Virus record (IMG/VR): IMGVR_UViG_3300030202_002193 | Location: 1 to 64,000 of that record | DNA from: a virus | Length of the DNA stretch: 64,000 bases | Strand: one strand, 5' to 3' | Shown: in pieces, positions 1-64,000 of the stretch | Layout of the letters: every line of letters starts with the position of its first letter | Numbering within the stretch: position 1 is the stretch's first letter | Position numbers and translations under genes: made by a program | Notes under the pieces: model-generated | Database searches by the model: none | Told to the model about the DNA's origin: nothing | The model's input: the letters and a program-made list of their open reading frames with translations, nothing else

Positions 1-25
1 TACCGGAATTAAAAGAGGGTAAGAT

Positions 26-766
26 ATGAAATTTGCAGTTGATAGTAAAGTAATATGTAGTGCGCTAGATGATATTCAAGGAAAAGGAAAGTACGGGGTC
101 TCTAACAGTAGTTTAGATGATTGCGTCTACCTAACTCTAGAAGGAAATAATCTAGAATTATGGAATGCTGATTCTACACTTTCGCTAACAATTGATTTGG
201 AAGTGAACGGAGAAGAAGATGGGGACTTTGTAATGAATGCAAAGATACTAACTACTTTCTTGAAGAAGTTTAGCGGGGATGCTACTTTCATAGGAGAAGA
301 TACTCTTACGGTTTCTTGCAATAGTCAAGAAGTAGTCTTACCTAGAATCGTTGCACATTCTAATATGAATGCAATTACTAGAATTAGAGGAATGTTAGAA
401 CATGTTTCCTATGAAGAAGAACCTGAAACATTGTTTATGTTTGGTCCTTCTAAATTCGAATCGGCATTTACTATTCATTCTGAAGATTTCAAAAAAACTA
501 TGAGTCTATGTGAATTAATTAAGAGTGGAGTGTACCGATTAGATTGTACTGAAGAAGTAAAGATTAGTAGTCAAACTTCTGCTTCTAATAAGTACATGGA
601 AACCATGACCGCTACAAATAAGATAGGGGAAGAGGCTACAGTAGAATGGTCGGGACCACTACACAAGTTCTTTGATGGAAAAATAAACTTCTATATTAAA
701 GATGAATTCCCTTTACTTTTAGTAGGAACAGATAGAAAGTTAATCCGTGCGCCGCATGTGAGTTGA
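26..766 (+). CDS. pcn: DNA sliding clamp (PCNA-like)
   Basis: 246 aa acidic protein with a clamp-like two-domain pattern, directly upstream of polB, which ends in a PIP box. Confidence 0.75.
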   Translation: MKFAVDSKVICSALDDIQGKGKYGVSNSSLDDCVYLTLEGNNLELWNADSTLSLTIDLEVNGEEDGDFVMNAKILTTFLKKFSGDATFIGEDTLTVSCNSQEVVLPRIVAHSNMNAITRIRGMLEHVSYEEEPETLFMFGPSKFESAFTIHSEDFKKTMSLCELIKSGVYRLDCTEEVKISSQTSASNKYMETMTATNKIGEEATVEWSGPLHKFFDGKINFYIKDEFPLLLVGTDRKLIRAPHVS

Positions 767-2496
767 GTATAATGATAATATCCACATTTTGTGACAATAA
801 AAATATCTATGTAAGTTGGAGAGAAAACGGAGAAAAGAAGGAAGAGATAAAACCTTTCAGACCGTATTTTTTTATAGACGATGAGGATAGAGAATTTAGA
901 TTCTATAACCCTACCAAATATACTAAGCGAGAGTTTGAATATGAAACTGGAGAATGGTATTCTCTAGAAGGAAGAAAACTAAAGAAAGTATATGTAGAAA
1001 ACTCTACGGACATTCGAGATGCAAAGGAGAAGTTTTTGAAAACTTGGGAAGCAGATGTAAGATACCATCACAGATATGCTATTGATAATTTAACCGAGAT
1101 ACCCGAATACAAAATGCGTAAGTGGTATTGGGATATGGAATGGCAACAAGGCGGAGAATATCACGATTGTATTACTACTATTGTAATGTATGATAATTAC
1201 GATGAGAAGTATTACCAATGGGTTTGGTTTCCTAATGATAAACCATTAGATACTGTATTTGATACAGGAGTTAGATATATTTTCAGTAATGAAAAAGAAA
1301 TGCTGGAATCTTTCATTAATACTATGGTAGGCAAAAACCCTGATATGTTAATTGCATGGTTTGGTCTAAAGTTCGATTTACCTAAACTAATTGATAGGTG
1401 TTGTGCATTGGGAGTTAATCCTCTAAGATTGTCTCCCTATGCCTCTGTTTCAAATGTGTTTCCCACCAAGGAAGGACATAGATTCACAAAGGCAGAAGAT
1501 GGATTTTCTCCTATCTCTCAACCTATAGGTGGAAGGATTTGTCTTAACTTAGATTTAGCCTTTGAGAGACAGTGGAATGATTCCCAAAGAGGAACCCTAC
1601 CATCTCTTAGTCTAAACTATGTTTCCGAATATGTCTTAGGTAAAAATAAATTAGAATCAGAAAAGTTTCCCGACCCGAATGAATTCTATCGTAGAGCATG
1701 GTTAGAAGATACAGAAACTTATCTTAAATATGCCTTGATAGATGTAGAATTGATGGTAGAAATTGATGAATCAAACTATTGTAGTGAAGCAATGTTGGCT
1801 TTACAAAAACTACTAGTTGCGCCATTTGACGCTTGCTTCTATGCTAGCCATATGGGAGGCATTTACTTTATGAGAAATGCTACTTGGAAAGCACCAACGG
1901 GTTTCAGACCTAAGAATAAAGTCTGTAAGTCTTGCAATATAGTTAATGATAAAAAAGCAAAGGCTTGTAAAAATTGCAAGGAGAGTTTATCCTATCAAGG
2001 GGCTATGGTATATGACCCATTGAGTGAAAGCACAAACGGACTACACAAAGGAGTGGCGGCATTTGACTTTGCTGGCCTATATCCTTCGATGATATTGGCT
2101 AGGAATATTTCTTTTGAAACAATCAGCGATACCCCCACTGAATTGGGAGCGAATCTTGCTACGCCGAAGGACTTCAGCATATGCGATAAGAAGGACATGG
2201 TTTATTTTAAGACTGATAAGTTGGGATTATTGCCAACGGCGGTTTTAGAATTGAAAGAATTGCGTAATCAATATAAAGCAAGAATGAAAGAAGCCAAAAA
2301 GCAGAGAAATGATTCTGAATATGTTAAGTGGCATAATAACCAAATGGCAGTTAAAAGATTAATGGCTTCATTCTATGGCATCTTGGCTTTTGCAGGTTTT
2401 GGTTGGTCGAATGTAACTTTGGCTGAAAGCATTACTGCAAGCGCAAGAGAAGCAATTAGAAGTGCGGCTTTCAAAGCAAAGGAGATGGAAGTATGA
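763..2496 (+). CDS. polB: Family B DNA polymerase, N-terminal half (3'-5' exonuclease, motifs A and B) with Zn-ribbon insertion
   Basis: Exo motifs YWDME, FGLKFDLP, YALID; motif A DFAGLYPS; motif B KRLMASFYG; inserted CKSC...CKNC; stops just before motif C. Confidence 0.95.
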   Translation: MSIMIISTFCDNKNIYVSWRENGEKKEEIKPFRPYFFIDDEDREFRFYNPTKYTKREFEYETGEWYSLEGRKLKKVYVENSTDIRDAKEKFLKTWEADVRYHHRYAIDNLTEIPEYKMRKWYWDMEWQQGGEYHDCITTIVMYDNYDEKYYQWVWFPNDKPLDTVFDTGVRYIFSNEKEMLESFINTMVGKNPDMLIAWFGLKFDLPKLIDRCCALGVNPLRLSPYASVSNVFPTKEGHRFTKAEDGFSPISQPIGGRICLNLDLAFERQWNDSQRGTLPSLSLNYVSEYVLGKNKLESEKFPDPNEFYRRAWLEDTETYLKYALIDVELMVEIDESNYCSEAMLALQKLLVAPFDACFYASHMGGIYFMRNATWKAPTGFRPKNKVCKSCNIVNDKKAKACKNCKESLSYQGAMVYDPLSESTNGLHKGVAAFDFAGLYPSMILARNISFETISDTPTELGANLATPKDFSICDKKDMVYFKTDKLGLLPTAVLELKELRNQYKARMKEAKKQRNDSEYVKWHNNQMAVKRLMASFYGILAFAGFGWSNVTLAESITASAREAIRSAAFKAKEMEV

Positions 2497-2612
2497 AGTG
2501 TAGATTATGTTTAAGAAAAGTAGAAGCACTACACCCAATACAGAACGCTTGTTCTGAATGTGTTAGAAAAATTAAAAACGAAAACAAAAAGAAAAGGAGG
2601 GTTAGACATTAA
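2493..2612 (+). CDS. Small Zn-finger protein, 39 aa (not in ORF track)
   Basis: ATGA overlap with the polB-N stop, GGAGATGG RBS; MKCRLC...CSECVRKIKNENKKKRRVRH. Confidence 0.65.
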   Translation: MKCRLCLRKVEALHPIQNACSECVRKIKNENKKKRRVRH

Positions 2613-2814
2613 TTCATTTCTTAAAAAAAGAATAGAGAAAGAAATCTATTTAATTCATCAGCCATTTAGTGCTAAAGATATGAGAATTAGAATAGTCGAA
2701 CACTACGGTACGAAGTATTCGGGAAGCACAATTACTATTGGTAACATGCTCGCTAGAATGAATAATGTAGAACCTGCTGGAAAAGGATTGTGGAGGGTTA
2801 TAGATGGAGATTAA
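2560..2814 (+). CDS. Winged-helix-like small protein; true start possibly ATT at 2608
   Basis: FSAKDM...TIGNMLARM...GKGLWRV pattern; GGAGG at 2596-2600. Confidence 0.55.
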   Translation: MLEKLKTKTKRKGGLDINSFLKKRIEKEIYLIHQPFSAKDMRIRIVEHYGTKYSGSTITIGNMLARMNNVEPAGKGLWRVIDGD

Positions 2815-3085
2815 TTGGAATACTTATTCTGAACTAGCAACTTGGGCCACGACTACTAAAGAAGGAATGGCAGTTATCGCCTTAGTAATATACTTTGCTT
2901 GTTTTTTTATACCAGCAGTACAGGTATCATTCTTTGATTCTGAAGGGGAAAAAACTGGCCTACTTACTAACATTATAGTTTTCATAGCGACCTTCGTATT
3001 ATTGCCGCCAGTATTACTATTATCATTGGTGCTTGATTTCTTGGGCTTCCTAAGCGTAGAGGTGGAGTGGGAGTATGAAAACTAA
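2804..3085 (+). CDS. Membrane protein with two hydrophobic segments
   Basis: GGAGGG RBS; two long hydrophobic stretches. Confidence 0.7.
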   Translation: MEINWNTYSELATWATTTKEGMAVIALVIYFACFFIPAVQVSFFDSEGEKTGLLTNIIVFIATFVLLPPVLLLSLVLDFLGFLSVEVEWEYEN

Positions 3086-3227
3086 ATATGTAACAGTTAA
3101 AGTATCGTATGATACAGAAGAAACTTGGGAAGTTTCTCTAGAAGAAATTAGCGAGATAATTTCTATGATGACCAACCTAAGACGCAAGGCTGAGATAGTA
3201 GGAATAGAATCGGAGTTGAAAACATGA
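3075..3227 (+). CDS. Hypothetical protein, 50 aa (MKTKYVTVKVSYDTEE...)
   Basis: GGAGTGG RBS; coupled to neighbours by overlaps; manual translation. Confidence 0.65.
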   Translation: MKTKYVTVKVSYDTEETWEVSLEEISEIISMMTNLRRKAEIVGIESELKT

Positions 3228-3355
3228 TGATGGATAAAACCAATGAACTCCTAGAAGAATTGCTGGCTATGATAGCAAAGAGTAATAAAATATTGATGAT
3301 GGTAAATATCGTAAACATAGCAACCATCCTAACAATAGTAACGGTGATATTATGA
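3224..3355 (+). CDS. Small C-terminally anchored membrane protein, 43 aa
   Basis: ATGA overlaps at both ends; ends ILMMVNIVNIATILTIVTVIL. Confidence 0.6.
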   Translation: MMMDKTNELLEELLAMIAKSNKILMMVNIVNIATILTIVTVIL

Positions 3356-3522
3356 GTATGGAAGAAGAAATTATTAATCTAAAGAATAGAATCAAGGGAC
3401 TAGAAAAAGACCTCGACTATCAGATTGAACAGAATCACAACAATACAAAAATGTATAATGCTATTAGAGAAATGCAAGATGAACTTTCCAAGAAAGGGTT
3501 TTGGTTTATTAATCGGTTGTGA
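3352..3522 (+). CDS. Small coiled-coil protein, 56 aa
   Basis: GGTGA RBS, ATGA overlap; MSMEEEIINLKNRIKGLEKDLD... Confidence 0.65.
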   Translation: MSMEEEIINLKNRIKGLEKDLDYQIEQNHNNTKMYNAIREMQDELSKKGFWFINRL

Positions 3523-3526
3523 TATC

Positions 3527-3823
3527 ATGAAAGAAAATAAACTCTACTGGAAAAGAAATAGAATCTGTACTAGAATAATCAGGGCGTTTTCTGAAAGCGA
3601 GAAAAAATCTTTGACAACAAAAGAAATCTTCCATTTGATGTTAGACCAAACAAATAGACACGGTGCTAAATACATTAGTAACTTCACTATGCAGAAGGTT
3701 TCTCAAATACTAAATAAATATCCTTTTTTCGAAAAGGTAGGTATGCAATATGTTAAGAGCGCAGGTAATAATGGAATGCAAGTATGCGTATGGAAAGTAT
3801 CAAAATTAGGTGAGGAAAAATGA
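3527..3823 (+). CDS. Winged-helix DNA-binding protein
   Basis: Start refined to MKENK; LTTKEI...TMQKVSQIL...FEKVG...VWKV. Confidence 0.6.
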   Translation: MKENKLYWKRNRICTRIIRAFSESEKKSLTTKEIFHLMLDQTNRHGAKYISNFTMQKVSQILNKYPFFEKVGMQYVKSAGNNGMQVCVWKVSKLGEEK

Positions 3824-3969
3824 AACAAGAAAGATTGTTATTAGATTGGCTTAGTCAATATATAGACGATGTTACTACTATCCAAGTGGAGGAGGATGTA
3901 ATCCATCTATTTGTTAATGGAAAAAGAACAGGAATAATTACGCATCAAAAAATAGGTGTTTGGAAATGA
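3820..3969 (+). CDS. Hypothetical protein, 49 aa
   Basis: GGTGAGG RBS; ATGA overlaps with the upstream gene and with the polB-C start. Confidence 0.6.
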   Translation: MKQERLLLDWLSQYIDDVTTIQVEEDVIHLFVNGKRTGIITHQKIGVWK

Positions 3970-4850
3970 AAGTAGTTTATGGGCATACAGATTCTATCTA
4001 TGTAGAAATAGGTAGCATAGAAAGCGCAAAAAAGGCCGTAATAGAAATCAATAACCATGTTAGAGAATCGTTTCCTAATGTTTTGGGGCTAAGTGAGCAT
4101 CCTGTAGTTCTAGAATTCGAAAAATATTATTCTAGGCTAGGAGTGGGGGCCACTAAGAATAGAAATGCTGGTCTAATCTCTTGGAAAGACGGCTATGAGT
4201 TAGAAAAACCAGAATTTACTATGACTGGTTTTACTGCGAAGAGAATTTCCGAAACTCCTCTAGCAAAGGGCGTTCAAATGAAGGTTTTGGAAATGTGGCT
4301 TAACGATAATACCTTCAAGGAGATTAATTCGTGGCTAAATGCAAAATACGCTTCAATAATAAATGGCGATTTTGATAAAGTGGATATAATTAAGCGAAGT
4401 CGTCTTAAAGAGGAGAGATTTTCTGTAAAATGTCCCTCTTGTAATAAAAAATACAAGGTAGAAGAATGTTATTCTATAGATTGGTGCGAGAAATGCGGGG
4501 AACAGAAGAAAAACTTCACTACCTTGCAAAATAAGAAGCCTAGTTTTGGAGAAGGTGTAGGAGGAATCCTATATGGAAGAGAAAGATTGAATATGGAATA
4601 CGATGACTCATATCTATTTATGAAAATAAAGCCAAATGACACCTTCACTCACCCCTTAACAGGGGAATTAAAGTCTGCCGAGTACTATTCGGCAACTACC
4701 CTTAATGATTTCAAGAATATTGAACCGGACTTGACTTATTATGGGAATGTAATAATAAAAAAAGCAGAGCCTATCTATCGGGCTATGGGTTGGAATACAG
4801 ATTCAATCCGAACAGGTAGAATGCAAACAAGTTTTGATGATTGGTGGTAA
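3966..4850 (+). CDS. polB: Family B DNA polymerase, C-terminal half (motif C, thumb, Zn ribbon, PIP box)
   Basis: Begins MKVVYGHTDSIY (motif C); LEFEK, KNRNAG; CPSC...CEKC insert; C-terminal QTSFDDWW; AGGTG RBS. Confidence 0.93.
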   Translation: MKVVYGHTDSIYVEIGSIESAKKAVIEINNHVRESFPNVLGLSEHPVVLEFEKYYSRLGVGATKNRNAGLISWKDGYELEKPEFTMTGFTAKRISETPLAKGVQMKVLEMWLNDNTFKEINSWLNAKYASIINGDFDKVDIIKRSRLKEERFSVKCPSCNKKYKVEECYSIDWCEKCGEQKKNFTTLQNKKPSFGEGVGGILYGRERLNMEYDDSYLFMKIKPNDTFTHPLTGELKSAEYYSATTLNDFKNIEPDLTYYGNVIIKKAEPIYRAMGWNTDSIRTGRMQTSFDDWW

Positions 4851-4851
4851 T

Positions 4852-5010
4852 ATGAAAGAGTTAGAAGAAATAATATATGATATAGATATGAAAATTTATG
4901 AGTTACAGGCAAGTGAGAATACTCCTATAATAATTTTAGAAGATTTAAGGCAAGCAAGAAAATATTTAGGTAAAGCCTATAATATATTAAATGAAGGTGG
5001 TGATTATTAA
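4852..5010 (+). CDS. Hypothetical protein, 52 aa
   Basis: GGTGG RBS; TAATG overlap with the next gene. Confidence 0.6.
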   Translation: MKELEEIIYDIDMKIYELQASENTPIIILEDLRQARKYLGKAYNILNEGGDY

Positions 5011-5903
5011 TGACATATGAAGAAGAGATAAAAAATATGGATGAATATACTTATCAGTGGAATGCTGATAATTACGATAAAGAAGATGAACCTATTTTGA
5101 AGATTACGAAATCTTCTCTAGGTTCTCATGTATGGTGTCCCAAAAAGTATGAGTTTGGATATATCCAAAGACTTCCGCAAGACCAAAGTGAAGCAATGCG
5201 TAAGGGTACTTATATGCACAATGCGAGAGAAGATTTCTTCAATGATTTCGATATTGCTAAGGCTAAGGATATGTCACATGATGAACTATTAGATTATTGT
5301 ACGAGTCTATTTCCAGTAGATGAATACTTTGACGAATATCTAACTATTGCGGCGTTTGAAGCAAATAGGTTTTCTCAATCTAAAATGGAGGAAAAAGTAC
5401 ATGAGTTCTTACCTCCCTGTAATGAAGGTAAGTTTGATTGTGAGATAGTTATAGCGGCAGATACGGACCCTAAGTTTCCTCTTAGGAGAGACTACAAGGT
5501 ACACCTTCAAGGAATTATAGATAGAGTGTTTCAAGAAGGAAATGGGTATATCCCTATGGAGTTTAAGACAGGCCCTTGGAAAGACTACAAGACATCTTCG
5601 ATGAGAAAAGAAATGGCTTTCTATAAACTTATGATAGATAACTGTAGTACAGAAGTTCTAAGACAAGCGGGATTAGAACCTAATGTCCCTGTTACCCATT
5701 GGTCTTGGTATTATCCAATATCAAATTACATTTATGTAGAGGAAGTTAAGAAGTCGTCTATGACATCTATGATGAAAACAATCGCTAGATTAATTCACGC
5801 ATACGAAAGAAAGAATTTCCCTGCTAAGTTTTTCTATAAGACCTGCGCCCATTGTAGTTATTTTGGGATTTGTGAAGCGGCTCAAGAAGATACATGGGTG
5901 TGA
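5010..5903 (+). CDS. Cas4-like PD-(D/E)XK nuclease with Fe-S staple
   Basis: N-terminal CPKK; GIIDR...EFKTG; C-terminal CAHCSYFGIC. Confidence 0.85.
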   Translation: MTYEEEIKNMDEYTYQWNADNYDKEDEPILKITKSSLGSHVWCPKKYEFGYIQRLPQDQSEAMRKGTYMHNAREDFFNDFDIAKAKDMSHDELLDYCTSLFPVDEYFDEYLTIAAFEANRFSQSKMEEKVHEFLPPCNEGKFDCEIVIAADTDPKFPLRRDYKVHLQGIIDRVFQEGNGYIPMEFKTGPWKDYKTSSMRKEMAFYKLMIDNCSTEVLRQAGLEPNVPVTHWSWYYPISNYIYVEEVKKSSMTSMMKTIARLIHAYERKNFPAKFFYKTCAHCSYFGICEAAQEDTWV

Positions 5904-5907
5904 TTAA

Positions 5908-6273
5908 ATGACTGAAAAAAAACCAATGCACCTTTGCATGTATGCTTACCTATGTGGTTGCCATACTATAATGTCAAACAATAGAGAAACTATTAGCGCA
6001 CATATGAAAGAAGTCCACGGTTGGACTCAACAAGAATGTGATGATACTTTAATGGGTGATAGATTGGCGGGAGGTGATGGCGTGAGAGATTGGGAACATG
6101 AAGTTTTGATGTTTATTGACAGAACAGGTAGGGATTTTTCCTATGACTATTTTCTTTGGTTGGTAACTAATGCCGCATGGTGTCCTAAGTGTGATAAAGT
6201 CAATGATGGCGAAGGTGGCCCACATATGGGAAACGATGTGATTTGCGATGAATGCGTGGAGGTGACGGCGTAA
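5908..6273 (+). CDS. Cys/His-rich hypothetical protein, probable Zn binding
   Basis: CGC..HxxxxH, CPKC, CDEC motifs. Confidence 0.65.
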   Translation: MTEKKPMHLCMYAYLCGCHTIMSNNRETISAHMKEVHGWTQQECDDTLMGDRLAGGDGVRDWEHEVLMFIDRTGRDFSYDYFLWLVTNAAWCPKCDKVNDGEGGPHMGNDVICDECVEVTA

Positions 6274-6644
6274 TGATTGATTTATTAATAGAAGCAAAAG
6301 TAATTTCTAGAGATTGGACTTTCAATCAAATATCTGATTTGAAGAATACAATAGAAGAACTTTCTACAGAATTATATTCTGAAATGAAACTATCTGAAAG
6401 ATTTGAATTAATTAGAGAATGTCCTGTTAATGATTTATATGTAGGTCAGACCTTTGAAGATGCTTTTAGAGAAGTTGTAATGACAATTCTAAGAGGAGAA
6501 GTCGCAGGTAAAATAAAAAATATGCTAGGAAAAGCAACAATAAATTTTGGTGGTAAAAATGAAATTTCCGAGAGAAGTATGGGCAGGGAGTCACATAAAG
6601 AACGCCCCTCAAATGAAAAGGAAGATAGTAAGGACGAAGAATGA
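6273..6644 (+). CDS. Hypothetical protein
   Basis: GGAGGTG RBS; TAATG overlap; start refined from the ORF track. Confidence 0.7.
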   Translation: MIDLLIEAKVISRDWTFNQISDLKNTIEELSTELYSEMKLSERFELIRECPVNDLYVGQTFEDAFREVVMTILRGEVAGKIKNMLGKATINFGGKNEISERSMGRESHKERPSNEKEDSKDEE

Positions 6645-7605
6645 ATATACTGCATTTGTAAAAGCGCAGAATAATCGCACTAATGTCTATACTACGGTCT
6701 ACGACTTTGAGCATTTCAGCGAGATGTCTAAGATTGACTCTAGTGTAATTCTAGATAGGATTTTCTTGGACTTCGATGCTCACGGAGAAAGTTTAGATAA
6801 TGCCTTTGAGGATTTGAAGATGGTAATGGAATATGTAATCACTAATGATATTCAGCATTCCTGTTTCTTTTCGGGCAGGGGATTTCATTTGTTTTTACAT
6901 GGGGAAGTTACAGATAATATCCGTGACATACAAGCATACTTTAGAATAATTAAAAAGTACCTAAAAAACAATACTAACTATGAAATTACTTTAGATGATA
7001 GAGTAGGGCAATCTACTAGATTGAGAAGAGTACCCAATACTGTAAATATGTCAAGTAGAAATGAAGCAGGTATTCCCTACTATTGCATTCCTATTTTCTA
7101 CGAAGATTTGGCAAGAGGACTTTCTCATATTCTGAAATTGGCAGAAAGACCTAGGCTTATACCTAAGAGGATTACAGGAAAGGAAAAAATATCATGGCCA
7201 AAATCCAAGCCCTTAGAAGCAGTAAAGGGAGAAGTAGTGGCTACCGTTTTCAAGGGTAGGCTACCTATTCTTCCCTGCTTACATAGTGCAATTATGGTAG
7301 AGAATCCTAGCCATATGGCTAGAGCATATCTTGTATCTTGGTATAGAGATTTATTATCCGGTTGTAGTAAAGGATTAAGTAATTCTGAAAAGCAAGATAT
7401 ATTAGATAAAGTCGTAGAGGAAATTAAATGGATAGCCGAAACTCACGATGAGGTTTGGCTTGATTGGGACGAAGGAGAGACTAGGAAACATGCTCGCTTT
7501 ACGGTGTTCGGAGAATATACTGCGCCACACTGTAAAACAAAATTGATTCCCGAAGGGTATTGCATTGGAAAATGTTGGAGATATCCACATGAGGTGAAAC
7601 AATGA
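6559..7605 (+). CDS. Archaeo-eukaryotic primase, PriS fused to a PriL-like Fe-S domain
   Basis: FLDFD, FSGRGFH, RLRRVPNT; C-terminal LPCL...HC...C..KC. Confidence 0.9.
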   Translation: MKFPREVWAGSHIKNAPQMKRKIVRTKNEYTAFVKAQNNRTNVYTTVYDFEHFSEMSKIDSSVILDRIFLDFDAHGESLDNAFEDLKMVMEYVITNDIQHSCFFSGRGFHLFLHGEVTDNIRDIQAYFRIIKKYLKNNTNYEITLDDRVGQSTRLRRVPNTVNMSSRNEAGIPYYCIPIFYEDLARGLSHILKLAERPRLIPKRITGKEKISWPKSKPLEAVKGEVVATVFKGRLPILPCLHSAIMVENPSHMARAYLVSWYRDLLSGCSKGLSNSEKQDILDKVVEEIKWIAETHDEVWLDWDEGETRKHARFTVFGEYTAPHCKTKLIPEGYCIGKCWRYPHEVKQ

Positions 7606-7688
7606 AACAATTAACATTAGATAATTTTGGATTAATTATGGAAGGACAAACTAAGTTGAGTGATTTTGATGCTAGTAATAGACAGTAG
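7602..7688 (+). CDS. 28-aa micro-protein with two PIP-box-like motifs
   Basis: GAGGTG RBS, ATGA overlap; MKQLTLDNFGLIMEGQTKLSDFDASNRQ. Confidence 0.55.
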   Translation: MKQLTLDNFGLIMEGQTKLSDFDASNRQ

Positions 7689-8364
7689 AGAAAAGAAAGG
7701 TTCTCTTCTAGTAGACCTAGTAGAAAGTAAGGCTAAGTCTCTAAATATAACGACTGAAAAAAAGTGGCTTGAGATTGGAGATTATGTTTTTGATGATGTT
7801 TGTTTTGAAGCAAAGTCTGTTGTTGATTTTATTGGTTCAGTTATGAGTAAAAGAATTTGGACTCAAATAGATAATATGGATAGATATTACAAGACCAATG
7901 TTGTTATTATCTACGGTAGTTTATCCGAAGGCATTAATAACATAATGGAAAATAGTAAATCTAAACTACCTCCAGCATCAAGGGCCGTTATGTTAAATAA
8001 TAAATTTCTAGGGGCTATAGGAAGAATAACTTTAGATACAGATTGTAAAGCATTTTGGGTTCCTACAGAAAGAGAAGCCGCATTAATTATAACTGCAATT
8101 TGTAAAATGAAACCGATTAATAGAGATGTAATAAGACCTGAAGTATTTAAGAGAATAACAACAGACGATTTAAGATTAGATTTACTAACAAGTATAAAAG
8201 GCGTATCAATTAAAAAGGCCAAAGAACTCATTAAAGAGTTTGGTTCTATTATGGAAATAGGAGAACAAAGGCCACATGAATTGACAATAATAAACGGGAT
8301 TGGAACCACCGTAGCCGAGAGAATAATTAAGGTTCTAAACCATGAAGGTAAGGTGAAAATATGA
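7669..8364 (+). CDS. XPF/ERCC4-family structure-specific nuclease with HhH tail
   Basis: VIDSRE, IGDYV, FEAKS; tandem HhH (IKGVSIKKA, INGIGTTVA). Confidence 0.9.
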   Translation: MLVIDSREKKGSLLVDLVESKAKSLNITTEKKWLEIGDYVFDDVCFEAKSVVDFIGSVMSKRIWTQIDNMDRYYKTNVVIIYGSLSEGINNIMENSKSKLPPASRAVMLNNKFLGAIGRITLDTDCKAFWVPTEREAALIITAICKMKPINRDVIRPEVFKRITTDDLRLDLLTSIKGVSIKKAKELIKEFGSIMEIGEQRPHELTIINGIGTTVAERIIKVLNHEGKVKI

Positions 8365-9818
8365 ACGAAGATATAAATATAGAAGAATTAGCAGAACTTG
8401 TAGATATTCCCGAAGAATATCACGGACTCGCACTAGAAGAAAAGATGCCTAGATTGGTAGAGGATTGGAAGAGGACAGTTCTAACTGTTTCTCATAAAAA
8501 TGATATTCCGGCTATGGCTTCCTTCTTCTCTTTACTTGGTCAAATTACTAAAGACTTCATTAGAATACCTAGAGGGAAAAATACCGAAGATAGCAGAATT
8601 CACTTTTGTTGGATGCAGACTTCAGGAACAGGAAAAAGCACCCTTTGGAATTTTATGGGACCAGTTAGTAAATCTCTGCATAAAAAGATTAACGATTTCG
8701 AAGGAACAAGCGGGACAGATTCTTCGGAAGTATATATTCCTAGAAAATATAATAATTTCGATGTTGTAGAATATACGGATGCGGCTCTAATCGGCTTCTA
8801 TGAAAGGCTAAAAGAATTAGATGAAAACGATGAACCGGTATTTGAAAGAAGGTCGGGTTCTTTAGAAGGAAACGGGCTTGCCCATTGGGACGAATTCGAA
8901 TACTCCGGAGTTTTCAAACAAAGCCAGCACAAAGAAAATATCATTGTATATCTAAATACTTTGATGAATACCTTAGAAGGGGAATCTTGGATAATTACTA
9001 AGAAATTGAAAGAAGGACATTTGATGGAATGTATGTGCCAGCGTTCAGTTTGGGCCACCACCTATATTCCTAAACACCTTAAATCTGTAATAGCAGAAAA
9101 AGGCGTACTGCAAAGAATGTTAGTCTATGTTCGAGAAGTACCCGAAGAAGAACAACATGAGATGAGAATGTTACAGTTGAGGCAATCAGGTAAAAGAGAA
9201 GTAACTGAATTAGATACAGAAAGGTTTGCAAAATCCCTCTTCTCTCTTTACAAAAATGTAAAGGCAAGATTCTTAGAAGTAGGAGAAGACCCATTTAGTA
9301 CTGTAACTTATAGTGAGGGATTTGCAGATGCTCTCGTAAATGAATACATGAAAATGAGAGAGTACATCAAGTCCTGTAGGCCGGAAATCAGAGAAATTGC
9401 TCAAAACTTTATGACTAGAATTAATGTTCAGTTGTTGAAATTATCTGTTCTATGTTGTATAGCAGAAAGAAAGTTTGTAGTTACTCCTACGCATGTTCGT
9501 CAGGCATATATTTTAACCCAACAATGTTATAGCACATTGGTAGAGTGGCTAGAACGAAGCCTGAAGATACAGAAGTCGGCCCTCGTCCAAAATAAATCTG
9601 TAGTGTTCGTACAAGAATATAATGGAATGGTAAAGGATGGAGAAGTAAAAGACAATGGTTATGTTAGCAAGCCCAAGTTATTTGAAAGAGTGCAGAAAAA
9701 AGGTATTTCTAGAGCGCAATGTTATAGAGACTGGAAAATTATTGAAAATAAATTTGAGATTGATACCGTAAACAGGTCCGTATTTGTTAGGCTAAAAAAA
9801 GGAGATGATGAAAAATGA
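8361..9818 (+). CDS. MCM-like AAA+ replicative helicase lacking the usual N-terminal domain
   Basis: Walker A SGTGKS, Walker B HWDEF, Arg-finger-like VLQRM, sensor-2-like TRINVQLLKLS, C-terminal winged helix. Confidence 0.7.
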   Translation: MNEDINIEELAELVDIPEEYHGLALEEKMPRLVEDWKRTVLTVSHKNDIPAMASFFSLLGQITKDFIRIPRGKNTEDSRIHFCWMQTSGTGKSTLWNFMGPVSKSLHKKINDFEGTSGTDSSEVYIPRKYNNFDVVEYTDAALIGFYERLKELDENDEPVFERRSGSLEGNGLAHWDEFEYSGVFKQSQHKENIIVYLNTLMNTLEGESWIITKKLKEGHLMECMCQRSVWATTYIPKHLKSVIAEKGVLQRMLVYVREVPEEEQHEMRMLQLRQSGKREVTELDTERFAKSLFSLYKNVKARFLEVGEDPFSTVTYSEGFADALVNEYMKMREYIKSCRPEIREIAQNFMTRINVQLLKLSVLCCIAERKFVVTPTHVRQAYILTQQCYSTLVEWLERSLKIQKSALVQNKSVVFVQEYNGMVKDGEVKDNGYVSKPKLFERVQKKGISRAQCYRDWKIIENKFEIDTVNRSVFVRLKKGDDEK

Positions 9819-10048
9819 TATGGGAAAACCACTTCCTAGTATTTGATGTAGCAAAGGGGCCAAAGGTCATAATTGAAGCATTGAATACTTATGGAGAAGA
9901 GGGTTGGGAATGTTCTGCTATGATTGCAGTTGCAAATACAAACATAGTAGTGTTTCTAAAGAGAAGAACCGATGTAGAAGAAGAACCAAAGGACGAAAAG
10001 GCAGAACAACTTGCTAAACTTTGGACTTCTCCAAAAGGGGAAAAGTGA
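9815..10048 (+). CDS. DUF4177-like small protein
   Basis: LNTYGEEGWE...VFLKR motif. Confidence 0.65.
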   Translation: MIWENHFLVFDVAKGPKVIIEALNTYGEEGWECSAMIAVANTNIVVFLKRRTDVEEEPKDEKAEQLAKLWTSPKGEK

Positions 10049-10052
10049 TATT

Positions 10053-10646
10053 ATGTCAGTATTAGCCATTGACTTAGAAACAAAAAACATGTCCTATGAA
10101 ATAGGAGGGTTTGGAAATACCCACATGTTTCAAGTTTCTACCGTGGCTACATGGAACGGAGATTCAGGTACAGTCTATGTAGACGAACCTGTAGATTCTT
10201 TTGCAAAAGCGGGTGCGGAAACAAAGCCCCTTTCTCAATTGAAATACGATTTAGATAACCACTTACAGAAGGGAGGTATTCTTTTAGGGCATAATATAGC
10301 CGCATTTGATTTACCTATACTTAGAGATTCTATGGATATATATTGCATAACTAAATATCTAAAGGAAGAAAAATATATTGACACTAGCAAACTATTAGTT
10401 AAGGAACATGGTGAAAGATTCCAATTAAAGAATCTAGTAAAGTGTTCTCTAGATGATGCTAAATTAATGGAAAGCGCAGATGCACCTAAACTTTGGAAAC
10501 AGGGAAACCATACCGAAGTTGTGGAGTATTGTTTGAAGGACACACAATTAGTCTATGACCTTTGGAAATACGGTCAAGATAATGGATTTGTGAAAGCCTT
10601 CTCAACAGAAAAAGAAAAACACTTGGAATTAGGAGTTGATTGGTAA
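10053..10646 (+). CDS. DEDD-family (RNase H fold) 3'-5' exonuclease
   Basis: IDLET, GHNIAAFDLP, YCLKD. Confidence 0.88.
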   Translation: MSVLAIDLETKNMSYEIGGFGNTHMFQVSTVATWNGDSGTVYVDEPVDSFAKAGAETKPLSQLKYDLDNHLQKGGILLGHNIAAFDLPILRDSMDIYCITKYLKEEKYIDTSKLLVKEHGERFQLKNLVKCSLDDAKLMESADAPKLWKQGNHTEVVEYCLKDTQLVYDLWKYGQDNGFVKAFSTEKEKHLELGVDW

Positions 10647-10798
10647 TGACTACACTAGAATGGTTCGGTCTAATCATTTTCTTGATTATCGTAACTTTGT
10701 TATTCTTTGCGGCGTTTGGTGGTTCTAAACTATCAGATTCTACCGTAGAAGAATACCTTGCACGGTTAATGAAGGAAGATGAGAAGCGTGGCCCTTAG
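10646..10798 (+). CDS. Small single-pass membrane protein, 50 aa
   Basis: TAATG overlap; MTTLEWFGLIIFLIIVTLLFFAAFGG... Confidence 0.7.
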   Translation: MTTLEWFGLIIFLIIVTLLFFAAFGGSKLSDSTVEEYLARLMKEDEKRGP

Positions 10799-10931
10799 AA
10801 AGAAATGTAAGTACTGCGGTTGTCTAACAATAGCAAAGCGTATGCAGGGTTTCTATTTGGGTTCTGACCAAAAAAAGAAACTTTGGGAATGCAGGGAATG
10901 TAAAGGGATTTGGTCTGAAAAGTCTGACTAA
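10788..10931 (+). CDS. Zn-ribbon protein resembling the TFS/TFIIS C-terminal ribbon, 47 aa
   Basis: GTG start; CKYCG...SDQKKKLWECRECKGIW. Confidence 0.6.
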   Translation: MALRKKCKYCGCLTIAKRMQGFYLGSDQKKKLWECRECKGIWSEKSD

Positions 10932-10938
10932 GATTAAA

Positions 10939-10987
10939 CGGGTCGGAGGCTCACTTTAACAAGTGGGTTTCCGGCTCGATTTTTTTT
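10939..10987 (+). terminator. Hairpin plus T-tract ending the replication operon
   Basis: CGGGTCGGAGGCTCACT...AGTGGGTTTCCGGCTCG stem with G-U pairs, followed by a T run, at a convergent gene junction. Confidence 0.75.
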
Positions 10988-11097
10988 ATGGCGATTTTCC
11001 CAGAAGAAATGCGAATTTATAATTAGATATTTTATATCAAAATATTCTAAAGTGAGTATTTTATAGTTAGGTTAAATAGATAACCTTGGCACTTTTA

Positions 11098-11502
11098 TCA
11101 AATCGCCCTCGCTTCAACGCTCATTGTTTTAGTATCACTAGCACTATTTCCGGTAGTAGTATCTGTTACAGTACAACTCACTTCATAAAATGCAGTATTA
11201 GGAGGGTCAAGGCCGCTTGCCGGAGTTGTACCATTAATAGTAGCATCATTATATTGCACTACATTAGTAGTACCGTTAGAATTAACACTAAACGCATTTG
11301 CATCATCTCTAGTTTCAGAAAGAGTCCAAGCATATGTAAAATTACCACTTCCTCCAGTTACTGTTGCAGTAGAATCTATTTCCCCTGCCGACGAAGAAAC
11401 TACAGAACTAGCAGCCCCTATGATAATAAGAGGTGCAGGTTCATTAATTGAAACAACTAAAGAAGCACCTTGTTGAGCGCAACCTGTTAGAATAATATAC
11501 AT
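11098..11502 (-). CDS. Ig/PKD-like virion protein
   Basis: Ser/Thr-rich beta protein with GGSGNFTYAW and CTVTD motifs. Confidence 0.6.
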   Translation of the reverse strand: MYIILTGCAQQGASLVVSINEPAPLIIIGAASSVVSSSAGEIDSTATVTGGSGNFTYAWTLSETRDDANAFSVNSNGTTNVVQYNDATINGTTPASGLDPPNTAFYEVSCTVTDTTTGNSASDTKTMSVEARAI

Positions 11503-11503
11503 A

Positions 11504-12943
11504 TCAACCAACTACCATCCAATTATTAGAACCAATAGCAATACAAGTAGCGGCTTTGTAAGTCCCTAAAGTAAAGTCTGAACCTGCGCCATTGATATTG
11601 TTTCCATTACGGCCAATGGTAATATCTCCACCAGTTGTATTTAGAATAGCATAATGTTCACCAGCAGTTGAAGTTGAAGGTAGTGTTATATTGCCAGCAC
11701 ATATATTGTATCTACCAGCATGTGCCGCTTCAGTTAAAGTAGTGCTTGCTGAAACTGAAACTGTTAGTAATCTTGTGTTTCTAAATGTGCCTCCTGTTTC
11801 TATGTCAAGCATAGCAGTAGGGGAATTATGACCTATTGATATTTTATCATTAGCCGCATCTGTAAATAATAGATATTGTTCAGTATCTCCTTCAACTCTA
11901 AAGTTAATATCATCTCTCCCTCCATCATTTATTGCTACTTCACCATCACCGGCTGAACTTCCTGTTATAGCAAGAACTTGATATTGCCCACCTTTATGAC
12001 CTGTAAAGAATAAGATTTCCCCTGCTTCTGCGCCATTAGAAACATCGAGCATCTGCCCTAAAATATAACCATAGAGATGATTACCCCCTGCATCATTTTC
12101 TCCTTCAAATCTAATTAAACCTATATCATCAGATGCGGCAGGGGAAGCGGTATTTTTCATAAATCGAATAACTGCTTCTTGAGCATCAGCATTTGTATTT
12201 TCTAATCTTATTTCCGGTTGTTGAGTTATGGATGAGCGTATATGTAGTTGAGCCGAAGGTGCAGTAATACCGCCTATTCCGATATATCCATCATTTCCAC
12301 TAATTCTCAAAACTTCAGTCGAAGCCCCACCATCATTTACCTTGAAAATTAAATCTCTATCTTGAGCCACATTTTCAAAAGTTACATGGCCGTTTGAGTC
12401 AGAATCAACTGTCATTGCTTGAGTATAAACATTAGAATTAGCATAAGCAATACTCAAACTATTAGATTCTTTATTTGTGGTAAAGTATTGAATTAATCTA
12501 GAACCGGCGGAAGTCCCACTAGAGTATTCTATCATTGCAACAATAGTATCTCCAAGTTTGAATTCGGGTACTCTTTCATTTGCAGTAGGTGGCCTCAAAT
12601 AAAGAACATCTACGGTTTCTCCTACCTCTCTTCCATCAGCCACCACCAGCAAATGATAGCCTTTGGCATAAGTAGTTGTCAAAGAACTATCTGCAAAGGT
12701 CTTAGTTGCGACTTCGTGATATTTTCCGTTGCGTAATATCTTCCCTGCGGCCACCACTAGGTCTCCTCCGGTTTGATTTATGTCAAAGTCTGTTCCTGTT
12801 TTTACAACAACATTACCTGCGGCCATTTGATTCAGTGCTTTAATTAGTCCCGAATGTGGGAAGTCTACTGTATCTACAGGTTGAGTTAAACCTGTACCTG
12901 TAGCATTTTGTGTTATGTAATGTGGGTTTGTTGTATTAACCAT
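11504..12943 (-). CDS. Tail fibre / receptor-binding protein
   Basis: GYIGIG...PSAQLHI and KISIG..SPTAMLDI fibre repeats; DINFRVEGD; C-terminal ITLP...GSNNW module. Confidence 0.8.
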   Translation of the reverse strand: MVNTTNPHYITQNATGTGLTQPVDTVDFPHSGLIKALNQMAAGNVVVKTGTDFDINQTGGDLVVAAGKILRNGKYHEVATKTFADSSLTTTYAKGYHLLVVADGREVGETVDVLYLRPPTANERVPEFKLGDTIVAMIEYSSGTSAGSRLIQYFTTNKESNSLSIAYANSNVYTQAMTVDSDSNGHVTFENVAQDRDLIFKVNDGGASTEVLRISGNDGYIGIGGITAPSAQLHIRSSITQQPEIRLENTNADAQEAVIRFMKNTASPAASDDIGLIRFEGENDAGGNHLYGYILGQMLDVSNGAEAGEILFFTGHKGGQYQVLAITGSSAGDGEVAINDGGRDDINFRVEGDTEQYLLFTDAANDKISIGHNSPTAMLDIETGGTFRNTRLLTVSVSASTTLTEAAHAGRYNICAGNITLPSTSTAGEHYAILNTTGGDITIGRNGNNINGAGSDFTLGTYKAATCIAIGSNNWMVVG

Positions 12944-12944
12944 T

Positions 12945-13286
12945 TTAGTTCACCTCTATTGTTAAGAATAATTCTAAAGTTTCGGATGCAGTTATTGGAC
13001 CTACTCCGTCAAAATTAACCCTCGCTACCATCTCACTACTTGTTTTGAATATGCCCAATTCTCTTATTACTTTGCCTGTAATGTTACTTCCGGCACAAGT
13101 AACTTTTATTTCTAGAACATTAAGTCCGGTATCTTCCTTTGCTATTGTTACGGTTGCACCGCTAGGTACATCTAATGCCGTTGCTCTAGGACTAGTAGAA
13201 TTTCCCCCATATCCTATTTCCCCACTAATGGCCAAAGTGCTTTTTATGTAACTTAATACTTCTGCTCTCATTTCGTCTGTTATCAA
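12945..13286 (-). CDS. Tail/baseplate-associated protein
   Basis: IRELGIF motif typical of tail-collar-like domains; position in the tail module. Confidence 0.6.
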   Translation of the reverse strand: MITDEMRAEVLSYIKSTLAISGEIGYGGNSTSPRATALDVPSGATVTIAKEDTGLNVLEIKVTCAGSNITGKVIRELGIFKTSSEMVARVNFDGVGPITASETLELFLTIEVN

Positions 13287-16200
13287 TATTCTTCCTCCAC
13301 TAAATTTGTAATGGTATCAGTAGAACCGCCACTGAATCCCATTGGAGTAGTGCTTGTATTTAGGGCTGACCCAAATCCTAAAGTTGTCCCTCCTGTAGAA
13401 CTAACCTTTCTAACTAGCAGTTTGCTAACTTTAATGTTAAATGAATCTAAAAGGTCGTAAGATACTGACCTTTCATCAAATTCCTTCGCCCTAATATCAG
13501 CATGTATTTTTTTATTAGCGGCAAGTAATTCTGAAAATCTATCTTCTAATTGCTTACTATATTTTCCTAATTCTAGTTTTAGCATTCCTGTAAAAGAATG
13601 TTCTATTTGCAATACAATGTAGTCATCTAACTCTACGCCTTCTTTACGCAATTCTACTTGAACAACATCCCCTGCTCTTAATTGGCTAATGTTAGTGTGA
13701 CCCACTGTTATATTTAATCTAACATTGTCGCCCGAATGTACTCTTAGTAGTTCGCCAGCCCTTTCATTAACTGCTTCTTGTGAAGTTAAATCCTTTTCAT
13801 ATACTTCTAGAGTTTTTCTCCCAACTCGTTGAATGCTTCTCAAATCCTTTCTAATTCCTTTATGCACTTTTCCATAAACTATGATTTCGTTATAGAAATC
13901 AAACAATGATTTTGCCTTGCTATATTCGAAAATCTGATGACTTCCATCATCGCTAAGTAAGACTTTGGGGAAATTAGAAGTAGAAGTTTTATTGACTAAA
14001 CTAAAAGTAGATTCTTTCGGGTCATAAACTGTAGTAGTTGCCGGTTTTTCTAGCAAGGTCTTTTCTTTTTTATTTAGAATTAAATTAATTGCGGAAAATA
14101 AATCTATCCCTTTGTAGTTAGGTGCTAAGAAATACGGGAAACTACTGTCCTCGCTAGCGAATTCTATGTCATTACTTTCCAATAAATCATTAACTAAATC
14201 ATCTCCTTCATAGCATATGTTAGCCACACTACCAATCATTCCTCTCTTAGCATTTGAAGATAATTCTCCATTTACTGTTAAGGTTAGTGTCTCACTAATA
14301 GAAGCAACGCCCAAAGTTTCTTCCATCTTATCAAAGGATAGGAAATGTCCTATATCATCTCCATTATCTTTGTAAGTCATAGATGTTTTGTAGACATTAT
14401 CTCCATCGGAAACCGCTACAACAAAATCACTATTAGGAGTAAGTAGACTTTCCATTTTATCGGGAAGTCTCTGCACAATAAAACTGGAATCAGATTGAGC
14501 ATCTGTATCTATTGCAACATACATTGAAAGAGCCGCTTCTCTCCCTCCTGTATTATGGAATCTAGTAAAAGAGCGACCTCCGCTTGTATCTCTAACCATA
14601 TAAGAATTAATTTCCGAAGGCTCATAACACCCATCTTCTCCACTAATTTTAGTATATGCAGAAGATAGAGTATTCAATCTAATTTTCTTAGGAGAATGTT
14701 TGTAAAAACAAACATGGTTAGGTTGCATAACCCTATAAAAGTCTGTAACTATTTCTGTATCTAATGTTAAAATATGTCTCTCAACAGTATTAGTAGTATC
14801 TATCTCATGAGATATTACATACGCAATGATATTAGGCGTTTGTTCGTTTAGAGAAGGAGTATTTGCTAATAAGCCAGAATAAGTCTGAACAACGAACTCA
14901 TCGTCGTAATATTTTCCTTTTTCTGAAACTAGATAGCACCCAGTTAAATCGTTCATTAGTCTTAGGCTCTTTCTATTTATATTAGCGAAAGGTCTGGAAT
15001 TAACACCATCTCCTGTTGCGGCATCAGTATCGTCTTCATCGAAAAAGGTTATACTAGTTACATCAGTATCTAACTCGATGACATAATGATATATGTCCCT
15101 ATTACCCGCCGCTTTATTTCCGTAAGGTGAGCCTGTTTCTAAATATAATCTAGGCTTGAATCCCATCATAACTCCATCTGCATCCTTAGCATATGTTCTA
15201 TTTGCATGTGAACCTATACCATCTTCATGTTCAGCAAAATCATTTAATAGTCCCATTCCAACTAAACAAAAGTCAGTACCAGCATTTTGTGAACTCCTGA
15301 AAGAAATTGATTCAACAGGCCCACCTACAGTACCTTTAGAAACCAAACTTCCTCCCCCATCTTCAACATTAAACCTATCTAAAAATATAGGTAAGAAAGG
15401 GTTGTATAAACATTCGTTACCAGCCGCATCGTTACTATCAGGCTCACCCAAAGAACCATGCCATGTACCAAATAATTGATATGGATGGTCAGTTATTTGC
15501 GAGGCCGCTTCAGAAGTATCTCCAAAAATACTAGTAGAATCTAAATCAATAGGAAGATAAGTGTTGAAGGATTTTTCGGCACTACCTAAAGCCGCAGTAT
15601 CTAAGTGTTCAGCATTTTCCCTGTACCAAGCAGAAGAAGTTCCATGACCATAGTGAGCCGCACCACTAGGATTACCAACATCGTTCATAACTATTGACTT
15701 CATCATATGTACTTCTTCTTTTATCTTTACAAATGTGTCTCCCTTTCCGTGTCCTCTAATAGTAGGAACCATATCTTGATGAGCCGTACCGTTAAAGTTT
15801 CTCATTTCGTCTAAGAGGAATAGAGTACCTGCAAAGTAAGAAGTACCATTTGTTTTTCTAGCCTTATCCATTAAAATAATTTTCCAACTACTACCACTTC
15901 CTTCAGTAGCCGCATGTTCTCCAATATACCTACCATTAGAATCTGCTATAATAGTTCTAGGGGGTGCAAGTATAGTACTGGGATTAACAGAAGTATCTGT
16001 TGCAATATAAGAACCAAAAGTTAGGGTTTGGCTGGAAAGACTTCCCCCTGTAGTAGTTTCTGATAATTCAAAATGGGTAGCATCAGTAATACTAGAAATG
16101 GTTGCCCCTAAAGGTATTCCCGAACCTTGAACCGGCATACCTGCTTTAATCGAAGTATTGGAAGGATGGGTTATAGTAGTTCCATTATTATAAGAGCAAC

Positions 16201-19200
16201 CTGTTATCTGATAATCGTTGTAATCTCCTGTAGCAACTTCCGAACTAGAGAAGCAGGTTGCTAAAGAATGAAAATTAAAACATGAATATTTAAACATGGG
16301 TAAAACTCTTTCTTTAGAAATTATATTTTCAGGGTCTATTTGATTAAAAGCCCAATCTATAACCACTTCTGTTAATCTCATAAGAGAGAATCTTTTTAAT
16401 TCTGAAATAGTCCTATCTGCGGATTCAATAGAAGCAGAAGAATAATTAGAATCATTTAGTGTCAAAGTATTAGTTTTGCCTATTGTTCCTTCTTTAATAT
16501 CTGAAGATGAGGTTTCTATCGGGGTTTCTAATGCAAGGAAATTATAATTAGAAATATCTCTAGTGATAGGATAATCTTCTTGACCACTATACATCAAACT
16601 ATCATGTCTTTCTGAAGAGTATGGGTGTAGGTCTGAAGTGGCAAACAAAAACATTCTAGATACTTTGTAATCTAATAAATCTAAATGGTCTTTAGCAGTA
16701 AATATATTTTCGTGAGTACCCGCTACATCTGCTACGACATTAGTTATAGTGGGGTCGTGGGTAAATAGAACTCTTTGAGCAGAGGCCCCATTATGATGTA
16801 AGTCACTATCAAAAAATCTAGAACCATATACTGAAGTATTTCCTCTCGATTCGGGTAGTCGGTGAGTGCTAAAATCTGCGGAAGCATTCTTTCCTGTTTT
16901 TCCTACACCGATGATAGGATAATCTTCAGAGAAACTTTCTATGTAATTTCCTAATCCAAATCTATAGGAACTGGCATAATAAGGAACTTTACTCACGGTT
17001 TCTAAATAATACTCAGAAACATCCTTTATGTCAGTAGTGCTAGTAGTATTAATTCTGTTATAGTTTCCCTTTTCTAGATTTATTATTCTAAAATAAGGAG
17101 AACCATATTTTTCAGAATAGTAGAACTCATCGGCCCTATCCCCATAATAAAATGGGTAATTCATAGATAGGGTTTTGTAGAGACTATCCGAATTAACATG
17201 AGGGCTTAACAAAGATATTATTTTCCCCGTATGCAAATGGCCAGCATTTAATAGTGCTAGTTCGTGAGTTAATTTTCCTGTTTCTAAGAAAGTACTCTCT
17301 GCTAATATCTGTATAGTGTGAGTGCTAATAGTAGATGTCAATTTTCTATCCAAGTAGACATAAATGGTATCGTGGTCTGTATGGAGGGTCACTGTAATGA
17401 TTTTACCTAAGAAAACACCGTTAGCATAAACCGGTTTATTATGTAATTTTCTAGGACTAGCAGTAGTGGAAAGTAGAGCATCACTAGTAGTAGTTCCTCC
17501 CCCTGCATCTTTATCAATTGTAAAATAACTGTTACCCGAAGTACCTGTAGTACAAGCCCCTAAATCTGTAAAAGTAGTATCTTGAGTATTCGCAAAATTG
17601 ATATCTACTCTTCCTAAAGTTAAAGGAATGTATGGGGCAATTTCTACTAATTGCTTATTATCTAGATTTTTTATACTTAGTATAGAAAAATCAATTAGAG
17701 TGTTTACAGTGTCAAAGTTTTGATATGTTTTAATAGAAGCATTATCATCTAGTCTTGCTTGGAACATAGAATCACTTTTTATTTTTACAGTATCACTAAG
17801 ATAATATCCCAATGCCCTACTATCGTCACTTGCAGAAGTACCAATTAAAGTAGCAGATTCAGCACCGGCACTTGTAAGACTTTGGCCACTTTCGAAAAAT
17901 AATCCTTTATTAGAAGCCGCAGTTAAATCAGTACTAGTATTTTGGAATGAATTAGTAGAAAGAGCCTTATTAAACATATAATGTTTAGAAGTTGCCTTTG
18001 CTCCTACTGCCGCACTTGATGGACTACTAGTAGGGTCACTTTCTACTAAAGCATAGTTTTCTAAAGTAACTCTTGTACTGCTATTAACGGTAGCAATTTT
18101 TCCAACATAAGAAACATTAGCATGGTCTGTATGGTAAGCATACACATGAGTTCCAACATCAGTTGATTCAGAATATGCAGGTGAACCAGTACTATCAAAA
18201 TGGTGGGTAGAACTAAAATCAACAACCTTACTATCAAAAGAACATGTCAAGGATGGACTACCGGTAATTAAAGTCACATCATTAAATGGGCTATTACTAG
18301 AATAAATAATATCCTGAGAGTGTAGTGTGTTTTTATTTACTGCCGGAGAAAGCAACTTACTATAACCATTCCTCCCGCTTATATCTATAATTCTCTGACC
18401 GCTTTCTTGATAATAGTTTATATTTTCAATCGTACCATTGAACTTTTCTATTTCGATTTGGTAATCTCCACTTATCCAATCCAAGGCACTATTAGCCCCT
18501 GTGCCGTAACTTTTATTGGTAAAAGCCAAAGTCATTAATTTCTTTTCACTATCTACATTTGTGACTGTTGCCCGTATAAAAGAAAAGTCATCTGAAATTA
18601 AATTAATAAATAAGTTATCATATCGGTTAGGAACGAGAGGGAAATCGGTTAAAATAGTTCCATCGACCCTATTAAACGCCCTACGATATAACTTATCTCC
18701 TACAGAAATAGTTGGGTCAGATGAGAATAAAAATTCCCCTGAAACTCCATCAGTTTTATGATATTTATTTGTGTTTGTTTTAAGGGTAATAGGTTGGCTT
18801 GCTGGAGTTGTTCCTGTAGCCGCAGTAAATGTTCCAATAGAATTTATGATAAATAGCGTATTCCCAATCTTAATTTCGTCATTGGCATTCAAAAAATCTC
18901 CTAAATCATAGTCTGTAGTAAAAGTGTAGGTAGGAGAAGAAGCAGAAAGAACCTCTACATCTAAATCGAACCAATCATCTAAAGATGCACGATGTACTTT
19001 ATGTCTAATTCTATACGATTCATTTTCTGCAATTTTTTTATTTTGGATTCTAAACATATCTGCAACTTTGGTTTCTGCATATCCTCCTCTTTGTCCGTAG
19101 GACTCATAGATAATATTATCGAAAACACCAAACACTTCATTAGATTTATCGGGAGAATACTTGTAGTGTAAATATCTTCTTGGCCCCCTAAATTGTAAAG

Positions 19201-20293
19201 TTGTATGGGCATCGTCGTCATCTCTTCTAGCATTAGGAAATGCTTTATCATAGTCTGTGAAATCTAGAGCGTGAACAGTATGTGCTTCATTAGAAGTATT
19301 AGTTTGAGGTGCATCTAAAGTTTTTAGATTATCTACAACAGTGGCTCTTAAATTGTATCTACTATAGTCTACAATGTCTTCTGCATAAGATGTAGTTGTT
19401 AAGAAAGTAGTTGTTATACCTGCATCTAAATCTACCACCCCGCTAGAATTAGTTGTTTGGCAATAAGAATAATATTTAGTTTCATGATTTAATTGCCCAT
19501 CTTTATCCATAGACTCATCAAAGAAGTAAAATAAAGGACGGGAAACATGTAAATCAAATTGTAAATCCATTTTAATTCCAGCAGATATGGCCAAAGGATA
19601 GGTAGTTTTTGCTGGCCCCTTAAATAGCATAAACTTAGTTCCTTTAGAGATTTCTTCCCCTAATCTCGGCTCAAATTCAAAAGAGTCTCCCGTAATATCG
19701 CCACTAGTAACTTGAGTTACTTTAGCAAAGTGATGCAAGTTCTTATCATCCGAATGTAATAAAACAAAATAATGATAATTCGTGAAGTCGGAATCGCTAT
19801 AATTGGAAGTAGCGTCAATTAATTGGAATCCCTCTCCACTTTGAGCATCATAACATTTTATTCTATATCCTTCAGTATTCGCTAAGTTTTCTCTTTCTGT
19901 ATTAGCAGTAGATGTACCTACTTCTCTAAATTCCAAACTAGTGTTACTATCATCTCCAAAAATCCCTGTGTAGAGTCTATCAGTAGAAGATAAAGTCTTA
20001 GCCAAATTCATGTGAGGATTTGTCGGAACATCATAATTTACCGGAGTATAGTTCCACCCGCTTCCTACGGAACCTGTTGTCGCTTTACTCAAAGTTATTT
20101 GGCTACTACTATCAATACTCTTAATGAAAGTATTTTCTGGGATATTAGAATGTCCCGTAACTTTCATCCCTACAGTTAAATTAGTTGTGCCTACAGAAGT
20201 AACTGTAGCAGTAGAACCACTAGCAGTTCCACTAAAACCGTTATAATATTCCTTCCATTTTCCGGTAGCAAGTATATTTAGCCTATCGCTCAT
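13283..20293 (-). CDS. Giant minor tail / tail-tip protein, 2336 aa
   Basis: S/T/D-rich; C-terminal NEIIVYG...LRAGDVV...VLQIEH hub-like region; located in the tail module. Confidence 0.7.
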   Translation of the reverse strand: MSDRLNILATGKWKEYYNGFSGTASGSTATVTSVGTTNLTVGMKVTGHSNIPENTFIKSIDSSSQITLSKATTGSVGSGWNYTPVNYDVPTNPHMNLAKTLSSTDRLYTGIFGDDSNTSLEFREVGTSTANTERENLANTEGYRIKCYDAQSGEGFQLIDATSNYSDSDFTNYHYFVLLHSDDKNLHHFAKVTQVTSGDITGDSFEFEPRLGEEISKGTKFMLFKGPAKTTYPLAISAGIKMDLQFDLHVSRPLFYFFDESMDKDGQLNHETKYYSYCQTTNSSGVVDLDAGITTTFLTTTSYAEDIVDYSRYNLRATVVDNLKTLDAPQTNTSNEAHTVHALDFTDYDKAFPNARRDDDDAHTTLQFRGPRRYLHYKYSPDKSNEVFGVFDNIIYESYGQRGGYAETKVADMFRIQNKKIAENESYRIRHKVHRASLDDWFDLDVEVLSASSPTYTFTTDYDLGDFLNANDEIKIGNTLFIINSIGTFTAATGTTPASQPITLKTNTNKYHKTDGVSGEFLFSSDPTISVGDKLYRRAFNRVDGTILTDFPLVPNRYDNLFINLISDDFSFIRATVTNVDSEKKLMTLAFTNKSYGTGANSALDWISGDYQIEIEKFNGTIENINYYQESGQRIIDISGRNGYSKLLSPAVNKNTLHSQDIIYSSNSPFNDVTLITGSPSLTCSFDSKVVDFSSTHHFDSTGSPAYSESTDVGTHVYAYHTDHANVSYVGKIATVNSSTRVTLENYALVESDPTSSPSSAAVGAKATSKHYMFNKALSTNSFQNTSTDLTAASNKGLFFESGQSLTSAGAESATLIGTSASDDSRALGYYLSDTVKIKSDSMFQARLDDNASIKTYQNFDTVNTLIDFSILSIKNLDNKQLVEIAPYIPLTLGRVDINFANTQDTTFTDLGACTTGTSGNSYFTIDKDAGGGTTTSDALLSTTASPRKLHNKPVYANGVFLGKIITVTLHTDHDTIYVYLDRKLTSTISTHTIQILAESTFLETGKLTHELALLNAGHLHTGKIISLLSPHVNSDSLYKTLSMNYPFYYGDRADEFYYSEKYGSPYFRIINLEKGNYNRINTTSTTDIKDVSEYYLETVSKVPYYASSYRFGLGNYIESFSEDYPIIGVGKTGKNASADFSTHRLPESRGNTSVYGSRFFDSDLHHNGASAQRVLFTHDPTITNVVADVAGTHENIFTAKDHLDLLDYKVSRMFLFATSDLHPYSSERHDSLMYSGQEDYPITRDISNYNFLALETPIETSSSDIKEGTIGKTNTLTLNDSNYSSASIESADRTISELKRFSLMRLTEVVIDWAFNQIDPENIISKERVLPMFKYSCFNFHSLATCFSSSEVATGDYNDYQITGCSYNNGTTITHPSNTSIKAGMPVQGSGIPLGATISSITDATHFELSETTTGGSLSSQTLTFGSYIATDTSVNPSTILAPPRTIIADSNGRYIGEHAATEGSGSSWKIILMDKARKTNGTSYFAGTLFLLDEMRNFNGTAHQDMVPTIRGHGKGDTFVKIKEEVHMMKSIVMNDVGNPSGAAHYGHGTSSAWYRENAEHLDTAALGSAEKSFNTYLPIDLDSTSIFGDTSEAASQITDHPYQLFGTWHGSLGEPDSNDAAGNECLYNPFLPIFLDRFNVEDGGGSLVSKGTVGGPVESISFRSSQNAGTDFCLVGMGLLNDFAEHEDGIGSHANRTYAKDADGVMMGFKPRLYLETGSPYGNKAAGNRDIYHYVIELDTDVTSITFFDEDDTDAATGDGVNSRPFANINRKSLRLMNDLTGCYLVSEKGKYYDDEFVVQTYSGLLANTPSLNEQTPNIIAYVISHEIDTTNTVERHILTLDTEIVTDFYRVMQPNHVCFYKHSPKKIRLNTLSSAYTKISGEDGCYEPSEINSYMVRDTSGGRSFTRFHNTGGREAALSMYVAIDTDAQSDSSFIVQRLPDKMESLLTPNSDFVVAVSDGDNVYKTSMTYKDNGDDIGHFLSFDKMEETLGVASISETLTLTVNGELSSNAKRGMIGSVANICYEGDDLVNDLLESNDIEFASEDSSFPYFLAPNYKGIDLFSAINLILNKKEKTLLEKPATTTVYDPKESTFSLVNKTSTSNFPKVLLSDDGSHQIFEYSKAKSLFDFYNEIIVYGKVHKGIRKDLRSIQRVGRKTLEVYEKDLTSQEAVNERAGELLRVHSGDNVRLNITVGHTNISQLRAGDVVQVELRKEGVELDDYIVLQIEHSFTGMLKLELGKYSKQLEDRFSELLAANKKIHADIRAKEFDERSVSYDLLDSFNIKVSKLLVRKVSSTGGTTLGFGSALNTSTTPMGFSGGSTDTITNLVEEEY

Positions 20294-21426
20294 AAGTCCA
20301 CCTCTTCGAATCTAAAGTAAAATAATGTATTGTCAAAATTAGGTAGGAGATTAAACACTCCTTTGAATTCCTTTCTAGCGACATTCATCATAGACATTTC
20401 GTGAATCTCTCCCATGAATTGTTTATTTGTGGTTGCAGAACCAGCACCCGTAGCCCCTGTACCATTCGCCCCTATGTAGGAATCTTCCCTAGCAAATGAA
20501 AAAGTAGCATCTGTAGAATGGGTATCTGTTTTAATGTTTCTACCGTTCAAGAAGATACTTAGTTTTCTATTTGATGCGTTAAAGGTACAGGCAACATGAA
20601 AAGTATCTTCAGTATAAATTGCCATTTGTTCATCTTTAATATATAGATTAGTTCCATCATCTATGCTAGTAGAATAGGAAGTAGTTAGTACAACAGATTG
20701 ACTTCCAGTAGAACCTCCTAGAGTATTAATTGTGCCTAGCGAAACAATCTCCCCTCCACTAACAATAAACACTTCTTGTTTATTGCCCGCAAACAAATCT
20801 GCGGCTTCGCTTGTGGTGAAATTAGTTCCACTATGACTAGAAATGGTAGCAACCTTTTTGTATTTTTTTCTGCCATCTGCATCTACAAATATACCATTCG
20901 TATGAGTAAATTGCCTACCGTTTCTAGCAGGTAAAATTATTTCATCAGTAGTATAAGTTTCAGTACTGCTTCCTAACTTTAGTCTAACTCTAATCTTATA
21001 TCTAGCAGGTTCGTTTTCGTTATGTAAAGTAGAATTAACTAAAGATATTTGAAAATTAGTATTATAAAATAACATCATTTCGTGTGTTAATCTAGCAGTT
21101 CTTGAAAGATATTTTTCACTTTGGTAATTGGCTTCATTTCCGGCAGTATAGACCGATTGAGAAAGTGCTGGCATAACTTTGTTACTACTATATGTTGGGC
21201 GGGTTCTTGAAGAATAAGTGCCATGACCGTTTATTTCATATGGCGTAATTATTGATTCAAAGGTAAATGAATCTTCATGCGCCCACAATCCGTAGGCTAC
21301 ATCGTTTGCAGTAGAAGAATCTCCTCCGGAATCTGCTACATTGTCACTGTAGCCTATCTTAACATGTCCGTTACACATAACAGGAAAAACCAACGCCCGT
21401 TGTTTTCCTGTAAGTATCTCATACAT
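20290..21426 (-). CDS. LamG/concanavalin A-like tail protein with inserted domain
   Basis: FTFESII...FHVACTF...IFLNG...YIGAN...FMGEIHE. Confidence 0.8.
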   Translation of the reverse strand: MYEILTGKQRALVFPVMCNGHVKIGYSDNVADSGGDSSTANDVAYGLWAHEDSFTFESIITPYEINGHGTYSSRTRPTYSSNKVMPALSQSVYTAGNEANYQSEKYLSRTARLTHEMMLFYNTNFQISLVNSTLHNENEPARYKIRVRLKLGSSTETYTTDEIILPARNGRQFTHTNGIFVDADGRKKYKKVATISSHSGTNFTTSEAADLFAGNKQEVFIVSGGEIVSLGTINTLGGSTGSQSVVLTTSYSTSIDDGTNLYIKDEQMAIYTEDTFHVACTFNASNRKLSIFLNGRNIKTDTHSTDATFSFAREDSYIGANGTGATGAGSATTNKQFMGEIHEMSMMNVARKEFKGVFNLLPNFDNTLFYFRFEEVDL

Positions 21427-21435
21427 TTAATCACC

Positions 21436-22059
21436 TCAAGGGAATACTGTTGCTACTTCAAATTGCATATTAAATGAAACCTCTACAGTATCAGAAGTAA
21501 AATCACAACCGAACTGTCTAATAAATCCTTTAACTCCGTCCGAAGTAGAAGAAGTAGGAAAGGCACTAGGCATAGGAACTAAGTAATTATCTAATTCATT
21601 GGCTTCTCCCCTAGAATGAAAAGTCCAAGGAATATTTCTTTCTGTAACTTGTGTAAAGGTTTCATCCACTGTAGAAGGAATCAAAAAGACTAATTCATCA
21701 AATGCTTGATGTATTGCTGCTCCTGTAGAATCTACTCCCGAAGCAATCATTTGAGCAATTTCGTGAGCAGTATAATTTAATGCTGCATTACCTGCATCAA
21801 ATATCGTATTATGACCACCCTTTCCATTTTTAGTTATTGTAGCGGGCATAATAAAACCTTGAAGGGTAATGGTTTTACTAGACATTCCTAAATCCAAAGC
21901 CGCAGTAGTCGCTTCTCCAAAAGTTAAACCGCTTACTGGAACCGGAAGAGAAGGTATTTGTTTATCAGTAGAAATACTAACGCTAGTAACATTTAGAGGG
22001 ATTACATTTTGCGTTAAACTTCCTTTATTTGCTTTAGTTTTTAGATATACATAACTCAT
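21436..22059 (-). CDS. Probable distal tail protein
   Basis: Immediately downstream of the tape measure gene; DLG...TITLQG. Confidence 0.55.
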   Translation of the reverse strand: MSYVYLKTKANKGSLTQNVIPLNVTSVSISTDKQIPSLPVPVSGLTFGEATTAALDLGMSSKTITLQGFIMPATITKNGKGGHNTIFDAGNAALNYTAHEIAQMIASGVDSTGAAIHQAFDELVFLIPSTVDETFTQVTERNIPWTFHSRGEANELDNYLVPMPSAFPTSSTSDGVKGFIRQFGCDFTSDTVEVSFNMQFEVATVFP

Positions 22060-22063
22060 TTAA

Positions 22064-23467
22064 TCACCCCAATGTTCTAGAAGAAGTACTTCTATTAATT
22101 TTATTATTTACCATATCCCCTATCTTATTTGCGATTCTTCTCATTTCTCCATCGGAAGTATCTCTAGCATTAATGGTAATGTTGATATTAGTAACGCCAC
22201 CGCCACCGCCAACCATACTCCTACTTTTTCTATTAGAATGTACTTTAGAACCTGCTGGAAGATTTACTAGTTCCGGACCCTTTTCTCCTACAAGAGCCAT
22301 TCCTCCATGAGAAGTACCTCCAGCATGGAAAACATCCCAATCGGATAGTTTATCCCAAAGCCACATTGCTATAACCATTACTCCTCCGATTATAATTGCT
22401 GGTAGAAGTATTGGTAGACCATACATCCATAATACCATAGCGGCCAAAGCACCTAAAGCAATTAAAGCCCATTGTTGCCAACTTAACCCCTTAAACCAAT
22501 CAATAGCCGCATTCCAAGCATCTTCAGCAAGTTGAGCCAAAGCAGAAAGACCTCCCATTAAAACAGTATATCCAAACTTTAGCAAGATATATGCACCGGC
22601 TACTAGTAAATCTAACATTGCAAATGCTAAATCTAAAAGAGAAGCATCTCCCATAAAGAAATCAAATATAGTAGAGAAACTTTCCCAAACAGTATCTATG
22701 GCAGTTGATATACTTTCAAAAAATCCTTCGAATGGTTCTATGAATCCAGTGTATAGAGACTGAACAGTACTCCAAAAAACCTTGAGGAATGTGCCTACTG
22801 CCATTATAACTAACATGGAAATAATAAAGAAGTTGAAGGCTTTAGATAATATAGTTCTTGCTAATTTCATAACTCCTAAAATAAGCCCCCCACTTTTACC
22901 AATCCAAGTAAATTTATTTCTTTTAAGCCAAGACAAAGCATTTCCACCTTTTTCTCTAGCACCTTTTCCAAAGGCCTGAATTTGGTCTAATCTTTTATTA
23001 ACTGCTTCTTTACGCCGACCAGCAAATCCTTTAGCCCCAACTCTAATACTTGTGGATTTATCGTCCATAATTCCTTTTATTCCTATTTGTTTGAAATCGC
23101 TTACCAAGCCCTTCATTCCCTTACCCATACTTTCGAAAGAAGGTATGTTTAGTTTTTCTGCAAAATTAGGGATTTTTAGTTTAGATAATTGCTTAATGCC
23201 TTTTCCTAGTAAAGAATTTTTTTTCATTATTTGTCCCATAGTAGTATCGTAAACCTTTCCTGTTGAAAGTAAACCGGTCTTGAATTTATTCAATATTGTA
23301 AAACTGCCCCTAAAGGTATAAAGAAAACTTTTAGCAAATCCCTTAAACCCGTCTTGGGCATTCATAAAGCCCGAAACCGCTTTACCTGCTTTAGTAAGTA
23401 CGCCTTCGTATTTTTCAGCAGCCTTTTCTGCCTTTTTCATGTCTTCTATCATTCTTTCAAAAGACAT
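22064..23467 (-). CDS. Tape measure protein
   Basis: Helical with hydrophobic segments; HAGG...VGEKGPELV; NINITIN; follows the chaperone genes. Confidence 0.8.
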   Translation of the reverse strand: MSFERMIEDMKKAEKAAEKYEGVLTKAGKAVSGFMNAQDGFKGFAKSFLYTFRGSFTILNKFKTGLLSTGKVYDTTMGQIMKKNSLLGKGIKQLSKLKIPNFAEKLNIPSFESMGKGMKGLVSDFKQIGIKGIMDDKSTSIRVGAKGFAGRRKEAVNKRLDQIQAFGKGAREKGGNALSWLKRNKFTWIGKSGGLILGVMKLARTILSKAFNFFIISMLVIMAVGTFLKVFWSTVQSLYTGFIEPFEGFFESISTAIDTVWESFSTIFDFFMGDASLLDLAFAMLDLLVAGAYILLKFGYTVLMGGLSALAQLAEDAWNAAIDWFKGLSWQQWALIALGALAAMVLWMYGLPILLPAIIIGGVMVIAMWLWDKLSDWDVFHAGGTSHGGMALVGEKGPELVNLPAGSKVHSNRKSRSMVGGGGGVTNINITINARDTSDGEMRRIANKIGDMVNNKINRSTSSRTLG

Positions 23468-23471
23468 ACTA

Positions 23472-23678
23472 TCACTTCATTTTCTTGGTTTGCTTTTGCA
23501 TTTCTTCCGCTTTAATTTCTTCAACGATTCCATGTATTGCTAATAAATCCTGTACTAATTGGGCTGGCATCTGATAAATTTCTAATGGGCTTATCCCTAA
23601 CGCTTGTGCCAAGGAGTAGACGACTAAGAGGCTTCCTGTTTGGGCATCTGCTTTTCCAGCCCTAATGTTTCGCCTCAT
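23472..23678 (-). CDS. Tail assembly chaperone frameshift extension (gpT-like)
   Basis: Lies in the -1 frame after A AAA AAC; LAQALGISPLEIYQMP. Confidence 0.75.
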   Translation of the reverse strand: MRRNIRAGKADAQTGSLLVVYSLAQALGISPLEIYQMPAQLVQDLLAIHGIVEEIKAEEMQKQTKKMK

Positions 23679-24043
23679 TACTCGTTTTTTTCTTCATCCC
23701 CCGACATTAATTCGAAAGGATTAGGCATCACTTCTTTTATTTGATTCCCTACAAAGGGAGTGAGTCTGATTAAATCAACCGTGGATAGGCTCGGTTCAGT
23801 TCTTTCTATGAAGTTCTCAATCATATAACGATACATTGCATTCAAATCCAAATCAAAAGTTTGGCTTTTTGCATCAATGTTCATTAAGGAATTAGCGGCC
23901 TTTTCTACTTCTAGCCAAGTCGGTTCCTTAATCCAAATCTTTAGGTATTCGTCACTATCCGGTGCTACTTGAATCCAGTGGCACTTTGCTTCTGTGAGTG
24001 CAAACATTACACTCTTGTTACTTACTATTTTTTTGTTTAACAT
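23678..24043 (-). CDS. Tail assembly chaperone (gpG-like)
   Basis: Between tail tube and tape measure; ends EEKNE over a slippery site. Confidence 0.75.
   Translation of the reverse strand: MLNKKIVSNKSVMFALTEAKCHWIQVAPDSDEYLKIWIKEPTWLEVEKAANSLMNIDAKSQTFDLDLNAMYRYMIENFIERTEPSLSTVDLIRLTPFVGNQIKEVMPNPFELMSGDEEKNE
23684..23690 (-). promoter_or_regulatory. Programmed -1 ribosomal frameshift heptamer A AAA AAC
   Basis: GAA GAA AAA AAC GAG TAA; the -1 frame reads CGA GTA ATG AGG into the next ORF. Confidence 0.8.
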
Positions 24044-24092
24044 ATCTTCCACCTACTAAACCAACAAACGAACAAACGGTGTTGGTGGAATA

Positions 24093-24197
24093 TCATTCTG
24101 TAGTTTCTTCTTTAATTACCTCTTTCTTTGGTCGGCCCTTTTTCTTAGATTCAGATTTTCTTTTTTCTGCTAATTTTCTTTTTTCGTACATATCCAT
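24093..24197 (-). CDS. 34-aa basic peptide with AT-hook-like KKGRPKK
   Basis: GGGTGA RBS; MDMYEKRKLAEKRKSESKKKGRPKKEVIKEETTE. Confidence 0.55.
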   Translation of the reverse strand: MDMYEKRKLAEKRKSESKKKGRPKKEVIKEETTE

Positions 24198-24202
24198 CAA
24201 AA

Positions 24203-25828
24203 TCACCCTTGTAATTTCCAATGAGTTTTGACAGTACATTCTTTCAAATCTCTAGGCTTTACCTTTGCTTCAACAGTAATTGGCCCTTTATCTTCCGGTA
24301 TTGTAAAGGTTGCACTTTCTAGGAAATAGTTCTTGAAGGAGATATTAATTTCTTCTCCATTAGGCTTGTCGAATTGCAAATCAATTAGTCCATCAGTGGC
24401 AAAGTTAGTTCCATTTGTAACTGCGCTAGTTCCTGTGTTTTCATTTCTATTGAATAATTCTTCAAAGAGCAAATCATCTGTAACTAAAGCAGTAAAAGAC
24501 AATTCGTACATTCTATTGGATGGAATAGCATCTTGAATAGAAGTATTCCCAACCCCAATGAATCTCTTTTCCTGTAGGTTATTATTAATCGTTAGAGTAA
24601 GATTTGTAATCTTTAAGAACTGCTGGCCGAATGCACTGAAACTTCCTCTAGAGAAAAAGAATGGTTCTAAAAACTCGTCAGATTCATAATTAAATAACAA
24701 AGTATTATCCAAACCTGCACCGCCCCTAGACTCATAATTCTCATTTTGCTTTAGTTTATGAACGGCCCTTGTGTTTAACTCCATAGTCATTTTAACTTCT
24801 TCATTTTCATTAGCGGTCATAGTAAAGGTATTTACTCTATTTCCTCTAGCAATTCGTACAAAATTAGTGTCTTCTAGCGTTGCATTAGTATTGGTATGAT
24901 ATGGGGTATCACCAGACAATTTGCTAATAGTCTGCTCTAAAGAAAACGAAGGAAGTTCGTCATTATTAGATTCTTTGAATTCGTAAGTAATTGCTTTAGT
25001 TATGCTTGAAGGAGTAACAGGAACATCTAGTTTTTCTATCTTCGATTGTAAATCCACATGTTTTAGAATAGGAGGAGTTAGCGCAGTACTAGAAACTCCG
25101 GTAGCCGCATAGCCGGTCTTATAGAAAATAGGTCCACCTTGTTCTGTATGGGTTTCTAAAGTTTTAGCACCCGCCCCTTGGTCGTTAGAATCAATATAAA
25201 TCTCACCAGCAGTACCCGCTAAAGGGTTGGTTATGGTGGAGTTTAACATGGTAGCGGTTAGGCTATCACATTTTCCTAAAGCATAATAAAGCCAAGCACC
25301 GTGATTCGCCATAAAGTTTAGACTACCACCACTAGCAGTTTCTATTCCCTTGTATTGGTAAGTCATGTTTCTTGAGCCGCCAAGAGCAAGGTTCATTTGC
25401 TTTACTTCAACTTCTACATTAGGAAATTCTGCACTTTCTAAAAGACCAAGCCAATTATCAGCATTTAGTCTAGCAGTAGAAGAACCAGTAGAATATCTTT
25501 GGCCAACGCAAGGTGCGCCATATGGCCTAATCACACAAAAATATCCGCTAGTAGCAGTAGCAGTATGGGCCGGAGTAATCTGTATAGAAGTAGAAGAATT
25601 TCCCGTAATAGTACAAATAGAATTAGGAGTGGTAGCCGAACTATTGTATATTTCTACAGTGCATCCTACATAAATATCTTCCACTAAAAGATAAGAATTT
25701 TGGAAATCTGCTACAGGAATTAGGTTAGTGGTACTACTAGTACTATCGTTCAATTCTATGTATAAATGCGTTTCAGGAATGAATGTTAAACTTGCGCCGC
25801 TTCCTAAAAATATATCTGTGTTTGTCAT
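24203..25828 (-). CDS. Major tail tube protein with inserted domains
   Basis: LPSFSLEQ, VNTFTMT, ITNLTLTINNNL tube-like motifs; upstream of the chaperones. Confidence 0.75.
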   Translation of the reverse strand: MTNTDIFLGSGASLTFIPETHLYIELNDSTSSTTNLIPVADFQNSYLLVEDIYVGCTVEIYNSSATTPNSICTITGNSSTSIQITPAHTATATSGYFCVIRPYGAPCVGQRYSTGSSTARLNADNWLGLLESAEFPNVEVEVKQMNLALGGSRNMTYQYKGIETASGGSLNFMANHGAWLYYALGKCDSLTATMLNSTITNPLAGTAGEIYIDSNDQGAGAKTLETHTEQGGPIFYKTGYAATGVSSTALTPPILKHVDLQSKIEKLDVPVTPSSITKAITYEFKESNNDELPSFSLEQTISKLSGDTPYHTNTNATLEDTNFVRIARGNRVNTFTMTANENEEVKMTMELNTRAVHKLKQNENYESRGGAGLDNTLLFNYESDEFLEPFFFSRGSFSAFGQQFLKITNLTLTINNNLQEKRFIGVGNTSIQDAIPSNRMYELSFTALVTDDLLFEELFNRNENTGTSAVTNGTNFATDGLIDLQFDKPNGEEINISFKNYFLESATFTIPEDKGPITVEAKVKPRDLKECTVKTHWKLQG

Positions 25829-25853
25829 GTTCTTCCTCTCCCTTACTTACTTA

Positions 25854-26366
25854 CTATGGGACCGAGAGTGCGAATCTTTTTACTTCTATGCTAATTTTAT
25901 ATCCGAAAATTCTTTTCTTCCTGTCATTTGATTCGCTTCTAGCCCCAACAAAAATCTGATTAAATCTAGAACCGTCGCTCGCAGTATATCCGGTTCGCTT
26001 CCCCTCAAGCACATGACGAGTAATCAAGTATAAAGCCCTTAGCCTATCTTTGCCAAAGTCAGCGTCCGTTCCGGCTCTTTCATCTTGAACATGTCGAATG
26101 TGAATTGTAAACGAATAACTTTCGTTGCGTACATCATAATGTACTGTCGGATAATCTACAGTTTGACTATCTTCAAAAATGACAATTAAATCTTTTAATG
26201 ATAAATCGTATCGACTTCCACGGTTTGCTTCCATACTTCGAATGTCAATTATATTTGGCTTACCAATATGGTCACTAGAAATTGTACCTGCGCTTTGTAA
26301 AGTAGTAGCGGAACTAGACCAATTATTATCTAAGAGGTCAATTAATAGACTAACTTCATCCATCAT
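25854..26366 (-). CDS. Probable tail completion/terminator protein
   Basis: Size and position just upstream of the tail tube gene. Confidence 0.5.
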   Translation of the reverse strand: MMDEVSLLIDLLDNNWSSSATTLQSAGTISSDHIGKPNIIDIRSMEANRGSRYDLSLKDLIVIFEDSQTVDYPTVHYDVRNESYSFTIHIRHVQDERAGTDADFGKDRLRALYLITRHVLEGKRTGYTASDGSRFNQIFVGARSESNDRKKRIFGYKISIEVKRFALSVP

Positions 26367-26572
26367 TCCATCCCCTTGAGTGCTTCTTCTAGCCTATCTT
26401 TCATTACTCTTTCCATATATTCAGCAATCTTGGCTTCTGCATTTGCAATCATTTCACCTTCAGAAAATGTAAAATCTACTCTTAGCAATTTAGATATTTC
26501 TAACATTTGTAGATTTCTTTCTTTTTCTATTTCTAGATATTTCTGAAATTGTTGAGAAAGATTGCCAAACAT
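26363..26572 (-). CDS. Hypothetical protein
   Basis: ORF in operon with RBS. Confidence 0.6.
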   Translation of the reverse strand: MFGNLSQQFQKYLEIEKERNLQMLEISKLLRVDFTFSEGEMIANAEAKIAEYMERVMKDRLEEALKGME

Positions 26573-26579
26573 ATTATCA

Positions 26580-26852
26580 CTACTTAAATTCTACCCAAAT
26601 AGTGTCTTGGCTAGTCTGTTGTATTTTATATTCTGGATGATTATTAATTTCATTAATAAAATCTTGAGGAGTAATTCCATGCGGATGTGCAGAAACCACA
26701 TTTGGTCTCCTATCTTTATTCTCGTCAAATCTAACCATGACGGCATTAGGTCGGCTTTGTTGTAGAACATATTTAACCAATTTAATAAAACTTCTAGGGC
26801 GCATCGGCCCCGCTTGCGGTAGTTCGTTTTTAATTATTTTTTTCCAATCCAT
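26580..26852 (-). CDS. W-x-x-I-L-K leader protein (MDWKKIIKN)
   Basis: Shared N-terminal leader; GAGTGA RBS. Confidence 0.7.
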   Translation of the reverse strand: MDWKKIIKNELPQAGPMRPRSFIKLVKYVLQQSRPNAVMVRFDENKDRRPNVVSAHPHGITPQDFINEINNHPEYKIQQTSQDTIWVEFK

Positions 26853-26857
26853 ATTAA

Positions 26858-27979
26858 TCACTCAATAATATACACAATATCCTTCTTACCATCTAGTATT
26901 TCCATAGCCTCTTTCTTCAAGATGTCATACTTTTCCTTAGTGGTAATGTTAGCCCCTGTTTCAGCAATAAGAATAGTTTGGTCATCATGTCGTAATATTT
27001 CTGCGGCGGCTAATTTTGTAGCGGCTTCGTGTATTGCAGAAGGAACTCTAGAATCTCCAGCAATGTATGAAACAATTACGGAGTTTTCTGTATGATAAGG
27101 ATAGTCTTTCAAGAAGAATAGCCTTCCTTCATTTCCAATTTTCCAAAAACTTCCTATTCTTTTCATGTCTTGCTTATCTGTAAATTGGTCAATAGTAATG
27201 GAATCGGCAACGCTTCCGGAAGTAACAGTAGCCGCTATAACACAATCAGAACCATCCTCTCCTTCTAAAAGAGATGAGATGTTAATTTTAGTTCCATCAT
27301 CGGGGTCGCTACTTGCATAAAAGAAATCTGAAACATTAAAGTTAGTAGCACCATCTTCAGTCAATTCCTTTCTGTTATCTGCCCCAGTAAAAGAAGCAGT
27401 TTTAGCAGGGTATTGTTCGTTAATTAGGGAAACTATTTCTCTAACAGTAGTCTTAGTTCCAAATTTTTTATTAAAATTAGAATCAGACAAAGAAGAACCT
27501 ACATTATTGCTGGCAGTTAAAGTAAATGTAGTAGACCCATCAGGTAATGTTAAGGTTATCGTGTCTAATTTAGCGTAGTCTAAAATCTGAATGCTTCCCG
27601 ATGCCGATGCTAATTCCTTATATCCGCTACCCTGCCAAACCTGTAAACTTACAATTTTTCTAACTTTCATATGTTGTAACTGAACGAACCCTACATATCC
27701 GCCATAGTAAGAATCCGCAGGGTTTCTACTAAAATTAAAATTATGGACTTCATGCTCATGTCTAATAGGACGATAAGAACGCTTAACCTTATCATCAATC
27801 ATTCCCTCTACCCGTTTAATTATAGAACCTACTTGTGTTTGCGTAGGATTAGTACCAGCACCAAAGGCCGGTATCTGTAGTAAGTCTGAAATCGCCCCCT
27901 TATCTGTATAAAATCCTTGTCCTATCGAATAGTCTGCGTTAATTGTAGTATAGTCGCTAGGGGAAAATACGGTTGGCAT
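26858..27979 (-). CDS. Head-tail adaptor-like protein with inserted domain
   Basis: IKRVEGMID...; VSYIAG...VPSAIHEAATKLAA pattern. Confidence 0.6.
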   Translation of the reverse strand: MPTVFSPSDYTTINADYSIGQGFYTDKGAISDLLQIPAFGAGTNPTQTQVGSIIKRVEGMIDDKVKRSYRPIRHEHEVHNFNFSRNPADSYYGGYVGFVQLQHMKVRKIVSLQVWQGSGYKELASASGSIQILDYAKLDTITLTLPDGSTTFTLTASNNVGSSLSDSNFNKKFGTKTTVREIVSLINEQYPAKTASFTGADNRKELTEDGATNFNVSDFFYASSDPDDGTKINISSLLEGEDGSDCVIAATVTSGSVADSITIDQFTDKQDMKRIGSFWKIGNEGRLFFLKDYPYHTENSVIVSYIAGDSRVPSAIHEAATKLAAAEILRHDDQTILIAETGANITTKEKYDILKKEAMEILDGKKDIVYIIE

Positions 27980-27980
27980 A

Positions 27981-29489
27981 TCAAGCACCTTCTTCTATTT
28001 CGTCTTTTACTGAATCGAACCTATCCAGTATTTCTTCTATATGGTCGGAAAGCCTTTCGTTAAAACGATATTCCCTATTCAAACTCTCCCTACTCTCCTT
28101 TAATTTAGTATATCTTTCTTCGATGTCTTTAGATATACTTTGTATTACTTCCATACTAATCCCTTCTGATTCTTCTGACGATAATTTATCTTCTAATTCG
28201 GATAGGGCTTCTTTTTGCTTTTGCTCATATTCCTTTTCAGTTTCGATTTCAGTTTGGGCTTCGTTCATTATCTTATTATATTCTTTAATGGCATCGGATA
28301 AGATTTTAGATTCACTATCACTTAATCCCCTGTCTGAAATTGCTTCCGAAGTTATTTCTGATTTTCCTTTGCCTTTAGTCCTTTGATAAGTAGGTTTAGA
28401 AAACGGGCTAATATCAAAAGTCCCTATTCTTACAGATTTAATCTTTACTTCATATTTGAAAGATTTAGTTTCTTCAAGGGGGTCAATTTTTTTAACCATT
28501 CCAGTAATATAGACTTCGTAAGTTTCATCCATAAGAGGGTCTGCCTTATTCATTTCTGCTAAATATTTTATTAATTCATCAGATACTCTACCTACAATAG
28601 AATCCATTTCTGATTCTATTATTTCTTTAATATCGTCTAATTTATCCTTTTTATTATCTTCAGTTATTTTACCAGTAGTTAATATTTGTTTAACTTTAGA
28701 TAGATTTAATTCATGCGTACCTCTTAATTTTGACAAAGATACTGATTCAGTACTCTTTAATATCCTTTTACCTGTACTTCTATAATTTACATTGGGGTAG
28801 ATTCTTTTTAGAAACTTTGTTCTTTCTTCAGTATTATTATATTCTGAAAAGTACAGTACGGATTTATCTTTACCGGTAGAGGTTATTTCTATAGTTGGCA
28901 AACCAGAAGTCTCTCCTATATTTATTTCAAAATATGGTTCAAAGTCAGGTTTTTTCATAAACATGCTAGGCAAGGAAGGCACATCTGCCCCAAAATCTCT
29001 AGTTTGAGGAATGTTTCTAAGTGAAGAAATATATTCCTGTGCCTGTTCGGTGTCTGCATAGTCTTCGCCTAGATTATAAGGACCAGTAAACTGTTCCGGT
29101 TCTTCTTCCGTAACCTTTCCAAATAAACTATATCCTATAATTTTTAATAAGTTATCAGATTCTCTCATATCCTCTAAAGTAAAATCTTTAACCTCATCAA
29201 ACACCCTACTTCTTCTTAGAGACCTATACATAATTGGTTCGGGCTTTCCTCTTTTAGCCAAATCTAAAATCTTCTCTTTTTCTATTCCTTCTAGAATCTT
29301 TAGGCCTTCTTCTACAAAAGCATCATTATCAAATTGTATAGAAGTATTGATGGCAGATTTTTCTGCAATGCCGGTTATTTCCCCATCTTTGAATCCAGTT
29401 CTTCCAACTATAGTATCTTTGATTTTTTCAGTAAAATCTGTTGGCCAATTTCTAATAGAGCCATCGGAATCAATTACTTTAGTCGGCAT
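27981..29489 (-). CDS. Hypothetical protein with C-terminal coiled coil
   Basis: 502 aa ORF. Confidence 0.75.
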   Translation of the reverse strand: MPTKVIDSDGSIRNWPTDFTEKIKDTIVGRTGFKDGEITGIAEKSAINTSIQFDNDAFVEEGLKILEGIEKEKILDLAKRGKPEPIMYRSLRRSRVFDEVKDFTLEDMRESDNLLKIIGYSLFGKVTEEEPEQFTGPYNLGEDYADTEQAQEYISSLRNIPQTRDFGADVPSLPSMFMKKPDFEPYFEINIGETSGLPTIEITSTGKDKSVLYFSEYNNTEERTKFLKRIYPNVNYRSTGKRILKSTESVSLSKLRGTHELNLSKVKQILTTGKITEDNKKDKLDDIKEIIESEMDSIVGRVSDELIKYLAEMNKADPLMDETYEVYITGMVKKIDPLEETKSFKYEVKIKSVRIGTFDISPFSKPTYQRTKGKGKSEITSEAISDRGLSDSESKILSDAIKEYNKIMNEAQTEIETEKEYEQKQKEALSELEDKLSSEESEGISMEVIQSISKDIEERYTKLKESRESLNREYRFNERLSDHIEEILDRFDSVKDEIEEGA

Positions 29490-29499
29490 TTAATTCAAC

Positions 29500-30153
29500 T
29501 CACATTAGCCACTTAGCCCAAGCCGCACCTTTCTGAATTGCGCCACCTAATCCTAATCCGGACTTTGGTGGTTCGTAACTCATCTGACCATTAGCATCTA
29601 ACCAATATGGCCGACCATACATATCTTGCCCATTAGGAGGAATCGGATAGCCCGAACCATTGTTCATAGCACCTTGCATTTGTTGGTATTGTTGAGTTTG
29701 TCCCGTTACTCCAGCAAGAGCCATACCTGCTGAAACCTGTTGTTGCCCACCGCCAAATCCTTGAGATTCTAAGAATTGAGACTTAGCCATCTTTCTCTGA
29801 TTAATTACTTCGGCATCAATAGCAGAATTCAATAGATTCATTATATCTAATTCTATGTTAGCGGCAGTAATTCCCTCAAATTCCCTTAAAGAATCAGGAT
29901 GGATTCTAATACTTTTAGTGGTATCGTCTTGAATAAACTGCAATTTAGTCAGCATTCTACTAACTACTCTTTCGGTAACATCTTCCATAAGTGTTTCTAA
30001 ACACTTCAAAAACTTATCTCCGTGGTATTGGAAAAACTCTTCCACATGGTTATCCTGTAAAGAAAGTAAATTATTTACATTCTTGAATTGTTGGTCGCTC
30101 TGTGCTTGTACTGCTCCTAATACTGCGCCGTTACTTGTTCCTAATATCCCCAT
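29500..30153 (-). CDS. Gln/Gly-rich protein with a C-terminal amphipathic tail
   Basis: 217 aa; ends GGAIQKGAAWAKWLM. Confidence 0.75.
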   Translation of the reverse strand: MGILGTSNGAVLGAVQAQSDQQFKNVNNLLSLQDNHVEEFFQYHGDKFLKCLETLMEDVTERVVSRMLTKLQFIQDDTTKSIRIHPDSLREFEGITAANIELDIMNLLNSAIDAEVINQRKMAKSQFLESQGFGGGQQQVSAGMALAGVTGQTQQYQQMQGAMNNGSGYPIPPNGQDMYGRPYWLDANGQMSYEPPKSGLGLGGAIQKGAAWAKWLM

Positions 30154-30154
30154 A

Positions 30155-30796
30155 TTAATCCTCTCCTTCTGCTTGTACCCCTTGTTTAATCATTAGATGG
30201 TTTAGTCTGTTAGTCAATATATTAATTTCCCCAACGATAGTAATTGCTTCTTCAGTAGGCGTACTATTATCTCCTAATGTGGGAGGTTTAATAAGCCATC
30301 CGGCGGAAACTAAACTAGACACATCTTCTTTACTTAATGTATTTAATGGGCCTCTCCTATTCATTTTTGGAATTTTTGGAATAAATGCTTTGAATTCTAA
30401 ACCATGTTGTTCTGCCAAAATCTGTTGTTGCAACATTTCCATTTGTCTATGTATTCCGGAATGTTTGGGACAGTATGTTCCTCGCATTGGCCTACCTTTG
30501 GTTACATGAGATAAAGGAATTGGTGGCCGCATATAGTCTCCGCTATCCCATGTATGGTGCATTCCGCAAACCACGCAACGGTCCTTTAGATTAAACTTGT
30601 AACTATATTTAATTTTCAAAAAGGATTTCTTTTCCGGTACTAAAACCTTAACCAATTCTTTCAATTGTTTCTTTGGTTTTATGTTGATGCACTTATATTC
30701 TTCTATCGGCCCACTTGCTCTTGCTCTTTGCAACGGTGGCAAAAATGCCGACGGTGCAGTTGTATTCATTTGTCCTATTATATTTTGTTGAAACAT
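30155..30796 (-). CDS. Zn-binding hypothetical protein
   Basis: CVVC...CPKH. Confidence 0.7.
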   Translation of the reverse strand: MFQQNIIGQMNTTAPSAFLPPLQRARASGPIEEYKCINIKPKKQLKELVKVLVPEKKSFLKIKYSYKFNLKDRCVVCGMHHTWDSGDYMRPPIPLSHVTKGRPMRGTYCPKHSGIHRQMEMLQQQILAEQHGLEFKAFIPKIPKMNRRGPLNTLSKEDVSSLVSAGWLIKPPTLGDNSTPTEEAITIVGEINILTNRLNHLMIKQGVQAEGED

Positions 30797-30811
30797 TTTT
30801 CATTCCTCAGT

Positions 30812-31216
30812 TTACATATAGTCCGGTATATCCCAAGACCCATAAGAAGTATTCTTATCCCACATCTGTAGCATTTCTCCACTTTGGGCATCATCGGGAA
30901 CAAAATTATATCCTTGATTATCTAAAGCATATGCGATTAAATGATAGAGATTTTCGCCATATCCTCTTCTCATAAATCTAGAGTCTGTTCTAACATCTTT
31001 TGCTTGAAAGGTATCGTCATCTATCTTTTCTGCATAAGCCCTTGTTATTTGCCTACCTTCTTTATCAATAATATTAGCATCCAAAGATTCATCGTGAATA
31101 GAAACTGACATTTTTAATTTTTCATCACTTTTGTTGTCTAGAAACATGGCAGTTGTTTCATCTCCCCTAATAACTATATTAGAAATGCGGTTTTGTTTTA
31201 ATATTTTTTGCCACAT
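30812..31216 (-). CDS. GNAT-fold acetyltransferase-like protein with leader MWQKILKQ
   Basis: VRTDSRFMRRGYGENLY motif A; QS..MW. Confidence 0.7.
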   Translation of the reverse strand: MWQKILKQNRISNIVIRGDETTAMFLDNKSDEKLKMSVSIHDESLDANIIDKEGRQITRAYAEKIDDDTFQAKDVRTDSRFMRRGYGENLYHLIAYALDNQGYNFVPDDAQSGEMLQMWDKNTSYGSWDIPDYM

Positions 31217-31234
31217 AGTAATCAATAATCCTCT

Positions 31235-31603
31235 TTAATATCTTTCATCTAGTTCAAACTTACCTTCTAATTTGTTTCGGGTTCCCTCGGCAGTATTGGA
31301 TTGTCTAGTATCGGGAACATAGTTTTTGGAAGGAGATTCTTCTTCTTTTAGTTTAATAACATAATACATGGTTGGGGAAGCAAGACTTTGAAATACTCCA
31401 TCTTCCATTTTAACTACCTTTCCCTCTTTAGCACTACCAACAACAGTATAATTTATTTCTTTGGCCATTTTTTTTATCCAAGCAAAAGCATCATCCCTGT
31501 CTGTAAAGTCCTTTGTTTCAGGTTCATAGTCTCCATCACTGTCTTGTAATTTGAGATATAACACTATTTCGTTATCCTTTTGTTTTAATATTTTTTGCCA
31601 CAT
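31235..31603 (-). CDS. Leader protein (MWQKILKQ)
   Basis: First ~25 nt identical to those of the 31216 gene. Confidence 0.75.
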   Translation of the reverse strand: MWQKILKQKDNEIVLYLKLQDSDGDYEPETKDFTDRDDAFAWIKKMAKEINYTVVGSAKEGKVVKMEDGVFQSLASPTMYYVIKLKEEESPSKNYVPDTRQSNTAEGTRNKLEGKFELDERY

Positions 31604-31613
31604 TTTAATTCCT

Positions 31614-31973
31614 CTAATTTTCTTCTATTATTGAATATCTATCCTCTTGTTCTTTTCGCATATATGTAATTGTCTTTACATGAATATTTCTGCTATATCT
31701 TTTAATTACTAAATATGCGTTTTTCTTTTTCTGCCTAACTAATTTTACAATGATTGTAGTTTTTTTCGGTAGTTGTCCTCGATTAAGTTTTCTTTCTATA
31801 GCGTTTTTGATTCTTTTCATTTTAATATCGGGGAATCTTAATTGTAAATTGTCACTAAAATGTTTGGTTAAAAAAATCTTTACTTTCTCTCCATTATTTA
31901 ATTTTAAAAAATATTGTTCGGCAGTTTCTTTGATACTGTCGTATGGGTTTACCTTTAGAATCATTTTCCACAT
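31614..31973 (-). CDS. Leader protein (MWKMILKV), basic, possible RelE/DUF4258-like fold
   Basis: FLTKHF...R motif; C-terminal IHVKTIT. Confidence 0.6.
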   Translation of the reverse strand: MWKMILKVNPYDSIKETAEQYFLKLNNGEKVKIFLTKHFSDNLQLRFPDIKMKRIKNAIERKLNRGQLPKKTTIIVKLVRQKKKNAYLVIKRYSRNIHVKTITYMRKEQEDRYSIIEEN

Positions 31974-31978
31974 AGTAA

Positions 31979-32641
31979 TCAATAATCCTTCAGCATCGTC
32001 ATTACTCCACGATACACCATTTCCGGTTGAGATTTAGCCGACACAATATATTTGAATGTTGGGATGCCCTTATCATTAAGCCGTTGCATCCCATATTTGA
32101 AAGGTCCGAATATAGGATGGTCTTGTATGTCTCCGTCATATTTGTGTTTTTCTCCCCAAATATCGTATTTATTAGCCCATATAGCAACTGCTATAGGGTA
32201 GTCTTGTTCTTTTTTCTTTTTTCTATTGGGCCAAGTATTAGCACAAATGGCATCTACTAAAAATTTCCAAGCGAGTTGGTGGTCTAGATTAGCCCCGCTA
32301 TCTAAATGTCTATGGTCAATCATAAAAATAATGTAATTCACCTTTCTTTTCTTCATATCAGAAATCCATTCTTTCCAATAGAATGATTCTCCCCCGACAT
32401 CTGCTGATTTTAGAGTATGGATTTCTCCTTCAATTTTTATTGTTTTTCTAGTTCCTTTATGAAGGCCGACTGTTCTTTTTTTAATTTCAGGAACTTCTCC
32501 TCTAGTTCTAAGTTGATGATTAAGAGTTGTCTTTCCTACCATAGTTGCCCCATAAATTCCAAATTGTATGGCGTGTATTCTTTTGTAAAATGCTATCGCC
32601 GCTTCTGTTATTACAATAGCGAAACCTGCTAGTACTGACAC
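31979..32641 (-). CDS. Arf/Sar-like small GTPase with N-terminal hydrophobic helix
   Basis: G1 GATMVGKTT, G2 RTVG, G3 DVGGE, G4 NKYD, G5 SAK. Confidence 0.88.
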   Translation of the reverse strand: MSVLAGFAIVITEAAIAFYKRIHAIQFGIYGATMVGKTTLNHQLRTRGEVPEIKKRTVGLHKGTRKTIKIEGEIHTLKSADVGGESFYWKEWISDMKKRKVNYIIFMIDHRHLDSGANLDHQLAWKFLVDAICANTWPNRKKKKEQDYPIAVAIWANKYDIWGEKHKYDGDIQDHPIFGPFKYGMQRLNDKGIPTFKYIVSAKSQPEMVYRGVMTMLKDY

Positions 32642-32643
32642 AT

Positions 32644-32865
32644 TCAATCACCAAAGGTATGTGACCATGCAGATTGTAGGCCGTCTAAGCACCATCCTAA
32701 GATATTGATATCAAATACTCCTAATATATTTCCAATTAGAAATGACGCTAACGCCGCACAACTTCCCCAAAAATAAGCCCTAAATCTTAGAAACCAAATA
32801 TCAGCAGAATGCGCTCTTTGCAAATCATATGCCATTGCGCCTTCATCAAAGCCAGTAAAAACCAT
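32644..32865 (-). CDS. Small membrane protein
   Basis: Hydrophobic C-terminal half; GGTGA RBS. Confidence 0.7.
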   Translation of the reverse strand: MVFTGFDEGAMAYDLQRAHSADIWFLRFRAYFWGSCAALASFLIGNILGVFDINILGWCLDGLQSAWSHTFGD

Positions 32866-32876
32866 GAGGCTTCACC

Positions 32877-33275
32877 TCATCTTTCAATGGCGGCCAAAAA
32901 CTCATTGCCTACGCCTTCGGTTTCTAAAGAGGAAACTAATTGAGTAGGTGGAACATTAAAGGTATTACTATGAGTCTTTAGGGTCTCTCGTATTTTTCCC
33001 TTCTGTTCTTCTTCCTTTCTTTTCTGCGCCCAAAAATGATTCACTCTTCTATCTAGCAAATACATTTCAATTTTTTCATTAAGGGCTAAATCAAATACTG
33101 CTTTTAGAATCATGATGGCCCCTACTGTAATTAGCCCAAATAAAGTTGCGTGGGCTAAAGTCGTGTAAGGGAATTCTGTTCCATAATTAGCATAAAAGAA
33201 AACATTTGCTCCGCTAACCGTCCCTACGAATAGGATAGTCATAACTAGGCGTGTATCGTGTTGTAGTGCTGGCAT
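32877..33275 (-). CDS. Two-TM membrane protein with coiled-coil tail
   Basis: Two hydrophobic segments. Confidence 0.75.
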   Translation of the reverse strand: MPALQHDTRLVMTILFVGTVSGANVFFYANYGTEFPYTTLAHATLFGLITVGAIMILKAVFDLALNEKIEMYLLDRRVNHFWAQKRKEEEQKGKIRETLKTHSNTFNVPPTQLVSSLETEGVGNEFLAAIER

Positions 33276-33284
33276 AAAAAAACC

Positions 33285-33608
33285 TCAATTAAATTCTACG
33301 GAAACTGCATGTCGTGTGGAAGCATCAGGGCTTCCCTCACTATTTGCAATTTGCAAATAGAGTCCTTCTCTAGCCAAAACTCCGTGCATATCATATTCTA
33401 GATTAACAGGACCGGATGGTACGCTAAACACAAACCTAGCCAATTCTGTATTATTCGTTAAGGTAGAATCTTTTGAATCCCAAACCTTTATCGTAATTAC
33501 ATCGGGGCCACCGGCTTCTGCCGCTACATGTATGCTTTTTAATCTACATTGATGTGCCGCTATTACTGCGCTCGCCGTTAAAACTCCACTAGACCTGCAA
33601 CTATCCAT
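33285..33608 (-). CDS. Probable minor virion protein (beta-sandwich)
   Basis: Position downstream of the capsid genes. Confidence 0.55.
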   Translation of the reverse strand: MDSCRSSGVLTASAVIAAHQCRLKSIHVAAEAGGPDVITIKVWDSKDSTLTNNTELARFVFSVPSGPVNLEYDMHGVLAREGLYLQIANSEGSPDASTRHAVSVEFN

Positions 33609-33657
33609 ATCAATCTCTCCGTATATCCGTAATGCCGATAATACTTGAAGATGTTGG

Positions 33658-34041
33658 TCATTCAGAATCTTCAGATTCTTCTACAACTTCTTCAGTTTTT
33701 GTCGGTACTACTACTTCTTTTACCTTTTTAGCGGCTTTCTTAGCACTTGTTTTTGCTTTTGTTGCCACCGTTTTCTTAGGTAAGAGGAGTTTAACCAAGT
33801 CTTCGCCTGTAGGAACAGTAGGAAGATTTAGAATGCCTTGCGACATTCCTAAAAGTTTCTCACTCAATTCCAATAGTTCTTCTTCATCGGACTCTTCAAA
33901 TGTAATGAGAAGGTTGGGGTCTTGCATTTTTAGCAGACCTTTTAGTGCGGAGATTTCACAAGAGTCTTCCCTTGTTATTTCTTCTCGCCCAATTCTCAAC
34001 CTTCCCATTACAGAAGACTCACTAAGAATAATCTTAGCCAA
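33658..34041 (-). CDS. Hypothetical protein with K/A/E-rich tail
   Basis: GAGGTGA RBS, TTG start. Confidence 0.7.
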   Translation of the reverse strand: MAKIILSESSVMGRLRIGREEITREDSCEISALKGLLKMQDPNLLITFEESDEEELLELSEKLLGMSQGILNLPTVPTGEDLVKLLLPKKTVATKAKTSAKKAAKKVKEVVVPTKTEEVVEESEDSE

Positions 34042-34051
34042 TTATTTCACC

Positions 34052-34393
34052 TCAAATGTTTCCGTATGCTCGGATTCTAATGGTAGTATCGGTAATATCT
34101 CCCGATGCTTGGGCATTAGTACCATCCATATTAACTAGATATAGATGGAATCCGCCTTCGTAAAGTCCAGCCGCAGTACATTCTGCTGAAGCAGAGTAAG
34201 TAGCAGGTAGAGAATTTCCTGTAATTGTTACAGAAGTCAATTCTCCTAGTCCTAAAGAACTAGCACTAACTACTTCGCCTCCAGCAGTATATGTTGTTAC
34301 TACAATAGCCGCATCCACGAAATACTCATCTCCGGAAACTCTAGGCCTTGTCTGCCCTTTATGGTCAGCCAACAATGTTACAGTATGTGCCAA
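34052..34393 (-). CDS. Probable capsid decoration / minor capsid protein
   Basis: Directly after MCP; YTAGGE...LGL...IRAYG. Confidence 0.6.
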   Translation of the reverse strand: MAHTVTLLADHKGQTRPRVSGDEYFVDAAIVVTTYTAGGEVVSASSLGLGELTSVTITGNSLPATYSASAECTAAGLYEGGFHLYLVNMDGTNAQASGDITDTTIRIRAYGNI

Positions 34394-34403
34394 TTAAAAC
34401 ACC

Positions 34404-35747
34404 TCACTGAATGTTGGTAATTTTACCTTGACCCTTGAAGAAAGAACAACCCATTTCACCGATAGTACGGTAAAGTGCTTGGTTTCCTAGACGACCAACA
34501 CCGAATGGGTTTCCGTTGGAAATACCATCTTCGAAGTATTGTGTAGGTTTCATAACTGCCAACCAAATGTGGTCAGTATCAAGGAATAGCAAATCGCTTA
34601 GTTTGCTAGATGCGCCTCCTGTAGAAGCCATATCCTTACAAGGAATTAGTGGGATGTCGTAGTATGTTGCAACTCTAAATCCAACTTCAGCACCCTTTAC
34701 TCCACGAACTCCATTTACAGTAGGAACGATTTCCTTTCTATCCATGAATCTTTCTTGGCTTTGTAGCAAATCAGCAACCGCTTGAATAGTATCATATCCT
34801 GTTAGAATTACCTTTGGAGAACCGCCAGCAATTCGCAAGTTGCGAATCATGTTGTTAAGTAGAGTTAGAGTTAGAGAACGAACATCTCCACTAGCATATC
34901 CACTTCCAAAGTCTACTTCAGCATCTAGGAAAGAAGCCGCAGAGAATCTTTCATCTCCGTAAATCTTACCCAAGTTGTTTGATGCACTTGTGGTATCGGT
35001 TGCAATAACTCCACCATCAATAGCCAAAAGTTCTGCACGACTTGTAACAATCTTGTTTAGTGAAAGATAGTTTCTCTCGATGTTAGATAATGCAGATACT
35101 TCACCATAGTTTTCTAGTGGAGTTAGAAGCATCATGTTTTGTGCTTCTGCGTGAGCAATTCCCATATCTTCACGCATTTGCGCTCTGATGTCACCAATTC
35201 CATCATCAATCTTTGCCATTTCCATAGCCAACTCGGAGAAGTCGAATTGATGTGCAACAGTCTTAGGACTCATAAATAGTTGAGCGTAAGTAGGAGCCAT
35301 AGAACCTAGACCGTCTGCCGCAGTAGAAAGTCCAGCGTTTTCTGCTACACCACCGATTTCGTCAAATTGTGCATCATCAGCACCAATTCCACCGCCAGTA
35401 CCATCTCTCTGTAGTGATTCAGCAAGTGTGTTTCCGGAACCACCGAAAGGTCGGCTTTTCAAAACTCTCCATCCGGAAGAAGTGTAAGGTCTCTTTGCAA
35501 TCATTGAAAGAGCATTTACTTCACGGTTTAGCATTGACCAAACCTTTTGTCCGTAAAGAACATTGTAAAGTCCGGTTGTTGTAGAAATTCCTGTTACGCC
35601 GCTTGCGCCAGCGTCAGCGATATCGTGAGCAGTTTGTACTCCTTGTACCACTCCCGCTTGCTTTAGAATATCGTTGCCGCCAAATGCGCCACCGAATCCG
35701 TATGTTTCTGCTTCTAAGTCTCTAATAGTGTTAATATATCCTGTCAT
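34404..35747 (-). CDS. Major capsid protein (HK97 fold)
   Basis: Follows the prohead protease; PKTVAHQF, TYYDIPLIP, LFLDT, QGKITNI. Confidence 0.9.
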   Translation of the reverse strand: MTGYINTIRDLEAETYGFGGAFGGNDILKQAGVVQGVQTAHDIADAGASGVTGISTTTGLYNVLYGQKVWSMLNREVNALSMIAKRPYTSSGWRVLKSRPFGGSGNTLAESLQRDGTGGGIGADDAQFDEIGGVAENAGLSTAADGLGSMAPTYAQLFMSPKTVAHQFDFSELAMEMAKIDDGIGDIRAQMREDMGIAHAEAQNMMLLTPLENYGEVSALSNIERNYLSLNKIVTSRAELLAIDGGVIATDTTSASNNLGKIYGDERFSAASFLDAEVDFGSGYASGDVRSLTLTLLNNMIRNLRIAGGSPKVILTGYDTIQAVADLLQSQERFMDRKEIVPTVNGVRGVKGAEVGFRVATYYDIPLIPCKDMASTGGASSKLSDLLFLDTDHIWLAVMKPTQYFEDGISNGNPFGVGRLGNQALYRTIGEMGCSFFKGQGKITNIQ

Positions 35748-35760
35748 TTTATATTCCCCC

Positions 35761-36936
35761 TCAATTTCCAGCAAGCCTGTTCAAGTCGGCCCAACTCATG
35801 TTAGCAACATCATCCATTGACGGAATTGCCACGGATGGTGCAGTTTTGGATTTGAGAATTTCAGATGTTTCCGAAGAAAATGACTTTCTCAATTCAGCCA
35901 ATTCTTCTTTAAGTGCGCTAACTTCAGACTTTGCATCATAGTTAGCCTTGGAAATAATAGTTTCTCTTTCTGAAACTTCAGACTTAAATCTGTTAGCGAA
36001 AGTCTTTTCTAAGTTTCCTAGAGCAATCTTTTCTAGTTGTTCTGCTTTGTATTCTGAATATGCTTTCTCGATTACATCAGGAGAAAGGTTTAGTGAAGTA
36101 ATTTCACCGTTGTCAAAGGCCTTAATGACCTTTGCTTGCTTTTCTCCTACTGGCTTGCCACCACTAATTACTACACGGTCAGCAGGTTCCCCTGTTTCTC
36201 CTTGTAGCGAAGTTTGTGCCTTGTATTCTACATCCATGTATTCTGAAGTCTCTACTTCAGCATCCATCAATTCTTCGTCCATAGCCGCCGCATTCATTTC
36301 TAAGTCTGCGTCTGCCGCAGGGGATTTCTCCTCTTCTTCTTTCCTTAGAGTATTGACTTCCTCTAATAGAGTGTCAAGTTCCTCTAATGCCTTTTCTAGT
36401 TTGTCGGTCATTTTTGTTCCCTCTTTTTCTTGTTTCAAAATGTCAAATTTCGCTTCAGGATTAATTCCTTTTTCGCATATGGTGACTTCGTGTAATTCTA
36501 GTTTGCTAATTTCGCTATATTCGCCTAATTCCGAATTTTGCTTCTTAACTTTCCGAAGTGCTTGTCCCCCTATGCTAAAAGACCTTAATGTTCCTTTGCG
36601 AATTCCCCTGTTTATTTCTTTTGCTTTTTCGATGTCATCTCTTAATTTTATTACTACAAAAAATCCCACATCATCTACTTCAGTTTTCCATATTTTTCCA
36701 TTTTTATCTCTATATGATTTTACTACTTCTCCTACTTGGACATTTGAATGGTTTGTCATTACATTTCTAAATTTTGCATTCTCCATGTATTTTTCTACTG
36801 CATCTTCTAGTGCTTTAAGTGTGATTAAATCATTTTGCTTATCTACGATTTCTATGCTTGCATATCCCCCAATCATTAAATCGTCTTGGCTTTTGAGAAT
36901 CAGGAAATCATTGTTTTGTATAACGGCAGTTTCCAT
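35761..36936 (-). CDS. Prohead protease with C-terminal scaffold
   Basis: GYAS...DKQND...H...SFSIGG...LHEVTI...GINPEA (HK97-type protease); acidic coiled-coil tail. Confidence 0.92.
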   Translation of the reverse strand: METAVIQNNDFLILKSQDDLMIGGYASIEIVDKQNDLITLKALEDAVEKYMENAKFRNVMTNHSNVQVGEVVKSYRDKNGKIWKTEVDDVGFFVVIKLRDDIEKAKEINRGIRKGTLRSFSIGGQALRKVKKQNSELGEYSEISKLELHEVTICEKGINPEAKFDILKQEKEGTKMTDKLEKALEELDTLLEEVNTLRKEEEEKSPAADADLEMNAAAMDEELMDAEVETSEYMDVEYKAQTSLQGETGEPADRVVISGGKPVGEKQAKVIKAFDNGEITSLNLSPDVIEKAYSEYKAEQLEKIALGNLEKTFANRFKSEVSERETIISKANYDAKSEVSALKEELAELRKSFSSETSEILKSKTAPSVAIPSMDDVANMSWADLNRLAGN

Positions 36937-36976
36937 TTTCCTCAACTCTTCGTTTTTTAATTAGGTATTTAATGCT

Positions 36977-39490
36977 TTAGGGTTTTTCCGTATTTATTGA
37001 CAACTTTGCATATTTATCGTTATTGATATTCCAAATCCCTTTATCGCCTTCTTTGTCTGCTGGCTCTTGTTTATAGCCAGTCCAAGCCAACCACATTTCT
37101 TTATCGTCTACTGGGATTACTCTAAAGTGCATTTTAGTTTCAAATTTATTCCCCTTTATGAAATACTCATGGTAGCCATCTCTTTGTATTCCTAGAGTAA
37201 TATCTCCTTCGTCTATTACTTTGGAATCAGGGGAGATGGTAGTAGCGACTTCAGCAGGGAATTTCCCCGCTTTACCGAATAGGTTGAATATATCATCATC
37301 CGAATTAATATCAATAGTCCAATACATTGTCTCTTCAGATAATTTAATCGCAAATGTTAGGTTATCGTCCTTTCTAGAATATACCTTAAACTGGCCCTCC
37401 CTATATTCTGAAGGAGTTTGATATTCTTCTTCACTTAACATTATCTTATCAGAATCCGCCATGAATTTTTTCTCCTTATGGCTAAAAGTAATTCCATCTC
37501 TAGAATTAAACCATTGAGTTAATTTACCCATATTGCTATCCAATATACTATCATATAACCTTCCGACATCCTTAACTAAAAAATTATGTAGTTCTTTCAC
37601 AGTCATAGGCCCTCTTTCTTTCAATCTTTGAAATACTGAAACAGTTAATTCACTTTGTTTAGTTTTCATTATGTTTTCTGCATCGGCCTTCCAAGAATTT
37701 AAATTCATCATAGCATGTTTAGACATTAGATTATCTTCTTCGAATTCATACAAAGCAAAGCCGTCCATAGATTTTAGAATTGCTTCCCCATGAACATAAT
37801 CTGTAATCAGAATTCCTTTTTCTAAAGCCTTGGCCTTGAACTTCAGACTCTTTTTAGTTTCCTTAGATAGCATCTCTAATGTAACTATCTTATCAGGATA
37901 TTCTACTTCGGGTATTTCTATAACACTAGAACCATAAATGGTATATTTCTCACCATTGGTTTTTACTTCGTCCACCTTAACTCTAAGTATGTCTCCTATA
38001 TCTACATCCACTTTGGTATTATTTGCCTTACCTACATTCATATATTTTATTTTATCTAATTCTTTAATGTGCTTTCCTTCTCCTTCTGCCGGACCAGCAC
38101 CCAATGTGTATGAAAACATATTTGATTTTGTTTTCTTTTTATCTAAGACGATTAAATCTAAATCGACAAATTTCTTCCACTTAACCCATTTAGGATTTTT
38201 CTTAGTGCCTATGTAATATGTAGAAGTAATGTCTTTAATAACCACTCCTTCAGCAGTAGGCATCTCCATAATTTCTTTACTATATTCTTCAATGTCTTTT
38301 ATGCTATCCGCAATTCTAGTATCTTTCTTGGAAGGGAATTGCAAATGGTCATCCGAGTGCATGGAATAATTATTGAATAGAATGTTTATTCTTTCGGATA
38401 GTTCTTCTGAAGCCATATTTCTCTCATCATGTCTCATGATATCAAAAACATGAGCCTTTAATTCAGCATCCTGATATTGGTTCTTGAATACATGGGAAAT
38501 AGTATCTGCACGATGTAGGGCTTCTTCTCCATCGAACAAAATTAATTCTGCATCAAGAATACAATCTCCGAAGTGCTTTCTCTTAATTACCTCGACTTGC
38601 CTTTCACATTTGTCAGTAATGTCCTTTTCATTGTAAGAATATATTTTTACATTGTTATCTATCTTGTGAATCTGTATTCTCATACCATCATATTTTTCTT
38701 GAACAACCCATTCTCCGCTAAAGCCTTGTAATTCTTTGAGGTCATCTATCTCAAATATTCTATACATTGGCTTATTAGGTATTATGAAATCTACTTGGGC
38801 CTTTTCTTCTTGAGATTTTTCTGCTTTTTTAATCTCTACACCTAATAGGCGATTCCATTCTTCCTCCGTGTTTTTAGATAGGAAGAATAGTTTTAGTAGA
38901 GATAGACCATTCTTAAATCTAGATTCTATTTTCTTAGAATCCTTTCCATCTCCATAATGCTCTGTAATATATAACGGGATATCTTTAGGGTCTAAGTCTA
39001 ATCCTTTTAGACCAATAGTAATATCGTCCGGCTCTATATCTTTTATTGAATATAATTCATCAGATAAAACTTCATCATCGTTTCGTAGGGCATAATGAAT
39101 AAACTTAATCATAGTCCCGCTATCTTCCATTAATGCTTCTAGGACATTTCCTTTGAAGCGTTTTGCAAATGGGTCTTGAACTTCGTCTGATTCGAAGCGT
39201 AGCATTTTAATTGCATTGTAGACCTTCTCGGCAGTAGGAGTTTCAGGATTCATTGCATCTTTAGATTGTAAGATGTCTTCTGCTAGGTATTGTTCTAGTT
39301 GCCCGCCCAAGTAATCTAAATTATCGTATTCATCTCTTAGGTCTTCTATTGTTTTTCTCCATCTAGAGCCATAGGTTTTAGAATCACTCTTAGCAGATAG
39401 GTAGGCCACTCTAGTCTTTTCGAAGAGAGAGAGGATTTTATCAGAAACGGATTCAGTTTCCTTCTCAAATAGAAGGCCGGTCAGTGGCAT
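36977..39490 (-). CDS. lig: ATP-dependent DNA ligase with N- and C-terminal extra domains
   Basis: QEKYDGMR, ILDAEL, HVFDI, EGVVIK, WVKWK, OB fold. Confidence 0.92.
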   Translation of the reverse strand: MPLTGLLFEKETESVSDKILSLFEKTRVAYLSAKSDSKTYGSRWRKTIEDLRDEYDNLDYLGGQLEQYLAEDILQSKDAMNPETPTAEKVYNAIKMLRFESDEVQDPFAKRFKGNVLEALMEDSGTMIKFIHYALRNDDEVLSDELYSIKDIEPDDITIGLKGLDLDPKDIPLYITEHYGDGKDSKKIESRFKNGLSLLKLFFLSKNTEEEWNRLLGVEIKKAEKSQEEKAQVDFIIPNKPMYRIFEIDDLKELQGFSGEWVVQEKYDGMRIQIHKIDNNVKIYSYNEKDITDKCERQVEVIKRKHFGDCILDAELILFDGEEALHRADTISHVFKNQYQDAELKAHVFDIMRHDERNMASEELSERINILFNNYSMHSDDHLQFPSKKDTRIADSIKDIEEYSKEIMEMPTAEGVVIKDITSTYYIGTKKNPKWVKWKKFVDLDLIVLDKKKTKSNMFSYTLGAGPAEGEGKHIKELDKIKYMNVGKANNTKVDVDIGDILRVKVDEVKTNGEKYTIYGSSVIEIPEVEYPDKIVTLEMLSKETKKSLKFKAKALEKGILITDYVHGEAILKSMDGFALYEFEEDNLMSKHAMMNLNSWKADAENIMKTKQSELTVSVFQRLKERGPMTVKELHNFLVKDVGRLYDSILDSNMGKLTQWFNSRDGITFSHKEKKFMADSDKIMLSEEEYQTPSEYREGQFKVYSRKDDNLTFAIKLSEETMYWTIDINSDDDIFNLFGKAGKFPAEVATTISPDSKVIDEGDITLGIQRDGYHEYFIKGNKFETKMHFRVIPVDDKEMWLAWTGYKQEPADKEGDKGIWNINNDKYAKLSINTEKP

Positions 39491-39496
39491 AAGGCA

Positions 39497-39913
39497 TCAC
39501 TTATAGATAGTCTTTATTGTATTAGCGTCATTTTTTATTGCGAACACTTTTACAGGTTGAATATCGGGTATGCTTCTTCCTCTTTTTGTAGGTATCTTTT
39601 TTAGATTTCTAAAGGACTCAACTTCTCTTTTTCCGTCCTTAAAATAAATAACATCATATCCTATTATTTCTTTTTCTGCCTTCTTAATCTTATATTCCTC
39701 TTCTACACCTGCAAGACCGTAGCCTTCCTTGTCTTGATTAGGAACTTTAATAGTGACATTTTCAGCCTTTGGTCTTTTGACCTTAACTTCTTCTTCATCC
39801 ACTTCCAAAGGCATTCTATCTCTGTTTTCTTCTAGTAGAGTTTGCTTTGCAATTCTAGCGGCTCTAATTGCTCGCTGAATTTTTGCTTCTTCTTTTGTCA
39901 TTCTTTCCGGCAT
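39497..39913 (-). CDS. Hypothetical protein (contains IKKAEK)
   Basis: GGTGA RBS; start refined to MPERM. Confidence 0.7.
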   Translation of the reverse strand: MPERMTKEEAKIQRAIRAARIAKQTLLEENRDRMPLEVDEEEVKVKRPKAENVTIKVPNQDKEGYGLAGVEEEYKIKKAEKEIIGYDVIYFKDGKREVESFRNLKKIPTKRGRSIPDIQPVKVFAIKNDANTIKTIYK

Positions 39914-39914
39914 T

Positions 39915-40106
39915 TTACTCACCTTCGTATTTACCTTTTCGTAAAAGTTTATTAATTTCACCTAGCACTTTGAATCTATCATCATAAGATATTCTACCAG
40001 CCTCTTCTGCTAATATCAACAAACTATTTAATTGAGACAAAACTTCATTAAGTTGCTTCATGTATTCCTTATCGTCTTTCTTAATATCGTAATAATCCCA
40101 AGTCAT
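39915..40106 (-). CDS. Variant-leader protein (MTWDYYDIKKD)
   Basis: Leader shared with the adjacent gene. Confidence 0.7.
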   Translation of the reverse strand: MTWDYYDIKKDDKEYMKQLNEVLSQLNSLLILAEEAGRISYDDRFKVLGEINKLLRKGKYEGE

Positions 40107-40111
40107 TTCAC

Positions 40112-40375
40112 TCACCTATTCTCCATAATATCTTCAACCGTCACTTCAATGAGAGTTTCTTCGCCCTCATCATCTTGTACTTCAGTAGAATATTTTTCAC
40201 CAATAGCCTGTTTTAGAATATCTTCAACCATCATATGTAATTCTCTTTCAGTTATACCGATTTCTTCCGGAAGTACATCTTCTCCGTTCCTTTCCAAAAG
40301 AACGCTAACTCTCATAGACATACTAAATATATCACTCTTTTTTATTTCTTTTTCATTGTAATAGTCCCAAGTCAT
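40112..40375 (-). CDS. Variant-leader protein (MTWDYYNEKEIKKS)
   Basis: GGAGGG RBS; shared leader. Confidence 0.7.
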   Translation of the reverse strand: MTWDYYNEKEIKKSDIFSMSMRVSVLLERNGEDVLPEEIGITERELHMMVEDILKQAIGEKYSTEVQDDEGEETLIEVTVEDIMENR

Positions 40376-40611
40376 CTAGAACCCTCCGCCTTCTTAATTA
40401 TCTTAGCCATATCATCAAAAGACATTCCGCTTACATCGTCCATAGAGAATGAAGATGCCATCTTATTATTCATAGATGGAGTAGGACTGTTAGTTACTAC
40501 AAGTCCTGACTTCATTAGAACATTGTCATTATCGTATGCTACTTTTTCTAATTGTTGTACTCGATTCACTAATTCTTTTAGCAAGAGTAATACTTCGTTT
40601 TCTTCTGTCAT
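40372..40611 (-). CDS. Small protein whose C-terminus resembles the scaffold C-terminus
   Basis: SMDDVSGMSFDDMAKI vs protease/scaffold end SMDDVANMSWADLNRL. Confidence 0.7.
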   Translation of the reverse strand: MTEENEVLLLLKELVNRVQQLEKVAYDNDNVLMKSGLVVTNSPTPSMNNKMASSFSMDDVSGMSFDDMAKIIKKAEGSR

Positions 40612-40946
40612 CTCAAGTCGCCTCCTTTCTTTGGATATACTAATTTTCGAATCTGCCTGTAGAGGGTTTCGTACTCTTTACGGAGTTTGCTGGCCGTGGC
40701 TATTATATCTAGGTTGCTCTCATCCATAGTTTTCATCTTCTTAGATAATGTTTCATCAGACTTTATTAAATCTAATTCTTTCATCATATCCAATAGTTCG
40801 CCTAATTTTGTGAAATCTTGCCCGAAGTATTCCGTAGGCTCTGCCGCCTGTAGGGTTTTCTTAAACGCTTTCTTTTCCTCTTTGTCTAAAGAAGATAATA
40901 TATCTCCTTCTGCCTTAATTATATCTTCATACCAGTCCCAATTCAT
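40608..40946 (-). CDS. Variant-leader protein (MNWDWYEDIIKAE)
   Basis: IIKA and LIKS motifs. Confidence 0.7.
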   Translation of the reverse strand: MNWDWYEDIIKAEGDILSSLDKEEKKAFKKTLQAAEPTEYFGQDFTKLGELLDMMKELDLIKSDETLSKKMKTMDESNLDIIATASKLRKEYETLYRQIRKLVYPKKGGDLR

Positions 40947-40947
40947 G

Positions 40948-42702
40948 TTATTCACCTTTCATTAACTCCTTTCCTTTGTTAGTTAATCGTATAACTTCTC
41001 TTTTTAATTTAAGAACTTCTTTTACCTCTTCTTGTATATCCATCAAATCCTTCTCTGTTAAAGATTTTTTATTTAATTCCATAACTACCTCTAGATTTAG
41101 GTCCGAATCTTCTTCTAAATATAGCGGAGAGTCTAACAAGCCAATAAAATAATTAGCAGTATTTTCTAAGAGTTTTTCATTTTTTCTTAAATATTCTTTC
41201 ATCTGAACCATTTCTAGACCAATTTTTCTTCCTATTGATATTAACATCCTTTCATATTTAGTTAGCGCAGTTATATATTCTCCATAAAACGGTACGGGTT
41301 TTCCATCAACCATTATATTTCCTTTCACATCGTTAGGGTTGAATGTCTTAACTAATTCCTTCATTGTCTTTTTAATAGGTCTAGGCAAAGTTATCTCATG
41401 CTTCAATCTAATTATTTTTTGATTTAATTCTTTTATGTTATTTATTTGGCCGCTATGTTCGTCCATCAGACCGCTTTCTATTTTACTTCTAATGCTAGTA
41501 GAATCCGCTTTTTCTAGAATGGCTAATTTTTCTTTTAACTTGTCTCCTTGTATAGTTATAATCTGTAGTACTCTATTAGCCTCTTTAATGTCGGGTTCTA
41601 ATTCTTTTTTACCTTCTACATATTCTGTTGCGGATAGTTGGCCAAGAGAATCTTCCTTTTCTTTTAATGATTTTAACTTAGTTTTGGTAGAATTAAACCT
41701 CTCCTTCATCTCTTCCAGTTGTGATTTTATTTCTGAAATTTCCCCTTCAATTTTATTTTGGTAATTTACCATTTCTGCTTCTATATCAATAGCCGCATGT
41801 TTTTCCAACTGCTTATTCAGTTCTTTTTTCCTTTCAGTTAGTAGGCGTATTTCCCCTTCAACACCACTAAAAGCACTATCTAAACTATCTTTAGAAATAA
41901 TAGGCCCTTCTACTTTAATATGTGCCATTGGATTTTCCTCTTTTTTAGGCATAGTAATTTTTCTAAGAAGTTGAGACTTTATATTTTTAATATATGCGGC
42001 AATGTCTCCGGATTGCTTGATGTGGAAGGTAGGGTATTCTCCAAAGGACTCTACAAACAGTTCTATTAGAACATCGTATAAAGTGGTCATAATTGGATAA
42101 GGTTTCTCTTCTAAACCAATTAGGGACTCACCAAAAATTTCATCCATGTACTTTGTTATATTTTCAATGTCTGATTCATCTATAGTTATTATGATAATCT
42201 TAGTGCGTTCTTCAGATTCTTCATATTTTATATCCGGAGGTGGAGAGAAATATTCCTGTATTCCATGTAATACTTTTGCGCTTTGTATATTTTCCATGCT
42301 TTCTTCTATAGTAAAGATAGAAGAATGTAGAGTAGATTTAACTTCTTCTTCAAACAATGCAGTTTTAAGCCTAGACTGAACATCTTTAGGATTTATCTTT
42401 GTGTCTTCTGCGTCTTTTATATCGTCAAGGATGTAGTCTACTTCTTTCAATTTTCTAAAAGAATACAGTATTCTTTCTAATTTCAGTTTTGGAGTACCGG
42501 CCCCTCTAATCGAAGAACCTAATTTATTTAATCTAGTAGCCCTAGCCTCAAAAGTTTTATCTTTTTTCATAGACTCTAAAACTTTTAGTGCAGAAACATA
42601 AGTTCGATAGTTTGAGTTTTGGGACTTAATATATTCTTCTCTTCTTTTTTCTGACTGGGTTTGGCCTGTTACAGAATACTTATCTTGTTTCAAAACGGCC
42701 AC
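40948..42702 (-). CDS. Large coiled-coil protein, probable internal head protein
   Basis: 584 aa; begins MAVLKQ; lies between portal and protease. Confidence 0.7.
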   Translation of the reverse strand: MAVLKQDKYSVTGQTQSEKRREEYIKSQNSNYRTYVSALKVLESMKKDKTFEARATRLNKLGSSIRGAGTPKLKLERILYSFRKLKEVDYILDDIKDAEDTKINPKDVQSRLKTALFEEEVKSTLHSSIFTIEESMENIQSAKVLHGIQEYFSPPPDIKYEESEERTKIIIITIDESDIENITKYMDEIFGESLIGLEEKPYPIMTTLYDVLIELFVESFGEYPTFHIKQSGDIAAYIKNIKSQLLRKITMPKKEENPMAHIKVEGPIISKDSLDSAFSGVEGEIRLLTERKKELNKQLEKHAAIDIEAEMVNYQNKIEGEISEIKSQLEEMKERFNSTKTKLKSLKEKEDSLGQLSATEYVEGKKELEPDIKEANRVLQIITIQGDKLKEKLAILEKADSTSIRSKIESGLMDEHSGQINNIKELNQKIIRLKHEITLPRPIKKTMKELVKTFNPNDVKGNIMVDGKPVPFYGEYITALTKYERMLISIGRKIGLEMVQMKEYLRKNEKLLENTANYFIGLLDSPLYLEEDSDLNLEVVMELNKKSLTEKDLMDIQEEVKEVLKLKREVIRLTNKGKELMKGE

Positions 42703-42712
42703 GGTATCACCT

Positions 42713-42940
42713 TCAGAACGGAATGTTTTCTTTTCGGTTGCGTCTTTTCTTAGGAAGAAGAACTACATCGGGAACATCGGTTCCTGTCCTTTTTGCCTTA
42801 TGTGTAGTTCTAGCATCAACACCCGCAATATCAAAGTCCCGATTCTTTTTCACGGTTCTAGTATCTGCGGCATTTTGGGTCTTAATCTTAGATAGTTCCT
42901 TTCTTAGTCGTATTTCTTTTTGTTTCGAATCTTCTGTCAT
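42713..42940 (-). CDS. Small basic protein
   Basis: ORF directly downstream of the portal gene. Confidence 0.65.
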   Translation of the reverse strand: MTEDSKQKEIRLRKELSKIKTQNAADTRTVKKNRDFDIAGVDARTTHKAKRTGTDVPDVVLLPKKRRNRKENIPF

Positions 42941-42941
42941 A

Positions 42942-44582
42942 TCAACCAACTCTTCTTTCTGTTCTTGAATCTACATTCTGATTTCCGGCTTCTCTAGGAA
43001 GTCCAGTAAACCTCTTATCCGGCCCTGTCTCCATACTCGGTTTATTTCTAGTTGCCGGTGGTTGCGATTTTCCGCCTTGTGCCATTTGTTGTTCCATCAT
43101 CTGCCCCATTTGGGAAGCATCGAAATTAGTTCCAGCGTAGGGGTCCAATTCTATTTCCCCTCCTTCTTCACCTTCTCCGCCACCCATTTCGTTTTCTTTA
43201 GGTTCAGGTTTGGAGAAAGTGAAATTTCCATCTTCATCCATTTCAACTTCAAATCCTAGATTTTTAGTAGAGGCCGCAATATTAACTTCTATCTCCCTTT
43301 GCCGAAGTTTTGCTATTTCATCCTCTTCTTCGCTAGGCGGTAGTCTCAAATCCCAATCAGTAATTCCAAATTGAGTAGTTAAGAACGGGAATACATATTC
43401 ATTGTAAACATTCTGTGCCATTTGTACTGCTCGATTAGTTACAAGAATCTGCATACCTTCATTATTTAATCCTCCACTAGCAGTAGAATCTGCCATGAAT
43501 ATTTTACTAACTCCGTAGAATGCAGAAATCCTATCTCTCAAATCATCTTTAACTGCAACATATTCCATTTCTTTTAGACTATCCATAAACTTAATCCATT
43601 CAATAGAACCCTTGCCGCCTTCTGCTTCTATTCCCATTACTGGAATATAGTGAGGGTCTTGTTCCATTCTTTCTTTAACCCCACGCCAAAAACTCATCAT
43701 GGATTCCATGTTTCTAGTTTGAACTGCAAGCATTCCTCTTGGCATCCTACTTTTAGTATAAGAGGCATTTACATAATTTTCCATAGCAAGTAAAGTCATA
43801 ATATGGTTGTATAAAGTAAGAACTGGAGAAAGACCGTATAGCCTACTAGGACTATATTTACTAAAGTGTAATACTTCTCCCTTAATGAAATACTGGTCAT
43901 CTCCTTTTGCTCTATTAACATAATGAACAGGGTACAATGAATCTCCACAAACTTCGCAACTATCATGTGCTTCAGAAGCAATAAATTCTCTATGATGAAT
44001 ACAAGTAAATCCTTTAGTTCCTCTTACACCATCTTCATCTGCATAAATGTGCATAGTAACAGGGTCTCCTCTAAAGATTTCTTTTATCCTGTGCATTCTT
44101 ATCTTCCCATTGCCATCAATATAATATTCCTTGACAAATACAATATAGGCATCATCCATGATATTCAAATCATCTTCTAACTCTTTAAGTACATCAATGA
44201 ATAACTGTTCTGACGAATTGACATATCCTTCCAGAAACTTCTCCGCATATTCTAATTGCTTTACATCGGGTAATTGTAGATTAGTACTTTCACATCTAGA
44301 ACATTCTTGGACGGGCCGTTGGTGTTCTTTACCGCAATCCTGACATCTTGCTTCATAGGACTTCTCCCAAGTATATCCTCTACGGAATACTTCTTGCTTT
44401 AATTGAGTTAAACAAGTTCTAGTAATTACAGAGTTTTGCACTATATTATAGATGAGTGGTCCGTTTAGCATTTGGGCTGGAGTTTTTTCCTGTATGCCAA
44501 TATTGTAGATTTCCCTATCAGTAGGAGTAGGAGTGGTCTTCCTAAATAAATTAGTCAAAGAGAATCTTCGCTTTTCTGCCAT
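42942..44582 (-). CDS. Portal protein with two Zn-ribbon insertions
   Basis: EVLHF...LYGLSPV, PRGML, ISAFYGV; CQDC..CSRC and CIHH..CEVC. Confidence 0.9.
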   Translation of the reverse strand: MAEKRRFSLTNLFRKTTPTPTDREIYNIGIQEKTPAQMLNGPLIYNIVQNSVITRTCLTQLKQEVFRRGYTWEKSYEARCQDCGKEHQRPVQECSRCESTNLQLPDVKQLEYAEKFLEGYVNSSEQLFIDVLKELEDDLNIMDDAYIVFVKEYYIDGNGKIRMHRIKEIFRGDPVTMHIYADEDGVRGTKGFTCIHHREFIASEAHDSCEVCGDSLYPVHYVNRAKGDDQYFIKGEVLHFSKYSPSRLYGLSPVLTLYNHIMTLLAMENYVNASYTKSRMPRGMLAVQTRNMESMMSFWRGVKERMEQDPHYIPVMGIEAEGGKGSIEWIKFMDSLKEMEYVAVKDDLRDRISAFYGVSKIFMADSTASGGLNNEGMQILVTNRAVQMAQNVYNEYVFPFLTTQFGITDWDLRLPPSEEEDEIAKLRQREIEVNIAASTKNLGFEVEMDEDGNFTFSKPEPKENEMGGGEGEEGGEIELDPYAGTNFDASQMGQMMEQQMAQGGKSQPPATRNKPSMETGPDKRFTGLPREAGNQNVDSRTERRVG

Positions 44583-44608
44583 GTCTACACCCTATCCTTA
44601 CGACCCGC

Positions 44609-44737
44609 CTATCTTTTATCAATGCTTCCTTGAGGATTATCCTTTGTAGGCTTCCCTGCTTTGACCCAACAACTGTCACAATATCCATATGGATTCTTTT
44701 GCTTAATAGTGTAGCAAATTCCACAATAAGTACTCAT
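44609..44737 (-). CDS. Small Zn-finger protein, 42 aa
   Basis: GGAGGG RBS, ATGA overlap; MSTYCGIC...YCDSCW. Confidence 0.6.
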   Translation of the reverse strand: MSTYCGICYTIKQKNPYGYCDSCWVKAGKPTKDNPQGSIDKR

Positions 44738-46335
44738 ATTATATTGCCCTCCATATCTATTTTTGTTCCATCGGCTCTAACTTCATGATAACTATACGCA
44801 TTAACTAACCATCCGGTAGTATCACTAATCCAATTAACTAAAGCGTCCTGTATGGTGTCGGTATCATCTTCTTCTTCAATTCCTAATTCTTCGGCAGTTA
44901 CGGCCATTTGCTGAAATAAGTCTAATTCTTCATCAGCGTCGTAATCAACTTCAGTAATTACAAAAGTTCTTTCTTGTTGCTTAACTATCATTCCACCAAT
45001 ATTTTCTAATTCATCCATTATACTCATCTTACAATTATCATGCAACTTTGCTACTGTTTCTATGTCTATACCATCTTTGGTGAAATCAAAACCAACATGG
45101 TCTTTATGATTTTCATATTTCATTAGTTTGAAGATTTCATCACATCTACCCTTATACCAATCAGCCTTCTTGTGTGATTTTTTCATGCGAATTAATTCTA
45201 AAAGTAGTTCTGCGTTTTTACCCTTCATTCTAAAATGAGGTAGGCACTTATTCAGTAATTCCCCAACATCTGCTTGAGAATAAAAGTTTAGGCGATTAAC
45301 AGGCCTAGTATTTTGTGGGGATTTTTGGTCTAAGTGTAAGCGACCGATTCCTAATGCTTTATGAATCTCAATCATAAATGCCTTCCCCCTATCTCCCGTC
45401 GCTACTAATCCAACTCTAGGATTCATGTTTCTATCGACTGTAATGTAGCCATCTGAATCAATGAATGCGGCAGTATAAGCATATATGTTCTTCTTAATTT
45501 CATTATCTAATTTATAATATGAACCATCAATATCGGTTATGTCTAACTTCTTAATTAGTTGAGGAATTATTTTCATCGTATTTCTTTTGTAAAGTCTAGT
45601 CGGCATACTATCTAGGATTTCTCTTGCACTAATTCCTTGGTGGCTACAAACTGCCTTTAGAATAAAATCATTAGTTTCTTCTTTTATTGTTTTACGGATT
45701 TTAGATAAGTCACTAACTTGTTTTCTGAATTCTCTTTTAGCATTATTCATAGTTTTTTGCAAAGAAGAATATTTTTTTCCATATACCATGTCTTTCTGTT
45801 CTAGTTGTGCCTCCCAAAACTTACAAATGGAATCTATCATTTTCCTTCTATTTTCTACATCCTTAATTCCGTGGATTTTTAACAGGTCGCCTTCAGTATA
45901 GCGCATTTGTTGTAGGGCGGGTTTGTATGGTTTGAGCCAATAAATGCTATTTACGCATTTGTCTAAGTGGTCGGAATATCCATCAATTAAGGTATCAATG
46001 GCCTTAGACATCTTATTCCTATGTTCTCCCTTTAGTTTTCTTCGTTCCTTTCTCATTGTCTTGATAATATCCGGAACATAAGTATCTTGAACTAAATATT
46101 TATCAGGAAAAATATCTAAGTGTTTTCTTGCTTGAGAAGCATTGATTCTAAACTCTTGACTTATTTTGGTAATGGCTTCAGATTCATCTACTATGTTCAA
46201 CCCTTGAATAAAACTAGTTAGTTTAATATCTAAGGATTGCTCAATTTCAGATTTAGCATTTTCAGCCTCTTCTTCTAAATCAGCCACCTGCTCTAGTCTT
46301 TGAGCCGCTTCTCTTTTTTCATCCGGAGTTGCCAT
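44734..46335 (-). CDS. Multidomain protein with a single LAGLIDADG endonuclease domain
   Basis: AYTAAFIDSDGYI...LGIGR...LPHFRMK; helical N-terminus plus wHTH; acidic C-terminal domain. Confidence 0.85.
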   Translation of the reverse strand: MATPDEKREAAQRLEQVADLEEEAENAKSEIEQSLDIKLTSFIQGLNIVDESEAITKISQEFRINASQARKHLDIFPDKYLVQDTYVPDIIKTMRKERRKLKGEHRNKMSKAIDTLIDGYSDHLDKCVNSIYWLKPYKPALQQMRYTEGDLLKIHGIKDVENRRKMIDSICKFWEAQLEQKDMVYGKKYSSLQKTMNNAKREFRKQVSDLSKIRKTIKEETNDFILKAVCSHQGISAREILDSMPTRLYKRNTMKIIPQLIKKLDITDIDGSYYKLDNEIKKNIYAYTAAFIDSDGYITVDRNMNPRVGLVATGDRGKAFMIEIHKALGIGRLHLDQKSPQNTRPVNRLNFYSQADVGELLNKCLPHFRMKGKNAELLLELIRMKKSHKKADWYKGRCDEIFKLMKYENHKDHVGFDFTKDGIDIETVAKLHDNCKMSIMDELENIGGMIVKQQERTFVITEVDYDADEELDLFQQMAVTAEELGIEEEDDTDTIQDALVNWISDTTGWLVNAYSYHEVRADGTKIDMEGNII

Positions 46336-46344
46336 AATATCACC

Positions 46345-47799
46345 TTAAAAGTTCAGGCCCATAATTCCTCTTCCGGCAAACGGTTTTGGTGCTACCGGCT
46401 TATCGTCAAAGATACCCAAATCGTCTAAATGAATAAACTTCTCGCTCATAGTATAAGTGGCGGCATTGGCCAAGGCTAAACTCATTACCATATCGTCGTG
46501 CGCCCCTATGCCTTCAAACTTGCCTCCTTCAGTAATAGCAAACATAGACAATTCTTCTATCAAAGTTGAAGTAACTCGCCTACTTTCTTCATTCCCGTAT
46601 GGAAGTCTCATTTTACCATTTTCGAAATTCATTTGTAGGTTAAGAATAATCTCTTGTTTTTTCTTTCTAGTGGTTGTGAAGTCATGAACATTAATATCAG
46701 ATACATGCTTTAATTCTTGGGTGAAAGACTTCGCAAAGATATTAGTTTCGAACAATACTACTTCGGGATTGAAAATCTTACCTATCATTTTTACTTTCTC
46801 TATGTTCTGCCGGAATTCTACATTCTTAGCCCTATCAACATATACTACAGTTTTATTATCGTTTTCGTCTACTTCTAATACTGTGATAACATTGTAGTCT
46901 CCATCAGTAGAAATGGCAGGGTCTACCCCCACATAATATTTGAAATCCTTTCTTCTATGTGGTTTTAATATGTAATCTTTAGACTTGGCATTATCTAAGT
47001 ATTCGGGATTGAATAGAGAAGTTCCTGTAGACATAGGAACACAAAGATATTCTCTAGTGAACGCAATTGTACCAATCTCTCCCTTTCTTAACATTAAGGA
47101 ATTGTAATCCCATCTATCAGGCCAAAGAGGTTCATTAAGTGCATTTAGGCAGGGATAGGTTCTAACCTCATAGACTTCATTTTCTGCAAGTTGAGAATAA
47201 ATATCTGTATAACTAAACGGAGTACCGATTACTCTTAATGATGCAGAATGGTGAAGAGTGGGAATCATATCACTGTAAAACCAATCAGTGACTTTCTGTA
47301 TAGCAGACATTGAAAATTCTTTCAAAGGGTCGTCAATAACAATTTCATTTGGGTGAAGTCCACGAATCTGTGAGCCTACAGACCTTGCTAGTAATTCATT
47401 GCCGTTAGTTAATCGAATATGCCCTACTGACCAGCCCCTAATAGGTTTGAATTTTTGTAGCATCGGGTGACTAAAATATTTGTCAATCTCTCGCATGTGT
47501 ACTAGAGTCTGCTTTTGGTTAGAAGAAATGTAAAGCATTTGGTAGCCTTTAGGTTGAAAGATTAAATTCCATATTACCCAACAGTGCATGAATACAGATT
47601 TTCCGTGGTCACGACTACAAATTAAAACTGTACGCTGAGTACTATTCATTAATTCTAACCACTCTTCCATATAATGTGGATAGAAATATTTGTCAATCCC
47701 CATAGCAGGGCCACAAACATGTTGAAAGAAATAAGGGAAGGAGTTTCTAGATAATTCGAAATCCATCTGATGTTCTAGATTAAATGCTTCGATTTCCAT
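46345..47799 (-). CDS. terL: Terminase large subunit
   Basis: SRDHGKS, IVIDD, IGTP, GVDPA, HDDMVMS. Confidence 0.95.
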   Translation of the reverse strand: MEIEAFNLEHQMDFELSRNSFPYFFQHVCGPAMGIDKYFYPHYMEEWLELMNSTQRTVLICSRDHGKSVFMHCWVIWNLIFQPKGYQMLYISSNQKQTLVHMREIDKYFSHPMLQKFKPIRGWSVGHIRLTNGNELLARSVGSQIRGLHPNEIVIDDPLKEFSMSAIQKVTDWFYSDMIPTLHHSASLRVIGTPFSYTDIYSQLAENEVYEVRTYPCLNALNEPLWPDRWDYNSLMLRKGEIGTIAFTREYLCVPMSTGTSLFNPEYLDNAKSKDYILKPHRRKDFKYYVGVDPAISTDGDYNVITVLEVDENDNKTVVYVDRAKNVEFRQNIEKVKMIGKIFNPEVVLFETNIFAKSFTQELKHVSDINVHDFTTTRKKKQEIILNLQMNFENGKMRLPYGNEESRRVTSTLIEELSMFAITEGGKFEGIGAHDDMVMSLALANAATYTMSEKFIHLDDLGIFDDKPVAPKPFAGRGIMGLNF

Positions 47800-48392
47800 T
47801 ATTGTTCACCTTTAGTTTTTTTGTAGTAACTACTTTCTTCTTCAACAGTAAGGGGCCTCCCTTCTTCTCTTTTAATATCTTCAAGAGTTGGTTGCCCTTT
47901 ACCTTGATTTCTATACATTTCGAAATAATTGTCAATTATTGTTCTTTTACTTCTTCTATCAACAATATTTTTTCTTTTAGACTGTTTCTTTTCTCTCTCT
48001 ATTTTTCTTCTTTCTGCAAGTTGTGTTTTCCTATATGTTAAGGCTTCATCTATTTTCTTCTGTCGGTCATATACATAGTTATAACCTCTTCGTAAATATT
48101 TTATTTTAGTTAGTATTTCTTCGTCACTTAATCTATAATTGGGAGTACGAAATAGTCTACTCACCTCGTCATGAAATCTCACTCCGTCTTCTTGTTTCAA
48201 CACCCTTTGCCACTTTTTTATTCTTGGGTCATGAATCATCTTTTCTGCATCTTTAGCGGCAATACCTCTATCTCTCAAGTCTCTGTATTCATGCCAAAAA
48301 TTCGGAACTCCGTATGCTCCGGCAATTTGATTAAATGCAACTCGCTTGTAATTATACAAGAAGTAGGCTTGCTCTAAAGACTGGAACGACAT
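47799..48392 (-). CDS. Basic hypothetical protein with an internal WQRVLKQ motif
   Basis: 197 aa ORF. Confidence 0.7.
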   Translation of the reverse strand: MSFQSLEQAYFLYNYKRVAFNQIAGAYGVPNFWHEYRDLRDRGIAAKDAEKMIHDPRIKKWQRVLKQEDGVRFHDEVSRLFRTPNYRLSDEEILTKIKYLRRGYNYVYDRQKKIDEALTYRKTQLAERRKIEREKKQSKRKNIVDRRSKRTIIDNYFEMYRNQGKGQPTLEDIKREEGRPLTVEEESSYYKKTKGEQ

Positions 48393-48746
48393 CTAACTAC
48401 CCTTCCGCCATTTCTTATTCTTCTTCTCTTTGGTTTTACTTGGACTCCACTTTACTTTATCAGCCCAATATGCCGCAGACATCTTTCCACGCTTGATGTT
48501 CTTAGCATGGCGAGATTTGAAAGCCCTTCTTTGTCCGGCAGTTTGATTTGTCTTAACTCCCTTTTGTCCGAACTTGATGTACTTGGCTTTCTTTCCTTCA
48601 AAGGCCATAACATGATGTGATTTTCCCGAACTGTCATTTAATCTCTGAGGTTTATTTAATCCTTTAAGTCCCTTTTTCTTAGCCCGTTCAAGTGCCTTCG
48701 ACCTAGCACTTTTAGGTTTCTTTTTGAGAATAGTTTGCCAACTCAT
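48393..48746 (-). CDS. Leader protein (MSWQTILKK); basic FGQKG...RH...SAAYWA type
   Basis: Motif recalled from marine phage and giant-virus proteins of unknown function. Confidence 0.75.
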   Translation of the reverse strand: MSWQTILKKKPKSARSKALERAKKKGLKGLNKPQRLNDSSGKSHHVMAFEGKKAKYIKFGQKGVKTNQTAGQRRAFKSRHAKNIKRGKMSAAYWADKVKWSPSKTKEKKNKKWRKGS

Positions 48747-49150
48747 GATTCTTCCCTCTTCATTTGGTTTTTCTTAGACTTCTTATCGTCTTTGATAGGT
48801 CCACCTTTGGCCCAAGTATAGCAAGTTCTATCTTCATGACACTTGAAATCGTGCATCCAACAATATCCTAATCCACCTTTTACATCTACGATAGGCATAC
48901 AATCTTTCATCCTTGGACTAATATCAAAAGCGATGCAATTAGAACACTTAGATTTCTTAGCGGCTTCAACTGATGTGTCCCAATGTTCCGCTACCTTCTC
49001 CCAATAATCAGCAGGTTCATCTATATTCAAAGGACCGTATTTTATATCCTCATCCTCGATAGCGGCATCTCTATTCTTTGTGTTTAGTTTTAGATTCTTA
49101 GTTGCCGGAGGGCAAGTTAATTGCTTCAATAAGATTTGCCAATCATTCAT
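48743..49150 (-). CDS. Leader protein (MNDWQILLKQ), Cys-rich
   Basis: CPPAT...YGP...CSNC...GYC...KC...TC..W. Confidence 0.75.
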   Translation of the reverse strand: MNDWQILLKQLTCPPATKNLKLNTKNRDAAIEDEDIKYGPLNIDEPADYWEKVAEHWDTSVEAAKKSKCSNCIAFDISPRMKDCMPIVDVKGGLGYCWMHDFKCHEDRTCYTWAKGGPIKDDKKSKKNQMKREES

Positions 49151-49508
49151 CTTCCTCATCCTCTTCTTCCTCTTCAGGAAGCGGTAGTCCATCTAAAAGA
49201 ATATAATCTCCACTCTTATGTTGAACAACATTTTCCATAGAATCTAACAGTCCTTCTAGTTCTTCTCCGGACATCTTAGTTGCTTCTTCTAGTGGTTCTA
49301 GACCCGAAGCCCCTCCTTCTTTTTCCAAAGTAGAAACTATTGTTTCTTCTGCACCTTCAGACTTTTTCGCCCGTAAGTGTTTGAAATCTTCACCAGTAAT
49401 TTCTCCATCACCGTCTGCGTCAATGTTTTTTTGTTTTCCATACAGAATCTTTTCTGTCTCTATTTTTTCTGTTCCGCAATGTGCTTTCAATACTTTTTTC
49501 CAATTCAT
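49143..49508 (-). CDS. Leader protein (MNWKKVLKA) with EF-hand loop and wHTH-like tail
   Basis: DADGDGEITGED. Confidence 0.75.
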   Translation of the reverse strand: MNWKKVLKAHCGTEKIETEKILYGKQKNIDADGDGEITGEDFKHLRAKKSEGAEETIVSTLEKEGGASGLEPLEEATKMSGEELEGLLDSMENVVQHKSGDYILLDGLPLPEEEEEDEEDE

Positions 49509-49521
49509 TTAATCCTCTCCT

Positions 49522-49893
49522 TTAACATGCCCCACAAGTAGGTCGGCACTTTCTTTTTTTACCTTTAGAAGCATCTTCTCTTCCACAAGGTTTTGGCCCA
49601 CTTTTATTACCGCAGGTTCCGCAAGCAATCCAACCGCCTTGAGTTTTTTCTCCTTTCTTTTGCTTTCCGCCTCTTCTATTAAACCAAGCATGAAGACCGC
49701 CCTTTCTTTCTTTCTTAGTATGGGGGTCTGCCTTTTTGACTTTACCTTGTCGGCATCTAACAATAAATCCGGATTTGTATGCGGAACTTTTCATCCCGTA
49801 TTTTTCATCGGCTAGTTTAGCACATCTATCCTTTTTCTCGCCTTTGCTATTGTGAGTAGCGGTAGCCTTTACTTTAAGAATATCTTGCCACAT
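49522..49893 (-). CDS. Leader protein (MWQDILKV), basic and Cys-containing
   Basis: SAYKSG, GGLHAWF, CGR...KCRP. Confidence 0.7.
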   Translation of the reverse strand: MWQDILKVKATATHNSKGEKKDRCAKLADEKYGMKSSAYKSGFIVRCRQGKVKKADPHTKKERKGGLHAWFNRRGGKQKKGEKTQGGWIACGTCGNKSGPKPCGREDASKGKKRKCRPTCGAC

Positions 49894-49898
49894 ATCTC

Positions 49899-52199
49899 TC
49901 ACCTAAATTGTGCCTTCACTTGATATACAATTTCTTCAGATACTCCTAGAGATTTAGCAATATCAGAAAACGAATTAACTTCAGTAACTATTTTATCTAC
50001 TTCAGAATGTGACAAATCAACATGGAACTCCTTATACATCTTAGTAATAACTTCTTCAGAATGTTCGATAGTCAAGGGTCTAAAAGCATAAACGGCTTCC
50101 AAGCCCTTTATTTCTCTAATAATATCATGGGCTTTTAATAAAGATTTGAGAATAACTGGTAGATTTTCTGCCCTTCTCAATAAATCCTTTAATTTGCTAA
50201 CTTCGTTCTTCATCCCTGCTCTTTCAATAAGACCTCTATGTTTCATTAAATAGGCCGGTAAAATAAATAGGGGAAAGGGTTTTCCTGAAGCATAGTCTGT
50301 ACGATATTGTTTTTCTCTTTCACTAATTAACTTCTTATTGAACTTTCTATCTCCAATTTCTTGTCCCATTTCGTCATATAAATATTTAATTATAGCCGCC
50401 ATATGGTTATCATTTTCTTCTTGTAAGTCAAATAAAGCAGTAAGAGCAGTAGCGGCATCTTCTCCCTTTTGAGTTAATTCCATATCTAGCCCACCTTCTC
50501 CGCTAATTACTGCGTTAAGGAACTTGTAGATAGCGGTAATATGGGACTTTTTCACTATGAATCTATTATTTAAGATATTAGAATACGCAGTACCCGATAA
50601 TGTCTGAACGCCTAAATTGGATGCACCTGCTGAAATTCTAAAAGCCCCTACTGATTTAACGAAATCTACTTCTGCTATGGGTAATTTACCACTATAACTA
50701 GGGGAGAGATAATAGGCATCAATAGCCTCTAATAACTCCTTAAATGCTTCTCTAGCCTTTTTCATTTCGCCCTTATGCCCTGCTTGCATAGGGGCTTCCG
50801 AAGGTAGGCCTTCTTCTACTGAAAAGTTTCGTCTAACGCTTTTACTAGGTAGCATCGGAGGGAACTCGAATAATAAATTTCCTACTGTTTCTAAAAATTC
50901 TAATATGTTAGAAGTATTGTTCTCACCATCTACGGTGCTTCCTTTAGGAAGATGCTCTATTATATTGTGAGGTAAATAGAATTCAGAAATATCCGATGTA
51001 ATAGTTTCTTTCATTTCCTCAATATCTTTCTGTATTCTAGGAGACATTAGAACTCCTAAATCCGAATATTGGGCATTCGCATTTTCAATAGACCCTATAA
51101 TGTAGTCATGGATTTCTTCAAATCCTTTCTTAGTAATGGCTATTGTCTTTTTAGATAAATCAGATTTAGGGGAATTGAAGTAATAAGATAGTAAGGGGTC
51201 TACTTCCTTTCCTTCTCCTTCTAAAAATCTTAGGAGTTCATCGTCTTGAGAACTATTTGTCAATGTGGGGTCTATCATAGAAAAATCTTGGCCATCCGTC
51301 TTAGCGGCAGTTCGTAACTCCATTTGCATTTGGGAATTAACATCCCCTGCTATTTCTCCAGTCTCTTTCTTTTCTTCTTCTAATATCTCTTTATGTAAAT
51401 TGTAGGCGGTTTCTAAACTAACTATATACGAATATGCCCTACCTAATGGTACTGAAGTACTTACTGTAACTGGGTCAAATCTATGCACATAACTCAAATC
51501 TTTGTCCTTGAATTCCAAAAGACTAGATAATAAGTCATCCCATTTAGCATCTACCTCTTTGCCTTCAAACATTTGTTCTAACTGTTCCATCATTGGTTTC
51601 ATTAATATATTTTCTAAAGCATTTTTAAGTTTTTTATATTTACCAGCAACATCTCCCCAATATTTGTAGATGACATCTCTATTCTGTACGGAACTTAGTG
51701 GTAGGCCCCCAAGGTAACTATCTATTTTAATAGCCTTAGTAGATTTTTTTCCAGTAATAGCATAAGCCTTGGTTTCATCTATTGCATCTAATAAAACATC
51801 CACATTATGTTGTATTATAATATCAGAAGGGGTGACAGGGGGATTATTTTTTAGGGCCACCTGTATAACCTGTAGATTTTTTTCTAAAGCAGTTATGTCC
51901 TTTTCAGGATTGTTGGTAGTAGAAAATAATCTAATGTTTGTTGGTAGTTTTCCCTTTAAGGCGGTGGTTTTAGTAATAGTTTTGTTACTCTTCGTTTTGA
52001 TTCTTACGCCCTTCAGAGCCTTTTCGAACATTTGAAATGGACTATCAGAGCGACTAATTTTATCTTTTAGTTCTTGGATTTTAGCATCTGCCCCTTCTCC
52101 AAACTCTTCCCTCATGTCAGCAAAGATTTCTGCCTGTTCTGTTTTTCTTTGGCTTTTAGGGAGTCTAGATAATCTATCTGCAATTTCGTCAATGTTCAT
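49899..52199 (-). CDS. Large hypothetical protein, probable internal head protein
   Basis: 766 aa; VILKSLLKAH; C-terminal HTH-like FSDIAKSLGVS. Confidence 0.75.
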   Translation of the reverse strand: MNIDEIADRLSRLPKSQRKTEQAEIFADMREEFGEGADAKIQELKDKISRSDSPFQMFEKALKGVRIKTKSNKTITKTTALKGKLPTNIRLFSTTNNPEKDITALEKNLQVIQVALKNNPPVTPSDIIIQHNVDVLLDAIDETKAYAITGKKSTKAIKIDSYLGGLPLSSVQNRDVIYKYWGDVAGKYKKLKNALENILMKPMMEQLEQMFEGKEVDAKWDDLLSSLLEFKDKDLSYVHRFDPVTVSTSVPLGRAYSYIVSLETAYNLHKEILEEEKKETGEIAGDVNSQMQMELRTAAKTDGQDFSMIDPTLTNSSQDDELLRFLEGEGKEVDPLLSYYFNSPKSDLSKKTIAITKKGFEEIHDYIIGSIENANAQYSDLGVLMSPRIQKDIEEMKETITSDISEFYLPHNIIEHLPKGSTVDGENNTSNILEFLETVGNLLFEFPPMLPSKSVRRNFSVEEGLPSEAPMQAGHKGEMKKAREAFKELLEAIDAYYLSPSYSGKLPIAEVDFVKSVGAFRISAGASNLGVQTLSGTAYSNILNNRFIVKKSHITAIYKFLNAVISGEGGLDMELTQKGEDAATALTALFDLQEENDNHMAAIIKYLYDEMGQEIGDRKFNKKLISEREKQYRTDYASGKPFPLFILPAYLMKHRGLIERAGMKNEVSKLKDLLRRAENLPVILKSLLKAHDIIREIKGLEAVYAFRPLTIEHSEEVITKMYKEFHVDLSHSEVDKIVTEVNSFSDIAKSLGVSEEIVYQVKAQFR

Positions 52200-54253
52200 G
52201 CTTGGACCTCCGTAACAATGTTCTTGTCTAGTAGTTTATTTAATAACTTCTTCGGAAGTTGGCCTTTACCGTCACCGACTCCCTTAGAGTTTATTATCTT
52301 GCGAAGATTCTCTTCAAAGAAATATATTAGGGCATTTCTATAGGCAAGTATTCTTCCCTGTATAGTTGATTCTAATTCATCAATTAGTTTTCTTTTATCC
52401 TTCGCCTTATCTATCCTCTCATAGAACCCTAAAACAGAATCACTTCCAGTACTTCCTAGTAAAGAATCTAACTTAGCAAAAAATGGAATTAGTTTTTTAG
52501 GACTTAGTGAAGATAATGTAAGGGAGCCTCCTAGGGGTTCTCTAGCCGTTTTTACTAGAGGATAAGAAAGCATTAGTTGTCTAAACCCTGTCTCTGATAA
52601 TAAAGAAGCAACAGATGAAGAAATCTCAAGACGAGTCAATTCTTTTTCCGGTAAATTACCTTTTAAGTTACTAAGTAAGTCTTTAATTTCAGACGGCACA
52701 AACTCTTCTATTTCTCCATCCTCTTCTCCGACTATTTTGAATCTTCTAAGTGAGCCTATCATGACTTCTTCGAAATCTATAGTAGTTTTATCCTCTAAAA
52801 TATCTCCCACTAATAATTCCTTAACTCCTATATTTTCTATTGCCTCGTCTAATACTCTTTTCATTTTAGGAGATACAGTAGTAGACATCTCTTCCGCATT
52901 CGCTTCACTTATATCTTCTATATCTACTTGTTTCATGAACCATCTCTTGAAAGGTTCCGGTTGTTCAGGAACTTCCTCAGAATCCAAATCAATTTCTATT
53001 CCGAATAAAGGAGTGGAAACTTTTCCAGATTCTTCATTGAATACTTTCATAGCATCTTCTAATAGTAAAGGCCTTAATTTACCAGCATCAATAATCTCCA
53101 ACTTTTTAGTTTGTGTCAATAAAGTATCGAACCAATTCGGTCCATCAATGGCAGTAAGTAATAGGCTCAAATAGGGGTTTGTTCGTAAACTCCCCCCTGC
53201 TTTTGTAGGGAATACTAAGTCTTGTACCAAAGAAGAAGATAGGGTAATTTCTTCTCCTCTTTCTGTAATTTTCATATCTACTCCCTTTGGAATAAATATA
53301 GAAGACTTGACACCTTTGGTTTTACTAACAGTTTCTATAAATTCTGTAAGCATTCGGTTATCAAATTGATTTACTTCATAGAATTTAGCATCAGGTATGG
53401 TTAATTTTCTACTAACTCCGGCAGATTCTATTGTTGGTACATATGATTTAATTTCTACTAAAATAGGGTTCAGAATCTCTTTGAATTGTCTACCATCTGT
53501 TATTGCTGAAAGTCTTCTAAATTCCTCGGCATAGGTTCTGAGAGAAGTAGGTTTCATCCTACCCATACTGCCTTCGCCGGTAAAATCTATATTTCTGTCT
53601 TCATCTAAGAAGAAAGAGTTCCAATTTTTCATCCATTCTCCTACTGTTAGATTAGGATAGTGGATTACCCAAGACCGTTCCTTAATTCCTAGCCAAAGTA
53701 CTTTTCCTTGGATAATTTTAGCAAATTTTTCTAAAAGTTTCTTAGAAGGGTTTCCAGCCTTAAAATATAATATGCTACCCTTGTCTATTTTCTGCAAATC
53801 TCTCTGCAATTGCCGTAAATCTTCATCTCGCATTATTTTAGGGTATTTTTGCGCCAATTTCAAAAATTCGTCGATTTTATCGGTATTTCCGCCCTCTTTT
53901 ATCTCTTGAGCGAGAGTATTCAGTTTTACTCTAGGACTATCCGCACTTTGTCTCTTTTTTGTGCCATATCTTTCTACAAGTAGGTCCATTTTTTGCTTCA
54001 TTGGCGCAATATCCATGTTTTCCCTGAATCTTGGAGTAAATTCTCTAACAAATCCGTCCTTATCTTTAGAATATTTATCCAATGCTTCGATTAATTTGTT
54101 AAAATCTCTTCTTTTTTGGTTTTCTGTAGGAGAATCTCGCATATCATCAAGAATTGGCAGTTGAGTTTCTAAAATATCTAAAGAAAATGCGGGAGAAAGC
54201 ATCCCTTGGACTAAATCTATGGCAGTTTGCCTCTTCAATAACTCGGTCCACAT
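52196..54253 (-). CDS. Large leader protein (MWTELLKR)
   Basis: 685 aa; shared leader. Confidence 0.75.
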   Translation of the reverse strand: MWTELLKRQTAIDLVQGMLSPAFSLDILETQLPILDDMRDSPTENQKRRDFNKLIEALDKYSKDKDGFVREFTPRFRENMDIAPMKQKMDLLVERYGTKKRQSADSPRVKLNTLAQEIKEGGNTDKIDEFLKLAQKYPKIMRDEDLRQLQRDLQKIDKGSILYFKAGNPSKKLLEKFAKIIQGKVLWLGIKERSWVIHYPNLTVGEWMKNWNSFFLDEDRNIDFTGEGSMGRMKPTSLRTYAEEFRRLSAITDGRQFKEILNPILVEIKSYVPTIESAGVSRKLTIPDAKFYEVNQFDNRMLTEFIETVSKTKGVKSSIFIPKGVDMKITERGEEITLSSSLVQDLVFPTKAGGSLRTNPYLSLLLTAIDGPNWFDTLLTQTKKLEIIDAGKLRPLLLEDAMKVFNEESGKVSTPLFGIEIDLDSEEVPEQPEPFKRWFMKQVDIEDISEANAEEMSTTVSPKMKRVLDEAIENIGVKELLVGDILEDKTTIDFEEVMIGSLRRFKIVGEEDGEIEEFVPSEIKDLLSNLKGNLPEKELTRLEISSSVASLLSETGFRQLMLSYPLVKTAREPLGGSLTLSSLSPKKLIPFFAKLDSLLGSTGSDSVLGFYERIDKAKDKRKLIDELESTIQGRILAYRNALIYFFEENLRKIINSKGVGDGKGQLPKKLLNKLLDKNIVTEVQA

Positions 54254-54259
54254 GAAAAC

Positions 54260-54562
54260 TCACTTAGAATCCCTACTTCCACGCCTTCTAATAATTATTT
54301 TTGCCGACAATTGGCCCATTTTTGCCCTAATTGCCTTTAATTTTTCTGAAATAGTGTTAATTTTTAGAGAAATCTGCTCATCCTCTTCAGAAGTCTTTGC
54401 ATTTTTTCTCGCTATACTTAGTTTGGAAAGTTCGCCCTCTATTTCTCGCATTTTCTTTACCATACTATCCATTTTTTTCTGCAATTCCGAGTCATAATCT
54501 GTAACTTGAAAGCGTTTCCTCTGCTCTCTACGGATTCTTTTCAGTATATCTTCCCAACTCAT
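54260..54562 (-). CDS. Cassette leader protein (MSWEDILKR), basic coiled coil
   Basis: Starts within the 22-bp repeat. Confidence 0.75.
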   Translation of the reverse strand: MSWEDILKRIRREQRKRFQVTDYDSELQKKMDSMVKKMREIEGELSKLSIARKNAKTSEEDEQISLKINTISEKLKAIRAKMGQLSAKIIIRRRGSRDSK

Positions 54563-54573
54563 TGTAATTCCTC

Positions 54574-54819
54574 CTAGATATTATATTCTAACTCTCTTGT
54601 AGAAATATGTATTTCTTCTAATCTCTTTAGCCTATCTTGTAAATCAGCAAATTCTTCTTGCGCCCTTTCCATATCTTTTTCTTCAAGAATAAGAGTTTCG
54701 ATATACTTTAGATGTTCATATAAGTCTGCAAATCTATCAACGCCTAGTTCCATAATCACTTTGATGTAATACCTAACATCGTCATAGATGTCTTTCTTTA
54801 GAAGATTTTTCCAACTCAT
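54574..54819 (-). CDS. Cassette leader protein (MSWKNLLKK)
   Basis: Bounded by 22-bp repeats. Confidence 0.75.
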   Translation of the reverse strand: MSWKNLLKKDIYDDVRYYIKVIMELGVDRFADLYEHLKYIETLILEEKDMERAQEEFADLQDRLKRLEEIHISTRELEYNI

Positions 54820-54830
54820 TGTAATTCCTC

Positions 54831-55154
54831 CTAGGCATAATCCTCTAATATGGTATCAACATCTTCAGAATAATTTTCTGCAACTATATCCCAATCTACA
54901 TCATTAATAGAATCTGTTGAACCATCATAATCTTCCCTTTCTAATTCTTCCATAAAACCTTCCATGTGCATCATAACATTAGGAAGCCAATTTGCCAACT
55001 TATCCATGAGTTCTTCTTTTTCATATCCCGACATAACTAGAGATTCAATATATGCTAATACCTTTCTATAAGTCTCTTCTTCATTCATTATCCAAAGTTC
55101 AGCAGAACGAGTAGCAGTATCTATTTTTTTTCTAATGATATTTTTCCAACTCAT
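54831..55154 (-). CDS. Cassette leader protein (MSWKNIIRK), acidic
   Basis: Bounded by 22-bp repeats; LWIMNEE...VDWDIVAE. Confidence 0.75.
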   Translation of the reverse strand: MSWKNIIRKKIDTATRSAELWIMNEEETYRKVLAYIESLVMSGYEKEELMDKLANWLPNVMMHMEGFMEELEREDYDGSTDSINDVDWDIVAENYSEDVDTILEDYA

Positions 55155-55170
55155 TGTAATTCCTCCTGCA

Positions 55171-55395
55171 TCAAATTTCAACTACACTATCGTAAGCACT
55201 TTCAAATCCCTCATCATCTAAGGCAAGGCAATTCCTACAAGAATAGCCCTCAGAGGGTTCATTGGGTCTAAAATTATCATCACTGAATCTTCTAAAATCA
55301 GATACATAATACTCTGCCCTGCCTGTGCAATTAGGAGAACGCCTTATGTCACACCTTAACTTTTTATCTTCTTTCAAAATTTTCTTCCAACTCAT
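55171..55395 (-). CDS. Cassette leader protein (MSWKKILKE), Zn-finger-like
   Basis: C...C...CRNC; bounded by 22-bp repeats. Confidence 0.75.
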   Translation of the reverse strand: MSWKKILKEDKKLRCDIRRSPNCTGRAEYYVSDFRRFSDDNFRPNEPSEGYSCRNCLALDDEGFESAYDSVVEI

Positions 55396-56051
55396 TGTAA
55401 TTCCTCCTGCATTTGTTTCTTTACATCAAGCCAAACTTCGGGATGGTTTTGTGCCAATACCTTTTGTACGACTTGCATTTGGTGAACGATAATTGTATCT
55501 TGTCTACGGTGAACCAACTTGCCCTTGAACTCCATAATATATTTCAAACTTTCACGAACTTCTCTAGCCAACTTAACCAAAGCATCTAGTTCTTTGTGAC
55601 TTAAATCATCTTGACCAAATAACTCATCCACCTTAGCATCCAATCTTTGAACATTCAGACTTAACATCTCAATCTCATTGACTTCTTTCTTTGCTATGAT
55701 ATTAGCCGCAGACTTCTGCACTAGTGGAGCCAAGTGGTTTTTCATGTGCCTTTGTACTTGTGTCTTAGAAATGCTTAGAGTTTCAGCAATGGCTTCTGAA
55801 GTAACTTCTCCGGAACTCAATGCTTTTTCATAGTGACTTCTCATAGGGTCGGTACAAAAACCACATCTAGGATTGCTACTGTTTTGATAATCGCCCATGT
55901 GATTTCTTTGGTGTTGGGCGGCAGTTCCGCTTCTCCAACCTTCTCTTTTATCTAAGTCATCACAAGATATTGACATAGAATCTATTTCAGATTCCAATTC
56001 ATCTCTTGCCTCATGTTGGCAAAACTTACAACGCTTGCGGGTTACTGTCAT
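55392..56051 (-). CDS. Tandem Zn-finger/HTH plus coiled-coil protein, candidate terminase small subunit
   Basis: CKFC...HQRNH and CGFC...HTH...HMKNH repeats; helical oligomerisation-like tail; upstream of terL. Confidence 0.55.
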   Translation of the reverse strand: MTVTRKRCKFCQHEARDELESEIDSMSISCDDLDKREGWRSGTAAQHQRNHMGDYQNSSNPRCGFCTDPMRSHYEKALSSGEVTSEAIAETLSISKTQVQRHMKNHLAPLVQKSAANIIAKKEVNEIEMLSLNVQRLDAKVDELFGQDDLSHKELDALVKLAREVRESLKYIMEFKGKLVHRRQDTIIVHQMQVVQKVLAQNHPEVWLDVKKQMQEELQ

Positions 56052-56055
56052 AATA

Positions 56056-57381
56056 TCACGCCTGTTCAATTAAATGAATTGTATATTTAGCCACCTGTTC
56101 TAGTTGAGGTTCAGTTAAAAGGTTAATATCTTCTGTTCTATTAGGATGAACCCCACCTCTTGTTGTAGGCCTATCATATTTCATAACAAGTTTTTCTATT
56201 TCTCTACTTATACTTCCTATTTTAGCCCCTCGGCTAAATTGGTGTAGTCTAGATAATTTTGCAGACAACTCTATACTTTTACCCCTATTAACCAAATTTT
56301 GCATATAGGGTCGTAGTTGTTTTGCAATTGCTATAGGTAAATCATATTCTACTAACATTGCCAGCCATTGAGGATAATTCTCTGTACGCTTTACAATATC
56401 TAGCCAAGATTTAGCAACCGGTACTCCTTCCTTTCTAGGTCTTTTATCTACGACCTTACCATGAATGTAGAATCCACCGACCTTCTTCTTAGTGGAAGCG
56501 AGATACGCCCTTTCTACAATGGCAGGTGAAACCTTAACAGTAAATTCCTCTACATCTCCAGTCACTTCTTCTTCAGAAAATCCACTCAATCTTCTAACTA
56601 TTGCTTCTTCTGCTTCACCAGTCACGCCAAACTTTTGACTTGCCAATTTTCCAGCAATTGCCTTAGCATTAATTACTCCCTCTTTAACTAAAGCCGGAGT
56701 TAATTGGCTTTCTAAGAATTGCTTAACCTGAGACAACTTATACAATTCTTTAGGATTAGAAACTCTAGTAATTTCAAATGTAATATCTGCCTCTTCTAAC
56801 TCTTTAAGTGCATCTTCTAAAATATATTTCAATCCTTTTGGACTCTCTTTAGAATATACTACTTGATGAGGAGGAGGAGTAGGGGGGTTGTTTACATCAT
56901 AACTATACCAAGACTTAGGAACTGGGGTGTCGCCCTTAAACTTCTTACTATATTTTACAAACTCCGCAGTTTTCCAATGCCCGTAAACTTTTCTCTTACC
57001 TATGTTTTTTCCTGATTTGTCATATATGTTGATGTGATATGGTATCATGGCAGGGTCAGCCTTAGTACCTTTAGCCGCATCAATAAATTTCAAATATGCT
57101 TTAAGATAATCTATTTCTTTTGTTCCTATGAAATCATCATAGTCCATAATTTCCATAAGTCTTGGCAAATGGTCTCGATGGCCTCTAGAAGCACCTTCGA
57201 TTGTTTCCATTCCAGTTCGTCTTGTGACAGTGTTGGAGGACTTAATTCCGTGTCGTAGAATAAAATCTACTCCTTCTAATTCCTTCCATTCCTGAAACTC
57301 TTTGAAAAAATTAGTAGACTTCAATTCCTGTTGAGCAGTATTGCCATTCTTAGTCTTAGTCTTTTTCTTCATCTTTGGCAT
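56056..57381 (-). CDS. Hypothetical protein with an internal leader copy (AKSWLDIVKR)
   Basis: 441 aa ORF. Confidence 0.75.
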   Translation of the reverse strand: MPKMKKKTKTKNGNTAQQELKSTNFFKEFQEWKELEGVDFILRHGIKSSNTVTRRTGMETIEGASRGHRDHLPRLMEIMDYDDFIGTKEIDYLKAYLKFIDAAKGTKADPAMIPYHINIYDKSGKNIGKRKVYGHWKTAEFVKYSKKFKGDTPVPKSWYSYDVNNPPTPPPHQVVYSKESPKGLKYILEDALKELEEADITFEITRVSNPKELYKLSQVKQFLESQLTPALVKEGVINAKAIAGKLASQKFGVTGEAEEAIVRRLSGFSEEEVTGDVEEFTVKVSPAIVERAYLASTKKKVGGFYIHGKVVDKRPRKEGVPVAKSWLDIVKRTENYPQWLAMLVEYDLPIAIAKQLRPYMQNLVNRGKSIELSAKLSRLHQFSRGAKIGSISREIEKLVMKYDRPTTRGGVHPNRTEDINLLTEPQLEQVAKYTIHLIEQA

Positions 57382-57721
57382 TTTTATTACCTCCTATTCT
57401 GCCTTCACTAAAAAGAGGTTTATGAGCCGCACTACTTGTAGTTACCGTTCCAGCAACCTTTTCCATTTCTCCATTCAAAGAATCTAAAATTGTAGGGAGT
57501 ACTGATTGTAGGTCGTAGACATTCGTATTAAAATCGCCATAATTTACCCTATATGCCGAACCGCCCCTTCTCTTAACTGTGATTTTTCCCCTATCAGAAT
57601 CCAAAGTAAAATTGTCCCCTGCCCTACTGCTACCACCTGAAATCTCCCCACCGATTATATTTTGAATGTTTTGTAGAAACATCCTAGGGGTCATCATCTT
57701 TAATACATTTTTCCAAGTCAT
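57356..57721 (-). CDS. Leader protein (MTWKNVLKM)
   Basis: Shared leader. Confidence 0.75.
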   Translation of the reverse strand: MTWKNVLKMMTPRMFLQNIQNIIGGEISGGSSRAGDNFTLDSDRGKITVKRRGGSAYRVNYGDFNTNVYDLQSVLPTILDSLNGEMEKVAGTVTTSSAAHKPLFSEGRIGGNKNAKDEEKD

Positions 57722-57978
57722 TTCTTTCCCCTCTCTAATCGGTCTTGTAATTGAATAAGTTCCGGCATAATTTCCATATATTGTTTCAACATGTCTTCAT
57801 CGTTGCCTAAATATTTTTCAAGAAAAATCTGTTTCATAACTGGGTCTCTTTTGATTTGATAATACACGGCTCTACTGTTCCTACCAGAATTTTTTATCAT
57901 ATTGTCTAATTGAACAATTTTGGTTCTAATTTTCTTAGTGGAATATTTTTTTTCTTTGAGGATAGTTTCCCACCTCAT
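57718..57978 (-). CDS. Leader protein (MRWETILKE)
   Basis: AGGAGG RBS; shared leader. Confidence 0.75.
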   Translation of the reverse strand: MRWETILKEKKYSTKKIRTKIVQLDNMIKNSGRNSRAVYYQIKRDPVMKQIFLEKYLGNDEDMLKQYMEIMPELIQLQDRLERGKK

Positions 57979-58142
57979 TCTTTATTCCTCCTGAATACTT
58001 TAGCCCATGCTTGAGCCTTAGTTAAAGTGGTAGTCTTTTTCTTTTGGCCTGTAACTAAACAAGTACCATAATCATTCTCAACTTTGTCAAGTTTAGCAGA
58101 TTCATTATCTAACCAGCCCTCTAAATAATTGCATCGTGTCAT
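57975..58142 (-). CDS. Hypothetical protein, 55 aa (MTRCNYLEGW...)
   Basis: GAGGG RBS; ATGA overlap; manual translation. Confidence 0.6.
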   Translation of the reverse strand: MTRCNYLEGWLDNESAKLDKVENDYGTCLVTGQKKKTTTLTKAQAWAKVFRRNKE

Positions 58143-58144
58143 AT

Positions 58145-58402
58145 TTAATCCCTCGATGTAAATGCCCTTCCGCTTCCCATTCTAGGAGGGACTTTTTTAT
58201 TTGCATTCCTCGTCCTTTCAATTAAGGGGTGAGTTTTTAATTCCTTTTTAGGAACAGGAGGAGTAGCGTCTGCATGTTCTTCTCTCTGATGCCCAACCAA
58301 TTCTTTTAGAGAACTGTATTTCTTACCACAAATAGAACAAACTTCTTTTTTGTGGGCATCAGATGGAATATATCCTATTTTAACAATATCTTTCCATGAC
58401 AT
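58145..58402 (-). CDS. Leader protein (MSWKDIVKI) with C2H2 zinc finger
   Basis: CSICGKKYSSLKELVGHQREEH. Confidence 0.8.
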   Translation of the reverse strand: MSWKDIVKIGYIPSDAHKKEVCSICGKKYSSLKELVGHQREEHADATPPVPKKELKTHPLIERTRNANKKVPPRMGSGRAFTSRD

Positions 58403-58407
58403 ATTAA

Positions 58408-58827
58408 TCACCAACTAATATCTACGCTCTTGATATAGAATTCACCATCTTTTCGCCCTATCTCAATATCAGCCTCCGGCATGATATACGAACCCATACT
58501 CACTTTATCCAATTTTTCCACTTCTATATTTTCTGAAGTTTTCAATTCTAAATCTAAAGCCAATTCTTCTACTTCTTCTCCAATATCTTCAATAGAAGAA
58601 ATACTAACAACAACAGATTGCACACTAGGTTGATTCAATTCCAAACCATCTCCATCAACTTCAATACTCATACTCCAATTAACTGTTACACTATACCAAT
58701 CAATATCAATATCAATATCAGAACCACTTCCTCTATAAGTAACCATAGTATTGTGATTTCTATTAGGTTTTACAGTAGTTTCAAAGGTATAACTCTCTAA
58801 AGCACCCTTCAGTATATCTTTCCACAT
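58408..58827 (-). CDS. Leader protein (MWKDILKG), acidic, beta-rich
   Basis: GGTGA RBS within the repeat unit. Confidence 0.75.
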   Translation of the reverse strand: MWKDILKGALESYTFETTVKPNRNHNTMVTYRGSGSDIDIDIDWYSVTVNWSMSIEVDGDGLELNQPSVQSVVVSISSIEDIGEEVEELALDLELKTSENIEVEKLDKVSMGSYIMPEADIEIGRKDGEFYIKSVDISW

Positions 58828-58856
58828 AATATCACCAAAATTTTCCCGTATTTTTT

Positions 58857-59111
58857 TCAAGTCCTCGAAAGGACATCTGCCTCTCCAGCAGATTCAGAAA
58901 TATCCTTTATCATTTCTTCTGCAATATCACTTATTGCTAAAAGAACCGCATCCTCCGCACTAACGGAATGCTCAAATTGCCTTTCCATCATCTTTGCATC
59001 TTCACCCGCTTTATCTGATAAATCGCTCATAAGATTTCTTATTTCGCTTTCTAATGCTTGTCTAAGAGTACTAGTCATAGTGTAGCGTTTTTTAATCGTA
59101 TCTTTCCACAT
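58857..59111 (-). CDS. Leader protein (MWKDTIKK)
   Basis: Start refined to the leader. Confidence 0.75.
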   Translation of the reverse strand: MWKDTIKKRYTMTSTLRQALESEIRNLMSDLSDKAGEDAKMMERQFEHSVSAEDAVLLAISDIAEEMIKDISESAGEADVLSRT

Positions 59112-59133
59112 AAAAATTCCCCGAAATTTTTTT

Positions 59134-59346
59134 TCAGTAGCCTCGTATATTCTGCAAAATATCAGATAATTTATCAATACAATAGGCCAGCATTTTTGGC
59201 TTTTCAAGCGCATGTCTATCTTCAGCCTTATCACTGATTTCATTACACAAATCTTGTATTTCCTCAACCATACTTTCAACGGTGTCCGTTGGGGCATAGT
59301 TTCTATATTCGTCATCTTCTTTCTTTATCTCGTTTTTCCAACTCAT
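59134..59346 (-). CDS. Leader protein (MSWKNEIKK)
   Basis: Start refined; GGTGA RBS. Confidence 0.75.
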   Translation of the reverse strand: MSWKNEIKKEDDEYRNYAPTDTVESMVEEIQDLCNEISDKAEDRHALEKPKMLAYCIDKLSDILQNIRGY

Positions 59347-59351
59347 TTTTC

Positions 59352-59408
59352 TCACCAAAATTTTCCGTAATTTTTTTTCAATTCTTCTTTTAGTATATCT
59401 TTCCACAT
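59352..59408 (-). CDS. 18-aa leader-only mini-ORF (MWKDILKEELKKNYGKFW)
   Basis: GGAGA RBS; first 17 nt identical to those of the 58827 gene. Confidence 0.5.
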   Translation of the reverse strand: MWKDILKEELKKNYGKFW

Positions 59409-59755
59409 GTAAAAATCTCCAAAAATTTCCCGTAATTTGTTCGTCACTAGCGCAATTTTTCTTTTTTTTAATTTACTATTCCCAGAATAAGGTTTTTTAA
59501 TTTACTTTTTTATTTTATTATATTTTAATTTGCGATATTTTCTTGTTTTTGGTATTGTTGCAAACTTTTAATTTGAATCATTTCGCATAGCGTTTGACTT
59601 CTTGATGTTAAGAGGCTAAAGTAACATGGTATTTAGTATTTATTAGATAATAAGGGTGCAAAAGTCTAATTGGAGGGATTAAAGAATCGTTTGTTAAAAA
59701 AAAGATTTTTGATACAAAGCCATATGGTTGTGCTTTGTTAACGCCCCGAAGGGTA

Positions 59756-60094
59756 CTATGTGGTTAATATTGACCAAGCAGAACTGGCATAGGTTTCTGA
59801 ATTATCCTCATCCGATTCATACATTATACAAACCATTTCCAAAATCTTTCTGTTTGGACCTTCGGCTACATCCCAATTAATCGCATCTCTCAATCCATGT
59901 TTTTCAACTTCAGATTTGAAAACTTCAAACTCTGCATCTAGGATTTCTTCAGATGGAATACCATCTCTTTCTCGAACACATTCTCCACATAGAACAGTTA
60001 CATCTATTTCAGAAAGGTCATCCTCATAATCTGAATAATATATTCCATAATCCACTGTATTTCCACATTCACATTGCCCACTTCTCCACGACAT
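59756..60094 (-). CDS. Acidic Zn-finger protein, probably leaderless
   Basis: CECG...CGEC; ATG ~26 nt from the palindromic element. Confidence 0.75.
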   Translation of the reverse strand: MSWRSGQCECGNTVDYGIYYSDYEDDLSEIDVTVLCGECVRERDGIPSEEILDAEFEVFKSEVEKHGLRDAINWDVAEGPNRKILEMVCIMYESDEDNSETYASSAWSILTT

Positions 60095-60169
60095 AATCTA
60101 ACTCATTTATTCTAAATAAGTAAGGTACTATCAAAGCCTAGTACCATATGGTTGCTTTGTTTTACCCTA

Positions 60170-60200
60170 GAAAAAAGAGGGGGGTTTAACCCCCCCCTCT
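60170..60200 (-). terminator. G/C hairpin plus T-tract
   Basis: GAGGGGGG...CCCCCCTC stem followed by a T run on the minus strand. Confidence 0.75.
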
Positions 60201-60203
60201 CAT

Positions 60204-60503
60204 TTAATCGCCTATCCTAATCCAATTCCCATTCCAAGCCTCACCGTTTAGATACCATGTGAAATCTTTTTGTTGAATGTGGACCCCTGTTAAACCGTTT
60301 AGCCTTTCCTTAGTTGTGTTTGAAGACCATCCACCGTTTGAAATATATATTCCATCGGCGTTACTGTATGCTATCAGGTTTCCGTGTAGTCTCATTTCAG
60401 CCTTAATGTCGTCAATTCTAAGAACTGCCGTATTGCTTTTTTTGTAGTTGCCAGCCCATGCGTTTTCAAATGCGTGACATGCTTCTCTTGTAATTTTGCG
60501 CAT
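60204..60503 (-). CDS. Phage-type hypothetical protein (LHGNLIA...GWSSNTTKERLN)
   Basis: Motif recalled from phage early proteins; leaderless start after a palindrome. Confidence 0.75.
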   Translation of the reverse strand: MRKITREACHAFENAWAGNYKKSNTAVLRIDDIKAEMRLHGNLIAYSNADGIYISNGGWSSNTTKERLNGLTGVHIQQKDFTWYLNGEAWNGNWIRIGD

Positions 60504-60589
60504 ATCTTAATAGAGATTATTTAATTAAGTGAGGTAATATCAAAGCCTATTACCATATGGTACTGGCTTTGTAGAACCCTAAGATAAGA

Positions 60590-61080
60590 AATCGGGAACA
60601 GGGGCTATATTTCGCTGACAAAGGGATGCGCTCACTGAATAAGGAGTTAGTTACTTGATACTTTAACTAGTATTTCACAAGAGTCCAACTACCGTTTATT
60701 GCTGATTTTGCCACAACCGATGGTTACTTTATAGTCTTATTCCGTCATTCTCACCATGTCCCAAAGTTGCCTAGGATTTGCAATGGGGGTATTTCGTGGG
60801 TGGGAAAAAAAGCGGGGGTCTATGGAATTCTTTAAGCCCAAAGGTTCCTTAAAAAACATCTCATGGTGTTCTAATAGACCCCCTAGAAAGGGATGGAGAC
60901 AGGGATGGAAAAAATGCGCTTGAAAACACTACAGACAATCTCTGTTAGGAATACGCCCTGCCCCCTTAGAATGGGCGAGAGAAAACCTTTATCTGTATGT
61001 GAACCATACAGGATGCGACGATTTCGGTAGTTGGCCCAACTACACGCCATTAGGTTTTTTTATTTGCTCCAAACTCTCAT
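60590..61080. ncRNA. Candidate structured non-coding RNA
   Basis: No ORF of 60 aa or more; several perfect stems (GGGGGTCTAT/ATAGACCCCC, CTGTATG/CATACAG, GTAGTTGG/CCAACTAC, AAAACCT/AGGTTTT). Confidence 0.4.
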
Positions 61081-61323
61081 GAAGTGTGGTTATACTTCAG
61101 GTTCTTCTTCAAGAAAGTCCCATATATCTCTATATGGATTCTCTTTACTATTCAAGTAAATATCATCTCGATTTCCCCCTTTAGTTTAACCACTTCAAGT
61201 GGATAATCGGATAGATATTGACTTTGCCACTTGAATAACCCAATATATGTATTCGAATTATTAGTAAGGTAGACAAAGCCCTACCATATGGTAGGCTTTG
61301 TTAATACCCTGTAAAGGGAGCCA

Positions 61324-61351
61324 CCCCCTAGGTCCGAAGTCCTAGAGGGGG
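61324..61351 (-). terminator. GC-rich hairpin downstream of the 61400-61985 genes
   Basis: CCCCCTAGG...CCTAGAGGGGG. Confidence 0.55.
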
Positions 61352-61399
61352 CAAATAGCACAAAATTGTGCTTACAACGGTTGGGAAAACCGAGGATAA

Positions 61400-61522
61400 T
61401 TATTCTTCTTCACCTACAAATGGTGCTAAAAACTCCGCACCGAATTGGTCTGCTATATTATCTAACATAGTCAAGTTTTCATCTAACATAATTGCCAACT
61501 CTTCTAAAGTATAGTTGCTCAT
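61400..61522 (-). CDS. Acidic 40-aa protein (MSNYTLEELAIMLDE...)
   Basis: Manual translation; in operon. Confidence 0.55.
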   Translation of the reverse strand: MSNYTLEELAIMLDENLTMLDNIADQFGAEFLAPFVGEEE

Positions 61523-61542
61523 AAATTGTATTACCCTTTCTT

Positions 61543-61797
61543 TCATTCTTCTTCATCTCCAACAACGGAAACACTTGAAGAATATCTCCTTGGGTTATTA
61601 GCATTAGAAATACTTCTATCAGGGAATAATTGACAACCTATCGCCACCTTAGCGTAGGGGAATAAGTGATGCCTATACATCTTCTTATTTCGGTTGGCAC
61701 AATAAGATTGCCACCATCCATCTCCTTCAGCAACTCTTTCTCTATACTCTTCTATTGGCTTCCCGCCAACTACTTGTTCTTCTTCCATATCTATCAT
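61543..61797 (-). CDS. Hypothetical protein
   Basis: ORF coupled to the upstream gene. Confidence 0.6.
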   Translation of the reverse strand: MIDMEEEQVVGGKPIEEYRERVAEGDGWWQSYCANRNKKMYRHHLFPYAKVAIGCQLFPDRSISNANNPRRYSSSVSVVGDEEE

Positions 61798-61985
61798 CTC
61801 AAAGTCTTGTCATTAGGGTGATTCCTGTTATGTCTAGCATGTCTTTGTGCTAGAGTTAGGCCTAGGTCAGCGATTGACCAAACTAACCTTGTGGTATCTC
61901 CGTAATTCTTTTCTGCCAATATAGCCCTAATAGGGCGACCCTTGTAAAAGGTAATTGGGTTCTCATATCTAGTTCTCCAACTCAT
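61794..61985 (-). CDS. Hypothetical basic protein
   Basis: AGGAG RBS downstream of palindrome 62031. Confidence 0.65.
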   Translation of the reverse strand: MSWRTRYENPITFYKGRPIRAILAEKNYGDTTRLVWSIADLGLTLAQRHARHNRNHPNDKTLR

Positions 61986-62095
61986 GTTTTTTTCTCCTAG
62001 TTAGCGATATCAAATTACACAGATTAAGTTTAAGGTAGACAAAGCACTACCATATGGTACTGGCTTTGTGGACCCCGATTTTAATAAATTGGGGC

Positions 62096-62715
62096 CGAGC
62101 AAAGCAAAACTCGACGAATCAGCCTTGTACCTCCTCGTTTTGGTCCGAATCGGCGGCTTCTTCTTGTACTTCGTTGGAATAGTCGTAGGACTCCATTGAG
62201 TCTACATCTCCACCCCAAACTCCGGCGGAATATCTAATCATCATTTGCTTGTCAGCATGTGCGACTAGATAGTTTGCCATTTCTTCAACAGTCTCAAAGG
62301 AACATGGGACTCCCTTGTGAATTCTGCCATCGTGCTTGATATCCATAGATGCTCCTCTTTTATTCCATGTAGGTAAAAAGACGGTAGCGAAGGCAATAGC
62401 GGCCTTCATCAATTTCTTAGCCTTGTGTGAATCCCAAGCAGTTTGCTTGTCTTCAGGTAAGGTAGGTTGTGAATTGGAAAGGCGAGGTGCGCCTCCAATT
62501 GCGTTGTAGTTATTTCTTAGTAGGGGCCAAATCTCCGCCACTTGTTCCGGCGTTTCTGCTCCTCTAATTCCTGCTATCAGTCCTTGAATGCTAGTTCCTA
62601 AAAATCCGCAATCATTGTTTGCGACATAGGCTTCAATAGCACTAACTTTCTTCATTATTGTTTCACTCATAATATCATCTCCAAAAGGTTTTGATTCATC
62701 GGTTTGCTTTGCTCG
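62096..62715. repeat. ~25-bp imperfect inverted repeat flanking one gene (62096-62121 / 62692-62715)
   Basis: CGAGCAAAGCAAAACTCGACGAATCA vs reverse complement CGAGCAAAGCAAACCGATGAATCA. Confidence 0.85.
62119..62670 (-). CDS. Hypothetical protein with acidic tail
   Basis: GGAGATG RBS before MSETIMKK; an alternative in-frame ATG at 62724. Confidence 0.75.
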   Translation of the reverse strand: MSETIMKKVSAIEAYVANNDCGFLGTSIQGLIAGIRGAETPEQVAEIWPLLRNNYNAIGGAPRLSNSQPTLPEDKQTAWDSHKAKKLMKAAIAFATVFLPTWNKRGASMDIKHDGRIHKGVPCSFETVEEMANYLVAHADKQMMIRYSAGVWGGDVDSMESYDYSNEVQEEAADSDQNEEVQG

Positions 62716-62827
62716 ACTACCCATAATATGCCACACAAATGATAAGGTATTGCTACAAAGCCACCAATACCATATGGTTGTAGGCTTTGATACAACCTTA
62801 CTTATTTTACAAGACATTAATCTAATT

Positions 62828-63112
62828 ATGGTAAGCAAACCTAACAGTAGAGATATTAGAGAATGGGTTATAGATTTTTGTAACTCATATGAAGACCACA
62901 GTTATGATAACATAACCGAATATATTGACGGAATAGTACCTTATACATATTTTGAAATCTTGAGCCTTTTCAACAATATGGGGTTGGAAATAACACATGC
63001 TCATGTAGGCACTCCTATTTGGGAAATAATGAGAATGGATATATTTTACATTTGGGAAGAAAGATTTAGAGAAGACTACGAAGAATATATGTACGAACTT
63101 GAGGAGGAATAA
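62828..63112 (+). CDS. Acidic hypothetical protein, probably leaderless, divergent from palindrome 62743
   Basis: ATG ~28 nt after ACCTTA; start refined to MVSKP. Confidence 0.7.
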   Translation: MVSKPNSRDIREWVIDFCNSYEDHSYDNITEYIDGIVPYTYFEILSLFNNMGLEITHAHVGTPIWEIMRMDIFYIWEERFREDYEEYMYELEEE

Positions 63113-63114
63113 AT

Positions 63115-63252
63115 ATGTATTACGAAGAAGCATGCCATTGTTGTGGTAAAGGAATAACCATCACAGGGGCATATATTGCAAACTATTCTCTTGTATTTTG
63201 TGAAGATTGCGGATATGATTCGGAATATTGTCACGGTTGTTGTGACCCCTAG
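63115..63252 (+). CDS. Cys-rich 45-aa protein
   Basis: GGAGG RBS; CHCC, CEDC, CHGCC. Confidence 0.6.
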   Translation: MYYEEACHCCGKGITITGAYIANYSLVFCEDCGYDSEYCHGCCDP

Positions 63253-63430
63253 GGTCGCTAAAACAAAGCAAGCCACCTAAAACAACTATAAACCCCTACT
63301 CTGAAAAAGGCATATTATTAATTCATAAAAAACCATAATAAGAAATTAGATATATTTCAATTGGCTCTTATACTATATAGGGGATATAATATGATATATT
63401 TTATGGTATAGGATATAACATGTACGGGGT

Positions 63431-63666
63431 CAGTCTCACCGTTTGGTAATGAGACTGAAAATGAGACTGAAAGGATAGGCTTTCAGTACATCATTTATTA
63501 TTGTATATTCTCATAATCTCATAATCTCATATCATATATCTATCCCACCACCCCCTTTCTATCTATATCTCTCTCTCTTAGGCCATGAGACATGAGACAT
63601 GAGACTGAAGTGGCGAAATTGGCTTCAGTGGTGCGTTTCTCTTTGTCTCATGGTTTGTCTCATGGT
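63431..63666. repeat. Iteron-like cluster of ~11 (A)TGAGA(C) repeats in both orientations; candidate replication origin
   Basis: ATGAGACTGAAA x2, TCTCATA x3, CATGAGA x3, TGTCTCATGGTT x2; non-coding, with an AT-rich flank. Confidence 0.6.
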
Positions 63667-63835
63667 TGTGGACTAAAGGATATTTTATGGGGGTCGAAGT
63701 TTTATCAGTAATAAATATCTAAAAATTAAGGGGGTTCATATCTGATAAGTGTATTTTTTACTTGATGGGTATGTGCGTAATAAATACAGACTTCGTGATA
63801 AAGGGCTTTATTAGATAATATGAAAGTGGATAAAT

Positions 63836-64000
63836 ATGAACTGGGAAGATTTTGTTCAAGTGGTAGAATCCTATGTGTGGATTCGTAAGGAAGAATTAGG
63901 CGGAATAGTGCAGGTAATAGATTTGCTACTAGATGCAGGTAAGAATAATGAAGACGAAAGAAGTAATGCAATTGCTTCTGTAAAGGGGCTTCTAAAGGGT
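63836..64000 (+). CDS. Hypothetical protein, truncated by the window end (MNWEDFVQVVESY...)
   Basis: Frame open to the end of the window. Confidence 0.55.
   Translation, partial: MNWEDFVQVVESYVWIRKEELGGIVQVIDLLLDAGKNNEDERSNAIASVKGLLKG

Follow-up and report, generated by a model that had tools for sequence, protein, structure and literature searches.

How do four small genes with unrelated products come to lie in a row in a viral genome, each headed by an exact copy of the same 22 nucleotides? The genes occupy the minus strand of IMG/VR record IMGVR_UViG_3300030202_002193, a genome of 84.5 kb, within a window (the whole stretch of DNA that was analysed) of 64,000 nt. An earlier, sequence-only reading of the window likened the array to an integron or a CRISPR locus, in which new genes insert next to a resident gene and duplicate the junction.

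Assignment of the virus

Magroviruses, which rank with the most abundant viruses of the surface ocean, have uncultured hosts, and there is therefore almost nothing on their evolution or on the functions of their many small genes. By its gene content, the genome analysed here is assigned to a tailed magrovirus of the group B type, attributed to marine Poseidoniales archaea. Group B is characterized by a split family-B DNA polymerase, an ATP-dependent ligase and a homing endonuclease in the structural module, and archaeal-type replication genes (PMC5434244, Philosof et al. 2017). The gene content found here agrees with that of group B and includes the following genes:

763-2496 and 3960-4850: PolB, a split family-B polymerase in two ORFs
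36977-39490: ligase, between the portal and capsid genes
44734-46335: nuclease gene, between the terminase and portal genes, matching an HNH-endonuclease PHROG
46345-47799: large terminase, 8 kb from the anchor gene described below

The endonuclease of group B was named as a member of the LAGLIDADG family (PMC5434244), whereas the match here is to an HNH PHROG instead. Among the INPHARED phages, no close relative was found, the best match of the large terminase being 27.6% identical.

Anatomy of the locus

The array extends from the 3' end of the resident gene, here called the anchor gene, to a large gene, and consists of four cassettes separated by joints denoted J4 to J1:

55392..56069, minus strand: anchor gene, 225 aa; Cys-rich N-terminus, HTH, long helices; kept in all related arrays
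55387..55408, minus strand: joint J4, anchor gene/cassette 1; exact 22-mer consisting of the Shine-Dalgarno sequence (SD) AGGAGG, the spacer AATTACA and ATG AGT TGG
55171..55395, minus strand: cassette 1, 74 aa, four Cys, tag MSWKKILK; ORFan
55146..55167, minus strand: joint J3, cassette 1/cassette 2; 28 exact nt in common with J4 and 28 with J2
54831..55154, minus strand: cassette 2, 107 aa, acidic (pI 4.1), helical, tag MSWKNIIR; family widespread among relatives
54811..54832, minus strand: joint J2, cassette 2/cassette 3; the TAG stop of cassette 2 overlaps the SD
54574..54819, minus strand: cassette 3, 81 aa, acidic, tag MSWKNLLK; ORFan
54554..54575, minus strand: joint J1, cassette 3/cassette 4; exact 22-mer
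54260..54562, minus strand: cassette 4, 100 aa, basic (pI 10.2), coiled-coil-like, tag MSWEDILK
52196..54253, minus strand: large gene at the end of the array, 685 aa, with a tag one residue shorter, MWTELLK

The 22-mer AGGAGGAATTACAATGAGTTGG occurs in four exact copies, all on the minus strand and spaced 257, 335 and 241 nt apart, and each interval is a single minus-strand ORF (74, 107, 81 and 100 aa), as the sequence-only reading had described. A fifth copy was not found at up to 3 mismatches in either the window or the whole genome; 100 shuffled sequences contained no copies, so none is expected by chance. The anchor protein ends in ...KKQMQEELQ-stop, and it is the codons for MQEELQ-stop that form J4, the first joint, where the TGA stop overlaps the start of cassette 1 as ATGA. 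The earlier description of the outermost copy as the end of the upstream gene (Q-E-E-L-Q-stop) overlapping the next ATG was thus accurate, and so was the longer identity, through ATGC, of the neighbouring copy, J3, which matches J4 over 28 nt vs 24 and 22 nt for the two distal copies.

The 22-mer is a translation joint. It contains an AGGAGG ribosome-binding site, a 7-nt spacer and ATG-AGT-TGG, following the last codons and the stop of the upstream gene. The stop-to-start distances at the cassette junctions are 0-20 nt, which leaves no room for promoters between the cassettes. This is not the architecture of a CRISPR array: the intervals between the repeats are 235-313 nt long, each a complete protein-coding gene, and the repeat is a ribosome-binding site with a start codon. 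The window has a single Cas-related match, to a Cas4-like PD-(D/E)XK nuclease located among the replication genes. The CRISPR-like reading was rejected on this evidence.

Tandem duplication of one gene, the copies of which then diverged as paralogues, would explain why the first 8 residues and the upstream sequence are common to all four genes, and cassettes 2 and 3 do give a weak alignment (30% over 60 residues that include the tag). However, no similarity was detected among the four cassette bodies beyond the first 8-12 residues. The products also differ in length (74-107 aa) and pI (4.1-10.2), and only cassette 1 contains cysteines. Moreover, cassette 2 is closer to cassettes of other viruses than to the rest of its own array, and 89 of the 217 cassettes of the relatives surveyed below are singletons. 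Divergence of tandem paralogues is therefore very improbable, and we reject this reading.

The earlier label of the anchor gene as TerS-like, a small terminase, is putative: the HTH matches are weak, and a helical model with a pLDDT of 66 matches no known fold significantly, the best rows having E >0.8. In IMG/VR, relatives of cassettes 1 and 3 were not found, except for a partial match of 33 residues to cassette 1.

The joint and the tag among relatives

The codons ATG-AGT-TGG encode the first three residues of an eight-residue tag, M-x-W-x-x-[ILV]-[LIV]-K, which heads approximately 18 genes of the 84.5-kb genome; outside the array, the tagged genes have a different upstream sequence. Two of these lie upstream of the anchor region, so the tag is not restricted to the array:

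57356..57978, minus strand: two further tagged genes, with the tags MTWKNVLK and MRWETILK

Among the relatives, 518 distinct tagged proteins were identified in 0.79 Mb of related loci, with the consensus MSWKDILK. Tag codons 7 and 8 follow about the background usage, and codon 2 is strongly biased, with AGT accounting for 89% of the Ser codons vs 29% in gene bodies. Judged from these sequences, the tag is under selection at the protein level. A literature search did not find the tag strings, and neither the N-terminal motif nor the cassettes are mentioned in the magrovirus literature examined.

In dozens of relatives, the same joint recurs: the anchor gene carries it at its 3' end, and so do the boundaries from cassette to cassette. 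Its consensus, TGCAGGAG[AG][AG]ATTACA|ATGAGTTGG, describes the anchor end (positions 82-98% conserved) together with 152 internal joints. The ATGA stop/start overlap is present in 53 junctions, either from cassette to cassette or from cassette to large gene. Many unrelated cassettes of the relatives terminate in ...QE[EK]LQ-stop, as the anchor protein does, and at least 24 of 194 cassettes have the anchor-like ending [QKE]E[EKR]LQ. Upstream of the SD, TGC is kept in 25 of the 55 listed internal joints with the TTACA spacer, although it has no coding or SD role there. The proposal that each joint duplicates the 3' end of the resident gene holds insofar as the joints, in the relatives as well, match the conserved anchor end; the 22-mer itself, however, is a translation joint with tag codons that is found across the whole family.

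Variation of the arrays and exchange of cassettes

The survey set comprised 66 fetched loci with an anchor homologue (45-94% identity), including 42 complete arrays. These 42 arrays contain 0-10 cassettes each, 217 in total, which fall into 51 families and 89 singletons, and members of a family sit at different positions in different arrays. Thus, the number and content of the cassettes vary among relatives, as the sequence-only reading had anticipated, and neither fixed gene content nor diverged paralogues were observed. A homologue of cassette 4, 65% identical, occupies the same last position in the array of locus L006.

In six pairs, cassette identity exceeds anchor identity by at least 20 points, for example, 99% vs 55%; cassette 2 is 84% identical to a cassette of locus L032, vs 61% for the anchor. 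The two exchanged blocks that we examined, one of 404 nt at 99% identity and one corresponding to window positions 54795-55171 at 89%, terminate in joints. Identical or near-identical cassettes thus accompany anchors that are only about 55-60% identical, and cassettes move between divergent viruses.

Turnover is concentrated at the anchor end of the array. Where two arrays differ in length, a cassette that both contain retains its index counted from the far end in 15 of 34 comparisons and its index counted from the anchor end in 4 of 34, these being only 34 comparisons of related, non-independent genomes. The large gene at the far end diverges fast among relatives, with 79% and 42% identity where the anchor retains 94% and 89%. 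The polarity would arise because the anchor is the only long conserved homology, while the large gene changes rapidly.

A natural variant without two cassettes

The commoner natural variant of the locus lacks a block that begins and ends in two of the joints:

54809..55384, minus strand: 576-bp block, cassettes 1 and 2; breakpoints in J2 and J4

Contigs from three independent studies (X3, X5 and X18), one of them 7,006 nt long, join position 54808 to position 55385 with 0 mismatches. J2 and J4 share 24 nt at this breakpoint, and the break falls inside the repeat; apart from the missing block, the variant does not differ. Among runs indexed by 31-letter words, the word share is 0.74-0.76 in 17 of the 20 runs that contain this virus; 0.74 equals 1 - 576/2201 and so matches a locus without the block. 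The exact proteins of cassettes 3 and 4 were found on 34 and 32 contigs, respectively, compared with 6 and 3 contigs for cassettes 1 and 2. The population data come from assembled contigs, not raw reads, so that frequencies and rare forms, such as circles, are beyond their reach. A search of IMG/VR and JGI metagenome contigs for the exact 47-nt pattern of a two-cassette joint gave no match, which carries little weight.

Short repeats can also give rise to chimeric contigs, in which case the four-cassette form would not exist. The contigs of run X1 indeed break at the repeats, and the four-cassette form comes from one study only. However, at 22-28 nt the repeats do not reach the length of the 31-letter index words, a 367-nt contig of X1 covers J2, cassette 2 and J3 with 0 mismatches, and the contigs that carry the exact proteins of cassettes 1 and 2 include one of 84,597 nt. 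We reject an assembly artefact, the probability of which is negligible on this evidence.

A deletion between direct repeats explains the 576-bp event as well as an insertion does. Accordingly, the polarised acquisition proposed earlier stands only as far as the place of change is concerned, given the end-index counts and a variant without the two anchor-proximal cassettes.

Probable recombination at the joints

Site-specific capture of the integron type would require a dedicated recombinase that recognises the 22-mer and inserts circular cassettes beside the resident gene. Promoterless, co-oriented cassettes, change concentrated beside the anchor and a two-cassette indel bounded exactly by repeats all fit such a system. 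Yet the genome, which is rated complete, has no match at E up to 1 over its whole 84.5 kb to either the tyrosine recombinase (PF00589; 14 of 14 controls scored) or the serine recombinase (PF00239) profile, whereas the control genomes all score; the lack of an integrase noted in the window thus extends to the complete genome. The 22-mer is non-palindromic, and the joints have no inverted repeats or attC-like arms: no attC-like hairpin at a joint was found among the inverted repeats in 53900-56200, the arms of which are 92-1466 nt apart. Furthermore, the repeat coincides fully with the ribosome-binding site, the start codon and the tag codons, so no recombinase is needed to explain why it is conserved. 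A dedicated recombinase is accordingly hardly probable, a novel family or a host-supplied enzyme being a possible variant of this explanation. As a mechanism, the integron/CRISPR analogy finds no support, for want of tyrosine or serine recombinases and attC-like repeats and because the supposed spacers are protein-coding genes.

A different explanation invokes functional convergence only. The joint would be the optimal arrangement for coupled translation, combined with a selected tag, and the turnover would result from illegitimate recombination filtered for intact genes. Its composition of SD, spacer and ATG, the 53 ATGA overlaps, the protein-level selection on the tag and the other upstream sequences of the tagged genes outside the array are all in line with this explanation. 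It does not account, however, for the TGC often kept upstream of the SD. The four copies in the window are exact over 22-28 nt, although several positions of the joint vary among the relatives, and recent copying is therefore suggested. In addition, the indel and the two exchanged blocks end inside repeats, with 24 nt shared at the indel joint. Convergence without recombination at the joints is thus unlikely.

The explanation that we favour, and consider probable, is that the locus is a hypervariable array of promoterless accessory cassettes in the late (structural) operon, reshaped by short-homology recombination at a portable joint. Each cassette is bounded by a common joint of approximately 25-40 nt, comprising the terminal codons of the upstream gene with their stop, a strong Shine-Dalgarno sequence, the fixed 7-nt spacer, ATG and the first codons of the tag. 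Such joints would provide short homologies for the general recombination of the virus or the host, possibly through unequal exchange, exchange between co-infecting relatives or the re-entry of excised circles, and a dedicated recombinase would be unnecessary. An incoming gene would bring the joint and the tag with it and, consequently, would be subject at once to coupled translation and to the same addressing as the other cassettes. Recombination at the joints is inferred from the breakpoints; selection for intact genes would likewise favour breakpoints at gene boundaries, and the exact conservation of the joint could come in part from selection for efficient coupled translation, not from recombination.

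Known gene-shuffling systems resemble the array in part. Like integrons, it contains promoterless co-oriented cassettes of variable number and content with turnover biased to the fixed end, but it has no integrase, attC hairpins or attI, and its repeats are translation signals and coding sequence. General recombination at short homologies is the likely mechanism. Shuffling mediated by PeSL (promoter-early stem-loop) motifs, with mini-circles, has been described in the hyperplastic regions of the T4-type phages phi1 and RB49 (Arbiol et al. 2010, PMC2839356; PMC4122927). As in that system, small accessory genes, most of them ORFans, lie between short conserved regulatory motifs, recombination at the motifs explains insertions, deletions and replacements without a dedicated recombinase, and a close relative may differ by a single motif-bounded block; the 576-bp block between J2 and J4 and the exchanged blocks are such indels and replacements. 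PeSLs, however, are intergenic and combine a promoter with a terminator stem-loop, so that each gene has its own transcription signals. The composite motif (sigma-70-type early promoter and terminator stem-loop) is absent from the joints, which lack a stem-loop and are too short to accommodate a promoter. In the array, translation signals make up the motif and intergenic space is lacking, the cassettes are promoterless and share a tag, and the host is archaeal.

A possible function of the tag

The tag resembles the C-terminal tail of a structural protein encoded by the same genome:

35761..36945, minus strand: HK97-type head protease-scaffold, 394 aa, with the tag-like C-terminal tail ...NMSWADLNRLAGN

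The tail, M-[SDN]-W-x-[DE]-[LIV]-[HN]-[KR], is conserved in 121 homologues, and position 7 is L/I in the tag vs H/N in the tail. This resemblance makes capsid loading plausible. By a more tentative inference, the tag is probably a capsid-loading address, and the cassettes would be fast-changing proteins carried in the virion.

The internal-protein (ip) locus of T-even phages is reportedly polymorphic. In both systems, a short conserved N-terminal peptide heads unrelated small proteins encoded in a variable locus, and the leader provides homology for swapping. For the T4 peptide, however, loading of proteins into the prohead is proven, and the prohead protease then cleaves the peptide off, whereas loading is only a prediction here; the tag is also present on far more genes, approximately 18 per genome, and resembles the scaffold tail, not a T4-type sequence. 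N-terminal capsid targeting is known from T4 and P1 (PMC9024508), the T4 peptide being attributed there to Mullaney & Black 1996.

Encapsulin cargo-loading peptides are short terminal peptides that direct unrelated proteins into a shell of the HK97 fold, and the HK97 protease itself is said to carry a C-terminal capsid-targeting tail. Such peptides mostly lie at the C-terminus, and their role has been tested experimentally, whereas the tag is N-terminal and its putative role is drawn from resemblance only.

It is conceivable, if on balance doubtful, that all these features belong to a single device, a recombinase-free polar gene-capture array in which the joint would combine three roles, those of crossover site, translational coupler and first part of a capsid-loading address imitating the scaffold tail. 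A captured gene would then be delivered in virions immediately, and the cassettes would form a fast-turnover arsenal, of anti-defence factors for example, injected into Poseidoniales cells.

Through its natural population variants, the locus shows where and how abundant viruses of ocean archaea gain, lose and exchange accessory genes, and the joint offers a simple sequence handle for cataloguing this mobile gene pool across metagenomes. An integron-like logic, seemingly without a recombinase, bears on how modular gene capture could arise from translation signals alone. If the tag is a capsid-loading address, the cassettes are proteins brought into the cell, which would open a direct path to archaeal anti-defence factors and, possibly, a tag for protein delivery.

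The model of cassette 2 (pLDDT 82.5) has no significant fold match in PDB or BFVD, where the best rows have E >0.2. Against the DNA mimic Ocr, it gives a non-significant E of 2-3 and a TM of 0.33-0.40, to be taken as a lead only. A predicted complex of cassette 2 with the capsid protein scored 0.00, which carries no weight for or against binding. The tag forms the low-confidence N-terminus of the cassette 2 model and is presumably flexible. A protease of the HK97 family is present, which might remove the tag as the prohead protease does in T4.

Genome context of the array

The window belongs to an 84.5-kb IMG/VR virus record that is rated complete. The virus is a tailed virus, encoding a large terminase, portal, capsid protein and HK97-family head protease-scaffold; also encoded are an ERCC4 nuclease, a Cas4-like nuclease and an ATP-dependent ligase located within the head module. 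Its gene content, the split polymerase included, agrees with what has been published on group B magroviruses, viruses of marine group II archaea (PMC5434244), and the genome is putatively assigned to this group. The main features are as follows.

763-2496 and 3960-4850 (+), family-B DNA polymerase, split in two ORFs about 1.5 kb apart
13283-20293 (-), 2,336-aa ORF in the late operon
34404-35774, capsid protein
35761-36945 (-), HK97-family head protease-scaffold
42942-44582, portal
46345-47799, large terminase
52196-54253 (-), 685-aa downstream gene that ends the array
54260-54562 (-), cassette 4
54574-54819 (-), cassette 3
54831-55154 (-), cassette 2, a very acidic (pI 4.1) helical protein
55171-55395 (-), cassette 1
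55392-56069 (-), anchor gene (225 aa), its 3' end formed by the outermost 22-mer copy

A 22-mer heads each of four unrelated cassettes

The 22-mer AGGAGGAATTACAATGAGTTGG is present in exactly four copies, all on the minus strand, at 54554, 54811, 55146 and 55387 (spacings of 257, 335 and 241 nt). Neither the window nor the complete genome contains near-copies with three or fewer mismatches, and the 22-mer did not occur in 100 shuffles. There is one ORF per interval (74, 107, 81 and 100 aa for cassettes 1 to 4), confirming the array noticed in the sequence-only reading. The anchor protein ends in ...KKQMQEELQ-stop, with the TGA overlapping the ATG of the next gene. Beyond the 22-mer, the two anchor-nearest copies have 28 nt in common, including ATGC; the other pairs share 22-28 nt. 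Similarity among the four cassette proteins is limited to the first 8-12 residues, the rest being unrelated; their pI spans 4.1-10.2, and only cassette 1 contains cysteines. The DNA mimic Ocr was among the best PDB matches of cassette 2, far below significance (E 2-3).

The repeat is a translation joint, composed of a Shine-Dalgarno sequence AGGAGG, a 7-nt spacer AATTACA, and ATG followed by AGT TGG. These last codons begin a tag of eight residues at the N-terminus, M-x-W-[KEQ]-x-[ILV]-[LIV]-[KR]. Of the ATG-started ORFs in the minus-strand operon, at least 11 open with it; once the M-W variant and corrected starts are included, the count rises to about 18 genes from 26580 to 59346, among them the 685-aa gene after the array (MWTELLK). 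Upstream sequences of the tagged genes outside the array differ from the joint. In 0.79 Mb of related loci, we counted 518 distinct tagged proteins, with the consensus MSWKDILK.

Codon use distinguishes two layers of constraint on the tag. The choice of Leu and Lys codons at positions 7 and 8 is close to that of the background, indicating that selection acts at the protein level. At position 2, Ser is encoded by AGT in 89% of cases vs 29% in gene bodies, and codons 4-5 are likewise A/T-biased, indicating either shared ancestry or an influence at the nucleotide level close to the start.

At 30812-31982 (-), among presumed tail genes, three ORFs of about 122-137 aa follow one another in tandem, each starting with (L/I-T-)M-W-[QK]-[KM]-I-L-K, a tag shorter by one residue. 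Weak similarity (29% over 77 aa) links the first of them to the third; the second is unrelated to either. Upstream of the anchor region, 57356-59346 (-) contains further small tagged genes with a different, more degenerate upstream repeat. Internal tag-like sequences occur at residue 326 of a 441-aa protein (WLDIVK; 56056-57381 (-)) and at residue 61 of a 197-aa protein (WQRVLK; 47799-48392 (-)).

Joints and cassettes in related viruses

Homologs of the anchor (45-94% identity) were found in 66 fetched loci, the majority of which were retrieved via the joint itself. Between the anchor and a fast-diverging gene of 600-840 aa, these arrays contain 0 to 10 small genes, nearly all of them tagged. 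The 217 cassettes of the relatives comprise 51 families and 89 singletons, and the positions of the families vary from array to array. The closest relative, with an anchor 94% and a downstream gene 79% identical, has none of the four window cassettes.

The joint consensus of the family, TGCAGGAG[AG][AG]ATTACA|ATGAGTTGG, is nearly invariant at the anchor 3' end, where it codes for MQE[EK]LQ-stop, and is found again at 152 internal joints. The TGC preceding the Shine-Dalgarno sequence is retained in 25 internal joints, 53 junctions have the ATGA stop/start overlap, and the C-terminus is an anchor-like [QKE]E[EKR]LQ in at least 24 of 194 unrelated cassettes. Thus, the core idea of the sequence-only reading, that copies of the resident gene's end stand at the head of the cassettes, holds across the family.

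In one relative (L031:4478-5143 (+)), the anchor homolog contains one in-frame stop codon, which may reflect a sequencing error, a pseudogene or recoding. In loci L043 and L045, a tagged protein of about 305 aa has the cassette 2 domain as its C-terminal portion, showing that fusion of cassettes can occur.

Cassette turnover and exchange

The array stretch is present in 20 public sequencing runs from nine studies. Seventeen of these contain 0.74-0.76 of its sampled words, and 1 - 576/2201 is exactly 0.74. Contigs from four runs were aligned to the stretch. In runs X3, X5 and X18, from three independent studies, zero-mismatch contigs join 54808 straight to 55385, one of them 7,006 nt long and identical on through the anchor gene. 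The skipped 576 bp correspond to cassettes 1 and 2 and directly adjoin the anchor gene; 24 nt at the joint can be assigned to either side. The four-cassette form was found only in one 2014 study (X1, X2), in which a 367-nt contig covers cassette 2 and both its joints without mismatches. In agreement with a common variant lacking cassettes 1 and 2, exact-protein records place cassettes 3 and 4 on 34 and 32 contigs, and cassettes 1 and 2 on 6 and 3. The difference is either an insertion into the common form or a deletion between direct repeats.

Additional short contigs of X1 match the joints alone (54536-54576 and 55138-55171; 2-4 mismatches) and continue into unrelated sequence. Further cassettes are present in this sample, or else related viruses that use the same joints.

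Turnover is concentrated beside the anchor. Among pairs of complete arrays of unequal length with one cassette family in common, which are phylogenetically non-independent, 15 of the 34 cases preserved the index of the shared cassette as counted from the far end and 4 of the 34 as counted from the anchor, with mean displacements of 1.2 vs 2.4 positions. Together with the anchor-adjacent 576-bp event, these counts support this polarity.

Cassettes also move between viruses. Six pairs show a cassette identity at least 20 points above that of the anchor, for example 99% vs 55%, 97.5% vs 57% and, for cassette 2 of the window, 84% vs 61%. The block common to both viruses at the DNA level is one cassette with its joints: loci L034 and L074 have 404 nt in common at 99% identity, and window 54795-55171 matches locus L032 at 89%, in both cases with diverged flanks.

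Mechanism

The interpretation given in the sequence-only reading is partly supported: the cassette array is real, as are its copied joints and its polar turnover, but the integron and CRISPR machinery is not. No tyrosine or serine recombinase was found in the genome and no hairpin potential at the joints, so the array is not an integron; the intervals between repeats are genes, so it is not a CRISPR array.

The best-supported mechanism is general recombination, for which the joints would serve as short portable homologies. The polarity would then have a simple cause: the anchor would provide long homology on one side and the joints short homologies within the array, with the downstream gene too divergent to recombine, so that exchange between co-infecting relatives would replace the proximal cassettes.

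General recombination at short homologies has been demonstrated for the PeSL motifs of T4-type phages, where close relatives are distinguished by motif-bounded indels and excised mini-circles were detected (PMC2839356). The PeSL motif is a promoter-terminator, whereas that of the magrovirus array is a translation joint; hence, unlike in PeSL, the cassettes are promoterless, translationally coupled and given a common protein tag. The array therefore falls within a known kind of phage genome plasticity, in a new form; we found no description of it in the searchable magrovirus papers.

Possible role of the tag

The C-terminus of the head protease-scaffold, ...NMSWADLNRLAGN, has a tail, M-[SDN]-W-[SAN]-[DE]-[LIV]-[HN]-[KR], that is conserved in 121 homologs and coincides with the cassette tag at M1, W3 and D5, as well as in having a hydrophobic residue at position 6 and a basic one at position 8. 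In the structural model of cassette 2, which is helical and otherwise confident, the tag is a low-confidence N-terminus. For T4 internal proteins and P1 DarB, capsid targeting by an N-terminal peptide is established (PMC9024508). By this analogy and the likeness to the scaffold tail, a reasonable reading is that the tag may direct cassette proteins into the capsid.
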